The notes below the pieces were generated by a model that was given only the letters and a program-made list of their open reading frames with translations, made no database searches and was not told the DNA's origin. A stretch of DNA of 32,000 nt, from assembly GCF_000734015.1 (NCBI RefSeq), contig NZ_CP008796.1:1380001-1412000 (forward strand), given 5' to 3'. The stretch is from Thermodesulfobacterium commune DSM 2178. Lineage in GTDB: Bacteria > Desulfobacterota > Thermodesulfobacteria > Thermodesulfobacteriales > Thermodesulfobacteriaceae. The position numbers were made by a program, and so were the translations under genes. Below, one piece after another: positions 1-32,000 of the stretch (its first letter is position 1; every line of letters starts with the position of its first letter).

Positions 1-809
1 ACTCTGATGTGATGTCCATGAGAGATGCTGGCTGGATCCATTTCTTTGCTGAAAACGGTCAAGAAGCCGTTGACCTCATCTACCATGCCTATAAAGTCGC
101 CGAAAAAGCCCTGCTTCCTGTTGCCGTAAACATCGATGGATTCATCCTCTCCCATGTGGTCGAACCTGTCACCTTCTTAGACCAAAACTTACTCGATAAA
201 TACCTACCACCCCTTAAAATGAAATACAAACTTGACCCCAAAAACCCTATAACCATAGGTGCTATCGGTGTCCCTGAAATCTATACTGAAGCTAAAAAAG
301 CTCAGGATGAGGCCCTTAAAGCCAGCTATAAAATAATCCTTCAAGCCTGGAAAGATTTCGAAAAACTTACCGGAAGAAGGTATCTCCCTGTTGAAACCTA
401 TCAGATGGAAGATGCTGAGGTAGCTATCGTCATCATGGGTAGCCTTGCTGAAAACGCCATGAATGCCGTTGATATCCTCAGGGCTAAAGGTAAAAAAGTA
501 GGAGTGGTAAGAATCAGACTCTGGAGACCCTTCCCTACCAAAGACTTCCTCAAAGCCATCGGTAAAGTCAAAGCCCTTTGCGTGGTTGACAGGGCTGTCA
601 GTCATGCCTCAACCGGTGGACCCGTAGGCATAGAAGTACGCTCTGCCCTATATCAGTCCAACAAAAGACCTCGTGTCCTTAACCTGATTGCCGGTCTTAG
701 CGGTAGAGATGTTACCAAAGAAGACTTTGTTGAAATCTTCGAAAAAACCTTTGAAACCTTAAGTAAAAAACCAACCACACCATATGAAATCTACGGTGTA
801 AAGGAGTAA
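1..809 (+). CDS. porA: 2-oxoacid:ferredoxin oxidoreductase alpha subunit (pyruvate/2-ketoisovalerate type), C-terminal ~268 aa; the 5' end lies outside the window
   Basis: The frame is open back to base 3 (..SDVMSMRDAGW..), so the M at 9 in the ORF track is internal. RDAGWIHFFAENGQEAVD and the C-terminal domain resemble PorA/VorA. The TPP-binding beta subunit starts 4 nt downstream. Confidence 0.85.
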   Translation, partial: SDVMSMRDAGWIHFFAENGQEAVDLIYHAYKVAEKALLPVAVNIDGFILSHVVEPVTFLDQNLLDKYLPPLKMKYKLDPKNPITIGAIGVPEIYTEAKKAQDEALKASYKIILQAWKDFEKLTGRRYLPVETYQMEDAEVAIVIMGSLAENAMNAVDILRAKGKKVGVVRIRLWRPFPTKDFLKAIGKVKALCVVDRAVSHASTGGPVGIEVRSALYQSNKRPRVLNLIAGLSGRDVTKEDFVEIFEKTFETLSKKPTTPYEIYGVKE

Positions 810-813
810 GCCT

Positions 814-1785
814 ATGAGACCAGAACTCAAAAACTTTAAAGGTTTTACCTTAAAAAACTTACCTGAATATGAAGGCTTTGCTCAGGGCCATAGAGCCTGC
901 CAGGGTTGTGGCACCGTGCTTCCTCTAAGGCTCGCCCTAAAGGCTCTTGGTCCCAATACCATCGCTGTCACTGCAACAGGTTGCATGGAAATCGTCTCAA
1001 GCCCCTTCCCCTATACCTCCTGGAATGTACCCTGGATCCATGTTGCCTTCGAAAACTCCGCCACCGTTGCCTCAGGTATCGAGGCTGCCATCAAAGCTCT
1101 TAAACGTAAAGGCAAACTTAAATCCAAAGAAAAAATAAATGTGGTCGTGTTTGCAGGAGATGGAGCTACCTTTGACATAGGGCTTCAGTGGCTCTCAGGT
1201 GCCCTTGAAAGAGGTCATGACTTTATCTACATCTGCCTTGATAACGAGGCCTACATGAATACAGGGGTGCAAAGGTCTGGAGCTACCCCCTTCGGGGCAC
1301 ACACCACCACAAGCCCTGCAGGTAAAGTCGTCAAAGGTCAAACCACCTGGAAAAAAAACCTGATGGGTATCGTGGTAGCTCACAACATACCCTATGCCGC
1401 AACCGCAAACCCTGCCTTCCCTATCGACCTCATGAATAAAGTCAAAAAAGCAGCCTTAATAAACGGACCTGCTTTTATCCATGTCTATGCAACCTGCCCC
1501 ACCGGATGGGGGACCAAAAGCGAAGACAGCCTTCTTGTAGCTAAACTTGCCGTAGAAACAAGGGTCTTTCCTCTCTATGAAGTCATAGACGGAAAATACA
1601 TCATCAACCGTAAAGTCGATAAACCTAAACCTGTAGAAGAATATCTCAAGCTCCAAAGAAGATTCAGACACCTTACCCCTGAACAAATAGCCTACATCCA
1701 GGAGAGAGTAAACCAGGAATACGAAAAACTTCTTAAACTAGCTGAATGCTTCGGTGAACCCCAAACAGAACAAAAAGATGAGTAA
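814..1785 (+). CDS. porB: 2-oxoacid:ferredoxin oxidoreductase beta subunit (TPP- and Fe-S-binding)
   Basis: An AAGGAG SD lies at 800-805. The N-terminal GHRACQGCG Cys motif and the TPP motif GDGATFDIG...LDNEAYMNTG are present. The size (323 aa) fits PorB/VorB. Substrate specificity cannot be read from the sequence. Confidence 0.88.
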   Translation: MRPELKNFKGFTLKNLPEYEGFAQGHRACQGCGTVLPLRLALKALGPNTIAVTATGCMEIVSSPFPYTSWNVPWIHVAFENSATVASGIEAAIKALKRKGKLKSKEKINVVVFAGDGATFDIGLQWLSGALERGHDFIYICLDNEAYMNTGVQRSGATPFGAHTTTSPAGKVVKGQTTWKKNLMGIVVAHNIPYAATANPAFPIDLMNKVKKAALINGPAFIHVYATCPTGWGTKSEDSLLVAKLAVETRVFPLYEVIDGKYIINRKVDKPKPVEEYLKLQRRFRHLTPEQIAYIQERVNQEYEKLLKLAECFGEPQTEQKDE

Positions 1786-1788
1786 GGT

Positions 1789-2148
1789 ATGAGAATTAAC
1801 CTTTTAGACAAAGCAAAAAAACTTAAAAACTTAGGAGCTCGCTATATTACAACGGTTGCCTATCTAAACCCTGATACCGGTGACAAAGTAGTAGTAACAC
1901 ATCTTTTTGATTTAAACGGTAAACTTGAAGAACTAACCTATGAAGCAGAATTTTCGGAAACTTTAGAGAGTATAAAAGAAGTATATCCTGCGGTTGAATG
2001 GTCAGAACGAGAGATAATGGAACTTTATGGAATAGAATTTAGTGGTTACCCCGAAGAAGAAAAAAATCTTCTTTTATCTTCGGGGGGCCATCCCTTTCCT
2101 CTTTTAGAGGTAGAAAAACAAAAAGTCTCAAGAAAAAGACATGAATAG
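1789..2148 (+). CDS. Group-4 [NiFe]-hydrogenase small accessory subunit, NuoC/EchD/CooU-like (30 kDa-subunit fold, short form)
   Basis: EWSEREIMELYGIEFSGYPEEE matches the NuoC-family signature (E-x-E-x2-D/E-x2-G-I-x-F-x-G-H/Y-P). The ATG is 3 nt after the porB stop. The gene overlaps the large-subunit gene by 8 nt. Confidence 0.7.
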   Translation: MRINLLDKAKKLKNLGARYITTVAYLNPDTGDKVVVTHLFDLNGKLEELTYEAEFSETLESIKEVYPAVEWSEREIMELYGIEFSGYPEEEKNLLLSSGGHPFPLLEVEKQKVSRKRHE

Positions 2149-3238
2149 ATCCCAAAAGTTTGTCTTACCTATAGGACCTATTCATATAGCTTTAGAAGAA
2201 CCTATTCAGCTAAAGTTAGAAACTGAGGGTAATATAGTAAAAAACGTACAGCTTAAGATAGGATATGTCCATCGAGCTATAGAATTTCTTTTGGCTAATA
2301 AAGATTTTTATCAAGGAATTATTGTGGTTGAAAGGGTCTGTGGAATTTGCTCTCATTCCCATCCTACCTGTTTTGTTCAGGCTCTTGAGCAGATAGCAGG
2401 GATTGAAGTTCCATTAAGAGCAAGATATTTAAGAACTCTGATAGGTGAACTGGAAAGAATTCACTCCCATCTTCTAAACACTGCCATTGCTTGCGAAATT
2501 TTAGGATTTAAAACCTTGTTTGTAAGGTGTATGAATGCAAGAGAAAACATTAAAGACCTGATGGAAGGTATCACTGGACATAGAGGTAATTATGCCTTTA
2601 ATACCATAGGAGGGGTTAGAAAAGATTTACTTGAAGATGAAATCCATGAGGTGAAAAAATCTATAGACAGTCTTGAACCTGAGATTTTTCAACTAATAGA
2701 AACTGTTCTTAGCAATTCGACCTTAATTAGCAGGACTAAAGAAATTGGCGTTTTAACCTATCAAGATGCGATAGACCTTTCGGTAGTAGGTCCTGTAGCA
2801 AGGGCCTCAGGTGTAGACCTCGACCTAAGAAAAGATGTTGCCATGCCAGGTGCAGCTTACGAGTTCCTTGAATTTGAAAAAGTAATAGAGAAAGACGGAG
2901 ATGTGCTGAGTCGGGTTAAGGTAAGACTTCTTGAGATGATAGAAAGTTTTAAAATAATAAAACAAATCTTAAAAGACCTTCCTAAGGGACCGATTTTAAC
3001 CAAAAAGTTTGTACCTATTCCCAAAGGTATCGGGATAAGTAGATGGGAAGCTCCAAGAGGAGGCCTTATTTATTATTGTATAACTGATGGGACAGACATT
3101 CCCTATAGAGTAAAAATAAGGGCCCCAAGCTTTGTAAACATCTATGCTCTTAATCGAATCCTGATAAACCAAGATGTAGCTGATGTAACTATTATTTCTG
3201 GAAGTATAGATCCCTGTTTTTCTTGTATGCAAAGATAG
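2141..3238 (+). CDS. Group-4 membrane-bound [NiFe]-hydrogenase large (catalytic) subunit, EchE/CooH/HycE/NuoD-like
   Basis: Both Ni-Fe ligand motifs are intact: N-terminal RVCGICSHSH (RxCGxCxxxH) and C-terminal DPCFSCMQR (DPCxxCxxR). Both Cys in the C-terminal motif are encoded by TGT. At 365 aa it is the size of EchE/CooH. Confidence 0.92.
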   Translation: MNRSQKFVLPIGPIHIALEEPIQLKLETEGNIVKNVQLKIGYVHRAIEFLLANKDFYQGIIVVERVCGICSHSHPTCFVQALEQIAGIEVPLRARYLRTLIGELERIHSHLLNTAIACEILGFKTLFVRCMNARENIKDLMEGITGHRGNYAFNTIGGVRKDLLEDEIHEVKKSIDSLEPEIFQLIETVLSNSTLISRTKEIGVLTYQDAIDLSVVGPVARASGVDLDLRKDVAMPGAAYEFLEFEKVIEKDGDVLSRVKVRLLEMIESFKIIKQILKDLPKGPILTKKFVPIPKGIGISRWEAPRGGLIYYCITDGTDIPYRVKIRAPSFVNIYALNRILINQDVADVTIISGSIDPCFSCMQR

Positions 3239-3249
3239 AGGTGAAACAA

Positions 3250-3648
3250 GTGAGATTAAAAATAGACCCCAGTTTATGCAAAGGGTGCACTGCTTGTGAA
3301 AAAATATGTATGAAAGTACACAATTCTACTATGCCAAGGATTTTTGTGATAAAAAAAGGAGAAAAAGTAAAAATTTCTGCCTGCAATCAGTGTGGTCTTT
3401 GTGCTAAGATATGTTCTGTTGGAGCAATAACCAAAGAAGGAGAGGCTTTTATCATTAATCCGTCTTTATGTGTGGGATGTAAGCTTTGTTATTATATTTG
3501 TCCTTCTGGAGCCATAGAAATGGTCCCATCTTTTAACAAGTATAACCCGATCATCGCCCAGAAGTGTGACCTATGTAAAGATAAAGGGTTTAGTCCTTCT
3601 TGTGCCAAAGTTTGTAGAACCAAAGCCATTACTGTAGAGGAGAAGTGA
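3250..3648 (+). CDS. Polyferredoxin with four [4Fe-4S]-type Cys motifs (16 Cys), HycB/CooF-like electron-transfer subunit
   Basis: The motifs are CKGCTACEKIC, CNQCGLCAKIC, CVGCKLCYYICP and CDLC-x7-CAKVC. I prefer the GTG at 3250, which follows GAGGTGA (3238-3244). The ORF track's ATG at 3223 would overlap the large subunit by 16 nt, so the start is uncertain. Confidence 0.8.
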   Translation: MRLKIDPSLCKGCTACEKICMKVHNSTMPRIFVIKKGEKVKISACNQCGLCAKICSVGAITKEGEAFIINPSLCVGCKLCYYICPSGAIEMVPSFNKYNPIIAQKCDLCKDKGFSPSCAKVCRTKAITVEEK

Positions 3649-3650
3649 AA

Positions 3651-5414
3651 ATGTTTCTTGGTTTTAGTGTTGGAGTGCTGTTTTTAGGGGCTCTAATTTC
3701 TGCTTTGTTTTACAGGATAAATAGTCCAAAGTTTCATGGCAGTTTAGCCTTTCTTACCTCTGCTGTAGCCTTATACTTTTTAAACCTGACTTTTTTTGAA
3801 TTTATTAAAACTGGAGAATTTAGTTGGCATCTCCCCCTTTTTAGGTGGATAAGAGACTTCATTAACCTTGAACTGATTTTTAAAGCAAATGGGTTAAATC
3901 TATTTTTTGCTCTTTTTGGAGCATATGTTAGTGTAGGGATTAATCTTTATGCTATAAAATACATGACCCATGAAGAAGAAGGTTTTGGCAGATTTTATGC
4001 TTTTATTCAGTTATTTATAGGCTCCTATCTAGGGTTAACCCTTAGTGAAAATCTCTTTTGGTCTTATGTGTTTTTTGAACTTACAGGGTTATGTTCTTAT
4101 CAACTGATAGCCTTTTGGTATCAGTCTGACCTTTCGAGTTTTTCTGCTAAAAAGGCTTTCTTGATGACTCACATCGCTGGTTATGGGTTTCTGTTAGGAG
4201 CTCTTGTGTTTACCCTATCTCCTGACCCTAAGGTTTATCAAGATTTAATTTTGGCTGGGGTTTTGATAGCTGTGTTAGCCAAATCGGTTCAATGGCCTCT
4301 TTACACCTGGATACCATATGCGATGAACGCTCCTACTCCGGTAAGCGCCCTGCTTCATGCAGCCTGTTTGGTAAAATGCGGGGTGTATCTCTTGTTTAAG
4401 TTTTATCTTTTACTTGGTGGCTTTCCTGAATTCTGGAAAAACCTTCTGATTTATTTAGGGATGTTCTCTTCTCTTATGGGAGTTCTATTTGCCTTAAAAC
4501 AGGCTGACGTTAAAAAACTCTTAGCCTATCACACAGTTAGCCAGATAGGATATATGGTCTCAGGAATAGGGCTTGGAACCTCTCTTGGGTTAGCTTCTTC
4601 TCTCTTTCACACCTTAAATCATGCCCTTTTTAAAGGTCTCCTTTTTTTGGTTGCTGGAATCCTCCAGCAGGCAACCCATACCCGAGACCTTTCTCTGATG
4701 GGAGGGCTTGCCTCTAAACTACCAAAAACCACGGTTCTTTACCTGATAGGTGCAGCCTCTATCTCAGGAATACCAGGTTTTAACGGCTTTGTAAGTAAAT
4801 GGATGTTTTATCAGGCTGCGATAGAGGCTAACCATCCATTAGCTGCAGCTTTAGGACTTTTCATAAGTACTCTCACCACCCTTTCGTTTATCAAAGTGCT
4901 TGATACCGCATTTTTAGGTAAACTTGACGAAAAAAACAAACAGCTTTCTGAAAAACCTTTTTACCTTATGATTACAGGAGGAATCATCCTAGCTATTCCG
5001 TGTGTAGTGTTTGGTCTTTTCCCTCAAATAGCTATCACTTTTCTTATAAATCCAGCCTTATCTCTTTTAAACCTCCGAGAGGTTAACATCAGCTTTTATC
5101 AACTCCCTACCGTTTTAATAGGAGCTTTGTTTATTTTGTTCTTAGGCTTAGGGATTTTAATTTATTTTACCTGGCTTAAACCTAAGGAAATTATTAAAGA
5201 AACCGAGGTTTTTAAAGGAGGAGAGGACGAACCTGTTTTTAATCCTACTGCAGATGATTTTGTGGCTGACATAGAAAACCGTTTAGCAACCTTTTATAAA
5301 AAAGCCGATCCAGACCAATACCTCCTAAAAACTTGCAGTTTTATTGAAAAATTAATCATGAAAGTCTATACTACCGTCAAAAAGTTAGAACAGATATGGA
5401 GTAAACCATGTTGA
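3651..5414 (+). CDS. Antiporter-like membrane subunit, NuoL/MrpA/HyfB/EchA family
   Basis: The protein is polytopic. Family motifs LLAYHTVSQIGYM and HALFKGLLFLVAG are present. I prefer the ATG at 3651, preceded by GAGGAG at 3636-3641, over the GTG at 3645. Confidence 0.85.
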   Translation: MFLGFSVGVLFLGALISALFYRINSPKFHGSLAFLTSAVALYFLNLTFFEFIKTGEFSWHLPLFRWIRDFINLELIFKANGLNLFFALFGAYVSVGINLYAIKYMTHEEEGFGRFYAFIQLFIGSYLGLTLSENLFWSYVFFELTGLCSYQLIAFWYQSDLSSFSAKKAFLMTHIAGYGFLLGALVFTLSPDPKVYQDLILAGVLIAVLAKSVQWPLYTWIPYAMNAPTPVSALLHAACLVKCGVYLLFKFYLLLGGFPEFWKNLLIYLGMFSSLMGVLFALKQADVKKLLAYHTVSQIGYMVSGIGLGTSLGLASSLFHTLNHALFKGLLFLVAGILQQATHTRDLSLMGGLASKLPKTTVLYLIGAASISGIPGFNGFVSKWMFYQAAIEANHPLAAALGLFISTLTTLSFIKVLDTAFLGKLDEKNKQLSEKPFYLMITGGIILAIPCVVFGLFPQIAITFLINPALSLLNLREVNISFYQLPTVLIGALFILFLGLGILIYFTWLKPKEIIKETEVFKGGEDEPVFNPTADDFVADIENRLATFYKKADPDQYLLKTCSFIEKLIMKVYTTVKKLEQIWSKPC

Positions 5415-6511
5415 AGGCTTTAGCCCCCTTCTTAACCATAATCTATATGGCTATAACCTTGTTATGTGGGGTGTTTTACCTTAGAGATTTTAACAAAAAA
5501 TTGACGGTCTTACTCTGTCTTGTGGTTTTAACCTTTTCTAACCTCTTTTTACTCTGGGGAGAGACTTCTTATGGTCTATTTTTTGATGGGATTAGCGTAA
5601 TAGCTTTGCTAACGCTATTTTGGGTTCTTGGTTATAAAGAAGCTTTTAAAATCTTAGGGGTTGTAGAAACCTCTTATTTGTTTCTACTTATCTTAGGAAA
5701 GACTGTTTTTGCTCTTACCCCTGAAGGCATTGTTTTGTTGGTTATAGCTTTCTTTCTAAAACTTGCTGTTTTTCCACTTTTTCTCTGGCTACCGATAGTG
5801 GTAAAAAGTATAGATGCTATCACCGCTGGGTTTTTTATATGTATTTTTGAGATCGTAGATTTTGTGTTGTTATGGAGGACAGTGGAAAAGGCTTCTTGGT
5901 TCCCTCAATTTTTTGAAAGCTTAAGAGAATTTTCTCTATACATAGGAATTATAACTTTACTTTTGGGAGCTGGGCTTGCTCTTTGTGAAAAAAATTTAAA
6001 AAAACTTTTGGCCTACGCAACGATCGACGACACAGGGTATCTCTTGATAGGACTAAGCCTTTTTTCTCCGGTAAGCCTTTATGGAACTACCATTCTGTGG
6101 ATTAACCACCTAATAGCAAAATTAGGTCTGTTTTTCATAGCCTATAGGATAGAAAAGAATACTTCTGTAATATCCTTAGGAAAGGTAAAAGGACTTGCCA
6201 AAGACTATCCTGGTTTAGCCTTTTCTTTCTTGGTATTTGCCTTAACTTTGATAGGTGTACCTATTTTCCCCGGATTTTGGGGGAAACTCTTCCTTTATCA
6301 AGAGGTTTTTAAACTCTCTAAAGCTCTTTTTGGGCTTATGGTATTAGGAGGTTGTCTTACCTTAGTGTATTTTATAAGGGCTTACCATAGCCTGTTTTTA
6401 GGAGAAAAAGAGCCAGAAACCGTTCAACCTTTTTTACCTAAACTGGATTTGGTTTTAGTAATGCTTTTAAGTTTTACGATAGTTTTAGGTTGTTTAATAA
6501 TAGGTTTTTAA
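5408..6511 (+). CDS. Second, short antiporter-like membrane subunit (NuoN/NuoM/MrpD-like, 367 aa)
   Basis: The protein is polytopic. KKLLAYATIDDTGYLLIG corresponds to the LLAYSSI-x-H/Q-x-G motif of the Mrp/Nuo antiporter family. It is about 100 aa shorter than typical members. It overlaps the upstream gene by 7 nt. Confidence 0.7.
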   Translation: MLKALAPFLTIIYMAITLLCGVFYLRDFNKKLTVLLCLVVLTFSNLFLLWGETSYGLFFDGISVIALLTLFWVLGYKEAFKILGVVETSYLFLLILGKTVFALTPEGIVLLVIAFFLKLAVFPLFLWLPIVVKSIDAITAGFFICIFEIVDFVLLWRTVEKASWFPQFFESLREFSLYIGIITLLLGAGLALCEKNLKKLLAYATIDDTGYLLIGLSLFSPVSLYGTTILWINHLIAKLGLFFIAYRIEKNTSVISLGKVKGLAKDYPGLAFSFLVFALTLIGVPIFPGFWGKLFLYQEVFKLSKALFGLMVLGGCLTLVYFIRAYHSLFLGEKEPETVQPFLPKLDLVLVMLLSFTIVLGCLIIGF

Positions 6512-6525
6512 AAGGTGGTAAGGAT

Positions 6526-6984
6526 ATGTTTTTAGATGCTATAAAACAATTTCTAAAATACTCTCAAAAAAAATCTCTTTGGGTATTTCATGTAAACACT
6601 GGATCTTGTAACGGATGTGATATCGAAATTTTGGCCCTATTTTCTTCCAAATACGACGCCGAACGTTTTGGCATCAAACTGGTTGGAAGCCCTAAGCATG
6701 CAGACATTTTGTTAGTTACCGGACCTGTAACCACTAAATCCAGAGACCCTTTGTTAAGGGCTTATGACATGATGCCTAAACCTAAAGCTGTAGTTAGTGT
6801 AGGGGTGTGTTCTTTAAGTGGAGGGGTTTTTGCCAAAAGTTACAATGTCTTAGGGCCTGTAGATAACTTTATTCCAGTGCATGTTTATGTAGGAGGCTGT
6901 TCAGCCCATCCTAACATGATTTTAGAAGGCATTTTAAGAGCGGCACAAATCTTGTGCGAAGAGGAAGAACTATGGAGTTTCTAA
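6526..6984 (+). CDS. Group-4 [NiFe]-hydrogenase small subunit, NuoB/EchC/HycG/CooL-like (proximal [4Fe-4S])
   Basis: The four-Cys pattern is present as CNGCDIE, GVCSLSGG and GGCSAHP. The ATG at 6526 follows AAGGTGGTAAGGA. The extension to 6490 in the ORF track would overlap the upstream gene and adds no conserved sequence. Confidence 0.9.
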   Translation: MFLDAIKQFLKYSQKKSLWVFHVNTGSCNGCDIEILALFSSKYDAERFGIKLVGSPKHADILLVTGPVTTKSRDPLLRAYDMMPKPKAVVSVGVCSLSGGVFAKSYNVLGPVDNFIPVHVYVGGCSAHPNMILEGILRAAQILCEEEELWSF

Positions 6985-7901
6985 AAGACCTGTTTTTATA
7001 TCCTGGATTTTTATTTGGGTTTGTGTTAGGGGGGCTTTTAGAAGGGTTTAAAAGAAAACTTAAAGCCAGGATGCAGTTAAGAAAAGGTCCTCCTGTAACC
7101 CAACCTTTTTATGACCTGAGCAAATTGTTACTAAAAAATATAACCAAACCTTATACCATATCTTCGTTTACCTACCTTTTAATACCTTTTGTGCCTACCG
7201 TAGGGCTTTTGGTAGGATTACTTATCATGCCTTATCCTTTTTACCAAGAAAAAAGCTCCTTTTCTTTTGACCTTATCCTTATTTTTTACCTTACAGAACT
7301 ACCGCTTCTTTCCCAGATTATCTTTGGCTATTTCAGTAATTCTCCTTATGGAATGGTAGGTGCAGCAAGAGCAGGACAGATGTTTTTTTATTACAACGGA
7401 GTTTTCATCATGGTTATCACCACGCTATGTCTGCTTGAAGGACCTCCCTATTCTTTTTGCTTAAAAAGTATAGCTGAAGCCTGGGATCCTTTAGATGTCT
7501 TGATAAAAATTTTAACCATACCCTTTTTTGTATTTTCTGTTTTAGCTAAACTAAAACTAAATCCCTTTTCCATACCTGATGCCGAGGCTGAAATCTTAGA
7601 AGGACCTTTAACTGAGGCTTCTGGCGTTGCTTTAGCTCTTTTCAAGCTTAACTACTTACTTGAACTGGCAATCTTTGGTTCTCTCTTTGCCTTTTTTTAT
7701 CTGCCTGTGTTAAAAACCTCTCCTCCAGTAGGATTGATTTTAATTTTTTTTGGGGCTTTTTTTCTCTTCTTTATCTTTGCTTTAGTTGAAAACATAACTG
7801 CCAGACTAAGACTTTCGCAATTTTCATCTCTTTACCTAAAGTTTTTTATACCATTGGCTACGCTGATTTTAGTAATAACCTGGGTTTTTAAAAACTGGTA
7901 A
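6972..7901 (+). CDS. Membrane subunit, NuoH/HycD/EchB/CooK-like
   Basis: The N-terminal FKRKLKARMQLRKGPPVTQPFYDLSKLL matches the NuoH/HycD signature (RK-x2-A-x-x-Q-x-R-x-GP...QP-x-x-D). About 8 hydrophobic segments are present. The ATG at 6972 follows GAGGAAG. Confidence 0.82.
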   Translation: MEFLKDLFLYPGFLFGFVLGGLLEGFKRKLKARMQLRKGPPVTQPFYDLSKLLLKNITKPYTISSFTYLLIPFVPTVGLLVGLLIMPYPFYQEKSSFSFDLILIFYLTELPLLSQIIFGYFSNSPYGMVGAARAGQMFFYYNGVFIMVITTLCLLEGPPYSFCLKSIAEAWDPLDVLIKILTIPFFVFSVLAKLKLNPFSIPDAEAEILEGPLTEASGVALALFKLNYLLELAIFGSLFAFFYLPVLKTSPPVGLILIFFGAFFLFFIFALVENITARLRLSQFSSLYLKFFIPLATLILVITWVFKNW

Positions 7902-7916
7902 GGAAGGGGACTACCT

Positions 7917-8393
7917 ATGCTAAAGTTAGCAGGGTGGCTTTTAACCAACTTGTTTAAAAAACCTTTAACCATTGAATTTAAAGGGAAAAGCCTTAAAGCA
8001 GTAAGAGGTACTTATCGTGGTTATCCTACCCATAGAGGAGAAAGATGTGCAGCCTGCAGGCTTTGTATCTATGTATGTCCCTCTGATGCCATAAGGATAG
8101 AAGGAAGCCTTTTTATCCTCAACAAATGTAAGTGCACTGCTTGTAAAGACTGTGCTGATGCCTGTCCTTTTGGTGCCATGCAGTTTATCCCTCGACTTAT
8201 AGGTACAGCTATCTCTAAAAACGAGTACATGGAAATCACTGAGATAAAACTGGTAAAATGTGAAAACTGCGGCGAACCAATGCCTAAACCGGAACTTTTG
8301 TTAGGAAGACTATTAGGAAAACCTTCTAAAACCATACCTCCCTACCTTAGGCTTTGCCCTAAATGTAGAAGGCAATTCTTTAAACATACCTAA
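7917..8393 (+). CDS. 2x[4Fe-4S] ferredoxin subunit, NuoI/HycF/EchF/CooX-like, with an extra C-terminal CxxC-x28-CxxC tail
   Basis: It has CAACRLCIYVCP and CTACKDCADACP, plus C-terminal CENC...CPKC (nt 8259-8366). The SD is GGAAGGGGA at 7902-7910. Confidence 0.85.
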   Translation: MLKLAGWLLTNLFKKPLTIEFKGKSLKAVRGTYRGYPTHRGERCAACRLCIYVCPSDAIRIEGSLFILNKCKCTACKDCADACPFGAMQFIPRLIGTAISKNEYMEITEIKLVKCENCGEPMPKPELLLGRLLGKPSKTIPPYLRLCPKCRRQFFKHT

Positions 8394-8401
8394 ACTATTG
8401 C

Positions 8402-8441
8402 TTGGCAAGTTTTTATGTTTGCTTTATTATGTATTTATAAT
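8402..8441 (+). promoter_or_regulatory. Candidate sigma70-type promoter for the dsrMK-like pair
   Basis: TTGGCA (8402-8407), a 17 nt spacer, then TATTAT (8425-8430). A second TATAAT at 8436-8441 has no good -35. The element sits in the 99-nt AT-rich gap after the last hydrogenase gene. Confidence 0.4.
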
Positions 8442-8492
8442 TTACCTTGGTAGTATTTATAGAAAAGAAAATTCTATACTAAGGAGGGATAT

Positions 8493-9356
8493 ATGGGGAT
8501 GGTAGTTTTTACCTATGTAGCTTTTTTGGTTTGTGTAGTGGGAATAGCTTATAGATTTTATCTGTTTTATAAACTTCCCATAAACATCAGATGGGAGGTT
8601 TATCCAGTACCTCATGAACCAGGAGAAAAGAAAAAATACGGAGGTTCTTACTTAGAGGAGTTTGCTTGGTATGAAAGGAAACTTGAAAAAGACCATGTTG
8701 GAGAATGGGTTGAACCTTTAAAGGAGATTCTGTGGCTTGAGAGGGTTAAAACCTATAATCGTTATGGGCTGTGGATTTGGTCTTTTTGTCTGCACTGGGG
8801 TTTATGGTTGATGTTTTTGTTTGTGATTTTAATGCTAATAAACACAAAGATTTCTATACCTTTAGGGTTGATAAAAACTGTAGGAATTTTAGGATATGGG
8901 ATGGGAAGCTTAGGTGTTTTAGGACTGTTGGTCAAACGTACTATCCATCCAACCCTTAAACTTTACACCAGTCCGATAGATCGGGTTAACCTTTTACTTT
9001 TGTTGGCTTTATTTGTTACAGGCTTTTTGATGGTTGTTTCAGACGATGGGTTAAAACACGCCTTTTTTTACTTTAATGCTATTCTCTTTTTTGCTCCACA
9101 AGAAACTAAATTTGAAGGTATAGCTTTCTGGCATTTCTTTATATTTAATATATTTATACTATATCTTCCTTTTTCCAAATTTTTTCATGGTCCAGCCAAG
9201 TATCTTACTTACCACAAAATTTTATGGGATGACATGCCCCAGTCTAAAGGAAGTAAGATAGAAAAACTTATAGAAAGACAACTGGGCTACCAGGTAGGAT
9301 GGTCTGGCCCTCATGTAAAACCTGAAAAAACCTGGCTTGAAAACGCACAAAACTAA
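8493..9356 (+). CDS. Integral-membrane NarI-family b-type cytochrome, DsrM/HmeC-like
   Basis: The protein is polytopic. RWEVYPVPHE near the N-terminus and conserved His in the helices (CLHWGLW, WHFFIF, FFHGP) fit the DsrM/NarI family. A strong SD (AAGGAGGG) is present. The DsrK-like partner is directly downstream. Confidence 0.7.
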   Translation: MGMVVFTYVAFLVCVVGIAYRFYLFYKLPINIRWEVYPVPHEPGEKKKYGGSYLEEFAWYERKLEKDHVGEWVEPLKEILWLERVKTYNRYGLWIWSFCLHWGLWLMFLFVILMLINTKISIPLGLIKTVGILGYGMGSLGVLGLLVKRTIHPTLKLYTSPIDRVNLLLLLALFVTGFLMVVSDDGLKHAFFYFNAILFFAPQETKFEGIAFWHFFIFNIFILYLPFSKFFHGPAKYLTYHKILWDDMPQSKGSKIEKLIERQLGYQVGWSGPHVKPEKTWLENAQN

Positions 9357-9384
9357 ATCGATAAAACCAAAAAAGGAGGTTAAC

Positions 9385-11034
9385 ATGAGCCTTTGCAACT
9401 TTATAAGACAAGAGTTAGAAGAGAAAAACGAAGAAAGTAAGGTATGTTTTAAAGAACTTTCTAAACCTGGGAAGGAACCTCTGTTCAAATTAGAAGAAAA
9501 AGAAATGTTACAAATTCCTGGCATAGAAGAAGTTAAAGATCAAACCCCAGAAAACTGGTATCAAACCTATAATCTAAGTTTAGACGGCTACAGCATGTTT
9601 CCTCAACCAGATCCTATCTCTCAAGAGGAAAAAGCAGAAATAGTAAAGAGGTTTTTACACGGCCTTAAAAAGTTGCTTAGCCCAAAGTCTAACTGGACGT
9701 TTATAAGACCTCTTAAGCTTTCTTTAGAAAATTGTGTAAGGTGTAACACCTGTGCTGATGCTTGTCATCTATACTTAGCAAGTGGCCGTAAAGAGGTCTA
9801 CCGTCCTAACTTCAGGTCAGAAATATTAAGAAAGATCTACGAAAAACATTTTACTTTAACCGGCAAGCTGAATGCCTTGTTAGGAGAAGAAATAGACATT
9901 ACTTATGATCTCATAAGAAGGCTTTTTGAATTAGCTTATAGGTGTACTCTTTGTAGAAGGTGTGTTCTTTATTGCCCTATAGGAGTAGACAATGGGCTCA
10001 TAGCAAGAGAGCTTAGGAAACTTTTTAGTCAAGAATTAGGGTGGGCTCCTCCTGAGGTTCATCAAAAGGGAACAAGGCTTCATCTAAAGGCTGGTTCTTC
10101 AACTGGGATGAACCCTCAAGGTATTAAAGATACTATATCCTTTTTGGAAGAGGAAATAGCAGAAAAAACCGGCAAAAAAATCAAAATTCCTGTAGATAAA
10201 AAAGGGGCAGAGTATCTTTTTATACACAATGCTGGGGAGTACATTTCCTGGCCAGACCACATGGAGGCCTTTTTTATCTTATTTGATGCCGCAGGTATTA
10301 ACTATACCATAAGCAGTGAACCCTTGGGGTATGATGGAGTTAACTACGGTGCCTGGTATGACGATGTGGAACTGGCAAGAATTGCGGTAAATCATCTAAA
10401 GATAGCACATTCTTTAGGGGTAAAAAAGATCCTGGTTGGTGAATGTGGCCATGCACATAAGGTTTTCTGCGTAATACTGGATCGATTACTTCCTGCAAGT
10501 TCGCCTTTAGCTGAAATAAAAAGAGAAAGCTGCCTTCCTTTAGTTTGGGAAATAGTTAAAAGTGGAAAACTTAAACTTGACCCTTCTCGCAACGACTTTT
10601 ACTTTACTCTACATGACTCCTGCAACATAGTAAGACTTATGGGAATTGTAAAGCCTCAGAGAGAGGTTTTAAACAGGATAGTTCCTCCAGGACGGTTTAG
10701 AGAGATGAACCCCAATGGGGTTAAAAACTATTGCTGTGGAGGAGGAAGTGGGTTTGCTATCATGGGAAGTTTAAACTTTCCAACCTTTCGCAAAAAAGTA
10801 GGCATCAAAGTCAAACTTTGCCAGATAATGGAAACCTTTCAAGATGTCCTTAAAGAAGATAAAATAAAACTGGTAGTAGCAACCTGCTCTAACTGCAAGG
10901 GAACCATAAGGGAGATGGAGCATACTTATCACCTATTTGAAAAGTATAAAATAACCCATTGCGGACTGGTAGACCTGGTAGTAAATGCCATGGTAGACAT
11001 ACCCCCATTTTTAAATTTTGAAGAAATGTTGTAA
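9385..11034 (+). CDS. Cytoplasmic Fe-S / CCG-domain thiol:disulfide oxidoreductase subunit, DsrK/HmeD/HdrD-like
   Basis: It has CVRCNTCADACH and CTLCRRCVLYCP ferredoxin motifs after a ~110-aa N-terminal extension, as in DsrK. The C-terminal CCG domain shows NYCCGGGSG...CSNCKG. The ATG at 9385 follows AAGGAGG, and I reject the start at 9337 in the ORF track. Confidence 0.8.
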   Translation: MSLCNFIRQELEEKNEESKVCFKELSKPGKEPLFKLEEKEMLQIPGIEEVKDQTPENWYQTYNLSLDGYSMFPQPDPISQEEKAEIVKRFLHGLKKLLSPKSNWTFIRPLKLSLENCVRCNTCADACHLYLASGRKEVYRPNFRSEILRKIYEKHFTLTGKLNALLGEEIDITYDLIRRLFELAYRCTLCRRCVLYCPIGVDNGLIARELRKLFSQELGWAPPEVHQKGTRLHLKAGSSTGMNPQGIKDTISFLEEEIAEKTGKKIKIPVDKKGAEYLFIHNAGEYISWPDHMEAFFILFDAAGINYTISSEPLGYDGVNYGAWYDDVELARIAVNHLKIAHSLGVKKILVGECGHAHKVFCVILDRLLPASSPLAEIKRESCLPLVWEIVKSGKLKLDPSRNDFYFTLHDSCNIVRLMGIVKPQREVLNRIVPPGRFREMNPNGVKNYCCGGGSGFAIMGSLNFPTFRKKVGIKVKLCQIMETFQDVLKEDKIKLVVATCSNCKGTIREMEHTYHLFEKYKITHCGLVDLVVNAMVDIPPFLNFEEML

Positions 11035-11045
11035 AATCTTATAAT
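11018..11045 (+). promoter_or_regulatory. Candidate sigma70-type promoter for the MCP gene
   Basis: TTGAAG (11018-11023), a 16 nt spacer, then a perfect TATAAT (11040-11045). It straddles the stop codon of the upstream gene. The SD GGGGGA lies before the ATG at 11081. Confidence 0.4.
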
Positions 11046-11080
11046 GTAAGACTATTTAAAAATTTCCGAAGGGGGATTAG

Positions 11081-12304
11081 ATGGAAGAAAAAACTAAAAT
11101 CAAAACTAAACTTTGGAACTTAACAATTTTTCACATTTTTATCTTGTTTTTGCTTAACTTGAGTTTTTTATACCTATCTTGGAAAGTACAACCTGGTATC
11201 AAAGAAAAAGGTCTCAAAGATTTTTTAACCTACGGAACGATTATTTTATCCCTTTTTTCTTTTATAGCAGTTCTGGTTGAGCTAGTCTGGAGCTGGAGGG
11301 TTATAGACAACATAGGGAAAAGTGCCCAAGAACTCAAAAGGGTGTTGGCTACCCTTCATAAAGGAGATTTTACGGTTGACATAAAGGTATACGGTAACGA
11401 TGAGCTTGGGGTAGCCTCTCAGCTTCTACATGAGATCATACTTAAAAGAAGAAAATTTTTTTCTCAGGCTAAGGATATTTCAGAAAATCTCTTTAGTTAT
11501 TCTACAACCATATCTAAGGTCTCAACAGAGCTAACAGAAAACCTAAGGTTTTTAACCGAAAAATCAGCTCAGATGACTATGTTTGCCAACCATATTTCTG
11601 AAGCCCTGTCTAACATCGTTCAAAATCTATCCCAAATACGAGATTTTAGCAGTGAAACCTCTGATAGGTCTAAAGAGGGGATGGAGTTTTCCTCTTATCT
11701 CTCAAAAGAAATAAAAGGGCTCAAAGACATCTTTGAGAGGTTGGGAGTGGTGGTTAACGACCTAAGAAAAAGTTCAGACCATATAGGTTCTATCGTGATG
11801 TTGATAAAAGACATCGCTGAACAGACCAACCTGTTAGCCCTTAATGCAACTATCGAGGCAGCAAGGGCTGGAGAACATGGTAAAGGTTTTGCTGTTGTGG
11901 CTGAAGAAGTAAGAAAATTAGCTGATAATACCACCAAAGCTACAGATAAAATCGAAGAGGTTATAAAAGAAATACAAGCCAAAGTCTTTTCAGTAGAAGA
12001 TTCCCTAAAAGGCTCTATAGAAAAGGTTAATAAAGGAGCAGAAATGGCTCAACAAACTGAAAACATGTTAAAAGACATCTATGAAAAGACCCAAGAATTA
12101 AAGGAAAAGATAAACTTTATTGCTTCCTCAAGTGAAGACATCTCTGTGAACATCGAAAACATCTCTAAAGACCTCAATGAAATAGCAGAAAGAGTAAAGG
12201 CCCTTTATACAGCTCAAGAAAACACAAGCCTGGTAGCCTCTCAAGTGCTAAAAGAAAGTGAAACCTTAAAAGAAGCTGTGGGGCTACATAAAGCTAAAAA
12301 TTAG
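11081..12304 (+). CDS. Methyl-accepting chemotaxis protein (two TM helices, HAMP domain, no periplasmic sensor domain)
   Basis: The highly conserved MCP hairpin core [34 protein letters not shown] is present. Two N-terminal hydrophobic helices are separated by only ~15 residues and are followed by a HAMP-like segment. Confidence 0.9.
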
Positions 12305-12306
12305 GT

Positions 12307-12990
12307 TTACTTCACAGCCTGATATAAGGTTACTATACCAAAGGTTAAAGGACTATAGGTTACCTCTGAAAAACCTGAGGTTAAGAGCATTTCTCTTATA
12401 GCCTCAGGAGACGGGAAAGCCTTTATAGAATCGGCTAAATACATATAAGCCTCTTTGTCTCCGGTTAAAGCCCCTCCTAAAAGGGGCATATAATAACTCA
12501 GGTAAAAATCATAAAATCTTTGCACTAAAAAATTTTTAGGCCAAGAAAATTCAAGGATAATTAGCTTTCCTCCTGGTTTTAAAACCCTAAAAAACTCTTT
12601 TATAGCTTTTTCCTTGTTAGGTAGATTCCTTAACCCAAAGGCTATGCTAATCCCCCCAAAATGGTCGTTCTTGAAAGGTAGTTCCTCTGCATCTCCACAA
12701 ACAGGATAAATGTAGGTATCTTTTATTCTGGAGCTACCAAAGGCAAGCATCTCAAAGCTAAAGTCTAAGGCAAAGGTTTTAGCTAAATTACTCTTTCGAT
12801 AGACCTCTAAGGTTAGGGTAAAAGGTCCACAACAAAGGTCAAGCAGAGGAGGAGAGGCTTCAGCTAACAATAAAGCAACTTTACGTCTCCATAATCTGTC
12901 TTGACCTAAACTTCCTATAAGGTTTACCAGGTCATACCTTCGAACTATCCGGTCAAACTTGTTTTTAACAAAGTTTTTTTCAACCTTCAT
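12307..12990 (-). CDS. ubiE: Demethylmenaquinone / ubiquinone-family C-methyltransferase (UbiE/MenG)
   Basis: The N-terminal VKNKFDRIVRRYDLVNLIGSLGQDRLWRR is the UbiE/MenG signature region. The SAM-binding motif LLDLCCGP and the RVLKPGGKLIILEF motif are present. The gene lies at the end of an mqn gene run. Confidence 0.85.
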   Translation of the reverse strand: MKVEKNFVKNKFDRIVRRYDLVNLIGSLGQDRLWRRKVALLLAEASPPLLDLCCGPFTLTLEVYRKSNLAKTFALDFSFEMLAFGSSRIKDTYIYPVCGDAEELPFKNDHFGGISIAFGLRNLPNKEKAIKEFFRVLKPGGKLIILEFSWPKNFLVQRFYDFYLSYYMPLLGGALTGDKEAYMYLADSIKAFPSPEAIREMLLTSGFSEVTYSPLTFGIVTLYQAVK

Positions 12991-12999
12991 TTTTCACCC

Positions 13000-13830
13000 T
13001 TATCCTATGGGGAAAAAGTTGAGCTCAGGCATATAAGATATAAGTTTTTTCTTGTATAAAATCTCGCAAAAATATAGATATGCCCTTTGTTTTAACCCTG
13101 AAAAATCATACTCTAAATGGGTTAGATAGTTGTATACAAAATCCTTAGGGAGATGAAGATGGGAATGGGTTACCACCTCTTTTAAGTTCGAAAAAGCTTT
13201 AGCCCTGGCAGAATACAGATTTAAACAAAAATCAGCCAGTGCTTGTTTAAAGGATATAAACTCCTTTTTTAGAATAAACAAAGCAAAAACAAACGGAAAA
13301 TGCGTATATTTTAACCACAGTTCTGCAAGGTCAGTGATATCATACCTCTCATCTTTCTTATGCTGAAGGATTAAAGCCTCATCTCCTATAGCTAAATAGC
13401 CCTTTAATTCTTCTCTCTCTTGGTCTGAAAGAGCTCCCCAATTTTTAGAAAGTTCTACATACTTAGGTTTTACCCCTATAAACTCTTCAAGTAAAACCCT
13501 TAAAAGCCAAAAAGAACTTTCGGTCTCTGGGGTTATCCCTACGGGTTGCCCGTCAAGGTCTTGAAGGTCCTCTTTATGATAAAGCACTACACTTTTTACC
13601 TCTCCTACAGCACTTATCGATAGGTCTGGTAAAAGGTAAAATTCTTGAGGATTTTTAGCATAGACTATACTTGAACTTAAGCTTGCACACAAAACATTCT
13701 GTCTAAGAAGTTGATTAAGCTTCTTAGGAACCTCTAACATAAGTTCTATTCTTTGATTTTCCTTAGGAAGGTAAAAAAGTAAGGGGAGTGTGTTTATGTA
13801 AAGAGGAATCCCTATTTTTAGTTTATCCAT
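13000..13830 (-). CDS. mqnA: Chorismate dehydratase MqnA (futalosine pathway)
   Basis: The sequence is VitK2-biosynthesis-family-like: KIGIPLYINTLPLL, ISAVGEVKSVVLY and FPFVFALF. It lacks the SPCPND motif of MqnD. I prefer the start at ATG 13830, which overlaps the upstream gene as ATGGATAA. The 21-codon extension to 13893 in the ORF track lies inside the upstream gene. Confidence 0.75.
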   Translation of the reverse strand: MDKLKIGIPLYINTLPLLFYLPKENQRIELMLEVPKKLNQLLRQNVLCASLSSSIVYAKNPQEFYLLPDLSISAVGEVKSVVLYHKEDLQDLDGQPVGITPETESSFWLLRVLLEEFIGVKPKYVELSKNWGALSDQEREELKGYLAIGDEALILQHKKDERYDITDLAELWLKYTHFPFVFALFILKKEFISFKQALADFCLNLYSARAKAFSNLKEVVTHSHLHLPKDFVYNYLTHLEYDFSGLKQRAYLYFCEILYKKKLISYMPELNFFPIG

Positions 13831-15049
13831 AAATCCTATACTTAACCTCCTTGTTAGAGTTGATAAGAGATACCATCGTCTCCTGAGGGTCATCTATCAG
13901 GTAATCTAAAACCTCAACCACAAGAAGGTTAGGTAAGTATCCAGGGGCAATTGCGCCAAGGTTTTCATATCCCAGAATTTTGGCTCCGGTTAAAGTAGCC
14001 ATCTGAAGAAGGATTTCAGGAGATACTTCAGGAAAGGCTGAATAAAGGGTCTTCAACTCTTCCCAGATAGATAATGAGGTGTTACTAGCTAAACTATCTG
14101 TTCCTATACCTATCTCAAGACCTGACTTTAACAATAAAGGCAAGTTAGGAAGGCCTACCCCTGTAAAAAGATTACTTCTTGGACAAACACAAACCTTAGG
14201 TTTATAGGTTTTAAGAACCTCTAAGTCTTCTTCGTCTAATTGGACAACATGGACTAACAAAGTTTTTTCATCAAGAAGGTTTAAACTGGCTAAGTATTTT
14301 ACCGGGCTTATCCCAGGAGGAGAAAAGCTTTCGTTCCATTGGTTTCTTTCCTCTAACAAGTGTTTTACTGGACCATCGCCAGTCTTTAAAAACTCTACCT
14401 CTTCTTTAAACTCTGCACAATGGATACAAAAAACCTGATTTCTTTTTCTGGTGTAGGCTTTTATTGCCTGAAGAAGTAAAGGAGAAACAGTATAAGGGGC
14501 GTGAGCTGAATAGGTTAACTTAAACCTTGAGTCCAAATCTTGCTTATCAAGAGGTTGCAGCTTAACCCCTCCTTTAAAATTTATAATTTCTCGAAACACA
14601 TAACCATATAAAGGGCTTCCTTTAAGAAGGTCTAAAGTAAGCCCTGAATTTGTGACCTCTCCAACAAGCCCTATCCCCTCTTTCCATAACTCTGAAATCC
14701 CCAATTTTGCGCCTTCTTTTAACTCTATCAGAGTAGTTTCTTCCTTTAGTTTAATTACCTGTTTTACCCAGGTTATAAAATTTTCTGAAGGTTTGATCCT
14801 AAACCTAAAACTGGAGAGCTCAAGATGGGTATGAAGATTGGTTAAACAAGGAAGGATCACCGCTTCTTCAAAATCTATCAGCTTGGCTCCTACCGTTTCT
14901 TTAGACAGGGTTGAAAACTCCCCAACCCTAACAATCCTCCCTTCTCTAATCTCTACGGCCCCGTCTAAAATAGGGGGCAAGGCTACAGGAACCACCCATT
15001 TAGCCCGAAGTAAAAAATGATGGTAAGGAAGGACTTGAATTTCTTTCAT
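13823..15049 (-). CDS. Amidohydrolase-superfamily deaminase, probable aminodeoxyfutalosine deaminase (MTA/SAH-deaminase-like)
   Basis: The metal-binding motif LHTHLELS is present, along with later His/Asp motifs (YSAHAPYT, IHCAE, GTDSLASN). It sits between mqnA and an MqnE/C-family radical SAM gene. The specific substrate is inferred from context only. Confidence 0.6.
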   Translation of the reverse strand: MKEIQVLPYHHFLLRAKWVVPVALPPILDGAVEIREGRIVRVGEFSTLSKETVGAKLIDFEEAVILPCLTNLHTHLELSSFRFRIKPSENFITWVKQVIKLKEETTLIELKEGAKLGISELWKEGIGLVGEVTNSGLTLDLLKGSPLYGYVFREIINFKGGVKLQPLDKQDLDSRFKLTYSAHAPYTVSPLLLQAIKAYTRKRNQVFCIHCAEFKEEVEFLKTGDGPVKHLLEERNQWNESFSPPGISPVKYLASLNLLDEKTLLVHVVQLDEEDLEVLKTYKPKVCVCPRSNLFTGVGLPNLPLLLKSGLEIGIGTDSLASNTSLSIWEELKTLYSAFPEVSPEILLQMATLTGAKILGYENLGAIAPGYLPNLLVVEVLDYLIDDPQETMVSLINSNKEVKYRIYG

Positions 15050-15051
15050 GC

Positions 15052-16113
15052 TTATTCTAAAAGGGTATAATCCATCCTTCTTCTTTTAGGAATATAGCCT
15101 GCAGATGAGATATGATGTCTGATTTCTTCTTCACTCATCCTATGAGAAACCCCGGCAGCAGCTACCACGTTTTCTTCTATCATGGTGGAACCAAAATCAT
15201 TACCCCCAAATTCAAGAGCAATTTGAGCGATATGAGGCCCTTGAGTAACCCAAGAAACCTGGATGTTTTTAACGTTATCAAGCACTATACGAGAGATAGC
15301 TAACACCTTTAAATAATAGGCAGACCCTGCCTTTATCAGGTGGTTTAACCCTGTATTTTTAGGCTGAAAAGTCCAGGGAATAAACGCGGTAAAACCTCCT
15401 GTTTTGTCTTGAAGGGATCGTATCTTCAAAAGATGGTCTATAATCTCCTCCTGGGTCTCGATATGTCCAAACATCATGGTCGCGGTGGTTTTAAGTCCAA
15501 GGTTATGAGCCACCTCCATCACCTTTAACCATTCCTCTGTGGTAGCCTTGTTCGGAGAGATAAGGCGTCTTACCCTATCTGAAAGAATCTCTGCCCCACC
15601 CCCAGGAATAGAATCAAGTCCTGCTTTGATTAACCTTTCCAAAACCTCTTCTATAGACAACCCAAATCGTTTACTGAAAAACACTATCTCAGGAGGAGAA
15701 AAACCATGAACATGCACTTGAGGAAAGTTGGTTTTTATAAAACGCAGCATGTCTTCATAAAAAGAAAAAGGTAGGTCAGGATGAAGCCCTCCTTGCAAAA
15801 GAATTTGATACCCACCTAAGCTTAAGGTTTCTTCTATCTTTTTCCCCAACTCTTCAAAAGAAAGCACATACCCATCTTTTGAGCCTGGAGGTTTATAATA
15901 GGCACAAAACTTACATCCTGAAACACATACATTGGTATAGTTGATGTTTCTATCAACCACATAGGTAACCACCCGTTCAGGGTTAAGTCTAAACCTAACC
16001 TCTCGGGCTAACCATCCAATTTCTTGAAGAGGGAATTTAAAAAGTTCTAAAGCCTCTTCTTTATTTAGTCTGATGCCTTCTATTACCTTTCTTACTACCG
16101 CATCCTTTATCAT
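15052..16113 (-). CDS. Radical SAM enzyme of the MqnE/MqnC family (aminofutalosine synthase or cyclic dehypoxanthinyl-futalosine synthase)
   Basis: It has the CxxxCxxC motif in NINYTNVCVSGCKFCAYY, plus GGYQILLQGGLHP and FIPWTFQP. I cannot separate MqnE from MqnC by eye. The context (mqnA plus deaminase, which are the early steps) favours MqnE. Confidence 0.75.
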   Translation of the reverse strand: MIKDAVVRKVIEGIRLNKEEALELFKFPLQEIGWLAREVRFRLNPERVVTYVVDRNINYTNVCVSGCKFCAYYKPPGSKDGYVLSFEELGKKIEETLSLGGYQILLQGGLHPDLPFSFYEDMLRFIKTNFPQVHVHGFSPPEIVFFSKRFGLSIEEVLERLIKAGLDSIPGGGAEILSDRVRRLISPNKATTEEWLKVMEVAHNLGLKTTATMMFGHIETQEEIIDHLLKIRSLQDKTGGFTAFIPWTFQPKNTGLNHLIKAGSAYYLKVLAISRIVLDNVKNIQVSWVTQGPHIAQIALEFGGNDFGSTMIEENVVAAAGVSHRMSEEEIRHHISSAGYIPKRRRMDYTLLE

Positions 16114-16625
16114 CTTTCTATCCCTATTCTATCCCTAATCCCTTGATCATAGTAATGTTTAATCTTTTTCATTTCAGTCACCAGGTGGGCAAATTCAATA
16201 AGACTTCTTGGAGCATCTCTCCCGGTAATGACTATTTCCACCTCTTCTGGCTTATCCCTCAAGACCTGCAAAATCTCTTTTTCTTCAACCAAACCCCAGT
16301 TAAGAGCAAACGTAAACTCATCTAAAACAATTATATTATACTCTTTAGAAAAAACCAGTCTTTTAGCTTCTTCCCAGCCTTTTTGGATAATTTCTTTTAG
16401 CTCAGAAGTTACTTCTGACACAAAACCTTTCCCCCCAAACTGCTGATAATACAAATTATCGAAAGTCTTGAGAATCTTTACTTCAGAGGAGGTTCCATCC
16501 TTAAAAAACTGAAGAAAAGCTACCTTTAATCCAGCTCCTAAAGCTCTTATACTTAAACCCACAGCCGCGGTGGTCTTCCCTTTTCCATCTCCTGTATAGA
16601 CCTGCACATACCCTCGGTCAATCAT
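16110..16625 (-). CDS. cobO: Cob(I)yrinic acid a,c-diamide / cob(I)alamin adenosyltransferase, CobO/BtuR type
   Basis: The P-loop-like segment YTGDGKGKTTAAVGLSIRALGAG is present, along with ILDEFTFAL, VITGRDAP and VTEMKKIKH, in a ~170 aa protein. It overlaps the downstream radical SAM gene by 4 nt. Confidence 0.85.
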   Translation of the reverse strand: MIDRGYVQVYTGDGKGKTTAAVGLSIRALGAGLKVAFLQFFKDGTSSEVKILKTFDNLYYQQFGGKGFVSEVTSELKEIIQKGWEEAKRLVFSKEYNIIVLDEFTFALNWGLVEEKEILQVLRDKPEEVEIVITGRDAPRSLIEFAHLVTEMKKIKHYYDQGIRDRIGIER

Positions 16626-16633
16626 TTTCCCTC

Positions 16634-17521
16634 CTACTTAAAAAACATTATCAGACAAACCCCTGTTAACATCAAACCTGCTGCTACCAGCCTTAATCCA
16701 AAATAAGATTCCTTAAAAAAGAAATAACCTAAAACCACCGAAAAAAGGATGCTTGTTCTTTTAAGGGCTATCATATAAGCAGTTTCAAGCTGACTTAAGG
16801 CTATCATATGACAATAACACATGAGAGCCTGAGTAAGGCCTACCAAAAATATGCCTTTGATTTGGGTTTTTAGAAAAGAGCCTACCTCTATTTGATAAAA
16901 AACCTTAACTACAAGTCCTGCAGAAATCCCAAGCAAGGTAAAATAAAAAGAAGAAAACCACAAAGGGTCTGTCAGAAGAAGGCCCTTTTTCCCAAGCACA
17001 GACGTGATAGAATATATAAGAGCTACTTGTAGTAAAAGAAAGCTTCCCTTTTCCTTTTTGATGGCTTTTATAGGCTCTAACCACCCTAATCTGGCAGAAG
17101 GAAAATTGATCACATAGCTACCAGCTACCACCAGTAAAATCCCCATAGCACCTTCCAAAGATACCCTTTCTCCAAGCAAAAAATATCCTGTAAGGATGAT
17201 AAAAACCGGGGTAAAAGAAAGAAAAGGTACAGAAACAGAAAGGGGAGAAACCTTTATTCCTTTCATATAAAGAAAGGTAGCTAAAGTTTCTAAACCAAGC
17301 AAAATACCTACTACCACCATAAACTGAGGGGAAAAATATCCTACCCCTACACCTTTAAAAAAGGTAAGATACAAAAAAAGAGGCAAAAGGAAAGGTAAAC
17401 TTCCTACAGTCCTTGCAAAAACCATATAAGAAGTTCCTTTATCAGAAAAATATTTCTTATTTAAAGCATCGCTTAAAGCTACCAAGAACCCGGCAAGGAG
17501 AGCAAAGATAAATCCTATCAT
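16634..17521 (-). CDS. EamA/DMT-superfamily transporter (substrate unknown)
   Basis: It has about 10 hydrophobic helices in two similar halves. This is a family-level call only. Confidence 0.65.
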   Translation of the reverse strand: MIGFIFALLAGFLVALSDALNKKYFSDKGTSYMVFARTVGSLPFLLPLFLYLTFFKGVGVGYFSPQFMVVVGILLGLETLATFLYMKGIKVSPLSVSVPFLSFTPVFIILTGYFLLGERVSLEGAMGILLVVAGSYVINFPSARLGWLEPIKAIKKEKGSFLLLQVALIYSITSVLGKKGLLLTDPLWFSSFYFTLLGISAGLVVKVFYQIEVGSFLKTQIKGIFLVGLTQALMCYCHMIALSQLETAYMIALKRTSILFSVVLGYFFFKESYFGLRLVAAGLMLTGVCLIMFFK

Positions 17522-17533
17522 AAAGTGCCCAAC

Positions 17534-18184
17534 TTAAAGCCCTTTCAGAGGGCAGGGATCACATAAAGGGGAGTTCTTTTTGCAAAAGTTTTTTCCACAG
17601 GCTACCAAAAGCGCATGGTACTCATTAAAAAGCTGTGGGTCTGGAGGGAGATTTTCCATAAAAAGGGTTTGAATTTCGTCATAGGTAGTTTCTTCAGGAA
17701 TAAGAAAATGTCGGTTTAAGATCCTATAGGTATAGGTGTCAACCACAAAGATAGGAAGGTTGCCTCCATATAAAAGAATGCTGTCTACCGTCTCTTTGCC
17801 TAAACCTTTTATGTTCAAAAGCTCTGACCTTAAGTGTGAAAGAGGCTTTTTAAACATAAGAGCAAGGTCGCCTTGATAGTTTATCATCAAAAATTCTACA
17901 AAGGCTTTAAGCCTTTTAGCTTTTAAGTTGTAAAAACCGCTTGGTTTGATAAGTTCAGCCAATTCCTCTACAGGAAGCTGATAAAGGGCCGGAGGACTAA
18001 GCAGCCCTTTTTGTTTTAGGTTGCTAATGGCTTTTTCTACGTTTTTCCAAGAAGCGTTCTGGGTAAGAATAGCTCCCACACAAACTTCAAAAGGGGTCTC
18101 AGCAGGCCACCAGTTTTGAGGCCCAAAAAACTCAAAAAGCCGCTGATAAATCTCTTGTAATACCTCTGGTATCTTTCTGGTCAT
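17534..18184 (-). CDS. Endonuclease III-related HhH-GPD DNA glycosylase-like protein (COG2231-like)
   Basis: ILTQNASWKNVEKAI is present. The helix-hairpin-helix IKGLGKETVDSILLY is followed by PIFVVDTYTYRI, which contains the candidate catalytic Asp. A four-Cys C-terminal cluster reads CGKNFCKKNSPLCDPC. The residue aligned with Nth Lys120 appears to be Glu, which would suggest a monofunctional enzyme. That alignment is from memory. Confidence 0.7.
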   Translation of the reverse strand: MTRKIPEVLQEIYQRLFEFFGPQNWWPAETPFEVCVGAILTQNASWKNVEKAISNLKQKGLLSPPALYQLPVEELAELIKPSGFYNLKAKRLKAFVEFLMINYQGDLALMFKKPLSHLRSELLNIKGLGKETVDSILLYGGNLPIFVVDTYTYRILNRHFLIPEETTYDEIQTLFMENLPPDPQLFNEYHALLVACGKNFCKKNSPLCDPCPLKGL

Positions 18185-20502
18185 ACCTCTAAACTTACCA
18201 CCTCCGTACCCCAGGGAAGGTCAAATACCCAAAATCCCTTAGCAAGTAATTTTTCTCTTATCTGGTCTGCTTCTGCAAAATTTCCTTCTTTTCTGGCTTC
18301 ATCTCTTAACCGCACCAACCTAAGTACTTCCTCATCCATCACTTTTTTAGGAAACCTTAAAACCTTTAACACCTTGTTAAGAGTTTGAAGATTTTCAAAC
18401 ACCTTTTCTTTAAACTCAACACTAATACCTTGCTTTAGATAGGGATAGAGTTTTTTCAAAAAAGAGATAAGTTCTGAGATAACCATAGGGGTGTTTAAAT
18501 CCTCTTTTAAGGCCTTTTCCCAACTTTGGCCAAAATTTTCTAAAATAGACCAAGTAGAGGGATCTTCTTTGTCCTTTCTTGCAGAAGCCTCTACCAAACA
18601 AAGATGCTGGTCAATCTTTTGCAGTATTTTTGCACTTTCCTCAAGTCCTTTCCAACTAAAATTAAAGGGATTTCGGTAATGGGTTCTTAAGAAGTAAAAC
18701 CTTAGTTCTCTTCCGTTAAATCCTTTTGCCTTAATGTCTTCGACAGTAATCCTATTTTCTGAAGAAAGCTTTTTCCCCTGATAAAAAACTATCCCGGTGT
18801 GAAGCCAGTAACGAGCAACTTCCTTTCCTGTAATTGCCTTTAAAACCGCCCTGGTGTTTTCATGATGAGGGAAAAGAAGGTCTATTCCACTTGTAAAGAA
18901 ATCTATCTCCTCTCCTAAATATTTGAGGATTAAAGCAGCACAGTGGATATGCCAGGTAGGTCTGACTTTACCGATGTGTGTGTCTACAAAATATCCTTCT
19001 TTTAACTCAAGAATATGCACTCTTTTAAGTAAGGCAAAGTCAAAGGGTTCTTCTTTATCATATTCTTCAACGTCTATGGTCGCTCCAGGTTTTAAACGAG
19101 AAAGATCAACCTTAGAAAGCTTCCCGTAATCCTCAAGCCTGGAAATATCAAAATAAACACTCCCATATTTTACGTAAGCTTTATCTTTCTCAACCACCTT
19201 GAAAGCCAGGTCAGCCATTTCTGAAAGATGTTGGCTTACTTTAGGATAAAGGTCTGCCTTGCTAAGGTTTAAAAACTCAACGTCTTGATAAAACTCCTCC
19301 TCTACTTTTCTGGTTATCTCCTGTAAGAGTTTTTTTTCTTCTAAAGCTCTTTTTATGGTCTTATCATCAAAATCGGTAAGATTAATCAGATGTTTCACTT
19401 GATAACCTTTAATCCTCAAATACTCTTTTAGCACGTCTGCGGTAATAAGTCTTCTATAAAGTCCGATGTGAGGACGAAGATTTAAAGTAGGACCGCAGGT
19501 ATATATCCTAATCTCAGAAGAACTTAGAGGAAAAAAGGGTTCTCTTTTTTCAGAAAGGGTATTAAAAACGATAAGATTTGTCTCTTCTCTTTTTTTGTCT
19601 TTTACCTCAAAAGACCAAAGAGGGGTAGAAAGATAACGCTCTCCCCCATCTGGGAAAATAACCACTATCAAACCTTGGTCTAAAGTTTCTGCCAGCTTTA
19701 AAGCTCCTGCCAAAGCTGCCCCTGAACTTATTCCGACAAAGATTCCTTCTTCCCGAGCAAGCCATCTTGCCCAGTAAAAAGCCTCTTCATCTTCTACGTT
19801 GATTACTCTCTCAAGGAGTTTTTTATTATAAATACTCGGAGGATAAGACTCTTTCATGTTCTTTAAGCCTTGGATTTTATGCTTTGGATAAGGTTCGATC
19901 CCTACTACTTTAAAAGGTAGATTGTGGTCTTTGGCAAATCGAGCTATTCCCATGGCTGTTCCTGTAGTTCCAAGACCACATACCACATGGGTGACCTTGC
20001 CTTCAGTGTCTCTCCAGATCTCTGGGCCTGTAGTATGATAGTGACTTTTCCAGTTAGCCTCGTTGTTAAACTGGTCTGGGCAAAAATATTTGTCAGGGTC
20101 TTTCCTCAAAAGTTCATATACTGCCTCCATAGCTCCGTCAGTACCTTTTTCTGCGGGAGTAAGAAGGATCTGAGCCCCAAAGGCCTGCATGATTTTTCTT
20201 CTTTCTATAGAGGCTGATTCAGACATAGCAATCATACATCTGTACCCTTTAACCGCGCAAACTAAAGAAAGGCCTATTCCTGTGTTTCCGCTTGATGCCT
20301 CTATGACTATCTTATCTTTAGTAAGAAGTCCTTTTTTCTCTGCATCTTCTATCATAAAAAGGGCAGGACGATCCTTAATAGATCCTCCTGGGTTTTGACT
20401 TTCGATTTTTCCCCAAATTTCCACCGAAGGCTTGACTTTTAGCTTGGATAGTTTAATTATTGGGGTATTACCTATTTTTTGCAAAACATTATGAAAGCGC
20501 AT
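18181..20502 (-). CDS. Fusion protein: N-terminal PLP-dependent cysteine synthase (CysK/CysM-like, aa 1-~296) and C-terminal full-length cysteinyl-tRNA synthetase homologue (aa ~308-773) with non-canonical HIGH/KMSKS motifs
   Basis: The CysK part has IGNTPIIKL, GGSIKDR (PLP Lys), SSGNTGIGLS and GISSGAA. The CysRS part has IYTCGPT..PHIGLYRR, NLTDFDDKTIKRA, PTWHIHCAA, LFPHHEN, ARYWLHTG..GKKLSSEN, and the C-terminal RDEARKEGNFAEADQIREKL. It is one uninterrupted 773-codon ORF. The SD GAGGGG lies 8 nt before the ATG at 20502. Confidence 0.85.
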   Translation of the reverse strand: MRFHNVLQKIGNTPIIKLSKLKVKPSVEIWGKIESQNPGGSIKDRPALFMIEDAEKKGLLTKDKIVIEASSGNTGIGLSLVCAVKGYRCMIAMSESASIERRKIMQAFGAQILLTPAEKGTDGAMEAVYELLRKDPDKYFCPDQFNNEANWKSHYHTTGPEIWRDTEGKVTHVVCGLGTTGTAMGIARFAKDHNLPFKVVGIEPYPKHKIQGLKNMKESYPPSIYNKKLLERVINVEDEEAFYWARWLAREEGIFVGISSGAALAGALKLAETLDQGLIVVIFPDGGERYLSTPLWSFEVKDKKREETNLIVFNTLSEKREPFFPLSSSEIRIYTCGPTLNLRPHIGLYRRLITADVLKEYLRIKGYQVKHLINLTDFDDKTIKRALEEKKLLQEITRKVEEEFYQDVEFLNLSKADLYPKVSQHLSEMADLAFKVVEKDKAYVKYGSVYFDISRLEDYGKLSKVDLSRLKPGATIDVEEYDKEEPFDFALLKRVHILELKEGYFVDTHIGKVRPTWHIHCAALILKYLGEEIDFFTSGIDLLFPHHENTRAVLKAITGKEVARYWLHTGIVFYQGKKLSSENRITVEDIKAKGFNGRELRFYFLRTHYRNPFNFSWKGLEESAKILQKIDQHLCLVEASARKDKEDPSTWSILENFGQSWEKALKEDLNTPMVISELISFLKKLYPYLKQGISVEFKEKVFENLQTLNKVLKVLRFPKKVMDEEVLRLVRLRDEARKEGNFAEADQIREKLLAKGFWVFDLPWGTEVVSLEV
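20432..20460 (+). promoter_or_regulatory. Candidate sigma70-type promoter for the L,D-transpeptidase gene, located inside the cysK-cysS coding region
   Basis: TTGACT (20432-20437), a 17 nt spacer, then AATTAT (20455-20460). I see no SD before the ATG at 20491. Confidence 0.3.
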
Positions 20503-21420
20503 AAATTTTTCCCCTCAACATTAATTTTTTTATTTTACCTCTTATTATCATCTTTCCAAGCTTTGGCCGCCTCTCTTTTACAGTCTATCCCTATAATTCC
20601 TGACAAACATATTTATCTTAAAAATCAGACCTATACCATAAAGGAAGGTGACACCTTAGTTGATTTAGCGGTGACCTTTGAAGTAGGATATCAACATCTG
20701 GTACTCGCAAACCCTGGGGTTGACCCTTGGCTTCCTAAAACCAACCAGACCATAATCATTCCTTATCAGGTCTTAGTCCCTCAAGAATTTATTCTCAAAT
20801 CTCAAGAACCTTACATCTTAGTAAACCTTCCAGAGATGCGACTATATTTTTTTAATCCACCTTTTATGTTCATAGCTCCCATAGGTATTGGAGACGAGGG
20901 AAAACTCCCTCCTTTAGACATCTACTTTATCAAAAGAAAAAAAGAAAAACCATACTGGTATCCTCCTCCCTCTATCAAAGCTGAGGACCCAGATCTTCCT
21001 GATGTAGTACCTCCTGGACCTGAAAACCCCATGGGAGAATACGCCCTTTATTTATCAAAAGGACTTTATGCCATCCACGGAACCAACAAAATCTACAGCA
21101 TCGGTCGAAGAAGCACCCATGGGTGCATTAGGATGTATCCTCAACATATCAAATTCTTATACGAAACCGTACCTATAGGTACCAAAGTTTTTATAGTTTA
21201 TGAACCTTATAAAATCGCCGTAGAAAAAAACAAAATCTATCTTCAAGCCTTTCCTGACATAGAAAATAAAATCAAAAACCCTCTGGTTTATATCTTAAAA
21301 AAGCTAGACCAACTCTTAGGTGAAAAAGACTACAAGATAGACCTTTTAAAACTTGAAAAACAGTTTGAAAACCCTGACGGACTTGTCCATCAAATAGGAG
21401 AGGTTAAAATCTCTAAGTAG
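20491..21420 (+). CDS. Secreted L,D-transpeptidase with an N-terminal LysM domain (YkuD family)
   Basis: A signal peptide (MKAHKFFPSTLIFLFYLLLSSFQALA) is present. A LysM-like segment reads YTIKEGDTLVDLAVTFEVGYQHLVLANPGVD. The YkuD catalytic motif is HGTNKIYSIGRRSTHGCIRM. I prefer the ATG at 20491 over the TTG at 20479. Confidence 0.88.
   Translation: MKAHKFFPSTLIFLFYLLLSSFQALAASLLQSIPIIPDKHIYLKNQTYTIKEGDTLVDLAVTFEVGYQHLVLANPGVDPWLPKTNQTIIIPYQVLVPQEFILKSQEPYILVNLPEMRLYFFNPPFMFIAPIGIGDEGKLPPLDIYFIKRKKEKPYWYPPPSIKAEDPDLPDVVPPGPENPMGEYALYLSKGLYAIHGTNKIYSIGRRSTHGCIRMYPQHIKFLYETVPIGTKVFIVYEPYKIAVEKNKIYLQAFPDIENKIKNPLVYILKKLDQLLGEKDYKIDLLKLEKQFENPDGLVHQIGEVKISK
20532..20559 (-). promoter_or_regulatory. 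Candidate sigma70-type promoter for the cysK-cysS fusion operon, located inside the ldt coding region
   Basis: On the minus strand: TTGGAA (20559-20554), a 16 nt spacer, then TAAAAT (20537-20532). This predicts a TSS near 20525 and a ~23-nt leader containing GAGGGG. Confidence 0.35.
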
Positions 21421-21437
21421 CTTAATCTGTAGTACAA

Positions 21438-22331
21438 CTAAAATCTCTTTCTTTTAGAAACCAACAAAAAAGTTAAAGCCCTCTCCTCTATCTCTTCTAC
21501 CAGACCAGAGGCATAAAGACTTTTTAAAGCTTCTATGTGTAACCTGTGGTGAGAAGAGATTGCCTCTACCTCAGCGACCAAACATCCTCCTAAACCAAAC
21601 AAATCTCCTACAAGGTCAAGTACCTTATGTCTCACAAACTCGTCTTGACTTCTCAGCCCTTCTGGATTTAGTACCTTTTCTCTATCAAGAATGATAGCCG
21701 TTGAAAGATCTCCCCCTTTTAAGATGCCTTTCTTGATTCGCTCTAACAAAATGTCTTTAAAACCAAAAGTCCTAGCAAAACAAACCTCTCTGATATAATT
21801 GTTAGGATTGATTTCCAGTGAAATTTCTTGGTTTCCTATCACAGGATGGTCAAAAGAAATAGACGCTTTAATCTTCAAGGTGTCCGAAGGTTTAAACACG
21901 ATAGTTCCATGCCCGTTTTTATAACTAAAAGTCTTTTTTATTCTAAACTTCTTTTTAGGATAGAACAGATATTGGTATCCCTTCTTTTGGATTTGTCTTA
22001 CCCAAGGATAGGCTGAACCGTCTAAAAGAGGAACCTCCTCCCCATATACCCTGATAATGGCGTTATCTATCTGTAATCCGTGTAAGGCAGATAAAAGATG
22101 TTCCACTAAATAGATAATATGAGTTCCATCGGTAATCGCTGTAGCACCCTCAAGACCAAATATATTCTCTACTTTTAATGGAATCTCTGGTTTTTCAGGT
22201 AAATCTTCTCTGACAAAAATAATTCCTGTATCTATCCCTGCAGGTTCTATTTCCACCTTTATGGTCTTTCCTGTAAAAATACCCTGACCTTCTAAACTAA
22301 CCTTTCCTGATAAGGTCTTTTGATATTGCAT
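21438..22331 (-). CDS. lpxC: UDP-3-O-acyl-N-acetylglucosamine deacetylase
   Basis: The N-terminus QKTLSGKVSLEGQGIFTGKTIKVEIEPAGIDTGIIFVR, the motif VEHLLSALHGLQIDN and the C-terminal HKVLDLVGDL are LpxC hallmarks. Confidence 0.92.
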   Translation of the reverse strand: MQYQKTLSGKVSLEGQGIFTGKTIKVEIEPAGIDTGIIFVREDLPEKPEIPLKVENIFGLEGATAITDGTHIIYLVEHLLSALHGLQIDNAIIRVYGEEVPLLDGSAYPWVRQIQKKGYQYLFYPKKKFRIKKTFSYKNGHGTIVFKPSDTLKIKASISFDHPVIGNQEISLEINPNNYIREVCFARTFGFKDILLERIKKGILKGGDLSTAIILDREKVLNPEGLRSQDEFVRHKVLDLVGDLFGLGGCLVAEVEAISSHHRLHIEALKSLYASGLVEEIEERALTFLLVSKRKRF

Positions 22332-22369
22332 TAAACCTCCCCAAACTTAAGATACCTAAATATTTTCTA

Positions 22370-22472
22370 ACAAAAAACATGCCTAAAATTTCTAAGAAGT
22401 TTTTAGGTTTTAGGGATAAATAAGGAAAAAATGTGATAAAAATTTTTAACACCTGTGTAAAAAACTACACAG
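22370..22472 (-). terminator. Two weak hairpins downstream of pyrC (possible intrinsic terminators)
   Basis: On the minus strand, CTGTGTA-GTTTTT-TACACAG (22472-22453) overlaps the pyrC stop. CCTAAAA-12 nt-TTTTAGG (22407-22382) is followed by CATGTTTTTTG. Both stems are AT-rich and 7 bp long, which is marginal for a thermophile. Confidence 0.25.
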
Positions 22473-23760
22473 CCCAATTAAGTTCCCAAATTTTTTCTCC
22501 GATTACAGCTAAAACTGTAATTCCTTTAAGTTCTTTATTTAGAAAAGGAGTATTTTTACTTTTAGACTGAATAATATCAGGTCCTAACACATAAGTTTTA
22601 TTAGGGTCAAAAACGATGAACTCTGCTTTTTTCCCAGGTTTAAGACTTGGGGGTTCAACGTTTATTACCTTAGCTGGGTTGGTTATCAAACATTCTGTTA
22701 GTTTTAAAGGATTCAGCCACCCTTCTTTTACAAGGTTCAAACTCAAAGGAAGCAAGGTTTGAAGTCCTATCATCCCAGGGGGAGCTAAACTAAACTCTAT
22801 TTCCTTTTCTAAAACACTATGAGGAGCATGATCACTGGCAATAACCTGTATCAATCCCTCTTTTAAAGCCTCTTTTATCGCTAAAACATCTTCTTCCTTT
22901 CTTAAAGGTGGGTTAACCTTGGCTAAAGTATTATATCCTTCTACCTCTTTTTCTGTTAAGGAAAAATAATGAGGACAGGTCTCGGCAGTAAAAGGAATGT
23001 CTTCTTCTTTAGCCCATCTTAAAAAAGGAATAACTTCTTTACAAGACAGATGGGCTAAGTGTACCGGCTGTCCGGTTTCTTTAGCCAAGAGTAAATCTCT
23101 TACTACAGCAGCCACCTCTGCAGACCAAGGTATGCCTTTTAGTCCTAACTTGGCTGAAAAAAAGCCTTCGTTTATCTGTCCTCCTTGAGAAAGGGTTGGG
23201 TCTTCGCAATGGGAAATGACCGCAAGATTAAACTGTTTAGCGTAAAGTAAAGCCCTTTTCATTACCTCTGAGTTAGCCACCCACTTTCCGTCGTCAGATA
23301 CCGCTACAATCCCTGCTTCTTTGAGCCTCCCAAACTCTGTAAGTTCTTCCCCTTTTTGACCTTTGGTGATACAACCGATAGGATATACCTTTACGTAACC
23401 TTTTTCTTCAGCCTTTTTAAGGATATAGCTAGTGATTTCTGGGGTATCGTTTGGGGGCACGGTGTTTGGCATGCAAGCAACCCTTAAAACCCCTCCATAA
23501 AGAGCAGCCTTGGTTCCAGTTTCTATGTCCTCTTTCCACTCCTGTCCCGGGTCTCGCAAATGGACATGAATGTCTACCAAACCAGGTAAAACCCACTTCT
23601 CTTCAGCCCAAAAAACCTTTGTATATTGGTCTGAAGGAATATCGTCTGCTATTCCTTTAATAATACCTTCCTCAACCAAGAGATCTCCTATCTGGTCTAT
23701 TCCTTGAGAAGGGTCTATTATCCTTCCCTTTTTAATGAGTAACTTCATAGGTTTTGCCAT
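22465..23760 (-). CDS. pyrC: Dihydroorotase (ATCase-associated type)
   Basis: Motifs VDIHVHLRDPG, SDHAPH and the N-terminal MKLLIKKGRIIDP are present. The start could instead be the ATG at 23748. The gene overlaps the pyrB 3' end. Confidence 0.9.
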   Translation of the reverse strand: MAKPMKLLIKKGRIIDPSQGIDQIGDLLVEEGIIKGIADDIPSDQYTKVFWAEEKWVLPGLVDIHVHLRDPGQEWKEDIETGTKAALYGGVLRVACMPNTVPPNDTPEITSYILKKAEEKGYVKVYPIGCITKGQKGEELTEFGRLKEAGIVAVSDDGKWVANSEVMKRALLYAKQFNLAVISHCEDPTLSQGGQINEGFFSAKLGLKGIPWSAEVAAVVRDLLLAKETGQPVHLAHLSCKEVIPFLRWAKEEDIPFTAETCPHYFSLTEKEVEGYNTLAKVNPPLRKEEDVLAIKEALKEGLIQVIASDHAPHSVLEKEIEFSLAPPGMIGLQTLLPLSLNLVKEGWLNPLKLTECLITNPAKVINVEPPSLKPGKKAEFIVFDPNKTYVLGPDIIQSKSKNTPFLNKELKGITVLAVIGEKIWELNWAV

Positions 23761-24700
23761 CTGTTAAAAGTTTAAGGAGTATTGCCATTCTTATAGCTAC
23801 ACCATTTTCTACCTGATCAAGAATAACTTGAAAAGGATATTGCTCTACTTCTGGAGAAAGCTCAACCCCCCAATTAATCGGACCGGGATGCATAAGAAGG
23901 GCACCTTTTTTTATCAACTCTAACTCTTTAAAGGTCAACCCAAAAAAGGTTTGATATTCTATAAAGCTGGGAATAAGAGGTTTTCCATGCCGTTCTTTTT
24001 GGACTCTTAAAGCAATCACTACGTCTGCATCTCTTATAGCTTCCTTAGGATCATAACAAACTTTAAAACCTCCGGGATAAATTCTGAAATATTCCTCCTC
24101 TAAAGGAGTAGGTAAAAGATACGCGGGACCTGATACATATACCTTGGCTCCCATCTTTTGAAACGCCAGTATGTCTGATTTGGCTACTCGGCTATGTTTT
24201 ATATCCCCTAAAATCGCTACCTTTATGCCTGAAAAATCCCCCAACCTTTCTTTTACCGTAAGAAGGTCTAACAACGCCTGGGTAGGATGTTCATGTGTTC
24301 CATCTCCTGCGTTAACTACCGGAATGTTGATATGTTTGGCGATAAAATGAGGAGCTCCTTCCATCGGATGTCGTATAACTATAAGTTCTGCCCCTATAGC
24401 CTTTAAGTTTTTAACCGTATCAAGCAGACTTTCTCCTTTTTCTATACTTGAACCTTTGGCAGAAAAGGTTAAAGTGTCAGCTGAAAGGGCTTTAGCTGCT
24501 CTATCAAAGGAAAACCTTGTTCGGGTAGAAGGTTCATAAAATAAGAGAACAACCAACCGCCCCCTAAGAGTAGGTACCTTAGGAATAGGTCTTTTTAAAA
24601 CCTCTTTAAGTGCTTCCCCAAGTTCTAAAAAACTATTTATTTCTTCTGAAGAAAGAGAAGCAATATCTAAAACATGCTGAGGTTTAGAGGTTAAATCCAT
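23732..24700 (-). CDS. pyrB: Aspartate carbamoyltransferase catalytic subunit
   Basis: The carbamoyl-phosphate-binding motif STRTRFSF is present, together with HPTQALLD and HPGPINWG. Confidence 0.93.
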   Translation of the reverse strand: MDLTSKPQHVLDIASLSSEEINSFLELGEALKEVLKRPIPKVPTLRGRLVVLLFYEPSTRTRFSFDRAAKALSADTLTFSAKGSSIEKGESLLDTVKNLKAIGAELIVIRHPMEGAPHFIAKHINIPVVNAGDGTHEHPTQALLDLLTVKERLGDFSGIKVAILGDIKHSRVAKSDILAFQKMGAKVYVSGPAYLLPTPLEEEYFRIYPGGFKVCYDPKEAIRDADVVIALRVQKERHGKPLIPSFIEYQTFFGLTFKELELIKKGALLMHPGPINWGVELSPEVEQYPFQVILDQVENGVAIRMAILLKLLTDGKTYEVTH

Positions 24701-25371
24701 AAGTATTCCTTTATGTATTCTAAAGTCTCTTCTGGAGTTTCTACTATCCTAAAAAGCTCGATGTCCTTAGGAGAGATTTTATTATTCATAAGCAGATAAT
24801 CTTTAAACCAATTTTGGAGAGGAGTCCAGAAGTCTTTCCCTACCAAAGCTATAGGTACAGGTTTTATCTTTTTAGTCTGAACTAAAGTCAATACCTCAAA
24901 CATCTCATCTAAGGTACCGAAACCACCAGGGAAAAACACAAAGGCTACTGAATATTTTGCCATCATTACTTTTCTGACAAAAAAATATCTAAACTCCAGT
25001 TTTATATTAGCATAAGGGTTCGGAGCCTGCTCAAAAGGAAGTTTAATGTTTAGCCCAACAGAGTATCCGTTAGCCTCGGCTGCCCCTTTATTAGCAGCTT
25101 CCATGATACCTGGACCACCGCCGGTTATCACAGAAAACCCGGATTTTACAAGTAATTTCCCTAACTCTACCGCTTTTTGATAATCTGGATGGTCAGGAGC
25201 AGTTCTGGCAGAACCAAAGATAGTTACCCCAGGATAAACCCGAGGTAACACCTCAAACCCCTCTACAAACTCTGCAAGTATTTTAAAAAGTCGCCATGAC
25301 TCTTTAGCTGCAAGACCTTCAAGAACATACTGTTTTTCTTCAAAAAGTTTTTCATTCATCAATTTTTCCAT
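24691..25371 (-). CDS. LOG-family (TIGR00730) nucleotide phosphoribohydrolase, formerly annotated 'lysine decarboxylase-like'
   Basis: Motifs TGGGPGIMEAANKGA and PGGFGTLDEMFE are present. Confidence 0.85.
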   Translation of the reverse strand: MEKLMNEKLFEEKQYVLEGLAAKESWRLFKILAEFVEGFEVLPRVYPGVTIFGSARTAPDHPDYQKAVELGKLLVKSGFSVITGGGPGIMEAANKGAAEANGYSVGLNIKLPFEQAPNPYANIKLEFRYFFVRKVMMAKYSVAFVFFPGGFGTLDEMFEVLTLVQTKKIKPVPIALVGKDFWTPLQNWFKDYLLMNNKISPKDIELFRIVETPEETLEYIKEYLWI

Positions 25372-25386
25372 CTTAACCTAACCCCT

Positions 25387-26145
25387 TTAAACTCTAAATG
25401 TTTCTTTTAAGGTCTGTAAAGAATTGAATTCAAAAACTAAAAAATAATTAAAAAACCTTTCAGTAAGGCTGTTTAAAATTTTTAAATCTTCAAAGGTTAA
25501 GGCCTTTTTTTCCATAACTTTTTTCAAATCTTCCTTATTCTTAGACATTTTACTAAAAATTTTTAAAACCTCAACTTGTTCTGCTGAAAGTCTGAAATCT
25601 CCTTCTTGCCTGCAGCGATAACAAATTATCCCTCCTTCTTTTACAGAAAAATAAAAAATCCTCTTAGGCTGATAACCACATCTTACGCAAGCCTCTATCT
25701 GAGGGCTCCAACCTAAAAATCCAAGCATTTTCCACTCAAAAAAAAACTTGTGAAATAAGGTTAACTTAGGTTCCCTGTCTAAAAATTTAACCCAGTCTTT
25801 AATAAAATTAAAATATTCTGCCTCTAACCCTTTAAAACTTACCTTAGAAAGAACTTCTCCCATATAAGAGAAAAAAATATACTTTTCTAAGTTACCCCAT
25901 ATACTTTCTGGAATAAAAATAAGGTCTGCCTTTTCTAAAATAGGAAGAGCACCTTTGAGGGTTTTTCTTAAATGAAGGTTTAGTAGATTAAACTCTTCAA
26001 GAAGGTTAACAAACCTTTTTCTACTTTTTTGAGCTCCTTTAGCTATCGCCCAAAGTTTTCCTTTAGGGGTTAAGGTTTCAACCAAAAGATCTATTTCACC
26101 TATCCTTTCCTTAGAAAGGACTATCCCCTCAACAGAAAAGAGCAT
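25387..26145 (-). CDS. recO: DNA repair / recombination mediator protein RecO
   Basis: It has an OB-fold-like N-terminus (GIVLSKERIGEIDLLVETLTPKGKLWAIAKGA) and a zinc motif CVRCG...CYRC, in a ~250 aa protein. Confidence 0.85.
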   Translation of the reverse strand: MLFSVEGIVLSKERIGEIDLLVETLTPKGKLWAIAKGAQKSRKRFVNLLEEFNLLNLHLRKTLKGALPILEKADLIFIPESIWGNLEKYIFFSYMGEVLSKVSFKGLEAEYFNFIKDWVKFLDREPKLTLFHKFFFEWKMLGFLGWSPQIEACVRCGYQPKRIFYFSVKEGGIICYRCRQEGDFRLSAEQVEVLKIFSKMSKNKEDLKKVMEKKALTFEDLKILNSLTERFFNYFLVFEFNSLQTLKETFRV

Positions 26146-26151
26146 CTGATT

Positions 26152-27084
26152 TTAAAGATAAACCTTGACATACCTTTTTTCTTTTAACTCTTTAACCCAT
26201 TTTTCTATAAACTTCTGAGCTTTTTCCTCAAAAAGCCTTTGTTTAAGCCTTGGCTTTAACTCTTCAAAAGAAGGAGGCTCGTTTTCTCCTTTTTTGGTTA
26301 ATTTGATAAGGTAAAAACTCTCTCCCACCTTAAAAGGTTTTGACAACTCCCCAGGATTTAACTCTTTAACCTTTTCTAAAATCTTTGGATCGAGGTCTTC
26401 CTCTTTAAAACTTTCATTAAAAAAGCTTACTTTTTCCTTAGGAAGGCCTTTTATCAACTCTTCCAAAGGTTTTCCTTTAATAGATTCTTCATACACGGTG
26501 TTAGCCAGAGGTTCTTCCTTGGTGATAAGAACAGAAAGCCAGTACCTGAAAGATTTATCGTATTTTTTGATTTCCTCAGCATAAAGTGGCTTTAACTCAT
26601 CATCCGTAACCACCACCTTTTCCTTTAACATAAACTGTACAAGCTTAATCTTAAGAAGATTTTCTCTGACCTTCTTCTTATATTCTTCTAAGGTTGAACC
26701 TTTTTCTTTCAACATTTGTTTAAATTTATCTTCTCCTCCTGCAGCTTTAATCTCTTCCTTTAAATAGGCCTCTAACTCTTCGTCTTCTACCTTAAAACCG
26801 TATTTTTTAGCCTCTAAACCTACCAACGTATCCTCTATCCATTCGTTTAAAACCCTCTTTCTGATCTCTTCTTTTATTTTTTCTTTTTCCTCTAAAGGCA
26901 TTTCTGGTTTTATAAATCTCTGATAAATCGGTGCACAAAGTTCCTCAAGCTCATACAAAGTCAAAAACTCCTCTCCTACAACCGCTACTATCTGATTTAT
27001 TTTGGTTGCAGCCTGAAGAGAGGCCCCGAAAAAAAGCATTAAAACAAAACTAACAAACAAGTTCTTCAATAAAACCTTTTTCAT
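26152..27084 (-). CDS. Periplasmic SurA-like chaperone with a degenerate parvulin-like C-terminal region
   Basis: It has a signal peptide, a SurA_N-like region (INQIVAVVGEEFLTLYELE) and Lys/Glu-rich helices. The C-terminal PGELSKPFKVGESFYLIKL parallels the parvulin end of the 29194-30057 protein but lacks its GYH. Confidence 0.6.
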   Translation of the reverse strand: MKKVLLKNLFVSFVLMLFFGASLQAATKINQIVAVVGEEFLTLYELEELCAPIYQRFIKPEMPLEEKEKIKEEIRKRVLNEWIEDTLVGLEAKKYGFKVEDEELEAYLKEEIKAAGGEDKFKQMLKEKGSTLEEYKKKVRENLLKIKLVQFMLKEKVVVTDDELKPLYAEEIKKYDKSFRYWLSVLITKEEPLANTVYEESIKGKPLEELIKGLPKEKVSFFNESFKEEDLDPKILEKVKELNPGELSKPFKVGESFYLIKLTKKGENEPPSFEELKPRLKQRLFEEKAQKFIEKWVKELKEKRYVKVYL

Positions 27085-27089
27085 AGCTG

Positions 27090-28577
27090 TTACATCCCCT
27101 CAAGACTTAGAGAAACGAACCTTCTTCCTCCGTTTACCTTTATCCCCAGCAAAACCGTTTTAGATTGAGCGGCTTTTTTAAGGCCTGCGATAAAGTCTTT
27201 AAGATTGGAAACTTTAACTCCGTTTACCTCGTCGATAACCATCCCTGGGGTGAGGTTGGCGTGATCAGCCGGAGACTCAGGAATAACCTCGGTAATCACT
27301 ACTCCTTTGGTTTGTTTTAACCCTAATCTTTTGGCAAGAGCTGGAGTAAGTTCTTCTACGTCAAACCCTAACTGTTCTAAAATTTCTTGAGCTTCTTCAA
27401 CCTCTGCCCTTGAAAGAATAGCATTCTCTGGAGGAGATCCTACCACTACTTTAATCTTTTCAACCCGATTTCCTCTCACAACGTCAAGCACAACCTCTGT
27501 TCCAGGTTTGGTAATTAAAATGTAACTTTTTAACTCCGAAGCATTTTTCACAGGCTTTCCGTTAAACCCTATAATAACATCCTTTTCTTTTAAGCCTGCT
27601 TTATAGGCTGGTGAGTTTGGAACTACCTCTGTTATTACTGCACCTTCGGTAACATTTTTAACCCCAAGCACCTTGGCAAGATTAGGAGTTAAATCTTGAA
27701 TGGTAACTCCTAAAAAACCTCTTTCGACCTTTCCTTTAGACTTAAGTTGTTCTACCACAGTTTTTACTATGTTACTTGGAATAGCAAACCCTATCCCCAT
27801 GTATCCGCCAGAACGGCTGAAAATAGCAGTATTCATGCCAATAACTTCTCCTTTAAGATTGATAAGTGGACCACCTGAGTTACCAGGATTAATCGCTGCA
27901 TCTGTCTGGATAAAATCCTCTACATCGGAAATTCCTATGCCACTTCTGCTTTTAGCACTTATAACGCCTACAGTTATGGTGTGTGTAAGACCAAATGGGT
28001 TTCCGATAGCTATAACCCATTCCCCTGTTTTGATAAGGTCTGAATCACCAAAAGAAAGTGTTGGAAGATTATTGGCGTTAATCTTAAGTAATGCCACGTC
28101 AGATAAAGGGTCTGCCCCTATCTTTTCTGCAGGAAAAGTTCTGCCATCAAGAAGTTTTACTGTAATCTTCTGAGCTTGCTGAATTACATGATTGTTGGTT
28201 ACGATATACCCGTCAGAAGAAACGATAAAACCTGAACCTGCACCTCTTTCTTTATATCTTGGTAAGGATGGAAAGTTTCTAAAGAAGGGATCTCTAAACA
28301 AGTCAAAGGGAAAAGGATTTGCTGCCACTGTCCTTTCTGTTTCTATGTAAACTACCGCTGGAGCAGCCTTTTCTGCCAAGTAAGAAAAAGCCTCAGAAAG
28401 CTTAAGCGCCACGTTCAAACTTTCCTGGTTGACTACCTTTCCATCCTGAGCGATAAGCTTTGATTTAAAACTACTTTTTTCCAAAAAAGTCTTGCTGGCA
28501 AACCCTAAGGCAAAACAAAATAAAATAAGAAAGATAACTTTATAATGTTTAAAATACCGCTGAAGGTCTAACCTCAT
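27090..28577 (-). CDS. htrA: Periplasmic serine endoprotease HtrA/DegP/DegQ family with two PDZ domains
   Basis: Catalytic triad contexts TNNHV, SDVALLK and GNSGGPL are present. Two PDZ-like repeats and an N-terminal membrane anchor or signal are visible. Confidence 0.92.
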   Translation of the reverse strand: MRLDLQRYFKHYKVIFLILFCFALGFASKTFLEKSSFKSKLIAQDGKVVNQESLNVALKLSEAFSYLAEKAAPAVVYIETERTVAANPFPFDLFRDPFFRNFPSLPRYKERGAGSGFIVSSDGYIVTNNHVIQQAQKITVKLLDGRTFPAEKIGADPLSDVALLKINANNLPTLSFGDSDLIKTGEWVIAIGNPFGLTHTITVGVISAKSRSGIGISDVEDFIQTDAAINPGNSGGPLINLKGEVIGMNTAIFSRSGGYMGIGFAIPSNIVKTVVEQLKSKGKVERGFLGVTIQDLTPNLAKVLGVKNVTEGAVITEVVPNSPAYKAGLKEKDVIIGFNGKPVKNASELKSYILITKPGTEVVLDVVRGNRVEKIKVVVGSPPENAILSRAEVEEAQEILEQLGFDVEELTPALAKRLGLKQTKGVVITEVIPESPADHANLTPGMVIDEVNGVKVSNLKDFIAGLKKAAQSKTVLLGIKVNGGRRFVSLSLEGM

Positions 28578-29166
28578 CTATCTCCCCCCCTTTTTGCCCT
28601 TCTTTTCTTTGCTCAGCAAGCTTACTAACCACATAATCAAATACTTTTTTTAAATTTACCACATCCTCTTTATTATAAAGAATAAGCTTTCTTAGAGCAT
28701 TTTTGTCTTTGGCTTCCACCCATCTACGCCAAAGTTTTACCGCGTGATAACCATTCATACCCTCTGTTTCTCTTGCTATCCCAATAGCTTTTTCTATCTT
28801 CTTAAGCCCCCCATTTAACCCCACCAGTTTAGAGGCTAAATAAAGGTCTAAATGAACTACCGGCATCGAAACCTCAGGGAAACGTTTTTTGATAAACGGA
28901 AGATCAAACCTCTCCCCTCCAAAGGTAACCCAGATAGGAGAAACCTTTAGAAGAGAAAGAGAACGCTCTAAGTTTAACCCCTTAATAAAAGGTAAATATT
29001 TCCCTTGAGTATAGACCCCTATAAGGGTAATGTCGTTTTTTTCCTTAGATAGACCTTCTGTTTCTATGTCTAAAAACAATAAAGAGGTGGTGTTCTTAGC
29101 ACAAAGAAAGCACAGGTCTACTAAATTTAAATTTTCCTTATCTAACACGCCTTTAAGATCTACCAT
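28549..29166 (-). CDS. Cytoplasmic RNase H-like (YprB/PF13482-type) putative exonuclease
   Basis: Motifs LFLDIETEGL, FGGERFDLPFI, HLDL and YNKEDVVNL match the RNase H-like 3'-5' exonuclease fold. There is no signal peptide. The 3' end overlaps the htrA start by 29 nt. Confidence 0.6.
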   Translation of the reverse strand: MVDLKGVLDKENLNLVDLCFLCAKNTTSLLFLDIETEGLSKEKNDITLIGVYTQGKYLPFIKGLNLERSLSLLKVSPIWVTFGGERFDLPFIKKRFPEVSMPVVHLDLYLASKLVGLNGGLKKIEKAIGIARETEGMNGYHAVKLWRRWVEAKDKNALRKLILYNKEDVVNLKKVFDYVVSKLAEQRKEGQKGGEIDEVRPSAVF

Positions 29167-29193
29167 CTTCCTTCCTTTTAAAAGCGTCTTTCT

Positions 29194-30057
29194 TTAATAA
29201 ACTTTAGGAGTATATTTTTGAGAAAGCTTCTCTATCAGGTCTTTCATCAAAGCCTCTTCTTTTTCCTCCCTTAAATCATTTTCTACCAGCTTTTTAGCTT
29301 GCTCAAAAGTTAAGGCCTTTGCAGGAATTTTCTTTTCTACTTTTATGAGATGATATCCATAGTTTGACCTCATAGGATGACTTACTTCTCCAGGTTTAAG
29401 GCTAAAGATCTTGGCTTCAAACTGAGGGTCTGTTTCCCCTCTTTTAATAATCCCTAAGCTTCCACCTTTTTCCTTAGAATTAGGATCTTCTGAATAGGTC
29501 TTAGCTAACTCTTCAAACTTGGCACCTTTCAGGATCTGCGCCCTAATCTGATTAGCCCTTTTAAGCACCTTGTCTGCTTCTTCTTTTTTGGCATCTGAGG
29601 GAAGAGAAAGTAAAATATGCTTAAGTTCAACCGCCTCAGGTTCTACATATCTATCCTTATGTTTCTGATAATAGTCTTTTAACTCTTCTTCGGTTATTTT
29701 GATACCTTCGAGCTTGGTTTTAAGATATCTTTGAGCAAGTATTTGTTTTTCTATGTTGATTAAATCCCTTTGAACCTCAGGAAGCTTATCTATACCTTCT
29801 TCTTTAGCAGCCAACCCTAATAAACTTAAGGTTATCCATTTATCTATCAACGTCTTTTTAATCTTCTCTTTAGCCTCTGGAGAAGACTTAAGAATCTCCT
29901 GAACCTGAGGGTCCTGATTAAGAATCTTTTCGACCTCTTGTTCATAAAGCTTATATGGACCAACCTCTGCCAAAACCTTGGATTCTGCTCCATAAACCAC
30001 CTGTATTCCCATGATAAACATCCAAACCAAAAACCCTACTAACCAACCTTTTTTCAT
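29194..30057 (-). CDS. Secreted parvulin-type peptidyl-prolyl cis-trans isomerase (PrsA/SurA/PpiD-like)
   Basis: It has a signal peptide and a parvulin domain (VELKHILLSLP...FEELAKTYSEDPNSKEKGGSLG...YGYHLIKV). Confidence 0.85.
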   Translation of the reverse strand: MKKGWLVGFLVWMFIMGIQVVYGAESKVLAEVGPYKLYEQEVEKILNQDPQVQEILKSSPEAKEKIKKTLIDKWITLSLLGLAAKEEGIDKLPEVQRDLINIEKQILAQRYLKTKLEGIKITEEELKDYYQKHKDRYVEPEAVELKHILLSLPSDAKKEEADKVLKRANQIRAQILKGAKFEELAKTYSEDPNSKEKGGSLGIIKRGETDPQFEAKIFSLKPGEVSHPMRSNYGYHLIKVEKKIPAKALTFEQAKKLVENDLREEKEEALMKDLIEKLSQKYTPKVY

Positions 30058-30070
30058 TTAAAACCTCCAA

Positions 30071-30844
30071 TTATTTTATTTTAGTAAAAGGACCAAAAAA
30101 GCCAGGACCAGCCACCCGTCCAGGGAAGACAAAAGAAGACTTGCCTAAAACAGTCCCTGGTTGTAAGACCGAATTACAACCTGTCTGGCAACCATCTCCT
30201 AAAATTGCCCCGAACTTTCTAAGTCCTGTTTTTATGGTCTCCCCCTCTATGTTTAACACTATCTCTTTTTTGTTAAACTTTAGATTAGCCAGCTTGGTTC
30301 CTGCCCCAAGGTTAACCTGCGCCCCGAGAATGCTATCTCCTACATAAGCAAAATGCGCAGCTTTAGATTGAGCTAAAAAGATAGAGTTTTTTACCTCGGT
30401 GGTATGACCTACCACACAACCAGCCCCGGTATATACACTACCCCTTACATAAGCCCCTTGCCTAATCTCTGTGTTTTGCGAAAAATAGGCAGGACCCTCT
30501 ATCATCGCAAAAGGCTCCACTTTTACCCCTTTTTCAAAGAAGATTTTCTCACTGCCTAAAAACGCTCCTGCCATAAGGATAGCCCCTTCTACCCTTTCCC
30601 CTTTAAAATAATACCCTTCTTCTTCAAATTCCAGGTCTTTCAAAGGAATGACCTCTCCTTCTACAGTAAGCAATACAGTTTCTGGTAAAGGACATCTTAA
30701 AGGAATCTTTTTAGGAATAGGAGGGACTATATCGTTTAAAAAGGTCTTTAGCTTTTTTAAGGCCTCCCAGGGAAATTGACCTTCAAAAAGAGACGCTACT
30801 TTTTCTTTTTCCAAGCTTCCAAAAAAGTCTACTAATTTAATCAT
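30071..30844 (-). CDS. Left-handed beta-helix (hexapeptide-repeat) acyltransferase, GlmU C-terminal-domain-like
   Basis: Hexapeptide repeats are present. HFAYVGDSILGAQVNLGAGTKLANLKFNKKE...GAILGDGCQTGCNSVLQPGTVLG resembles the GlmU acetyltransferase domain. No nucleotidyltransferase domain is present. The substrate is unknown. Confidence 0.55.
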   Translation of the reverse strand: MIKLVDFFGSLEKEKVASLFEGQFPWEALKKLKTFLNDIVPPIPKKIPLRCPLPETVLLTVEGEVIPLKDLEFEEEGYYFKGERVEGAILMAGAFLGSEKIFFEKGVKVEPFAMIEGPAYFSQNTEIRQGAYVRGSVYTGAGCVVGHTTEVKNSIFLAQSKAAHFAYVGDSILGAQVNLGAGTKLANLKFNKKEIVLNIEGETIKTGLRKFGAILGDGCQTGCNSVLQPGTVLGKSSFVFPGRVAGPGFFGPFTKIK

Positions 30845-30854
30845 ATTAAAAATA

Positions 30855-30882
30855 ATTATAAACCCAAAAAAAGACTTGTCAA
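30855..30882 (-). promoter_or_regulatory. Consensus sigma70-type promoter for the long minus-strand gene run; it predicts a near-leaderless mRNA
   Basis: On the minus strand: TTGACA (30882-30877), a 16 nt spacer, then TATAAT (30860-30855). Only 10 nt (TATTTTTAAT) separate the -10 from the ATG at 30844, and there is no SD. Confidence 0.5.
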
Positions 30883-30903
30883 AACAAAAAAATTGATTAA
30901 AAT
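30876..30903 (+). promoter_or_regulatory. Candidate sigma70-type promoter for tRNA-Arg
   Basis: TTGTCA (30876-30881), a 16 nt spacer, then TAAAAT (30898-30903). The tRNA 5' end at 30921 is ~10 nt beyond the predicted TSS. The -35 overlaps the divergent promoter's -35. Confidence 0.45.
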
Positions 30904-30920
30904 TTAAGTTGTACTTAACT

Positions 30921-30994
30921 GCCCCTGTAGCTCAACAGGATAGAGCAGCGGCCTTCTAAGCCGTAGGTTGGGGGTTCGAGTCCCTCCGGGGGCG
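30921..30994 (+). tRNA. tRNA-Arg (anticodon TCT); CCA is not encoded
   Basis: Cloverleaf folded by hand. The acceptor stem is GCCCCTG/CGGGGGC. The D arm is GCTC-AACAGGAT-AGAGC. The anticodon arm is GCGGC-CTTCTAA-GCCGT, with TCT at positions 34-36. The variable loop is AGGTT, the T arm is GGGGG-TTCGAGT-CCCTC, and the discriminator is G. It is followed by CTTTTTTTATTTT. Confidence 0.93.
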
Positions 30995-31134
30995 CTTTTT
31001 TTATTTTAAAAAAATCTTTCAGTTTAAACTAAACAAAACCTAATCTATTTTCTACCAACGCCTTCATTCTATAAACGATTCCTCTTGACCTAAAAAATAT
31101 TGATATCTATCCTCTTTAACCCCCATATATGGCC

Positions 31135-31338
31135 TCAACCGATAAGCATAAGAAGGATAAGTTGAATATATTGCCAGGAGATGTAACCTCTGTTTGAACC
31201 AGGTAAAGGCATATGTTGGTCTATTAAGGTTTTTATTCCAGAGTTTTTGAGGAAGGCATCAACAAGAGCAAGTCCTGAACGAGGGGTGATAGGTTCGTTA
31301 GTTTTTAGGATTTTGAAGTTAAGAGAGTTTTGCGGCAT
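31135..31338 (-). pseudogene. N-terminal fragment of a DDE transposase (IS1380/IS4-like), decayed
   Basis: The 67-aa ORF (..ITPRSGLALVDAFLKNSGIKTLIDQHMPLPGSNRGYISWQYIQLILLMLIG*) resembles the N-terminus of IS1380/IS4-type transposases. The same frame continues into 31134-31030 with three further stops (G*GHIWGLKRIDINIF*VKRNRL*). No catalytic domain is left. The family assignment is from memory. Confidence 0.5.
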
Positions 31339-31387
31339 AATGACATCCTCTTAGGTTTAGGAATTTTTCACCTGATAGGTGATAGAT

Positions 31388-31414
31388 CGTTTAGACAGAA
31401 AGCGTTTAGACAGA
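31388..31414. repeat. Tandem direct repeat, CGTTTAGACAGA twice with a 15-nt period
   Basis: CGTTTAGACAGA occurs at 31388-31399 and again at 31403-31414. It lies upstream of the transposase fragment, next to a small inverted repeat CACCT-GAT-AGGTG (31369-31381). Confidence 0.6.
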
Positions 31415-31480
31415 TTGAAAAATGGGAAAACATGAATGAATATTAAATTTCTATTGGCAAAATAGGGTAACCCTAAGTTA

Positions 31481-31508
31481 TTGACATAAAACCAGGCTGT
31501 GGTAAAAA
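31481..31508 (+). promoter_or_regulatory. Candidate sigma70-type promoter (extended -10) for the riboswitch-metE transcript
   Basis: TTGACA (31481-31486), a 16 nt spacer, then TGgTAAAAA (31500-31508). The predicted TSS is ~31515, just before riboswitch P1 at 31521. Confidence 0.5.
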
Positions 31509-31520
31509 GTTAGGGAGAGC

Positions 31521-31767
31521 AGGCTGGATGTAAGGGAAGAGGGGTGAAAATCCCCCGCTGCCCCGCAGCCGTGACCGGGGACGAAAGCCGCTTGGAGGTC
31601 TACCTGACCTCTGGGGAAGGAGGTCCCGAGTAAGGATTCCCTAAAAGGAGGCTTCCTTCCTTGGGCTAAAGGCCAACAGCCTTTAGCCGACAGACCACTG
31701 GTGCCGAAAGGCACTGGGAAGGTGCGGCAAGTAGGTTGATCCGGAAGCCGGAAGACCTATCCAGCCT
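31521..31767 (+). promoter_or_regulatory. Cobalamin (B12) riboswitch aptamer
   Basis: The closing helix is AGGCTGGAT (31521-31529) paired with ATCCAGCCT (31759-31767). The conserved core TAAGGGAAGAGGGGTGAAAATCCCCCGCTGCCCCGCAGCCGTGA is present. CCACTGG...CACTGGGAAGGTG and the B12 box AAGCCGGAAGACCTATCC are present. The element is a GC-rich island in AT-rich DNA and sits upstream of metE. Confidence 0.88.
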
Positions 31768-31793
31768 CTAAAAACCTCGAGGGGGGTATATCT

Positions 31794-31814
31794 ATGACTA
31801 AAACACCACCTTAA
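31794..31814 (+). other. Candidate 6-codon leader mini-ORF (MTKTPP*) with a strong SD, between the riboswitch and metE
   Basis: GAGGGGGG (31779-31786), then 7 nt, then ATG ACT AAA ACA CCA CCT TAA. This is seen in the sequence only, and a chance occurrence is possible. Confidence 0.25.
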
Positions 31815-31891
31815 AATCATTTTATTTCCGTTCATCTTTATCTATCCAGATTTTTAAATCTCTAAACACCAAAATTGCAGGAGGGATGATT

Positions 31892-32000
31892 ATGCAAACT
31901 TTGGCTTATGGTTTTCCCAAGTTAGGGAAAAAAAGGGAATTTAAGCAATTGCTTGAAAACTTTTGGAAAGGAACCCTTGAAGAAGAGGCTTTTTACGAAG
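31892..32000 (+). CDS. metE: Cobalamin-independent methionine synthase, N-terminal 36 aa (3' end outside the window)
   Basis: [36 protein letters not shown] closely parallels the MetE N-terminus (x-A-x-GFPxIGxKREFKxxLExFWKGxxxxExF) as I remember it for Thermotoga-type MetE. The SD AGGAGGG lies at 31879-31885. An in-frame ATG at 31886 is an alternative start. Confidence 0.8.

Follow-up and report, generated by a model that had tools for sequence, protein, structure and literature searches.

A probable Thermodesulfobacterium-specific fusion of porGDAB with the genes of an Ech2-type [NiFe]-hydrogenase

Overview

The ten genes at the start of the analyzed window (the whole stretch of 32,000 nucleotides from Thermodesulfobacterium commune DSM 2178, a sulfate reducer of hot springs) probably belong to a Thermodesulfobacterium-specific operon fusion, in which porGDAB shares a transcript with the genes of an Ech2-type hydrogenase of eight subunits (group 4g) and the two enzymes are linked by ferredoxin. 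The fusion is best read as a way to express the enzyme that supplies reduced ferredoxin and the enzyme that consumes it in stoichiometric amounts; it does not prove that they form a fixed complex.

Locus organization

The ORF list for positions 1-8393 contains the 3' part of porA, porB and then eight hydrogenase genes, every one on the + strand. The window start falls inside porA, which is therefore only partly covered. This layout reproduces that of a first-pass annotation made from the sequence, which had described ten + strand genes with tight junctions and a porB stop 3 nt before the next ATG. Neighboring genes are separated by -13 to +15 nt (from porA to the NuoI-like gene, in order: +4, +3, -8, +11, +2, -7, +14, -13 and +15 nt), and several genes have alternative start codons 6-36 nt apart (3223/3250, 3645/3651, 6490/6526 and 6954/6972). 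Pfam and NCBIfam agree with every gene assignment in this region. The features are as follows.

1/3-809, + strand: porA, 3' two-thirds, 2-oxoacid (pyruvate):ferredoxin oxidoreductase (POR) alpha subunit of the four-subunit type (Pfam POR_N, PFOR_II, Transketolase_C; best NCBIfam model PorA)
814-1785, + strand: porB, TPP-binding beta subunit (NCBIfam PorB equivalog NF008819)
1783-1791, + strand: por-to-hydrogenase junction, TAA, 3 nt, ATG (direct sequence reading)
1789-2148, + strand: ech2D, NuoC-like, 30-kDa family (Pfam Complex1_30kDa; 45% identity to T. kivui Ech2D, same cluster position)
2141-3238, + strand: ech2E, [NiFe] large subunit (both CxxC Ni-binding motifs; 66% identity to T. kivui Ech2E)
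3250-3648, + strand: hycB2, polyferredoxin with four [4Fe-4S] clusters (16 Cys; 61% identity to T. kivui HycB2)
3651-5414, + strand: ech2A1, NuoL/MrpA-like antiporter-type membrane subunit (Pfam Proton_antipo_N, Proton_antipo_M; 55% identity to T. kivui Ech2A1)
5408-6511, + strand: ech2A2, short NuoN/M-like antiporter-type membrane subunit (Pfam Proton_antipo_M; 42% identity to T. kivui Ech2A2)
6526-6984, + strand: ech2C, NuoB-like small subunit, four Cys for the proximal cluster (Pfam Oxidored_q6; 64% identity to T. kivui Ech2C)
6954 (GTG) or 6972 (ATG)-7901, + strand: ech2B, NuoH-like membrane subunit (Pfam NADHdh; 51% identity to T. kivui Ech2B)
7917-8393, + strand: ech2F, NuoI-like (Pfam Fer4 families; 47% identity to T. 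kivui Ech2F)
8394-8492, + strand: AT-rich intergenic region, 99 nt, likely end of the por-ech2 unit (promoter-like site and ribosome-binding site; upstream gaps of at most 15 nt)
8493-9356, + strand: DsrM-like (NarI-family) membrane protein, context gene (Pfam Nitrate_red_gam)
9385-11034, + strand: DsrK-like CCG Fe-S protein, context gene (Pfam CCG/Fer4_8)

Within the 99-nt region a consensus scan finds a promoter-like TTGGCA-17-TATTAT, and a strong AAGGAGGG ribosome-binding site precedes the ATG at 8493. The DsrK-like protein scores 362 bits against the NCBIfam DsrK model, under its cutoff of 400, and the DsrMK-like pair is kept 3' of ech2 only in Thermodesulfobacterium.

Identity of the hydrogenase

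Intact motifs and Ech2 orthology bear out the first-pass claim of a real group-4 [NiFe]-hydrogenase. The large subunit, a separate 365-aa protein with no C-terminal extension, contains RVCGICSHSH and a C-terminal DPCFSCMQR, both invariant across the Ech2 clade. All four Cys are present in the small subunit, three CxxCxxCxxxC motifs and a CxxC...CxxxC account for the 16 Cys of the polyferredoxin, and the Cys pairs in the Ech2F tail are kept in all lineages. The closest relatives of the large subunit are the T. commune protein itself (100% identity) and T. kivui Ech2E (66%), followed by proteins at 49% or less. In the PDB it matches HycE and MbhL best, at 245 bits each; HycB2 matches HycB4/HycB3 of HDCR (7qv7) and E. 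coli HycB (7z0s_B, E 6e-17).

All eight hydrogenase genes are colinear with the T. kivui ech2 cluster (TKV_c19750-c19680; D-E-HycB2-A1-A2-C-B-F), with identities of 42-66% (45, 66, 61, 55, 42, 64, 51 and 47% in that order). Both enzymes have the two Ni-binding CxxC motifs, a large subunit that ends in ...CxxCxQR with no cleavable extension, a HycB-type subunit with four clusters and two antiporter-like subunits. Judged by sequence, the hydrogenase is orthologous to T. kivui Ech2 and hence of an already characterized type. The earlier statement that no characterized system has such a gene order does not stand, given the match of all eight genes to T. kivui ech2 in order and orthology (PMC4320612, PMC9356269). 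In a 2026 survey the Thermodesulfobacterium enzymes fall into the Ech2-organized HydDB group 4g, putatively ferredoxin-coupled (PMC13582414). The first-pass annotation had counted a different known partner for the subgroup against its own proposal of hard-wired coupling to POR, and here the outcome is partial, the known partner being soluble ferredoxin.

A description of the T. kivui cluster dates from 2014 (PMC4320612); purification of the complex followed in 2022, with exactly the eight subunits, HycB2 included, and without POR (PMC9356269). T. kivui Ech2 performs ferredoxin-dependent H2 evolution and H+ translocation, and it also reduces ferredoxin with H2 (PMC9356269). In the ion-translocation assay, ferredoxin was reduced by added PFOR and pyruvate, and controls lacking ferredoxin gave no signal (PMC9356269). 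Deletion of ech2 in T. kivui impairs growth on pyruvate and on CO but not on H2 + CO2 (PMC10986591). The T. kivui genes lie downstream of the ACS/CODH cluster behind their own 349-nt upstream gap, with no por fusion, whereas the first ech2 gene of T. commune begins 3 nt past porB and a DsrMK-like pair follows.

The por genes and their context

The near-identical contigs L102 and L110 carry a complete porG-porD-porA-porB, with the porG and porD that the first-pass annotation had proposed to look for upstream. PorB, PorD and PorG have ordinary lengths. Pyruvate specificity of the POR is an annotation-level assignment. The best-matching NCBIfam models are named as 'pyruvate synthase' subunits; PorB barely passes the NF008819 equivalog (409.5 bits, cutoff 405) and does not reach the cutoff of a VorB-type model (360, cutoff 405), and the full-length PorA of Thermodesulfobacterium sp. 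TA1, at 468, stays below its cutoff of 550. Ahead of porG, TA1 has genes for an ADP-forming acetate-CoA ligase and a DRTGG protein, with a lactate permease and an FAD-linked oxidase gene further upstream on the opposite strand; on a T. commune-like contig the DRTGG gene overlaps porG. The best reading is that por-ech2 sits within a lactate/pyruvate-to-acetate locus. H2, pyruvate and lactate are listed as used by T. commune, T. thermophilum and T. hveragerdense (PMC5651148). Assemblies recurrently break within porA, which hints at a second por copy.

Junction and distribution of the linkage

The junction reads GAG TAA ggt ATG in T. commune and takes the form TAAGGTATG, TAATGTATG or TAAAGGTATG across Thermodesulfobacterium species. 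The arrangement is not due to chance: T. commune, T. thermophilum, T. hveragerdense, Thermodesulfobacterium sp. TA1 and a number of metagenome contigs share the 3-4 nt spacing. All Thermodesulfobacterium genomes and contigs seen whose sequence extends to this point keep it, across species whose Ech2 subunits have diverged to 72-94% amino-acid identity, and the exact PorB is followed directly by ech2 in all of the places listed (10/10; 18 contigs read). The comparison of relatives suggested in the earlier work thus finds the linkage retained within the genus. Judging by spacing and conservation alone, por and ech2 are almost certainly co-transcribed. That there is no room for a promoter, as previously stated, is too strong, since porB itself could contain one; consensus scans, which are no evidence of function, detect neither a promoter-like site on the + strand in 220-2931 nor a terminator-like site at the porB/ech2D junction. 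GC3 drops sharply exactly at the junction, from 0.44-0.45 in por to 0.23-0.33 in ech2, so the two halves differ in history or expression level.

The por linkage is confined to Thermodesulfobacterium; no other part of the Ech2 clade has it. Another Ech2 lineage carries the same eight-gene module directly behind a W-AOR/maturase/ThiS/ThiF cluster (gaps 22-40 nt), W-AOR being a tungsten aldehyde:ferredoxin oxidoreductase, and in T. kivui and a selenocysteine-type (Sec-type) member the module stands alone. The linkage was therefore rejected as a property of the hydrogenase type, the upstream partner elsewhere in the clade being a tungsten AOR cluster or nothing. The position of the module behind another ferredoxin-reducing enzyme cluster in an independent lineage argues for selection on linkage, and the module is evidently mobile between phyla (PMC13582414). 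Among 78 group-4 loci that are more distant, por lies within 10 kb of none.

Mechanism and alternative explanations

In the preferred reading, low-potential electrons from POR would leave via PorD to a ferredoxin-type carrier, and HycB2 and Ech2F would be their entry points into the hydrogenase. The cluster of Ech2C would then relay them to the Ni-Fe site in Ech2E, where protons would be reduced to H2, and the free energy would be used by Ech2A1, Ech2A2 and Ech2B to translocate H+. The H2 may be given off, as in fermentative or syntrophic growth, or it may be taken back up to reduce sulfate; the reaction is reversible. We infer both the direction of flow in vivo and that the carrier is free ferredoxin.

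The first-pass annotation had suggested a candidate hard-wired 'pyruvate hydrogenlyase', with the polyferredoxin read as the mark of a hard-wired partner. In such a model POR would dock stably on HycB2/Ech2F and electrons would pass from PorD cluster to cluster as in FdhF-HycB or CODH-CooF, with no free ferredoxin pool. In solved structures, polyferredoxins of the HycB type do act as physical wires (FHL 7z0s_B, HDCR 7qv7, AOR polyferredoxin 8c0z_C), no ferredoxin gene occurs within the window, and the conserved junction is at the level of translational coupling. There is also some precedent in Thermococcus kodakarensis, where 2-oxoglutarate oxidoreductase and the membrane-bound MBS reciprocally co-purify (PMC12016516). 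The polyferredoxin argument is not supported, however, as the same HycB2 sits in the T. kivui complex, which was purified without POR and assayed with soluble ferredoxin as carrier (PMC9356269). Furthermore, HycB2 and Ech2F of por-linked genomes are colinear with unlinked ones and have no por-specific insertion or extra domain, the por subunit lengths noted above are ordinary, and the linkage is limited to one genus and missing from the 78 distant loci. A stable POR-hydrogenase supercomplex is putative and unsupported, and such wiring appears quite unlikely. A mainly anabolic, reversed operation, in which Ech2 on H2 would spend proton-motive force to reduce ferredoxin and POR would act as pyruvate synthase (acetyl-CoA + CO2 -> pyruvate), is unlikely too. 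Such a role has been proposed for Ech/Ehb hydrogenases in methanogens. It would fit the H2-dependent ferredoxin reduction by T. kivui Ech2 (PMC9356269), the growth on H2 of Thermodesulfobacterium species with the operon (PMC5651148) and the 'pyruvate synthase' model names, and a second por copy could serve the other direction; against it stand the catabolic flanking genes, the use of pyruvate and lactate by the same species (PMC5651148) and a T. kivui ech2 deletion phenotype seen on ferredoxin-reducing substrates but not on H2 + CO2 (PMC10986591). The catabolic and anabolic directions are not mutually exclusive. The GC3 step and the mobility of the module (PMC13582414) would suit incidental adjacency, with ech2 transcribed separately from a promoter inside porB and coupled only via the common ferredoxin pool, but the junction kept in all genus members seen that reach it, the scan results and the AOR-linked lineage make this highly improbable.

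Comparison with other known systems

E. coli FHL (Hyc, 4a) and CODH-CooF-Coo (4c) likewise encode a low-potential dehydrogenase with a group-4 hydrogenase and a HycB/CooF-type polyferredoxin. There the dehydrogenase is a physical subunit via HycB or CooF, a binding that is putative at best for T. commune and that the behavior of the T. kivui ortholog contradicts; HycE is a NuoC-NuoD fusion, unlike the separate T. commune protein, and POR brings its own ferredoxin-like delta subunit. The Pyrococcus/Thermococcus POR-ferredoxin-MBH route (4d, Mrp-linked) also runs from pyruvate oxidation through reduced ferredoxin to ion-translocating H2 evolution, and MbhL is as similar to the large subunit as HycE is. 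However, those POR and MBH genes occupy separate loci, MBH has 14 subunits, contains Mrp and differs in gene order, and the 44-47% relatives with MBH-kind order have no por nearby. The six-subunit Ech of Methanosarcina barkeri (4e) is a ferredoxin-coupled, proton-translocating [NiFe] enzyme with the same core (large, small, NuoC-, NuoI-, NuoH- and NuoL-like), which the T. commune enzyme extends to eight subunits by a second antiporter-like protein and a polyferredoxin of the HycB type. Identity between T. kivui Ech2E and M. barkeri EchE is only 37% (PMC4320612), and the Ech2 type is classed as 4g rather than 4e (PMC13582414).

Implications

The physiological direction could be reversed, with H2 driving pyruvate synthesis. 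On the favored reading of ferredoxin-mediated co-expression, Ech2 would be a portable ferredoxin-oxidizing, H2-evolving proton pump that is co-expressed with POR.

Gene organization

Ten consecutive genes on the + strand fill positions 1-8393 of the window, and Pfam and NCBIfam are in accord with every assignment in this interval. These genes are the 3' part of por-ech2, which consists of the porGDAB genes followed by eight hydrogenase genes (ech2D-E-hycB2-A1-A2-C-B-F).

Table. Genes of por-ech2 in the window
1-809, +, porA, 3' part only; the window opens inside the gene
814-1785, +, porB
1789-2148, +, NuoC-like gene (ech2D)
2141-3238, +, [NiFe] large subunit (ech2E)
3250-3648, +, four-cluster polyferredoxin (hycB2)
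3651-5414, +, NuoL-like membrane subunit (ech2A1)
5408-6511, +, NuoN-like membrane subunit (ech2A2)
6526-6984, +, NuoB-like small subunit (ech2C)
6954/6972-7901, +, NuoH-like subunit (ech2B)
7917-8393, +, NuoI-like subunit (ech2F)

The intergenic gaps in this interval range from -13 to +15 nt, and the por-hydrogenase junction, read directly, is GAG TAA ggt ATG. A 99-nt AT-rich gap follows the last hydrogenase gene; it contains a strong ribosome-binding site as well as a promoter-like site, and the por-ech2 unit most likely ends at 8393. Rfam identified no RNA elements in positions 1-12,500, and no free ferredoxin gene is located in the window.

The sequence 5' of the window was deduced from two near-identical contigs (L102 and L110) and from Thermodesulfobacterium sp. 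TA1 (TA1), in which porG, porD and a full-length porA complete the order porG-porD-porA-porB upstream of ech2. Upstream of porG in TA1, at a distance of 10 nt, are genes for an ADP-forming acetate-CoA ligase and a DRTGG protein, and the opposite strand upstream carries genes for a lactate permease and a FAD-linked oxidase. The DRTGG gene overlaps porG on a contig that is 99.3% identical to the window. PorB reaches the cutoff of the PorB equivalog NF008819 (409.5 bits, cutoff 405) and stays under that of the VorB-type model NF008818 (360 bits, cutoff 405), while the gamma and delta Por subunits exceed the pyruvate/ketoisovalerate subfamily cutoffs. Because PorA (468, cutoff 550) and PorG (222.7, cutoff 225) both fall below their equivalog cutoffs, pyruvate is assigned only as the likely substrate of this predicted pyruvate:ferredoxin oxidoreductase (POR, also PFOR).

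Classification of the hydrogenase

All eight hydrogenase subunits are orthologous to those of Thermoanaerobacter kivui Ech2 (42-66% identity), and the gene order D-E-HycB-A1-A2-C-B-F is identical in the window and the T. kivui locus. The tblastn identities, listed in gene order, are 45, 66, 61, 55, 42, 64, 51 and 47%. In the protein search, the large subunit has a perfect match (100% identity) in a Thermodesulfobacterium commune protein and four close relatives at 87-66% identity, followed by T. kivui Ech2E at 66% and everything else at no more than 49%. Its two Ni-binding motifs, RVCGICSHSH and DPCFSCMQR, are invariant across the clade alignment, and the small subunit and the polyferredoxin keep all of their four and 16 Cys, respectively. 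The protein search with the NuoC-like subunit returned only three close relatives owing to word-index sensitivity, and the small-subunit search, which gave no clade discrimination, led to a contig with a selenocysteine (Sec)-type cluster (L101).

The T. kivui cluster has been known since 2014 as ech2D-E-hycB2-A1-A2-C-B-F (PMC4320612), and the enzyme has been purified with all eight subunits via a His-tag on Ech2C (PMC9356269). It was demonstrated to perform both ferredoxin-dependent H2 evolution and H2-dependent ferredoxin reduction (PMC9356269). In liposomes, the enzyme generates a proton gradient with ferredoxin that is reduced by separately added PFOR and pyruvate, and ferredoxin-free controls of this assay gave no signal (PMC9356269). 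Deletion of ech2 impairs growth of T. kivui on pyruvate and CO and leaves growth on sugars and on H2 + CO2 unaffected (PMC10986591). A survey from 2026 describes one HydDB group 4g subclade with the T. kivui Ech2 organisation and names Thermodesulfobacterium spp. as the Cys-type counterparts of the Thermodesulfobium selenocysteine enzymes in this subclade (PMC13582414). Taken together, the group 4g placement in this survey, the Ech2 orthology and the T. kivui biochemistry identify a known and characterised kind of hydrogenase whose established partner is soluble ferredoxin. By analogy, the T. commune enzyme would likewise carry out ferredoxin-dependent H2 evolution and proton translocation, activities that are known from the T. 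kivui enzyme only.

Three other hydrogenase types were considered: the six-subunit Ech (group 4e), the Mbh/Mrp-linked enzyme (4d) and formate hydrogenlyase (FHL, 4a). Each was rejected on the grounds of a mismatch in gene order and subunit set and of the far closer orthology to Ech2. A PDB search returned no solved structure of the Ech2 type, and the closest structures to the large subunit are HycE (FHL) and MbhL (MBH), equal at 245 bits.

The first-pass annotation had described ten tightly joined + strand genes and a genuine [NiFe] hydrogenase. The ORF list with its per-gene coordinates confirms the former, and the intact Ni motifs, small-subunit Cys and polyferredoxin Cys confirm the latter. 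Its view that the architecture was uncharacterised was wrong, as the eight-gene order is that of the T. kivui ech2 cluster, which has been on record since 2014 and whose product has since been purified.

Distribution of the por linkage

The ech2 cluster of T. kivui is free-standing, whereas that of T. commune is located directly behind porB. The same succession of porB and, after 3-4 nt, ech2D is present in T. commune, T. thermophilum, T. hveragerdense, TA1 and several metagenome/Logan contigs, and the exact PorB is directly followed by ech2 in all ten places shown (18 contigs read). The por-hydrogenase linkage, for which the first-pass annotation had proposed a synteny check, is therefore kept across Thermodesulfobacterium together with its short junction.

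Among the loci examined, linkage to por was observed only in Thermodesulfobacterium, and elsewhere in the Ech2 clade the cluster is accompanied by aldehyde:ferredoxin oxidoreductase (AOR) genes or by nothing. The next relatives outside the genus, with large subunits 74-75% identical, are encoded on three metagenome contigs (L007 to L009) in which genes for AOR, a tungsten-cofactor radical-SAM maturase (TIGR04317, 383 bits, cutoff 380), ThiS and ThiF are positioned 22-40 nt upstream of ech2D (L007 5757-9628). This 'AOR-Ech2' arrangement runs parallel to por-ech2. The cluster is free-standing in T. kivui and a related Firmicute contig, and it also stands alone, with por and aor both absent upstream, on L101, a 250-kb metagenome contig (JGI 3300047584). 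In the large-subunit gene of L101 (5264-6364), a TGA codon lies in frame within the first Ni motif (RVCGI*S), in agreement with the CxxU selenocysteine type of group 4g published in 2026 (PMC13582414).

The sampling behind these comparisons is thin but consistent. A genome-collection scan with the large-subunit alignment recovered at least two Thermodesulfobacterium species and at least 78 distant loci (44-47%); it was saturated by the generic CGICSHSH pattern and missed T. commune, TA1 and T. kivui, and it is thus no census. Among the matches listed, none of 78 distant group-4 loci (44-47%) has a PorA/PorB homologue within 10 kb. A clade-specific metagenome scan yielded only five loci, which indicates that the Ech2 clade is rare there. 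The searchable literature contains no description that we could find of a por-ech2 fusion, and a search for the phrase 'pyruvate hydrogenlyase' gave no match. The por-ech2 locus represents a known system in a new gene arrangement.

Proposed function and alternatives

Electron transfer from POR via ferredoxin to an energy-converting hydrogenase is textbook chemistry. The best-supported reading of the gene content, orthology and conserved junction observed here is a genus-specific operon fusion, in which co-transcription would allow POR, the source of reduced ferredoxin, to be co-expressed with a portable Ech2 sink. In vivo, this sink would presumably run in the direction of ferredoxin oxidation, with ferredoxin as the presumed carrier, and would evolve H2 and pump protons. 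The unit is placed inside a lactate/pyruvate-to-acetate locus, and its H2 would probably be either released or recaptured for sulfate reduction. Species with por-ech2 are listed as users of H2, pyruvate and lactate (PMC5651148).

Incidental adjacency with separate transcription of por and ech2 is highly improbable. Consensus scans, which are weak evidence, detected no terminator-like site at the por-hydrogenase junction and no + strand promoter-like site in 220-2931; a promoter inside porB could still be present. It is rather unlikely that the unit is mainly anabolic and runs in reverse, with a pyruvate synthase supplied during growth on H2, and this reading is not exclusive of the operon fusion.

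Another alternative, which we consider unlikely, is a stable membrane-bound POR-Ech2 supercomplex, assembled in Thermodesulfobacterium from a translationally coupled operon, in which electrons would pass directly from PorD to HycB2 and protons would be pumped without soluble ferredoxin. Direct docking is not far-fetched, since HycB-type proteins are physical wires in the solved E. coli FHL, T. kivui HDCR and a bacterial AOR, and a 2-oxoacid oxidoreductase of Thermococcus kodakarensis reciprocally co-purifies with the membrane-bound MBS (PMC12016516). However, the nearest characterised enzyme, the T. kivui orthologue with the same HycB2, contained no POR after purification, and free ferredoxin was supplied as the carrier in its assays (PMC9356269). 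Moreover, the connecting polyferredoxin is not specific to the presence of por, as HycB2 also occurs in AOR-linked clusters and in those of T. kivui and the Sec type, which have no partner, and por linkage is not general in this hydrogenase subgroup among the loci examined. In alignments across por-linked, AOR-linked and unlinked clusters, HycB2 and Ech2F are colinear, the Thermodesulfobacterium proteins have neither an insertion nor an extra domain, and the Por subunits are of ordinary length. The hard-wired 'pyruvate hydrogenlyase' complex of the first-pass annotation is consequently unsupported by comparative evidence. What stands of the proposal as a whole is the real hydrogenase, the conserved por linkage and a plausible functional coupling; the uncharacterised architecture does not stand, and the hard-wiring is unsupported. 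If a supercomplex did exist, an analogous 'aldehyde hydrogenlyase' would be expected in the AOR-linked sister lineage, and the Ech2 module would serve ferredoxin-type oxidoreductases in general as a plug-in acceptor.

Sequence history and neighbouring genes

The por genes are GC3 outliers, through codon bias, different origin or both: GC3 is 0.44-0.45 in porA/porB and falls to 0.23-0.33 in the ech2 genes, with the step exactly at the junction, against 0.32-0.35 in the neighbours. Six or more independent assemblies, among them the type-strain NCBI draft JQLF01000017 and several Logan runs, have their first base precisely at position 657 of the window, within porA, and two read-through contigs differ from the window by 11 substitutions crowded into 607-656. 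These assembly starts and clustered substitutions point to a repeat edge at 607-657, which suggests a second por copy or operon sharing the 5' region.

Table. Other features of the window
8493-11034, +, DsrM-like (NarI-family) membrane protein and DsrK-like CCG iron-sulfur protein, 99 nt 3' of ech2
11081-12304, +, methyl-accepting chemotaxis protein
12307-16113, -, probable futalosine-pathway set: UbiE/MenG methyltransferase, VitK2_biosynth (MqnA-like), amidohydrolase, MqnC/CofH-like radical SAM
16110-16625, corrinoid adenosyltransferase, after this set
18181-20502, -, 773-aa ORF with a PLP-dependent PALP (cysteine-synthase-like) domain and a class-I cysteinyl-tRNA synthetase
30921-30994, +, tRNA gene
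31509-31778, +, cobalamin riboswitch (Rfam, 62 bits)

Among the loci examined, the DsrMK-like pair is kept downstream of ech2 in Thermodesulfobacterium only. The DsrK-like protein scores 362 bits against NF045796, under the cutoff of 400, and the pair may represent a DsrMK-module paralogue or a menaquinone-linked acceptor for lactate oxidation. The four genes at 12307-16113, which adjoin this pair, are probable futalosine-pathway menaquinone genes. A chemotaxis receptor gene is located 3' of the Ech2 module both in the window and in L007 (16429-17610); orthology between the two lineages was rejected because the similarity is that of generic signalling domains only (33%), and the co-occurrence may be a coincidence. 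In TA1, two Transposase_mut fragments that are absent from the window separate the DsrK-like and chemotaxis receptor genes (L005 19146-19775). The fusion of PALP and cysteinyl-tRNA synthetase is unusual and joins cysteine synthesis to tRNA charging. The riboswitch and the tRNA gene are unconnected with por-ech2.

Biological significance

The novelty of por-ech2 is modest but useful and consists of an eight-gene Ech2 module that is spliced immediately behind different ferredoxin-reducing operons in separate lineages of thermophiles, namely POR in Thermodesulfobacterium and tungsten AOR in another lineage. These loci are a natural setting in which to ask if group-4 hydrogenases take electrons from low-potential oxidoreductases by direct docking on their HycB-type subunits or through free ferredoxin in every case. 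For this deep-branching sulfate reducer, por-ech2 offers a concrete genetic basis for the production or cycling of H2 from lactate and pyruvate.

What the first reader, a model, noticed from the sequence alone, without database searches (positions are those of the whole stretch)
18181..20502. Cysteine synthase fused to a full-length CysRS homologue with degenerate class-I signature motifs (HIGL, KLSSE)
Seen in sequence: this is one uninterrupted 773-codon ORF. Residues 1-~296 form a complete PLP-dependent CysK/CysM fold (IGNTPIIKL, GGSIKDR, SSGNTGIGLS, GISSGAA). Residues ~308-773 are collinear with bacterial CysRS from its first residues to the C-terminal anticodon-side helix (LIVFNTLSEKREPFFPL, IYTCGPT, NLTDFDDKTIKRA, PTWHIHCAA, LFPHHEN, ARYWLHTG, RDEARKEGNFAEADQIREKL).

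The catalytic signatures deviate. HIGH reads HIGL (nt 19459-19470). KMSKS reads KLSSE (nt 18757-18771), so the second Lys is lost. If my from-memory alignment to E. coli CysS is right, the Zn ligand Glu238 (HHENE) is Thr here (HHENT). The Cys28, Cys209 and His234 equivalents are kept.

Established knowledge: CysRS paralogues have been recruited as ATP-dependent cysteine ligases (MshC in mycothiol synthesis). CysRS has also been reported to have a PLP-linked cysteine persulfide synthase activity involving the KIIK/KMSKS lysines.

Inference: the fusion could channel newly made cysteine or persulfide into tRNA charging. It could instead feed a non-tRNA cysteine ligation, such as a low-molecular-weight thiol or sulfur-carrier pathway. 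It could also carry out persulfide chemistry suited to a sulfur-metabolising thermophile. I am not aware of a described CysK-CysRS fusion.
Basis: partly seen in the sequence, partly recalled or inferred. Interest (0 to 1): 0.75.

Follow-up and report, generated by a model that had tools for sequence, protein, structure and literature searches.

The report
Cysteine synthase fused to altered CysRS
This Thermodesulfobacterium gene really does join a working-looking cysteine-making enzyme to a full-length copy of the enzyme that loads cysteine onto tRNA, but that copy keeps its cysteine and tRNA binding sites while lacking the textbook ATP-handling residues. It belongs to a large family for which I found no published description, and it probably does something other than ordinary tRNA charging.

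Summary
Window 18181-20502 (-) is one 773-codon gene encoding a CysM-type cysteine synthase (residues 1-296), a disordered linker of about 11 residues, and a full-length CysRS-derived module.

It is not an artefact. The 120 best database hits are all this fusion, and more turned up in a later search, mostly from Thermodesulfobacteriota. A sister clade carries the same two parts as adjacent, translationally coupled genes. The closest canonical relatives include archaeal (mostly DPANN-labelled) CysRS genes that also sit directly behind a closely related cysM-like gene.

Across the bacterial clade the zinc/cysteine pocket and every acceptor-, stem-contact- and anticodon-binding invariant of CysRS are kept. 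The ATP and transition-state residues are replaced stepwise (H/N40, G226, K269; in this lineage also H224, E208, E238). Some members have no HIGH or KMSKS motif left.

My best reading (confidence 0.45) is a CysM-coupled pseudo- or neo-synthetase that binds cysteine and tRNACys but no longer performs textbook aminoacylation, most likely coupling cysteine synthesis to tRNACys status. An atypical but active "make-and-load" CysRS remains a serious rival (0.25).

The decisive check could not be run: whether T. commune has a second, canonical cysS. I found no paper describing this family.

The parts
18181..20502 (-). Whole gene: 773-codon CysM-CysRS-like fusion ORF, stop codon included
   Evidence: It is 99% identical to T. 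commune WP_333570687.1, whose 90% cluster includes AIH04531.1 of strain DSM 2178.
20511..20516 (-). Ribosome-binding site GAGGGG, 8 nt upstream of the ATG
   Evidence: Read directly from the sequence.
19615..20502 (-). CysM-type PLP-dependent cysteine synthase domain (residues 1-296). The PLP lysine K43 lies at nt 20374-20376.
   Evidence: PALP E 8.6e-75. TIGR01136 scores 366.5, above its cut-off of 344. The best solved structure is E. coli CysM 2bht, E 7.9e-79, aligned without a gap through the CysM-specific loop. K43, S71-G72-N73-T74, the G178/T179/G181/T182 loop and S259 are invariant in 60 fusions.
19582..19614 (-). Flexible inter-domain linker (residues 297-307)
   Evidence: In the AlphaFold2 model pLDDT is below 50 for residues 291-300 and pTM is 0.62 although mean pLDDT is 90.6. 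There is no consensus residue in this stretch.
18628..19581 (-). CysRS-derived Rossmann-fold catalytic domain with its CP insertion (residues 308-625)
   Evidence: tRNA-synt_1e E 4.1e-79. Alignments to 8qhp and 1li5. Site-by-site comparison with 149 canonical CysRS.
19459..19470 (-). HIGL in place of HIGH/HIGN (residues 345-348)
   Evidence: The fourth position is N or H in all 149 canonical sequences. It is L, F, I or V in all 61 sequences of the Thermodesulfobacterium/Caldimicrobium clade.
18757..18771 (-). KLSSE, a remnant of the KMSKS loop with a 2-residue deletion and no second lysine (residues 578-582)
18853..19497 (-). Span holding the zinc/cysteine pocket: C336 (nt 19495-19497), W517-H518-I519-H520-C521 (nt 18940-18954), H546 (nt 18865-18867) and T550 in place of Glu238 (nt 18853-18855). 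It also holds F536-T537-S538-G539 in place of HGGG.
   Evidence: C, W, H, C and H are invariant. In this clade E238 is T and E208 is H in 61 of 61 sequences, and H224 is F or Y in 60 of 61. G226 is S across almost the whole family.
18184..18627 (-). Stem-contact/helical (DALR-like) region and C-terminal anticodon-binding domain (residues 626-773)
   Evidence: Weak DALR_2 and CysS_C Pfam hits. The equivalents of E. coli R423, D436, R439, G446 and D451 are kept in at least 93% of fusions. The AF2 model is confident here.
17534..18184 (-). Downstream HhH-GPD (endonuclease III-like) gene overlapping the fusion's stop by 4 bp. Probably co-transcribed; no functional link is shown.
   Evidence: The same adjacency occurs in Thermodesulfobacterium sp. 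TA1 and Thermosulfurimonas marina but not in more distant fusion loci.

Best explanation
The gene encodes a real two-module protein from a family I could not find described.

Shown:
- The N-terminal module is an intact CysM-type cysteine synthase.
- The C-terminal module is a complete CysRS derivative. It still has the zinc-thiolate cysteine pocket and all conserved residues that hold the acceptor end, the stem and the GCA anticodon of tRNACys.
- The residues that canonical CysRS uses to bind ATP and stabilise the adenylation transition state have been replaced by a different set that is itself conserved.

Inferred: the module binds cysteine and tRNACys (free or cysteinylated) but no longer performs textbook ATP-dependent charging. 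It works as a pseudo- or neo-synthetase partner of CysM and ties cysteine synthesis to the charging state of tRNACys. The logic resembles HisZ with HisG, or the HisRS-like domain of GCN2.

Inferred consequence: ordinary Cys-tRNACys formation would then be done by a separate CysRS elsewhere in the genome.

History (inferred from trees and shared substitutions): the pair descends from a cysM-cysS module whose archaeal members still have canonical motifs. The ATP site was remodelled stepwise in bacteria, and furthest in Thermodesulfobacterium and Caldimicrobium.
For: 1. Both parts are always coupled. They are fused in all 120 best hits, with more fusions. In the sister clade they are adjacent genes with a 4-bp gap or overlap (L007-L009).

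2. Of 74 sites that are at least 90% conserved in 149 canonical CysRS, those of the Zn/Cys pocket, the CP domain, the stem-contact fold and the anticodon domain are kept. The family-wide replacements are at V32, Y33, position 40, T115, W184, G201, S210, G226, Q241 and K269.

3. Members with no HIGH or KMSKS left (P0095, P0118, P0120, P0155, P0507) keep nearly all of these sites: the CP (YGKDF), stem-contact (RHYD) and anticodon-domain (RDRGD) residues are intact, and the Zn/Cys pocket (CWHCHE, GTTD) is intact in P0095, P0118 and P0507, with one or two changes in P0120 and P0155. The conserved function therefore needs cysteine and tRNA binding, not the canonical ATP machinery.

4. The new states are conserved, which is remodelling rather than decay. 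S226 is about 95-98%; T550 and H520 are 61/61 in this clade. The gene evolves at a housekeeping rate: 85.6% identity to strain TA1 against 75-93% for its neighbours.

5. There is a stepwise series from archaeal operon-coupled canonical CysRS, which shares W184x and G201V with the bacterial clade, to this protein.

6. The CysM catalytic residues are invariant.

7. AF2 models both modules confidently, joined by a flexible tether.
Against: I could not show that T. commune has a second CysRS. No tool gave access to the whole genome, and the neighbourhoods I examined contain none.

The protein passes the NCBIfam cysS equivalog cut-off, though only just, and NCBI names it cysteine--tRNA ligase.

H345, G347, K578 (the first KMSKS lysine) and the D229 equivalent remain conserved in this clade, which hints that a nucleotide is still bound.

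KMSRS is strictly conserved in the split-gene clade, as expected if that loop still works there.

From established knowledge: some active class-I synthetases lack the second lysine, for example eukaryotic TyrRS (KMSSS) and ArgRS.

Every named genus of class Thermodesulfobacteria among the hits carries the gene, which would be trivially explained if it were the only CysRS. No regulation has been measured.
Confidence: 0.45

Rival explanations
1. Active 'make-and-load' enzyme. The C-terminal module is still a working CysRS, possibly the only one in the cell, with an unusual, compensated ATP site. It charges tRNACys with cysteine handed over from the tethered CysM domain.
For: The archaeal sister group couples the same CysM type to a canonical-motif CysRS, and a Nanoarchaeota MAG fuses the two. 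Charging is therefore the ancestral role of the module.

All tRNA- and cysteine-binding residues are kept, as are H345, G347, K578 and the D229 equivalent. TIGR00435 is passed.

Lineages that lost a basic residue at position 269 more often carry Arg or Lys within 3 residues upstream of HIGH (62/98 against 15/120). This recalls the relocated lysine of ArgRS.

The gene evolves at a housekeeping rate. In T. marina it lies near ispD and ispF, which I recall from memory as a common cysS neighbourhood.
Against: Position 40, G226 and K269 are invariant in 149 canonical CysRS, yet they vary between genera here. Some family members have lost HIGH and KMSKS altogether.

This lineage has also lost H224, E208 and E238 and two residues of the loop.

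The putative compensating Arg is absent in 36 sequences that also lack K/R269. The association is also confounded by phylogeny, since it rests on essentially one clade.
Confidence: 0.25
2. New chemistry on a thiol amino acid or on tRNA-bound substrate. One version has the CysRS-like module present the 3' end of tRNACys to the CysM site, so that Ser- or phosphoseryl-tRNACys is converted to Cys-tRNACys. Another has it handle a modified CysM product such as S-sulfocysteine, cysteine persulfide or selenocysteine. A third has it use another adenylyl donor such as APS.
For: The acceptor-end, amino-acid and anticodon sites are invariant even where the ATP motifs are gone.

In this clade two invariant glutamates near the zinc are replaced by His and Thr in all 61 sequences, which makes the pocket less acidic.

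The N-domain is the CysM type. From established knowledge, CysM enzymes accept thiosulfate and macromolecular nucleophiles.

Thermodesulfobacteria and delta-proteobacteria are among the groups reported to carry tRNASec-like selC* tRNACys species (PMC5389517).

A ThiF-family gene directly follows one split pair (L009).
Against: There is no direct evidence. No tRNA gene or sulfur-carrier gene is linked to the fusions. From established knowledge, CysK/CysM enzymes bind the free carboxylate of their substrate. The SepRS surveys that I read report no SepRS in Thermodesulfobacteria.
Confidence: 0.17
3. MshC-like ATP-dependent ligase that attaches cysteine to a non-tRNA acceptor, for example in synthesis of a low-molecular-weight thiol.
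For: It is a CysRS paralogue with altered motifs, and it hits the MshC model weakly.
Against: The MshC model scores 139.9 against a cut-off of 485.1. The anticodon-binding domain and its invariants are retained. From memory, MshC lacks that domain: the MshC structures (3c8z, 8hfm) are about 413 residues long and align only to the first 322 residues of the CysRS-like module as queried. The ATP motifs that an MshC-type ligase would need are precisely the ones lost here.
Confidence: 0.03
4. Sequencing or assembly artefact, or a decaying pseudogene, that joins two separate genes.
For: None.
Against: The same fusion is found in independent complete genomes and in hundreds of metagenomic contigs. 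The frame is intact, both halves are strongly conserved and the AF2 model is confident.
Confidence: 0.01

Closest known systems
Canonical cysteinyl-tRNA synthetase (E. coli CysS, PDB 1LI5/1U0B; archaeal-looking 8QHP)
   Same: The domain order is the same over the full length. The Cys/Cys/His zinc ligands, W205, T68 and D69 are kept. So are the CP-domain, stem-contact and anticodon-domain invariants.
   Different: HIGH is HIGL. KMSKS is KLS--SE. HGGG is FTSG. E238 is T and E208 is H. There are ten family-wide replacements at otherwise invariant sites. The module is always coupled to CysM.
CysM / O-acetylserine sulfhydrylase B (E. coli and Salmonella, PDB 2BHT/2JC3)
   Same: It is the best solved-structure match (E 7.9e-79). 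The PLP lysine, Asn loop, phosphate loop and the CysM-type 3-residue loop insert are all present.
   Different: It scores below the CysM equivalog cut-off (366 against 394). The loop reads GLKNMKESY rather than GIRRWPTEY. It is covalently joined to a CysRS-like module.
Archaeal cysM-cysS operons and the Nanoarchaeota PALP-CysRS fusion (found here: P0518/L010-L016 and P0127)
   Same: The same CysM type (57-61% identical to this protein's N-domain) sits directly upstream of, or is fused to, a CysRS. The core group shares the otherwise unique W184x and G201V changes.
   Different: Their CysRS keeps HIGN, G226, Q241, S210 and KMSKS, so it looks catalytically ordinary. The Nanoarchaeota fusion is not sister to the bacterial clade.
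HisZ (HisRS paralogue regulating HisG) and the HisRS-like domain of GCN2
   Same: In both, a synthetase-derived module has lost catalytic residues, keeps ligand (amino acid or tRNA) binding, and is physically coupled to an enzyme that controls supply of the cognate amino acid. This comparison comes from established knowledge; it is an analogy and says nothing about homology.
   Different: They belong to a different synthetase class and family. To my knowledge HisZ lacks the anticodon-binding domain, whereas this module keeps it. No regulation has been shown here.
MshC (mycothiol cysteine ligase)
   Same: It is a CysRS paralogue with the same catalytic fold and a zinc site.
   Different: MshC keeps the ATP chemistry and lacks tRNA binding. 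This protein shows the reverse pattern.
SepRS-SepCysE-SepCysS transsulfursome
   Same: A tRNACys-binding synthetase is physically linked to a PLP enzyme that makes the cysteine moiety (PMC5688128 and PMC5424206).
   Different: The proteins are unrelated: a class II synthetase and a fold-type I PLP enzyme. There is no evidence here for a tRNA-bound intermediate.

Membership tests
Cysteine synthase CysK/CysM (NCBIfam TIGR01136 cysKM subfamily) | Profile score at or above the curated cut-off | tested here: met
   366.5 bits against a cut-off of 344.15. PALP E 8.6e-75.
Cysteine synthase CysK/CysM (NCBIfam TIGR01136 cysKM subfamily) | PLP-binding lysine (SxKDR), SGNTG substrate loop, GTxGT phosphate loop and the serine facing the pyridine nitrogen | tested here: met
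   K43, S71-G72-N73-T74, G178/T179/G181/T182 and S259 are invariant in 60 aligned fusions and align with E. coli CysM.
CysM equivalog (TIGR01138 / NF008735) | Profile score at or above the equivalog cut-off | tested here: not met
   366.1 against 394.2, and 329 against 413. It is CysM-like, with the CysM loop insert present, but falls outside the equivalog.
Cysteine synthase CysK/CysM | O-acetylserine or O-phosphoserine sulfhydrylase activity | not testable with these tools
   Needs an enzyme assay.
Cysteine--tRNA ligase (CysRS, TIGR00435 equivalog) | Profile score at or above the curated cut-off | tested here: met
   355.1 against 340, a marginal pass.
Cysteine--tRNA ligase (CysRS) | HIGH signature, H-x-G-[H/N] | tested here: not met
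   HIGL here. The fourth position is N or H in 149/149 canonical sequences and L, F, I or V in 61/61 of this clade.
Cysteine--tRNA ligase (CysRS) | KMSKS loop with the second lysine | tested here: not met
   KLS--SE with a 2-residue deletion. K269 is kept in only 2-3% of family members.
Cysteine--tRNA ligase (CysRS) | Zinc ligands Cys28, Cys209 and His234, plus Trp205 | tested here: met
   C336, C521, H546 and W517; these residues are invariant in the family.
Cysteine--tRNA ligase (CysRS) | Fourth zinc ligand Glu238 and the invariant HxGG (H224, G226) of the nucleotide site | tested here: not met
   T550 in place of E238, F536 in place of H224 and S538 in place of G226.
Cysteine--tRNA ligase (CysRS) | Anticodon-binding domain and tRNA-contact invariants | tested here: met
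   The equivalents of R423, D436, R439, G446, D451, R290, H297, Y298, Y152, G153, K175, D180 and F181 are all kept. Pfam CysS_C and DALR_2 hits fall below their gathering scores.
Cysteine--tRNA ligase (CysRS) | Forms Cys-tRNACys, or is the cell's CysRS | not testable with these tools
   No whole-genome access and no assay. Other loci and searches did not reveal a second cysS.
MshC (TIGR03447) | Profile score at or above the cut-off, and no anticodon-binding domain | tested here: not met
   139.9 against 485.1. The anticodon domain is present.
Pseudo-synthetase regulators (HisZ/GCN2-like logic; functional analogy only) | Loss of catalytic signature residues with retention of the ligand-binding sites | tested here: met
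Pseudo-synthetase regulators (HisZ/GCN2-like logic; functional analogy only) | Obligate physical or genetic coupling to the cognate biosynthetic enzyme | tested here: met
   Fusion or adjacent, translationally coupled genes.
Pseudo-synthetase regulators (HisZ/GCN2-like logic; functional analogy only) | Ligand-dependent control of the partner enzyme, with a separate functional synthetase present | not testable with these tools
   Needs enzyme kinetics with and without tRNACys and cysteine, and the complete genome.
   The K73 and K76 equivalents (DDKTIKRA) and K266 are present here. K269 is absent, and K76 is variable in the family and in canonical CysRS.

The most novel reading that the evidence does not exclude
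The module is a bacterial tRNA-dependent cysteine machine that does not use SepRS. The CysRS-derived half no longer activates cysteine. Instead it docks tRNACys by its anticodon and acceptor end and presents an aminoacylated 3' end to the tethered CysM site. That 3' end might be Ser or phosphoserine on a tRNASec-like selC* tRNACys. CysM then makes the cysteinyl (or persulfide or selenocysteinyl) moiety on the tRNA, and the zinc pocket receives the product. This would be a convergent counterpart of SepCysS or SelA.
Probability: 0.07. Interest if true: 0.95.

Novelty: new variant of a known kind. Interest (0 to 1): 0.7.

Why it matters
CysRS is treated as a universal, single-copy enzyme with invariant HIGH and KMSKS motifs, and it serves as a phylogenetic marker. 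Annotation pipelines label this protein 'cysteine--tRNA ligase'.

This is a large, conserved clade, and every named genus of class Thermodesulfobacteria among the hits carries it. It keeps cysteine and tRNACys recognition while dispensing with the canonical ATP machinery, and it is always joined to a cysteine synthase.

If it is a pseudo-synthetase, it would be a protein-based link between tRNA charging status and synthesis of the cognate amino acid. That is a bacterial analogue of HisZ or GCN2 logic, built from a class-I enzyme. It would also mean that marker-gene and annotation pipelines mislabel it.

If it still charges tRNA, it would show that a class-I synthetase can work without the second KMSKS lysine, the last HIGH residue and a zinc ligand. 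It would also be a natural case of an amino-acid synthesis enzyme fused to the matching tRNA-charging enzyme. Either outcome can be tested directly with one purified protein.

Tried and rejected
1. Finding a second, canonical cysS in the same genomes.
- The neighbourhoods of six fusion loci hold none.
- The canonical seed P0134, chosen from the exhaustive representative search, led only to DPANN and Bathyarchaeia CysRS.
- Supplements of genome and proteome papers were not held or were uninformative.
- The question therefore stays open.

2. Literature. Seven of the eight full-text searches targeted the fusion directly, and I read several aaRS and SepRS surveys. None described a CysK/CysM-CysRS fusion. 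The eighth search looked for genome papers with gene tables.

3. A CysE-like C-terminal tail that could plug the CysM active site. Rejected, because the C-termini are not conserved.

4. The small ORF after the split pairs as a ThiS/CysO-type sulfur carrier. Rejected: there is no C-terminal Gly-Gly and the sequences look spurious.

5. A basic residue upstream of HIGH that compensates for the lost K269. The statistical association is real, but the residue is not conserved within the clade and the association is confounded by phylogeny. I keep it only as a lead.

6. A conserved gene neighbourhood or a linked tRNA. There is none beyond close relatives.

7. A regulatory RNA upstream of the gene. 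None was found.

8. Relaxed selection or decay. Rejected, because the gene evolves at a housekeeping rate.

Full report
**What is in the sequence**

Window 18181-20502 on the minus strand is a single 773-codon ORF with an ATG start. A GAGGGG ribosome-binding site lies 8 nt upstream. Pfam finds a PLP-dependent PALP domain at residues 7-285 (E 8.6e-75) and the class-I CysRS catalytic domain at 325-623 (E 4.1e-79). It also gives sub-threshold DALR_2 and CysS_C (anticodon-binding) hits at 661-759.

NCBIfam places the N-terminal half in the cysKM subfamily (366.5 bits, cut-off 344). The C-terminal half passes the cysS equivalog only marginally (355.1, cut-off 340). The MshC model scores 140 against a cut-off of 485.

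HMMER alignments to solved CysRS structures run collinearly from the first residues of the C-terminal half to its end. They show HIGL opposite HIGH/HLGH, a shortened KLS--SE opposite KMSKS, and HHENT opposite HHENE. The protein is 99% identical to Thermodesulfobacterium commune WP_333570687.1, whose 90% cluster also holds AIH04531.1 of strain DSM 2178.

**Not an artefact, and not rare**

All 120 best hits in a 5.8-billion-protein search are PALP plus CysRS fusions of about 770 residues, at 48-99% identity. They come from Thermodesulfobacterium, Caldimicrobium, Thermosulfurimonas, Thermodesulfatator, Thermosulfuriphilus, Dissulfurimicrobium, Ca. Desulfofervidaceae and unnamed Thermodesulfobacteriota or 'Deltaproteobacteria' MAGs. 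Several are from complete genomes. A later search found several dozen further fusion clusters.

An AlphaFold2 model built from 60 family members is confident for both halves (mean pLDDT 90.6). The linker is disordered (residues 291-300) and pTM is 0.62, so the picture is two well-folded modules on a flexible tether. Compared with strain TA1, the fusion is 85.6% identical, within the 75-93% range of its housekeeping neighbours. The CysRS-like catalytic part is 85% identical, about the same as LpxC or PyrC. It is under ordinary purifying selection.

**The N-terminal module**

The best solved relatives are E. coli and Salmonella CysM (2bht, E 7.9e-79). The alignment has no gap through the CysM-specific loop, whereas alignments to CysK enzymes need a 3-residue gap there. 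The PLP lysine K43, the SGNTG loop, the phosphate loop and S259 are invariant in 60 fusions. So is a family-specific loop, KIQGLKNMKESY. Nothing suggests that this half is inactive.

**The C-terminal module, site by site**

I aligned 123 family members with 149 CysRS that carry canonical motifs. E. coli CysS served as the ruler.

Seventy-four positions are at least 90% conserved in the canonical set. The fusions keep the following groups:
- the zinc and cysteine pocket (C28, G29, T31, T68, D69, W205, H206, C209, H234);
- the CP-domain residues (Y152, G153, K175, D180, F181, K185);
- the stem-contact residues (R290, H297, Y298, D349);
- the anticodon-domain residues (R423, D436, R439, G446, D451).

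The family-wide replacements are:
- V32 to L or A, and Y33 to H or N;
- position 40, the last residue of HIGH (N or H in 149/149 canonical sequences), usually to L, V, M, F or I;
- T115 to S, W184 to F, L or M, G201 to V, and S210 to A;
- G226 (149/149 canonical) to S;
- Q241 to I or V;
- K269 (149/149 canonical) to R or to a non-basic residue.

The Thermodesulfobacterium/Caldimicrobium clade adds G204T, E208H, H224F/Y, E238T, M267L and a two-residue deletion in the KMSKS loop. These new states are themselves conserved: T550 and H520 occur in 61 of 61 sequences. This is remodelling, not decay.

**The key family-level result**

Several members have no recognisable HIGH or KMSKS motif left:
- P0095 has DLGM and KKIHPRD;
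- P0118 has GLNM and a deleted loop;
- P0120 has TLGQ and KGKDQG;
- P0155 has QLGE;
- P0507 has DLSV.

All five keep the CP (YGKDF), stem-contact (RHYD) and anticodon-domain (RDRGD) invariants. P0095, P0118 and P0507 also keep the whole Zn/Cys pocket and the amino-acid contacts; P0120 (Ala for Glu238) and P0155 (Ser for Cys209, Asn for Thr68) each have one or two changes there. What selection preserves in this family is therefore binding of cysteine and of both ends of tRNACys. It does not preserve the canonical ATP and transition-state machinery.

**Evolutionary context**

An exhaustive search of 1.84 billion cluster representatives, followed by NJ trees, gives three results.

First, all motif-deviant CysRS-like proteins form one clade. 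This fused-plus-split clade is monophyletic in 100 of 100 bootstraps.

Second, nested within that clade is a group of 'solo' proteins of about 468 residues from Polyangia and 'Deltaproteobacteria' MAGs, with the motifs HxGL, HTSG and KMSRS. In all three loci I examined, a 305-307-residue cysM-like gene lies immediately upstream, separated by a 4-bp gap or overlap. The two parts are therefore always together, either fused or translationally coupled.

Third, the closest canonical relatives are archaeal-type HIGN CysRS from DPANN and Bathyarchaeia. Eight of 75 such loci have a cysM-like gene directly upstream. In a core group (P0518 and L011-L016) that partner is 57-61% identical to the T. commune CysM domain. 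In the best tree this core group is sister to the bacterial clade, though with only 45/100 bootstrap support. It shares the otherwise unique W184x and G201V substitutions while keeping HIGN, G226, Q241, S210 and KMSKS.

A Nanoarchaeota MAG carries an apparently independent PALP-CysRS fusion with canonical motifs, and another sequence fuses a hexapeptide-repeat, CysE-like domain to CysRS.

The picture is a stepwise series:
1. an archaeal cysM-cysS module with an ordinary-looking CysRS;
2. the bacterial clade with HxGL/N, HTSG and KMSRS;
3. Thermodesulfatator and Thermosulfurimonas with KMSFS and KMSVS;
4. Thermodesulfobacterium and Caldimicrobium with HIGL and KLS--SE plus four further active-site changes.

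The window's protein is the most derived form.

**Surroundings**

The fusion gene is solitary. Only close relatives share neighbours: a YkuD gene upstream, a 4-bp-overlapping HhH-GPD gene downstream, and then an EamA transporter. More distant fusions sit in unrelated contexts. No tRNA-Cys gene, sulfur-carrier gene, SAT gene or regulatory RNA is linked to it.

**Interpretation**

Shown:
- an intact CysM;
- a complete CysRS scaffold with the cysteine and tRNACys binding determinants;
- loss or replacement of canonical ATP-site residues;
- obligate coupling of the two parts;
- housekeeping-level constraint.

Inferred: the conserved job of the C-terminal module does not depend on textbook adenylation. 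I commit, at a confidence of 0.45, to a CysM-coupled pseudo- or neo-synthetase. In this reading the module binds cysteine and tRNACys or Cys-tRNACys and links cysteine synthesis to tRNACys status. A CysRS active site is already shaped to recognise its own product, so it could sense that product without ATP. HisZ with HisG, and the HisRS-like domain of GCN2, are the functional precedents. This reading requires a separate CysRS elsewhere in the genome.

The main rival (0.25) is an active, compensated 'make-and-load' CysRS. In its favour:
- the ancestral archaeal module looks like exactly that;
- H345, G347, K578 and the ribose-binding aspartate are conserved here;
- KMSRS is strictly conserved in the split clade;
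- basic residues appear upstream of HIGH where K/R269 is lost, although this association is confounded by phylogeny and is not universal;
- some active class-I enzymes lack the second lysine (established knowledge).

A third possibility (0.17) is new chemistry. It could be conversion on tRNA, handling of S-sulfocysteine, persulfide or selenocysteine, or use of another adenylyl donor. The replacement of two invariant glutamates by His and Thr next to the zinc points this way, as does the CysM-type partner.

MshC-like ligation (0.03) and an artefact (0.01) are disfavoured.

**What I could not do**

No tool reads a whole genome. I therefore could not test the decisive question of whether T. commune encodes a second, canonical cysS or SepRS/SepCysS. 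My attempts are listed under 'tried and rejected'.

Seven full-text searches aimed at the fusion, and several aaRS and cysteine-encoding surveys, describe no CysK/CysM-CysRS fusion. That library is incomplete, so this absence is not proof.

**Verdict**

It is the most derived member of a large CysM-coupled CysRS-like family that I could not find described. I rate it a new variant of a known kind: a synthetase paralogue coupled to its amino acid's biosynthetic enzyme. Interest is 0.7. Both outcomes would be informative, whether the module is a class-I pseudo-synthetase sensor or a synthetase that works without its signature residues. One genome scan plus a handful of assays would settle the question.

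Noticed in passing
window 31509-31778 (+): A cobalamin riboswitch aptamer (Rfam RF00174, 62.1 bits, full-length match) lies near the right end of the window, downstream of tRNA-Arg(TCT) at 30921-30995. I did not examine the gene it controls.
   Followed up: no
window 16634-18184 (-): An HhH-GPD (endonuclease III-like, with a C-terminal Cys cluster) gene overlaps the fusion's stop codon by 4 bp. An EamA-family transporter gene follows it; from memory, that family includes the E. coli cysteine/O-acetylserine exporter. Both genes also lie near the fusion in strain TA1 and in Thermosulfurimonas marina, though in T. marina the EamA gene is on the opposite strand, beyond a transposase. Neither is near more distant fusions.
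   Followed up: partly
L009 7430-8185 (+): In one metagenomic split cysM/CysRS-like pair, a ThiF/MoeB-family E1-like gene (with CxxC...CxxC) follows directly. This recalls the CysO/MoeZ/CysM sulfur-carrier pathway. It is absent from the other two split loci and from the fusion loci.
   Followed up: partly
P0127 (Nanoarchaeota MAG, 768 aa); P0193 (711 aa): These are other fusions of a cysteine-biosynthesis enzyme to CysRS. One is a PALP-CysRS with fully canonical HIGN/KMSKS that does not group with the bacterial clade. The other joins a hexapeptide-repeat (serine acetyltransferase-like) domain to a CysRS with HIGH/KMSKS.
   Followed up: partly
L010-L016, L046, L048, L073: In several archaeal MAGs (mostly DPANN-labelled, some labelled Methanosarcinales), a cysM-like gene sits directly upstream of a canonical cysS, within a few bases. 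This holds for 8 of 75 loci examined. The core group shares W184x and G201V with the bacterial family.
   Followed up: yes
window 20479-21420 (+): The YkuD (L,D-transpeptidase) ORF as listed starts at a TTG that overlaps the first 24 nt of the divergently oriented fusion gene. The true start is probably further downstream: in L002 the orthologue is called 11 residues shorter.
   Followed up: no
window 9-11034 (+): The left third of the window encodes pyruvate:ferredoxin oxidoreductase pieces, a membrane-bound Ech/Mbh-type [NiFe]-hydrogenase-like complex, and a NarI-like plus CCG-domain pair resembling DsrMK. A similar NarI-like/Fe-S pair lies near the fusion or pair in L001, L006 and L009. This may be coincidence.
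   Followed up: no
window 12307-16113 (-): A futalosine-pathway menaquinone cluster lies downstream of the fusion operon. It comprises UbiE, MqnD (VitK2_biosynth), an amidohydrolase and a CofH_C radical-SAM protein, next to a CobA/BtuR-type adenosyltransferase gene.
   Followed up: no
WP_068514450.1 (P0037, Caldimicrobium thiodismutans) and MAG entries: Public annotation of this family is inconsistent. Orthologues are named 'cysteine--tRNA ligase' in some records and 'cysteine synthase' in others. The family passes the cysS marker model TIGR00435 only marginally, which could affect single-copy marker counts.
   Followed up: no
L006 10768-10844 (+) and window 30921-30995 (+): A tRNA-Arg(TCT) gene lies 440 nt downstream of the fusion in a distant MAG, and about 10 kb away in this window. 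This is probably coincidence.
   Followed up: no
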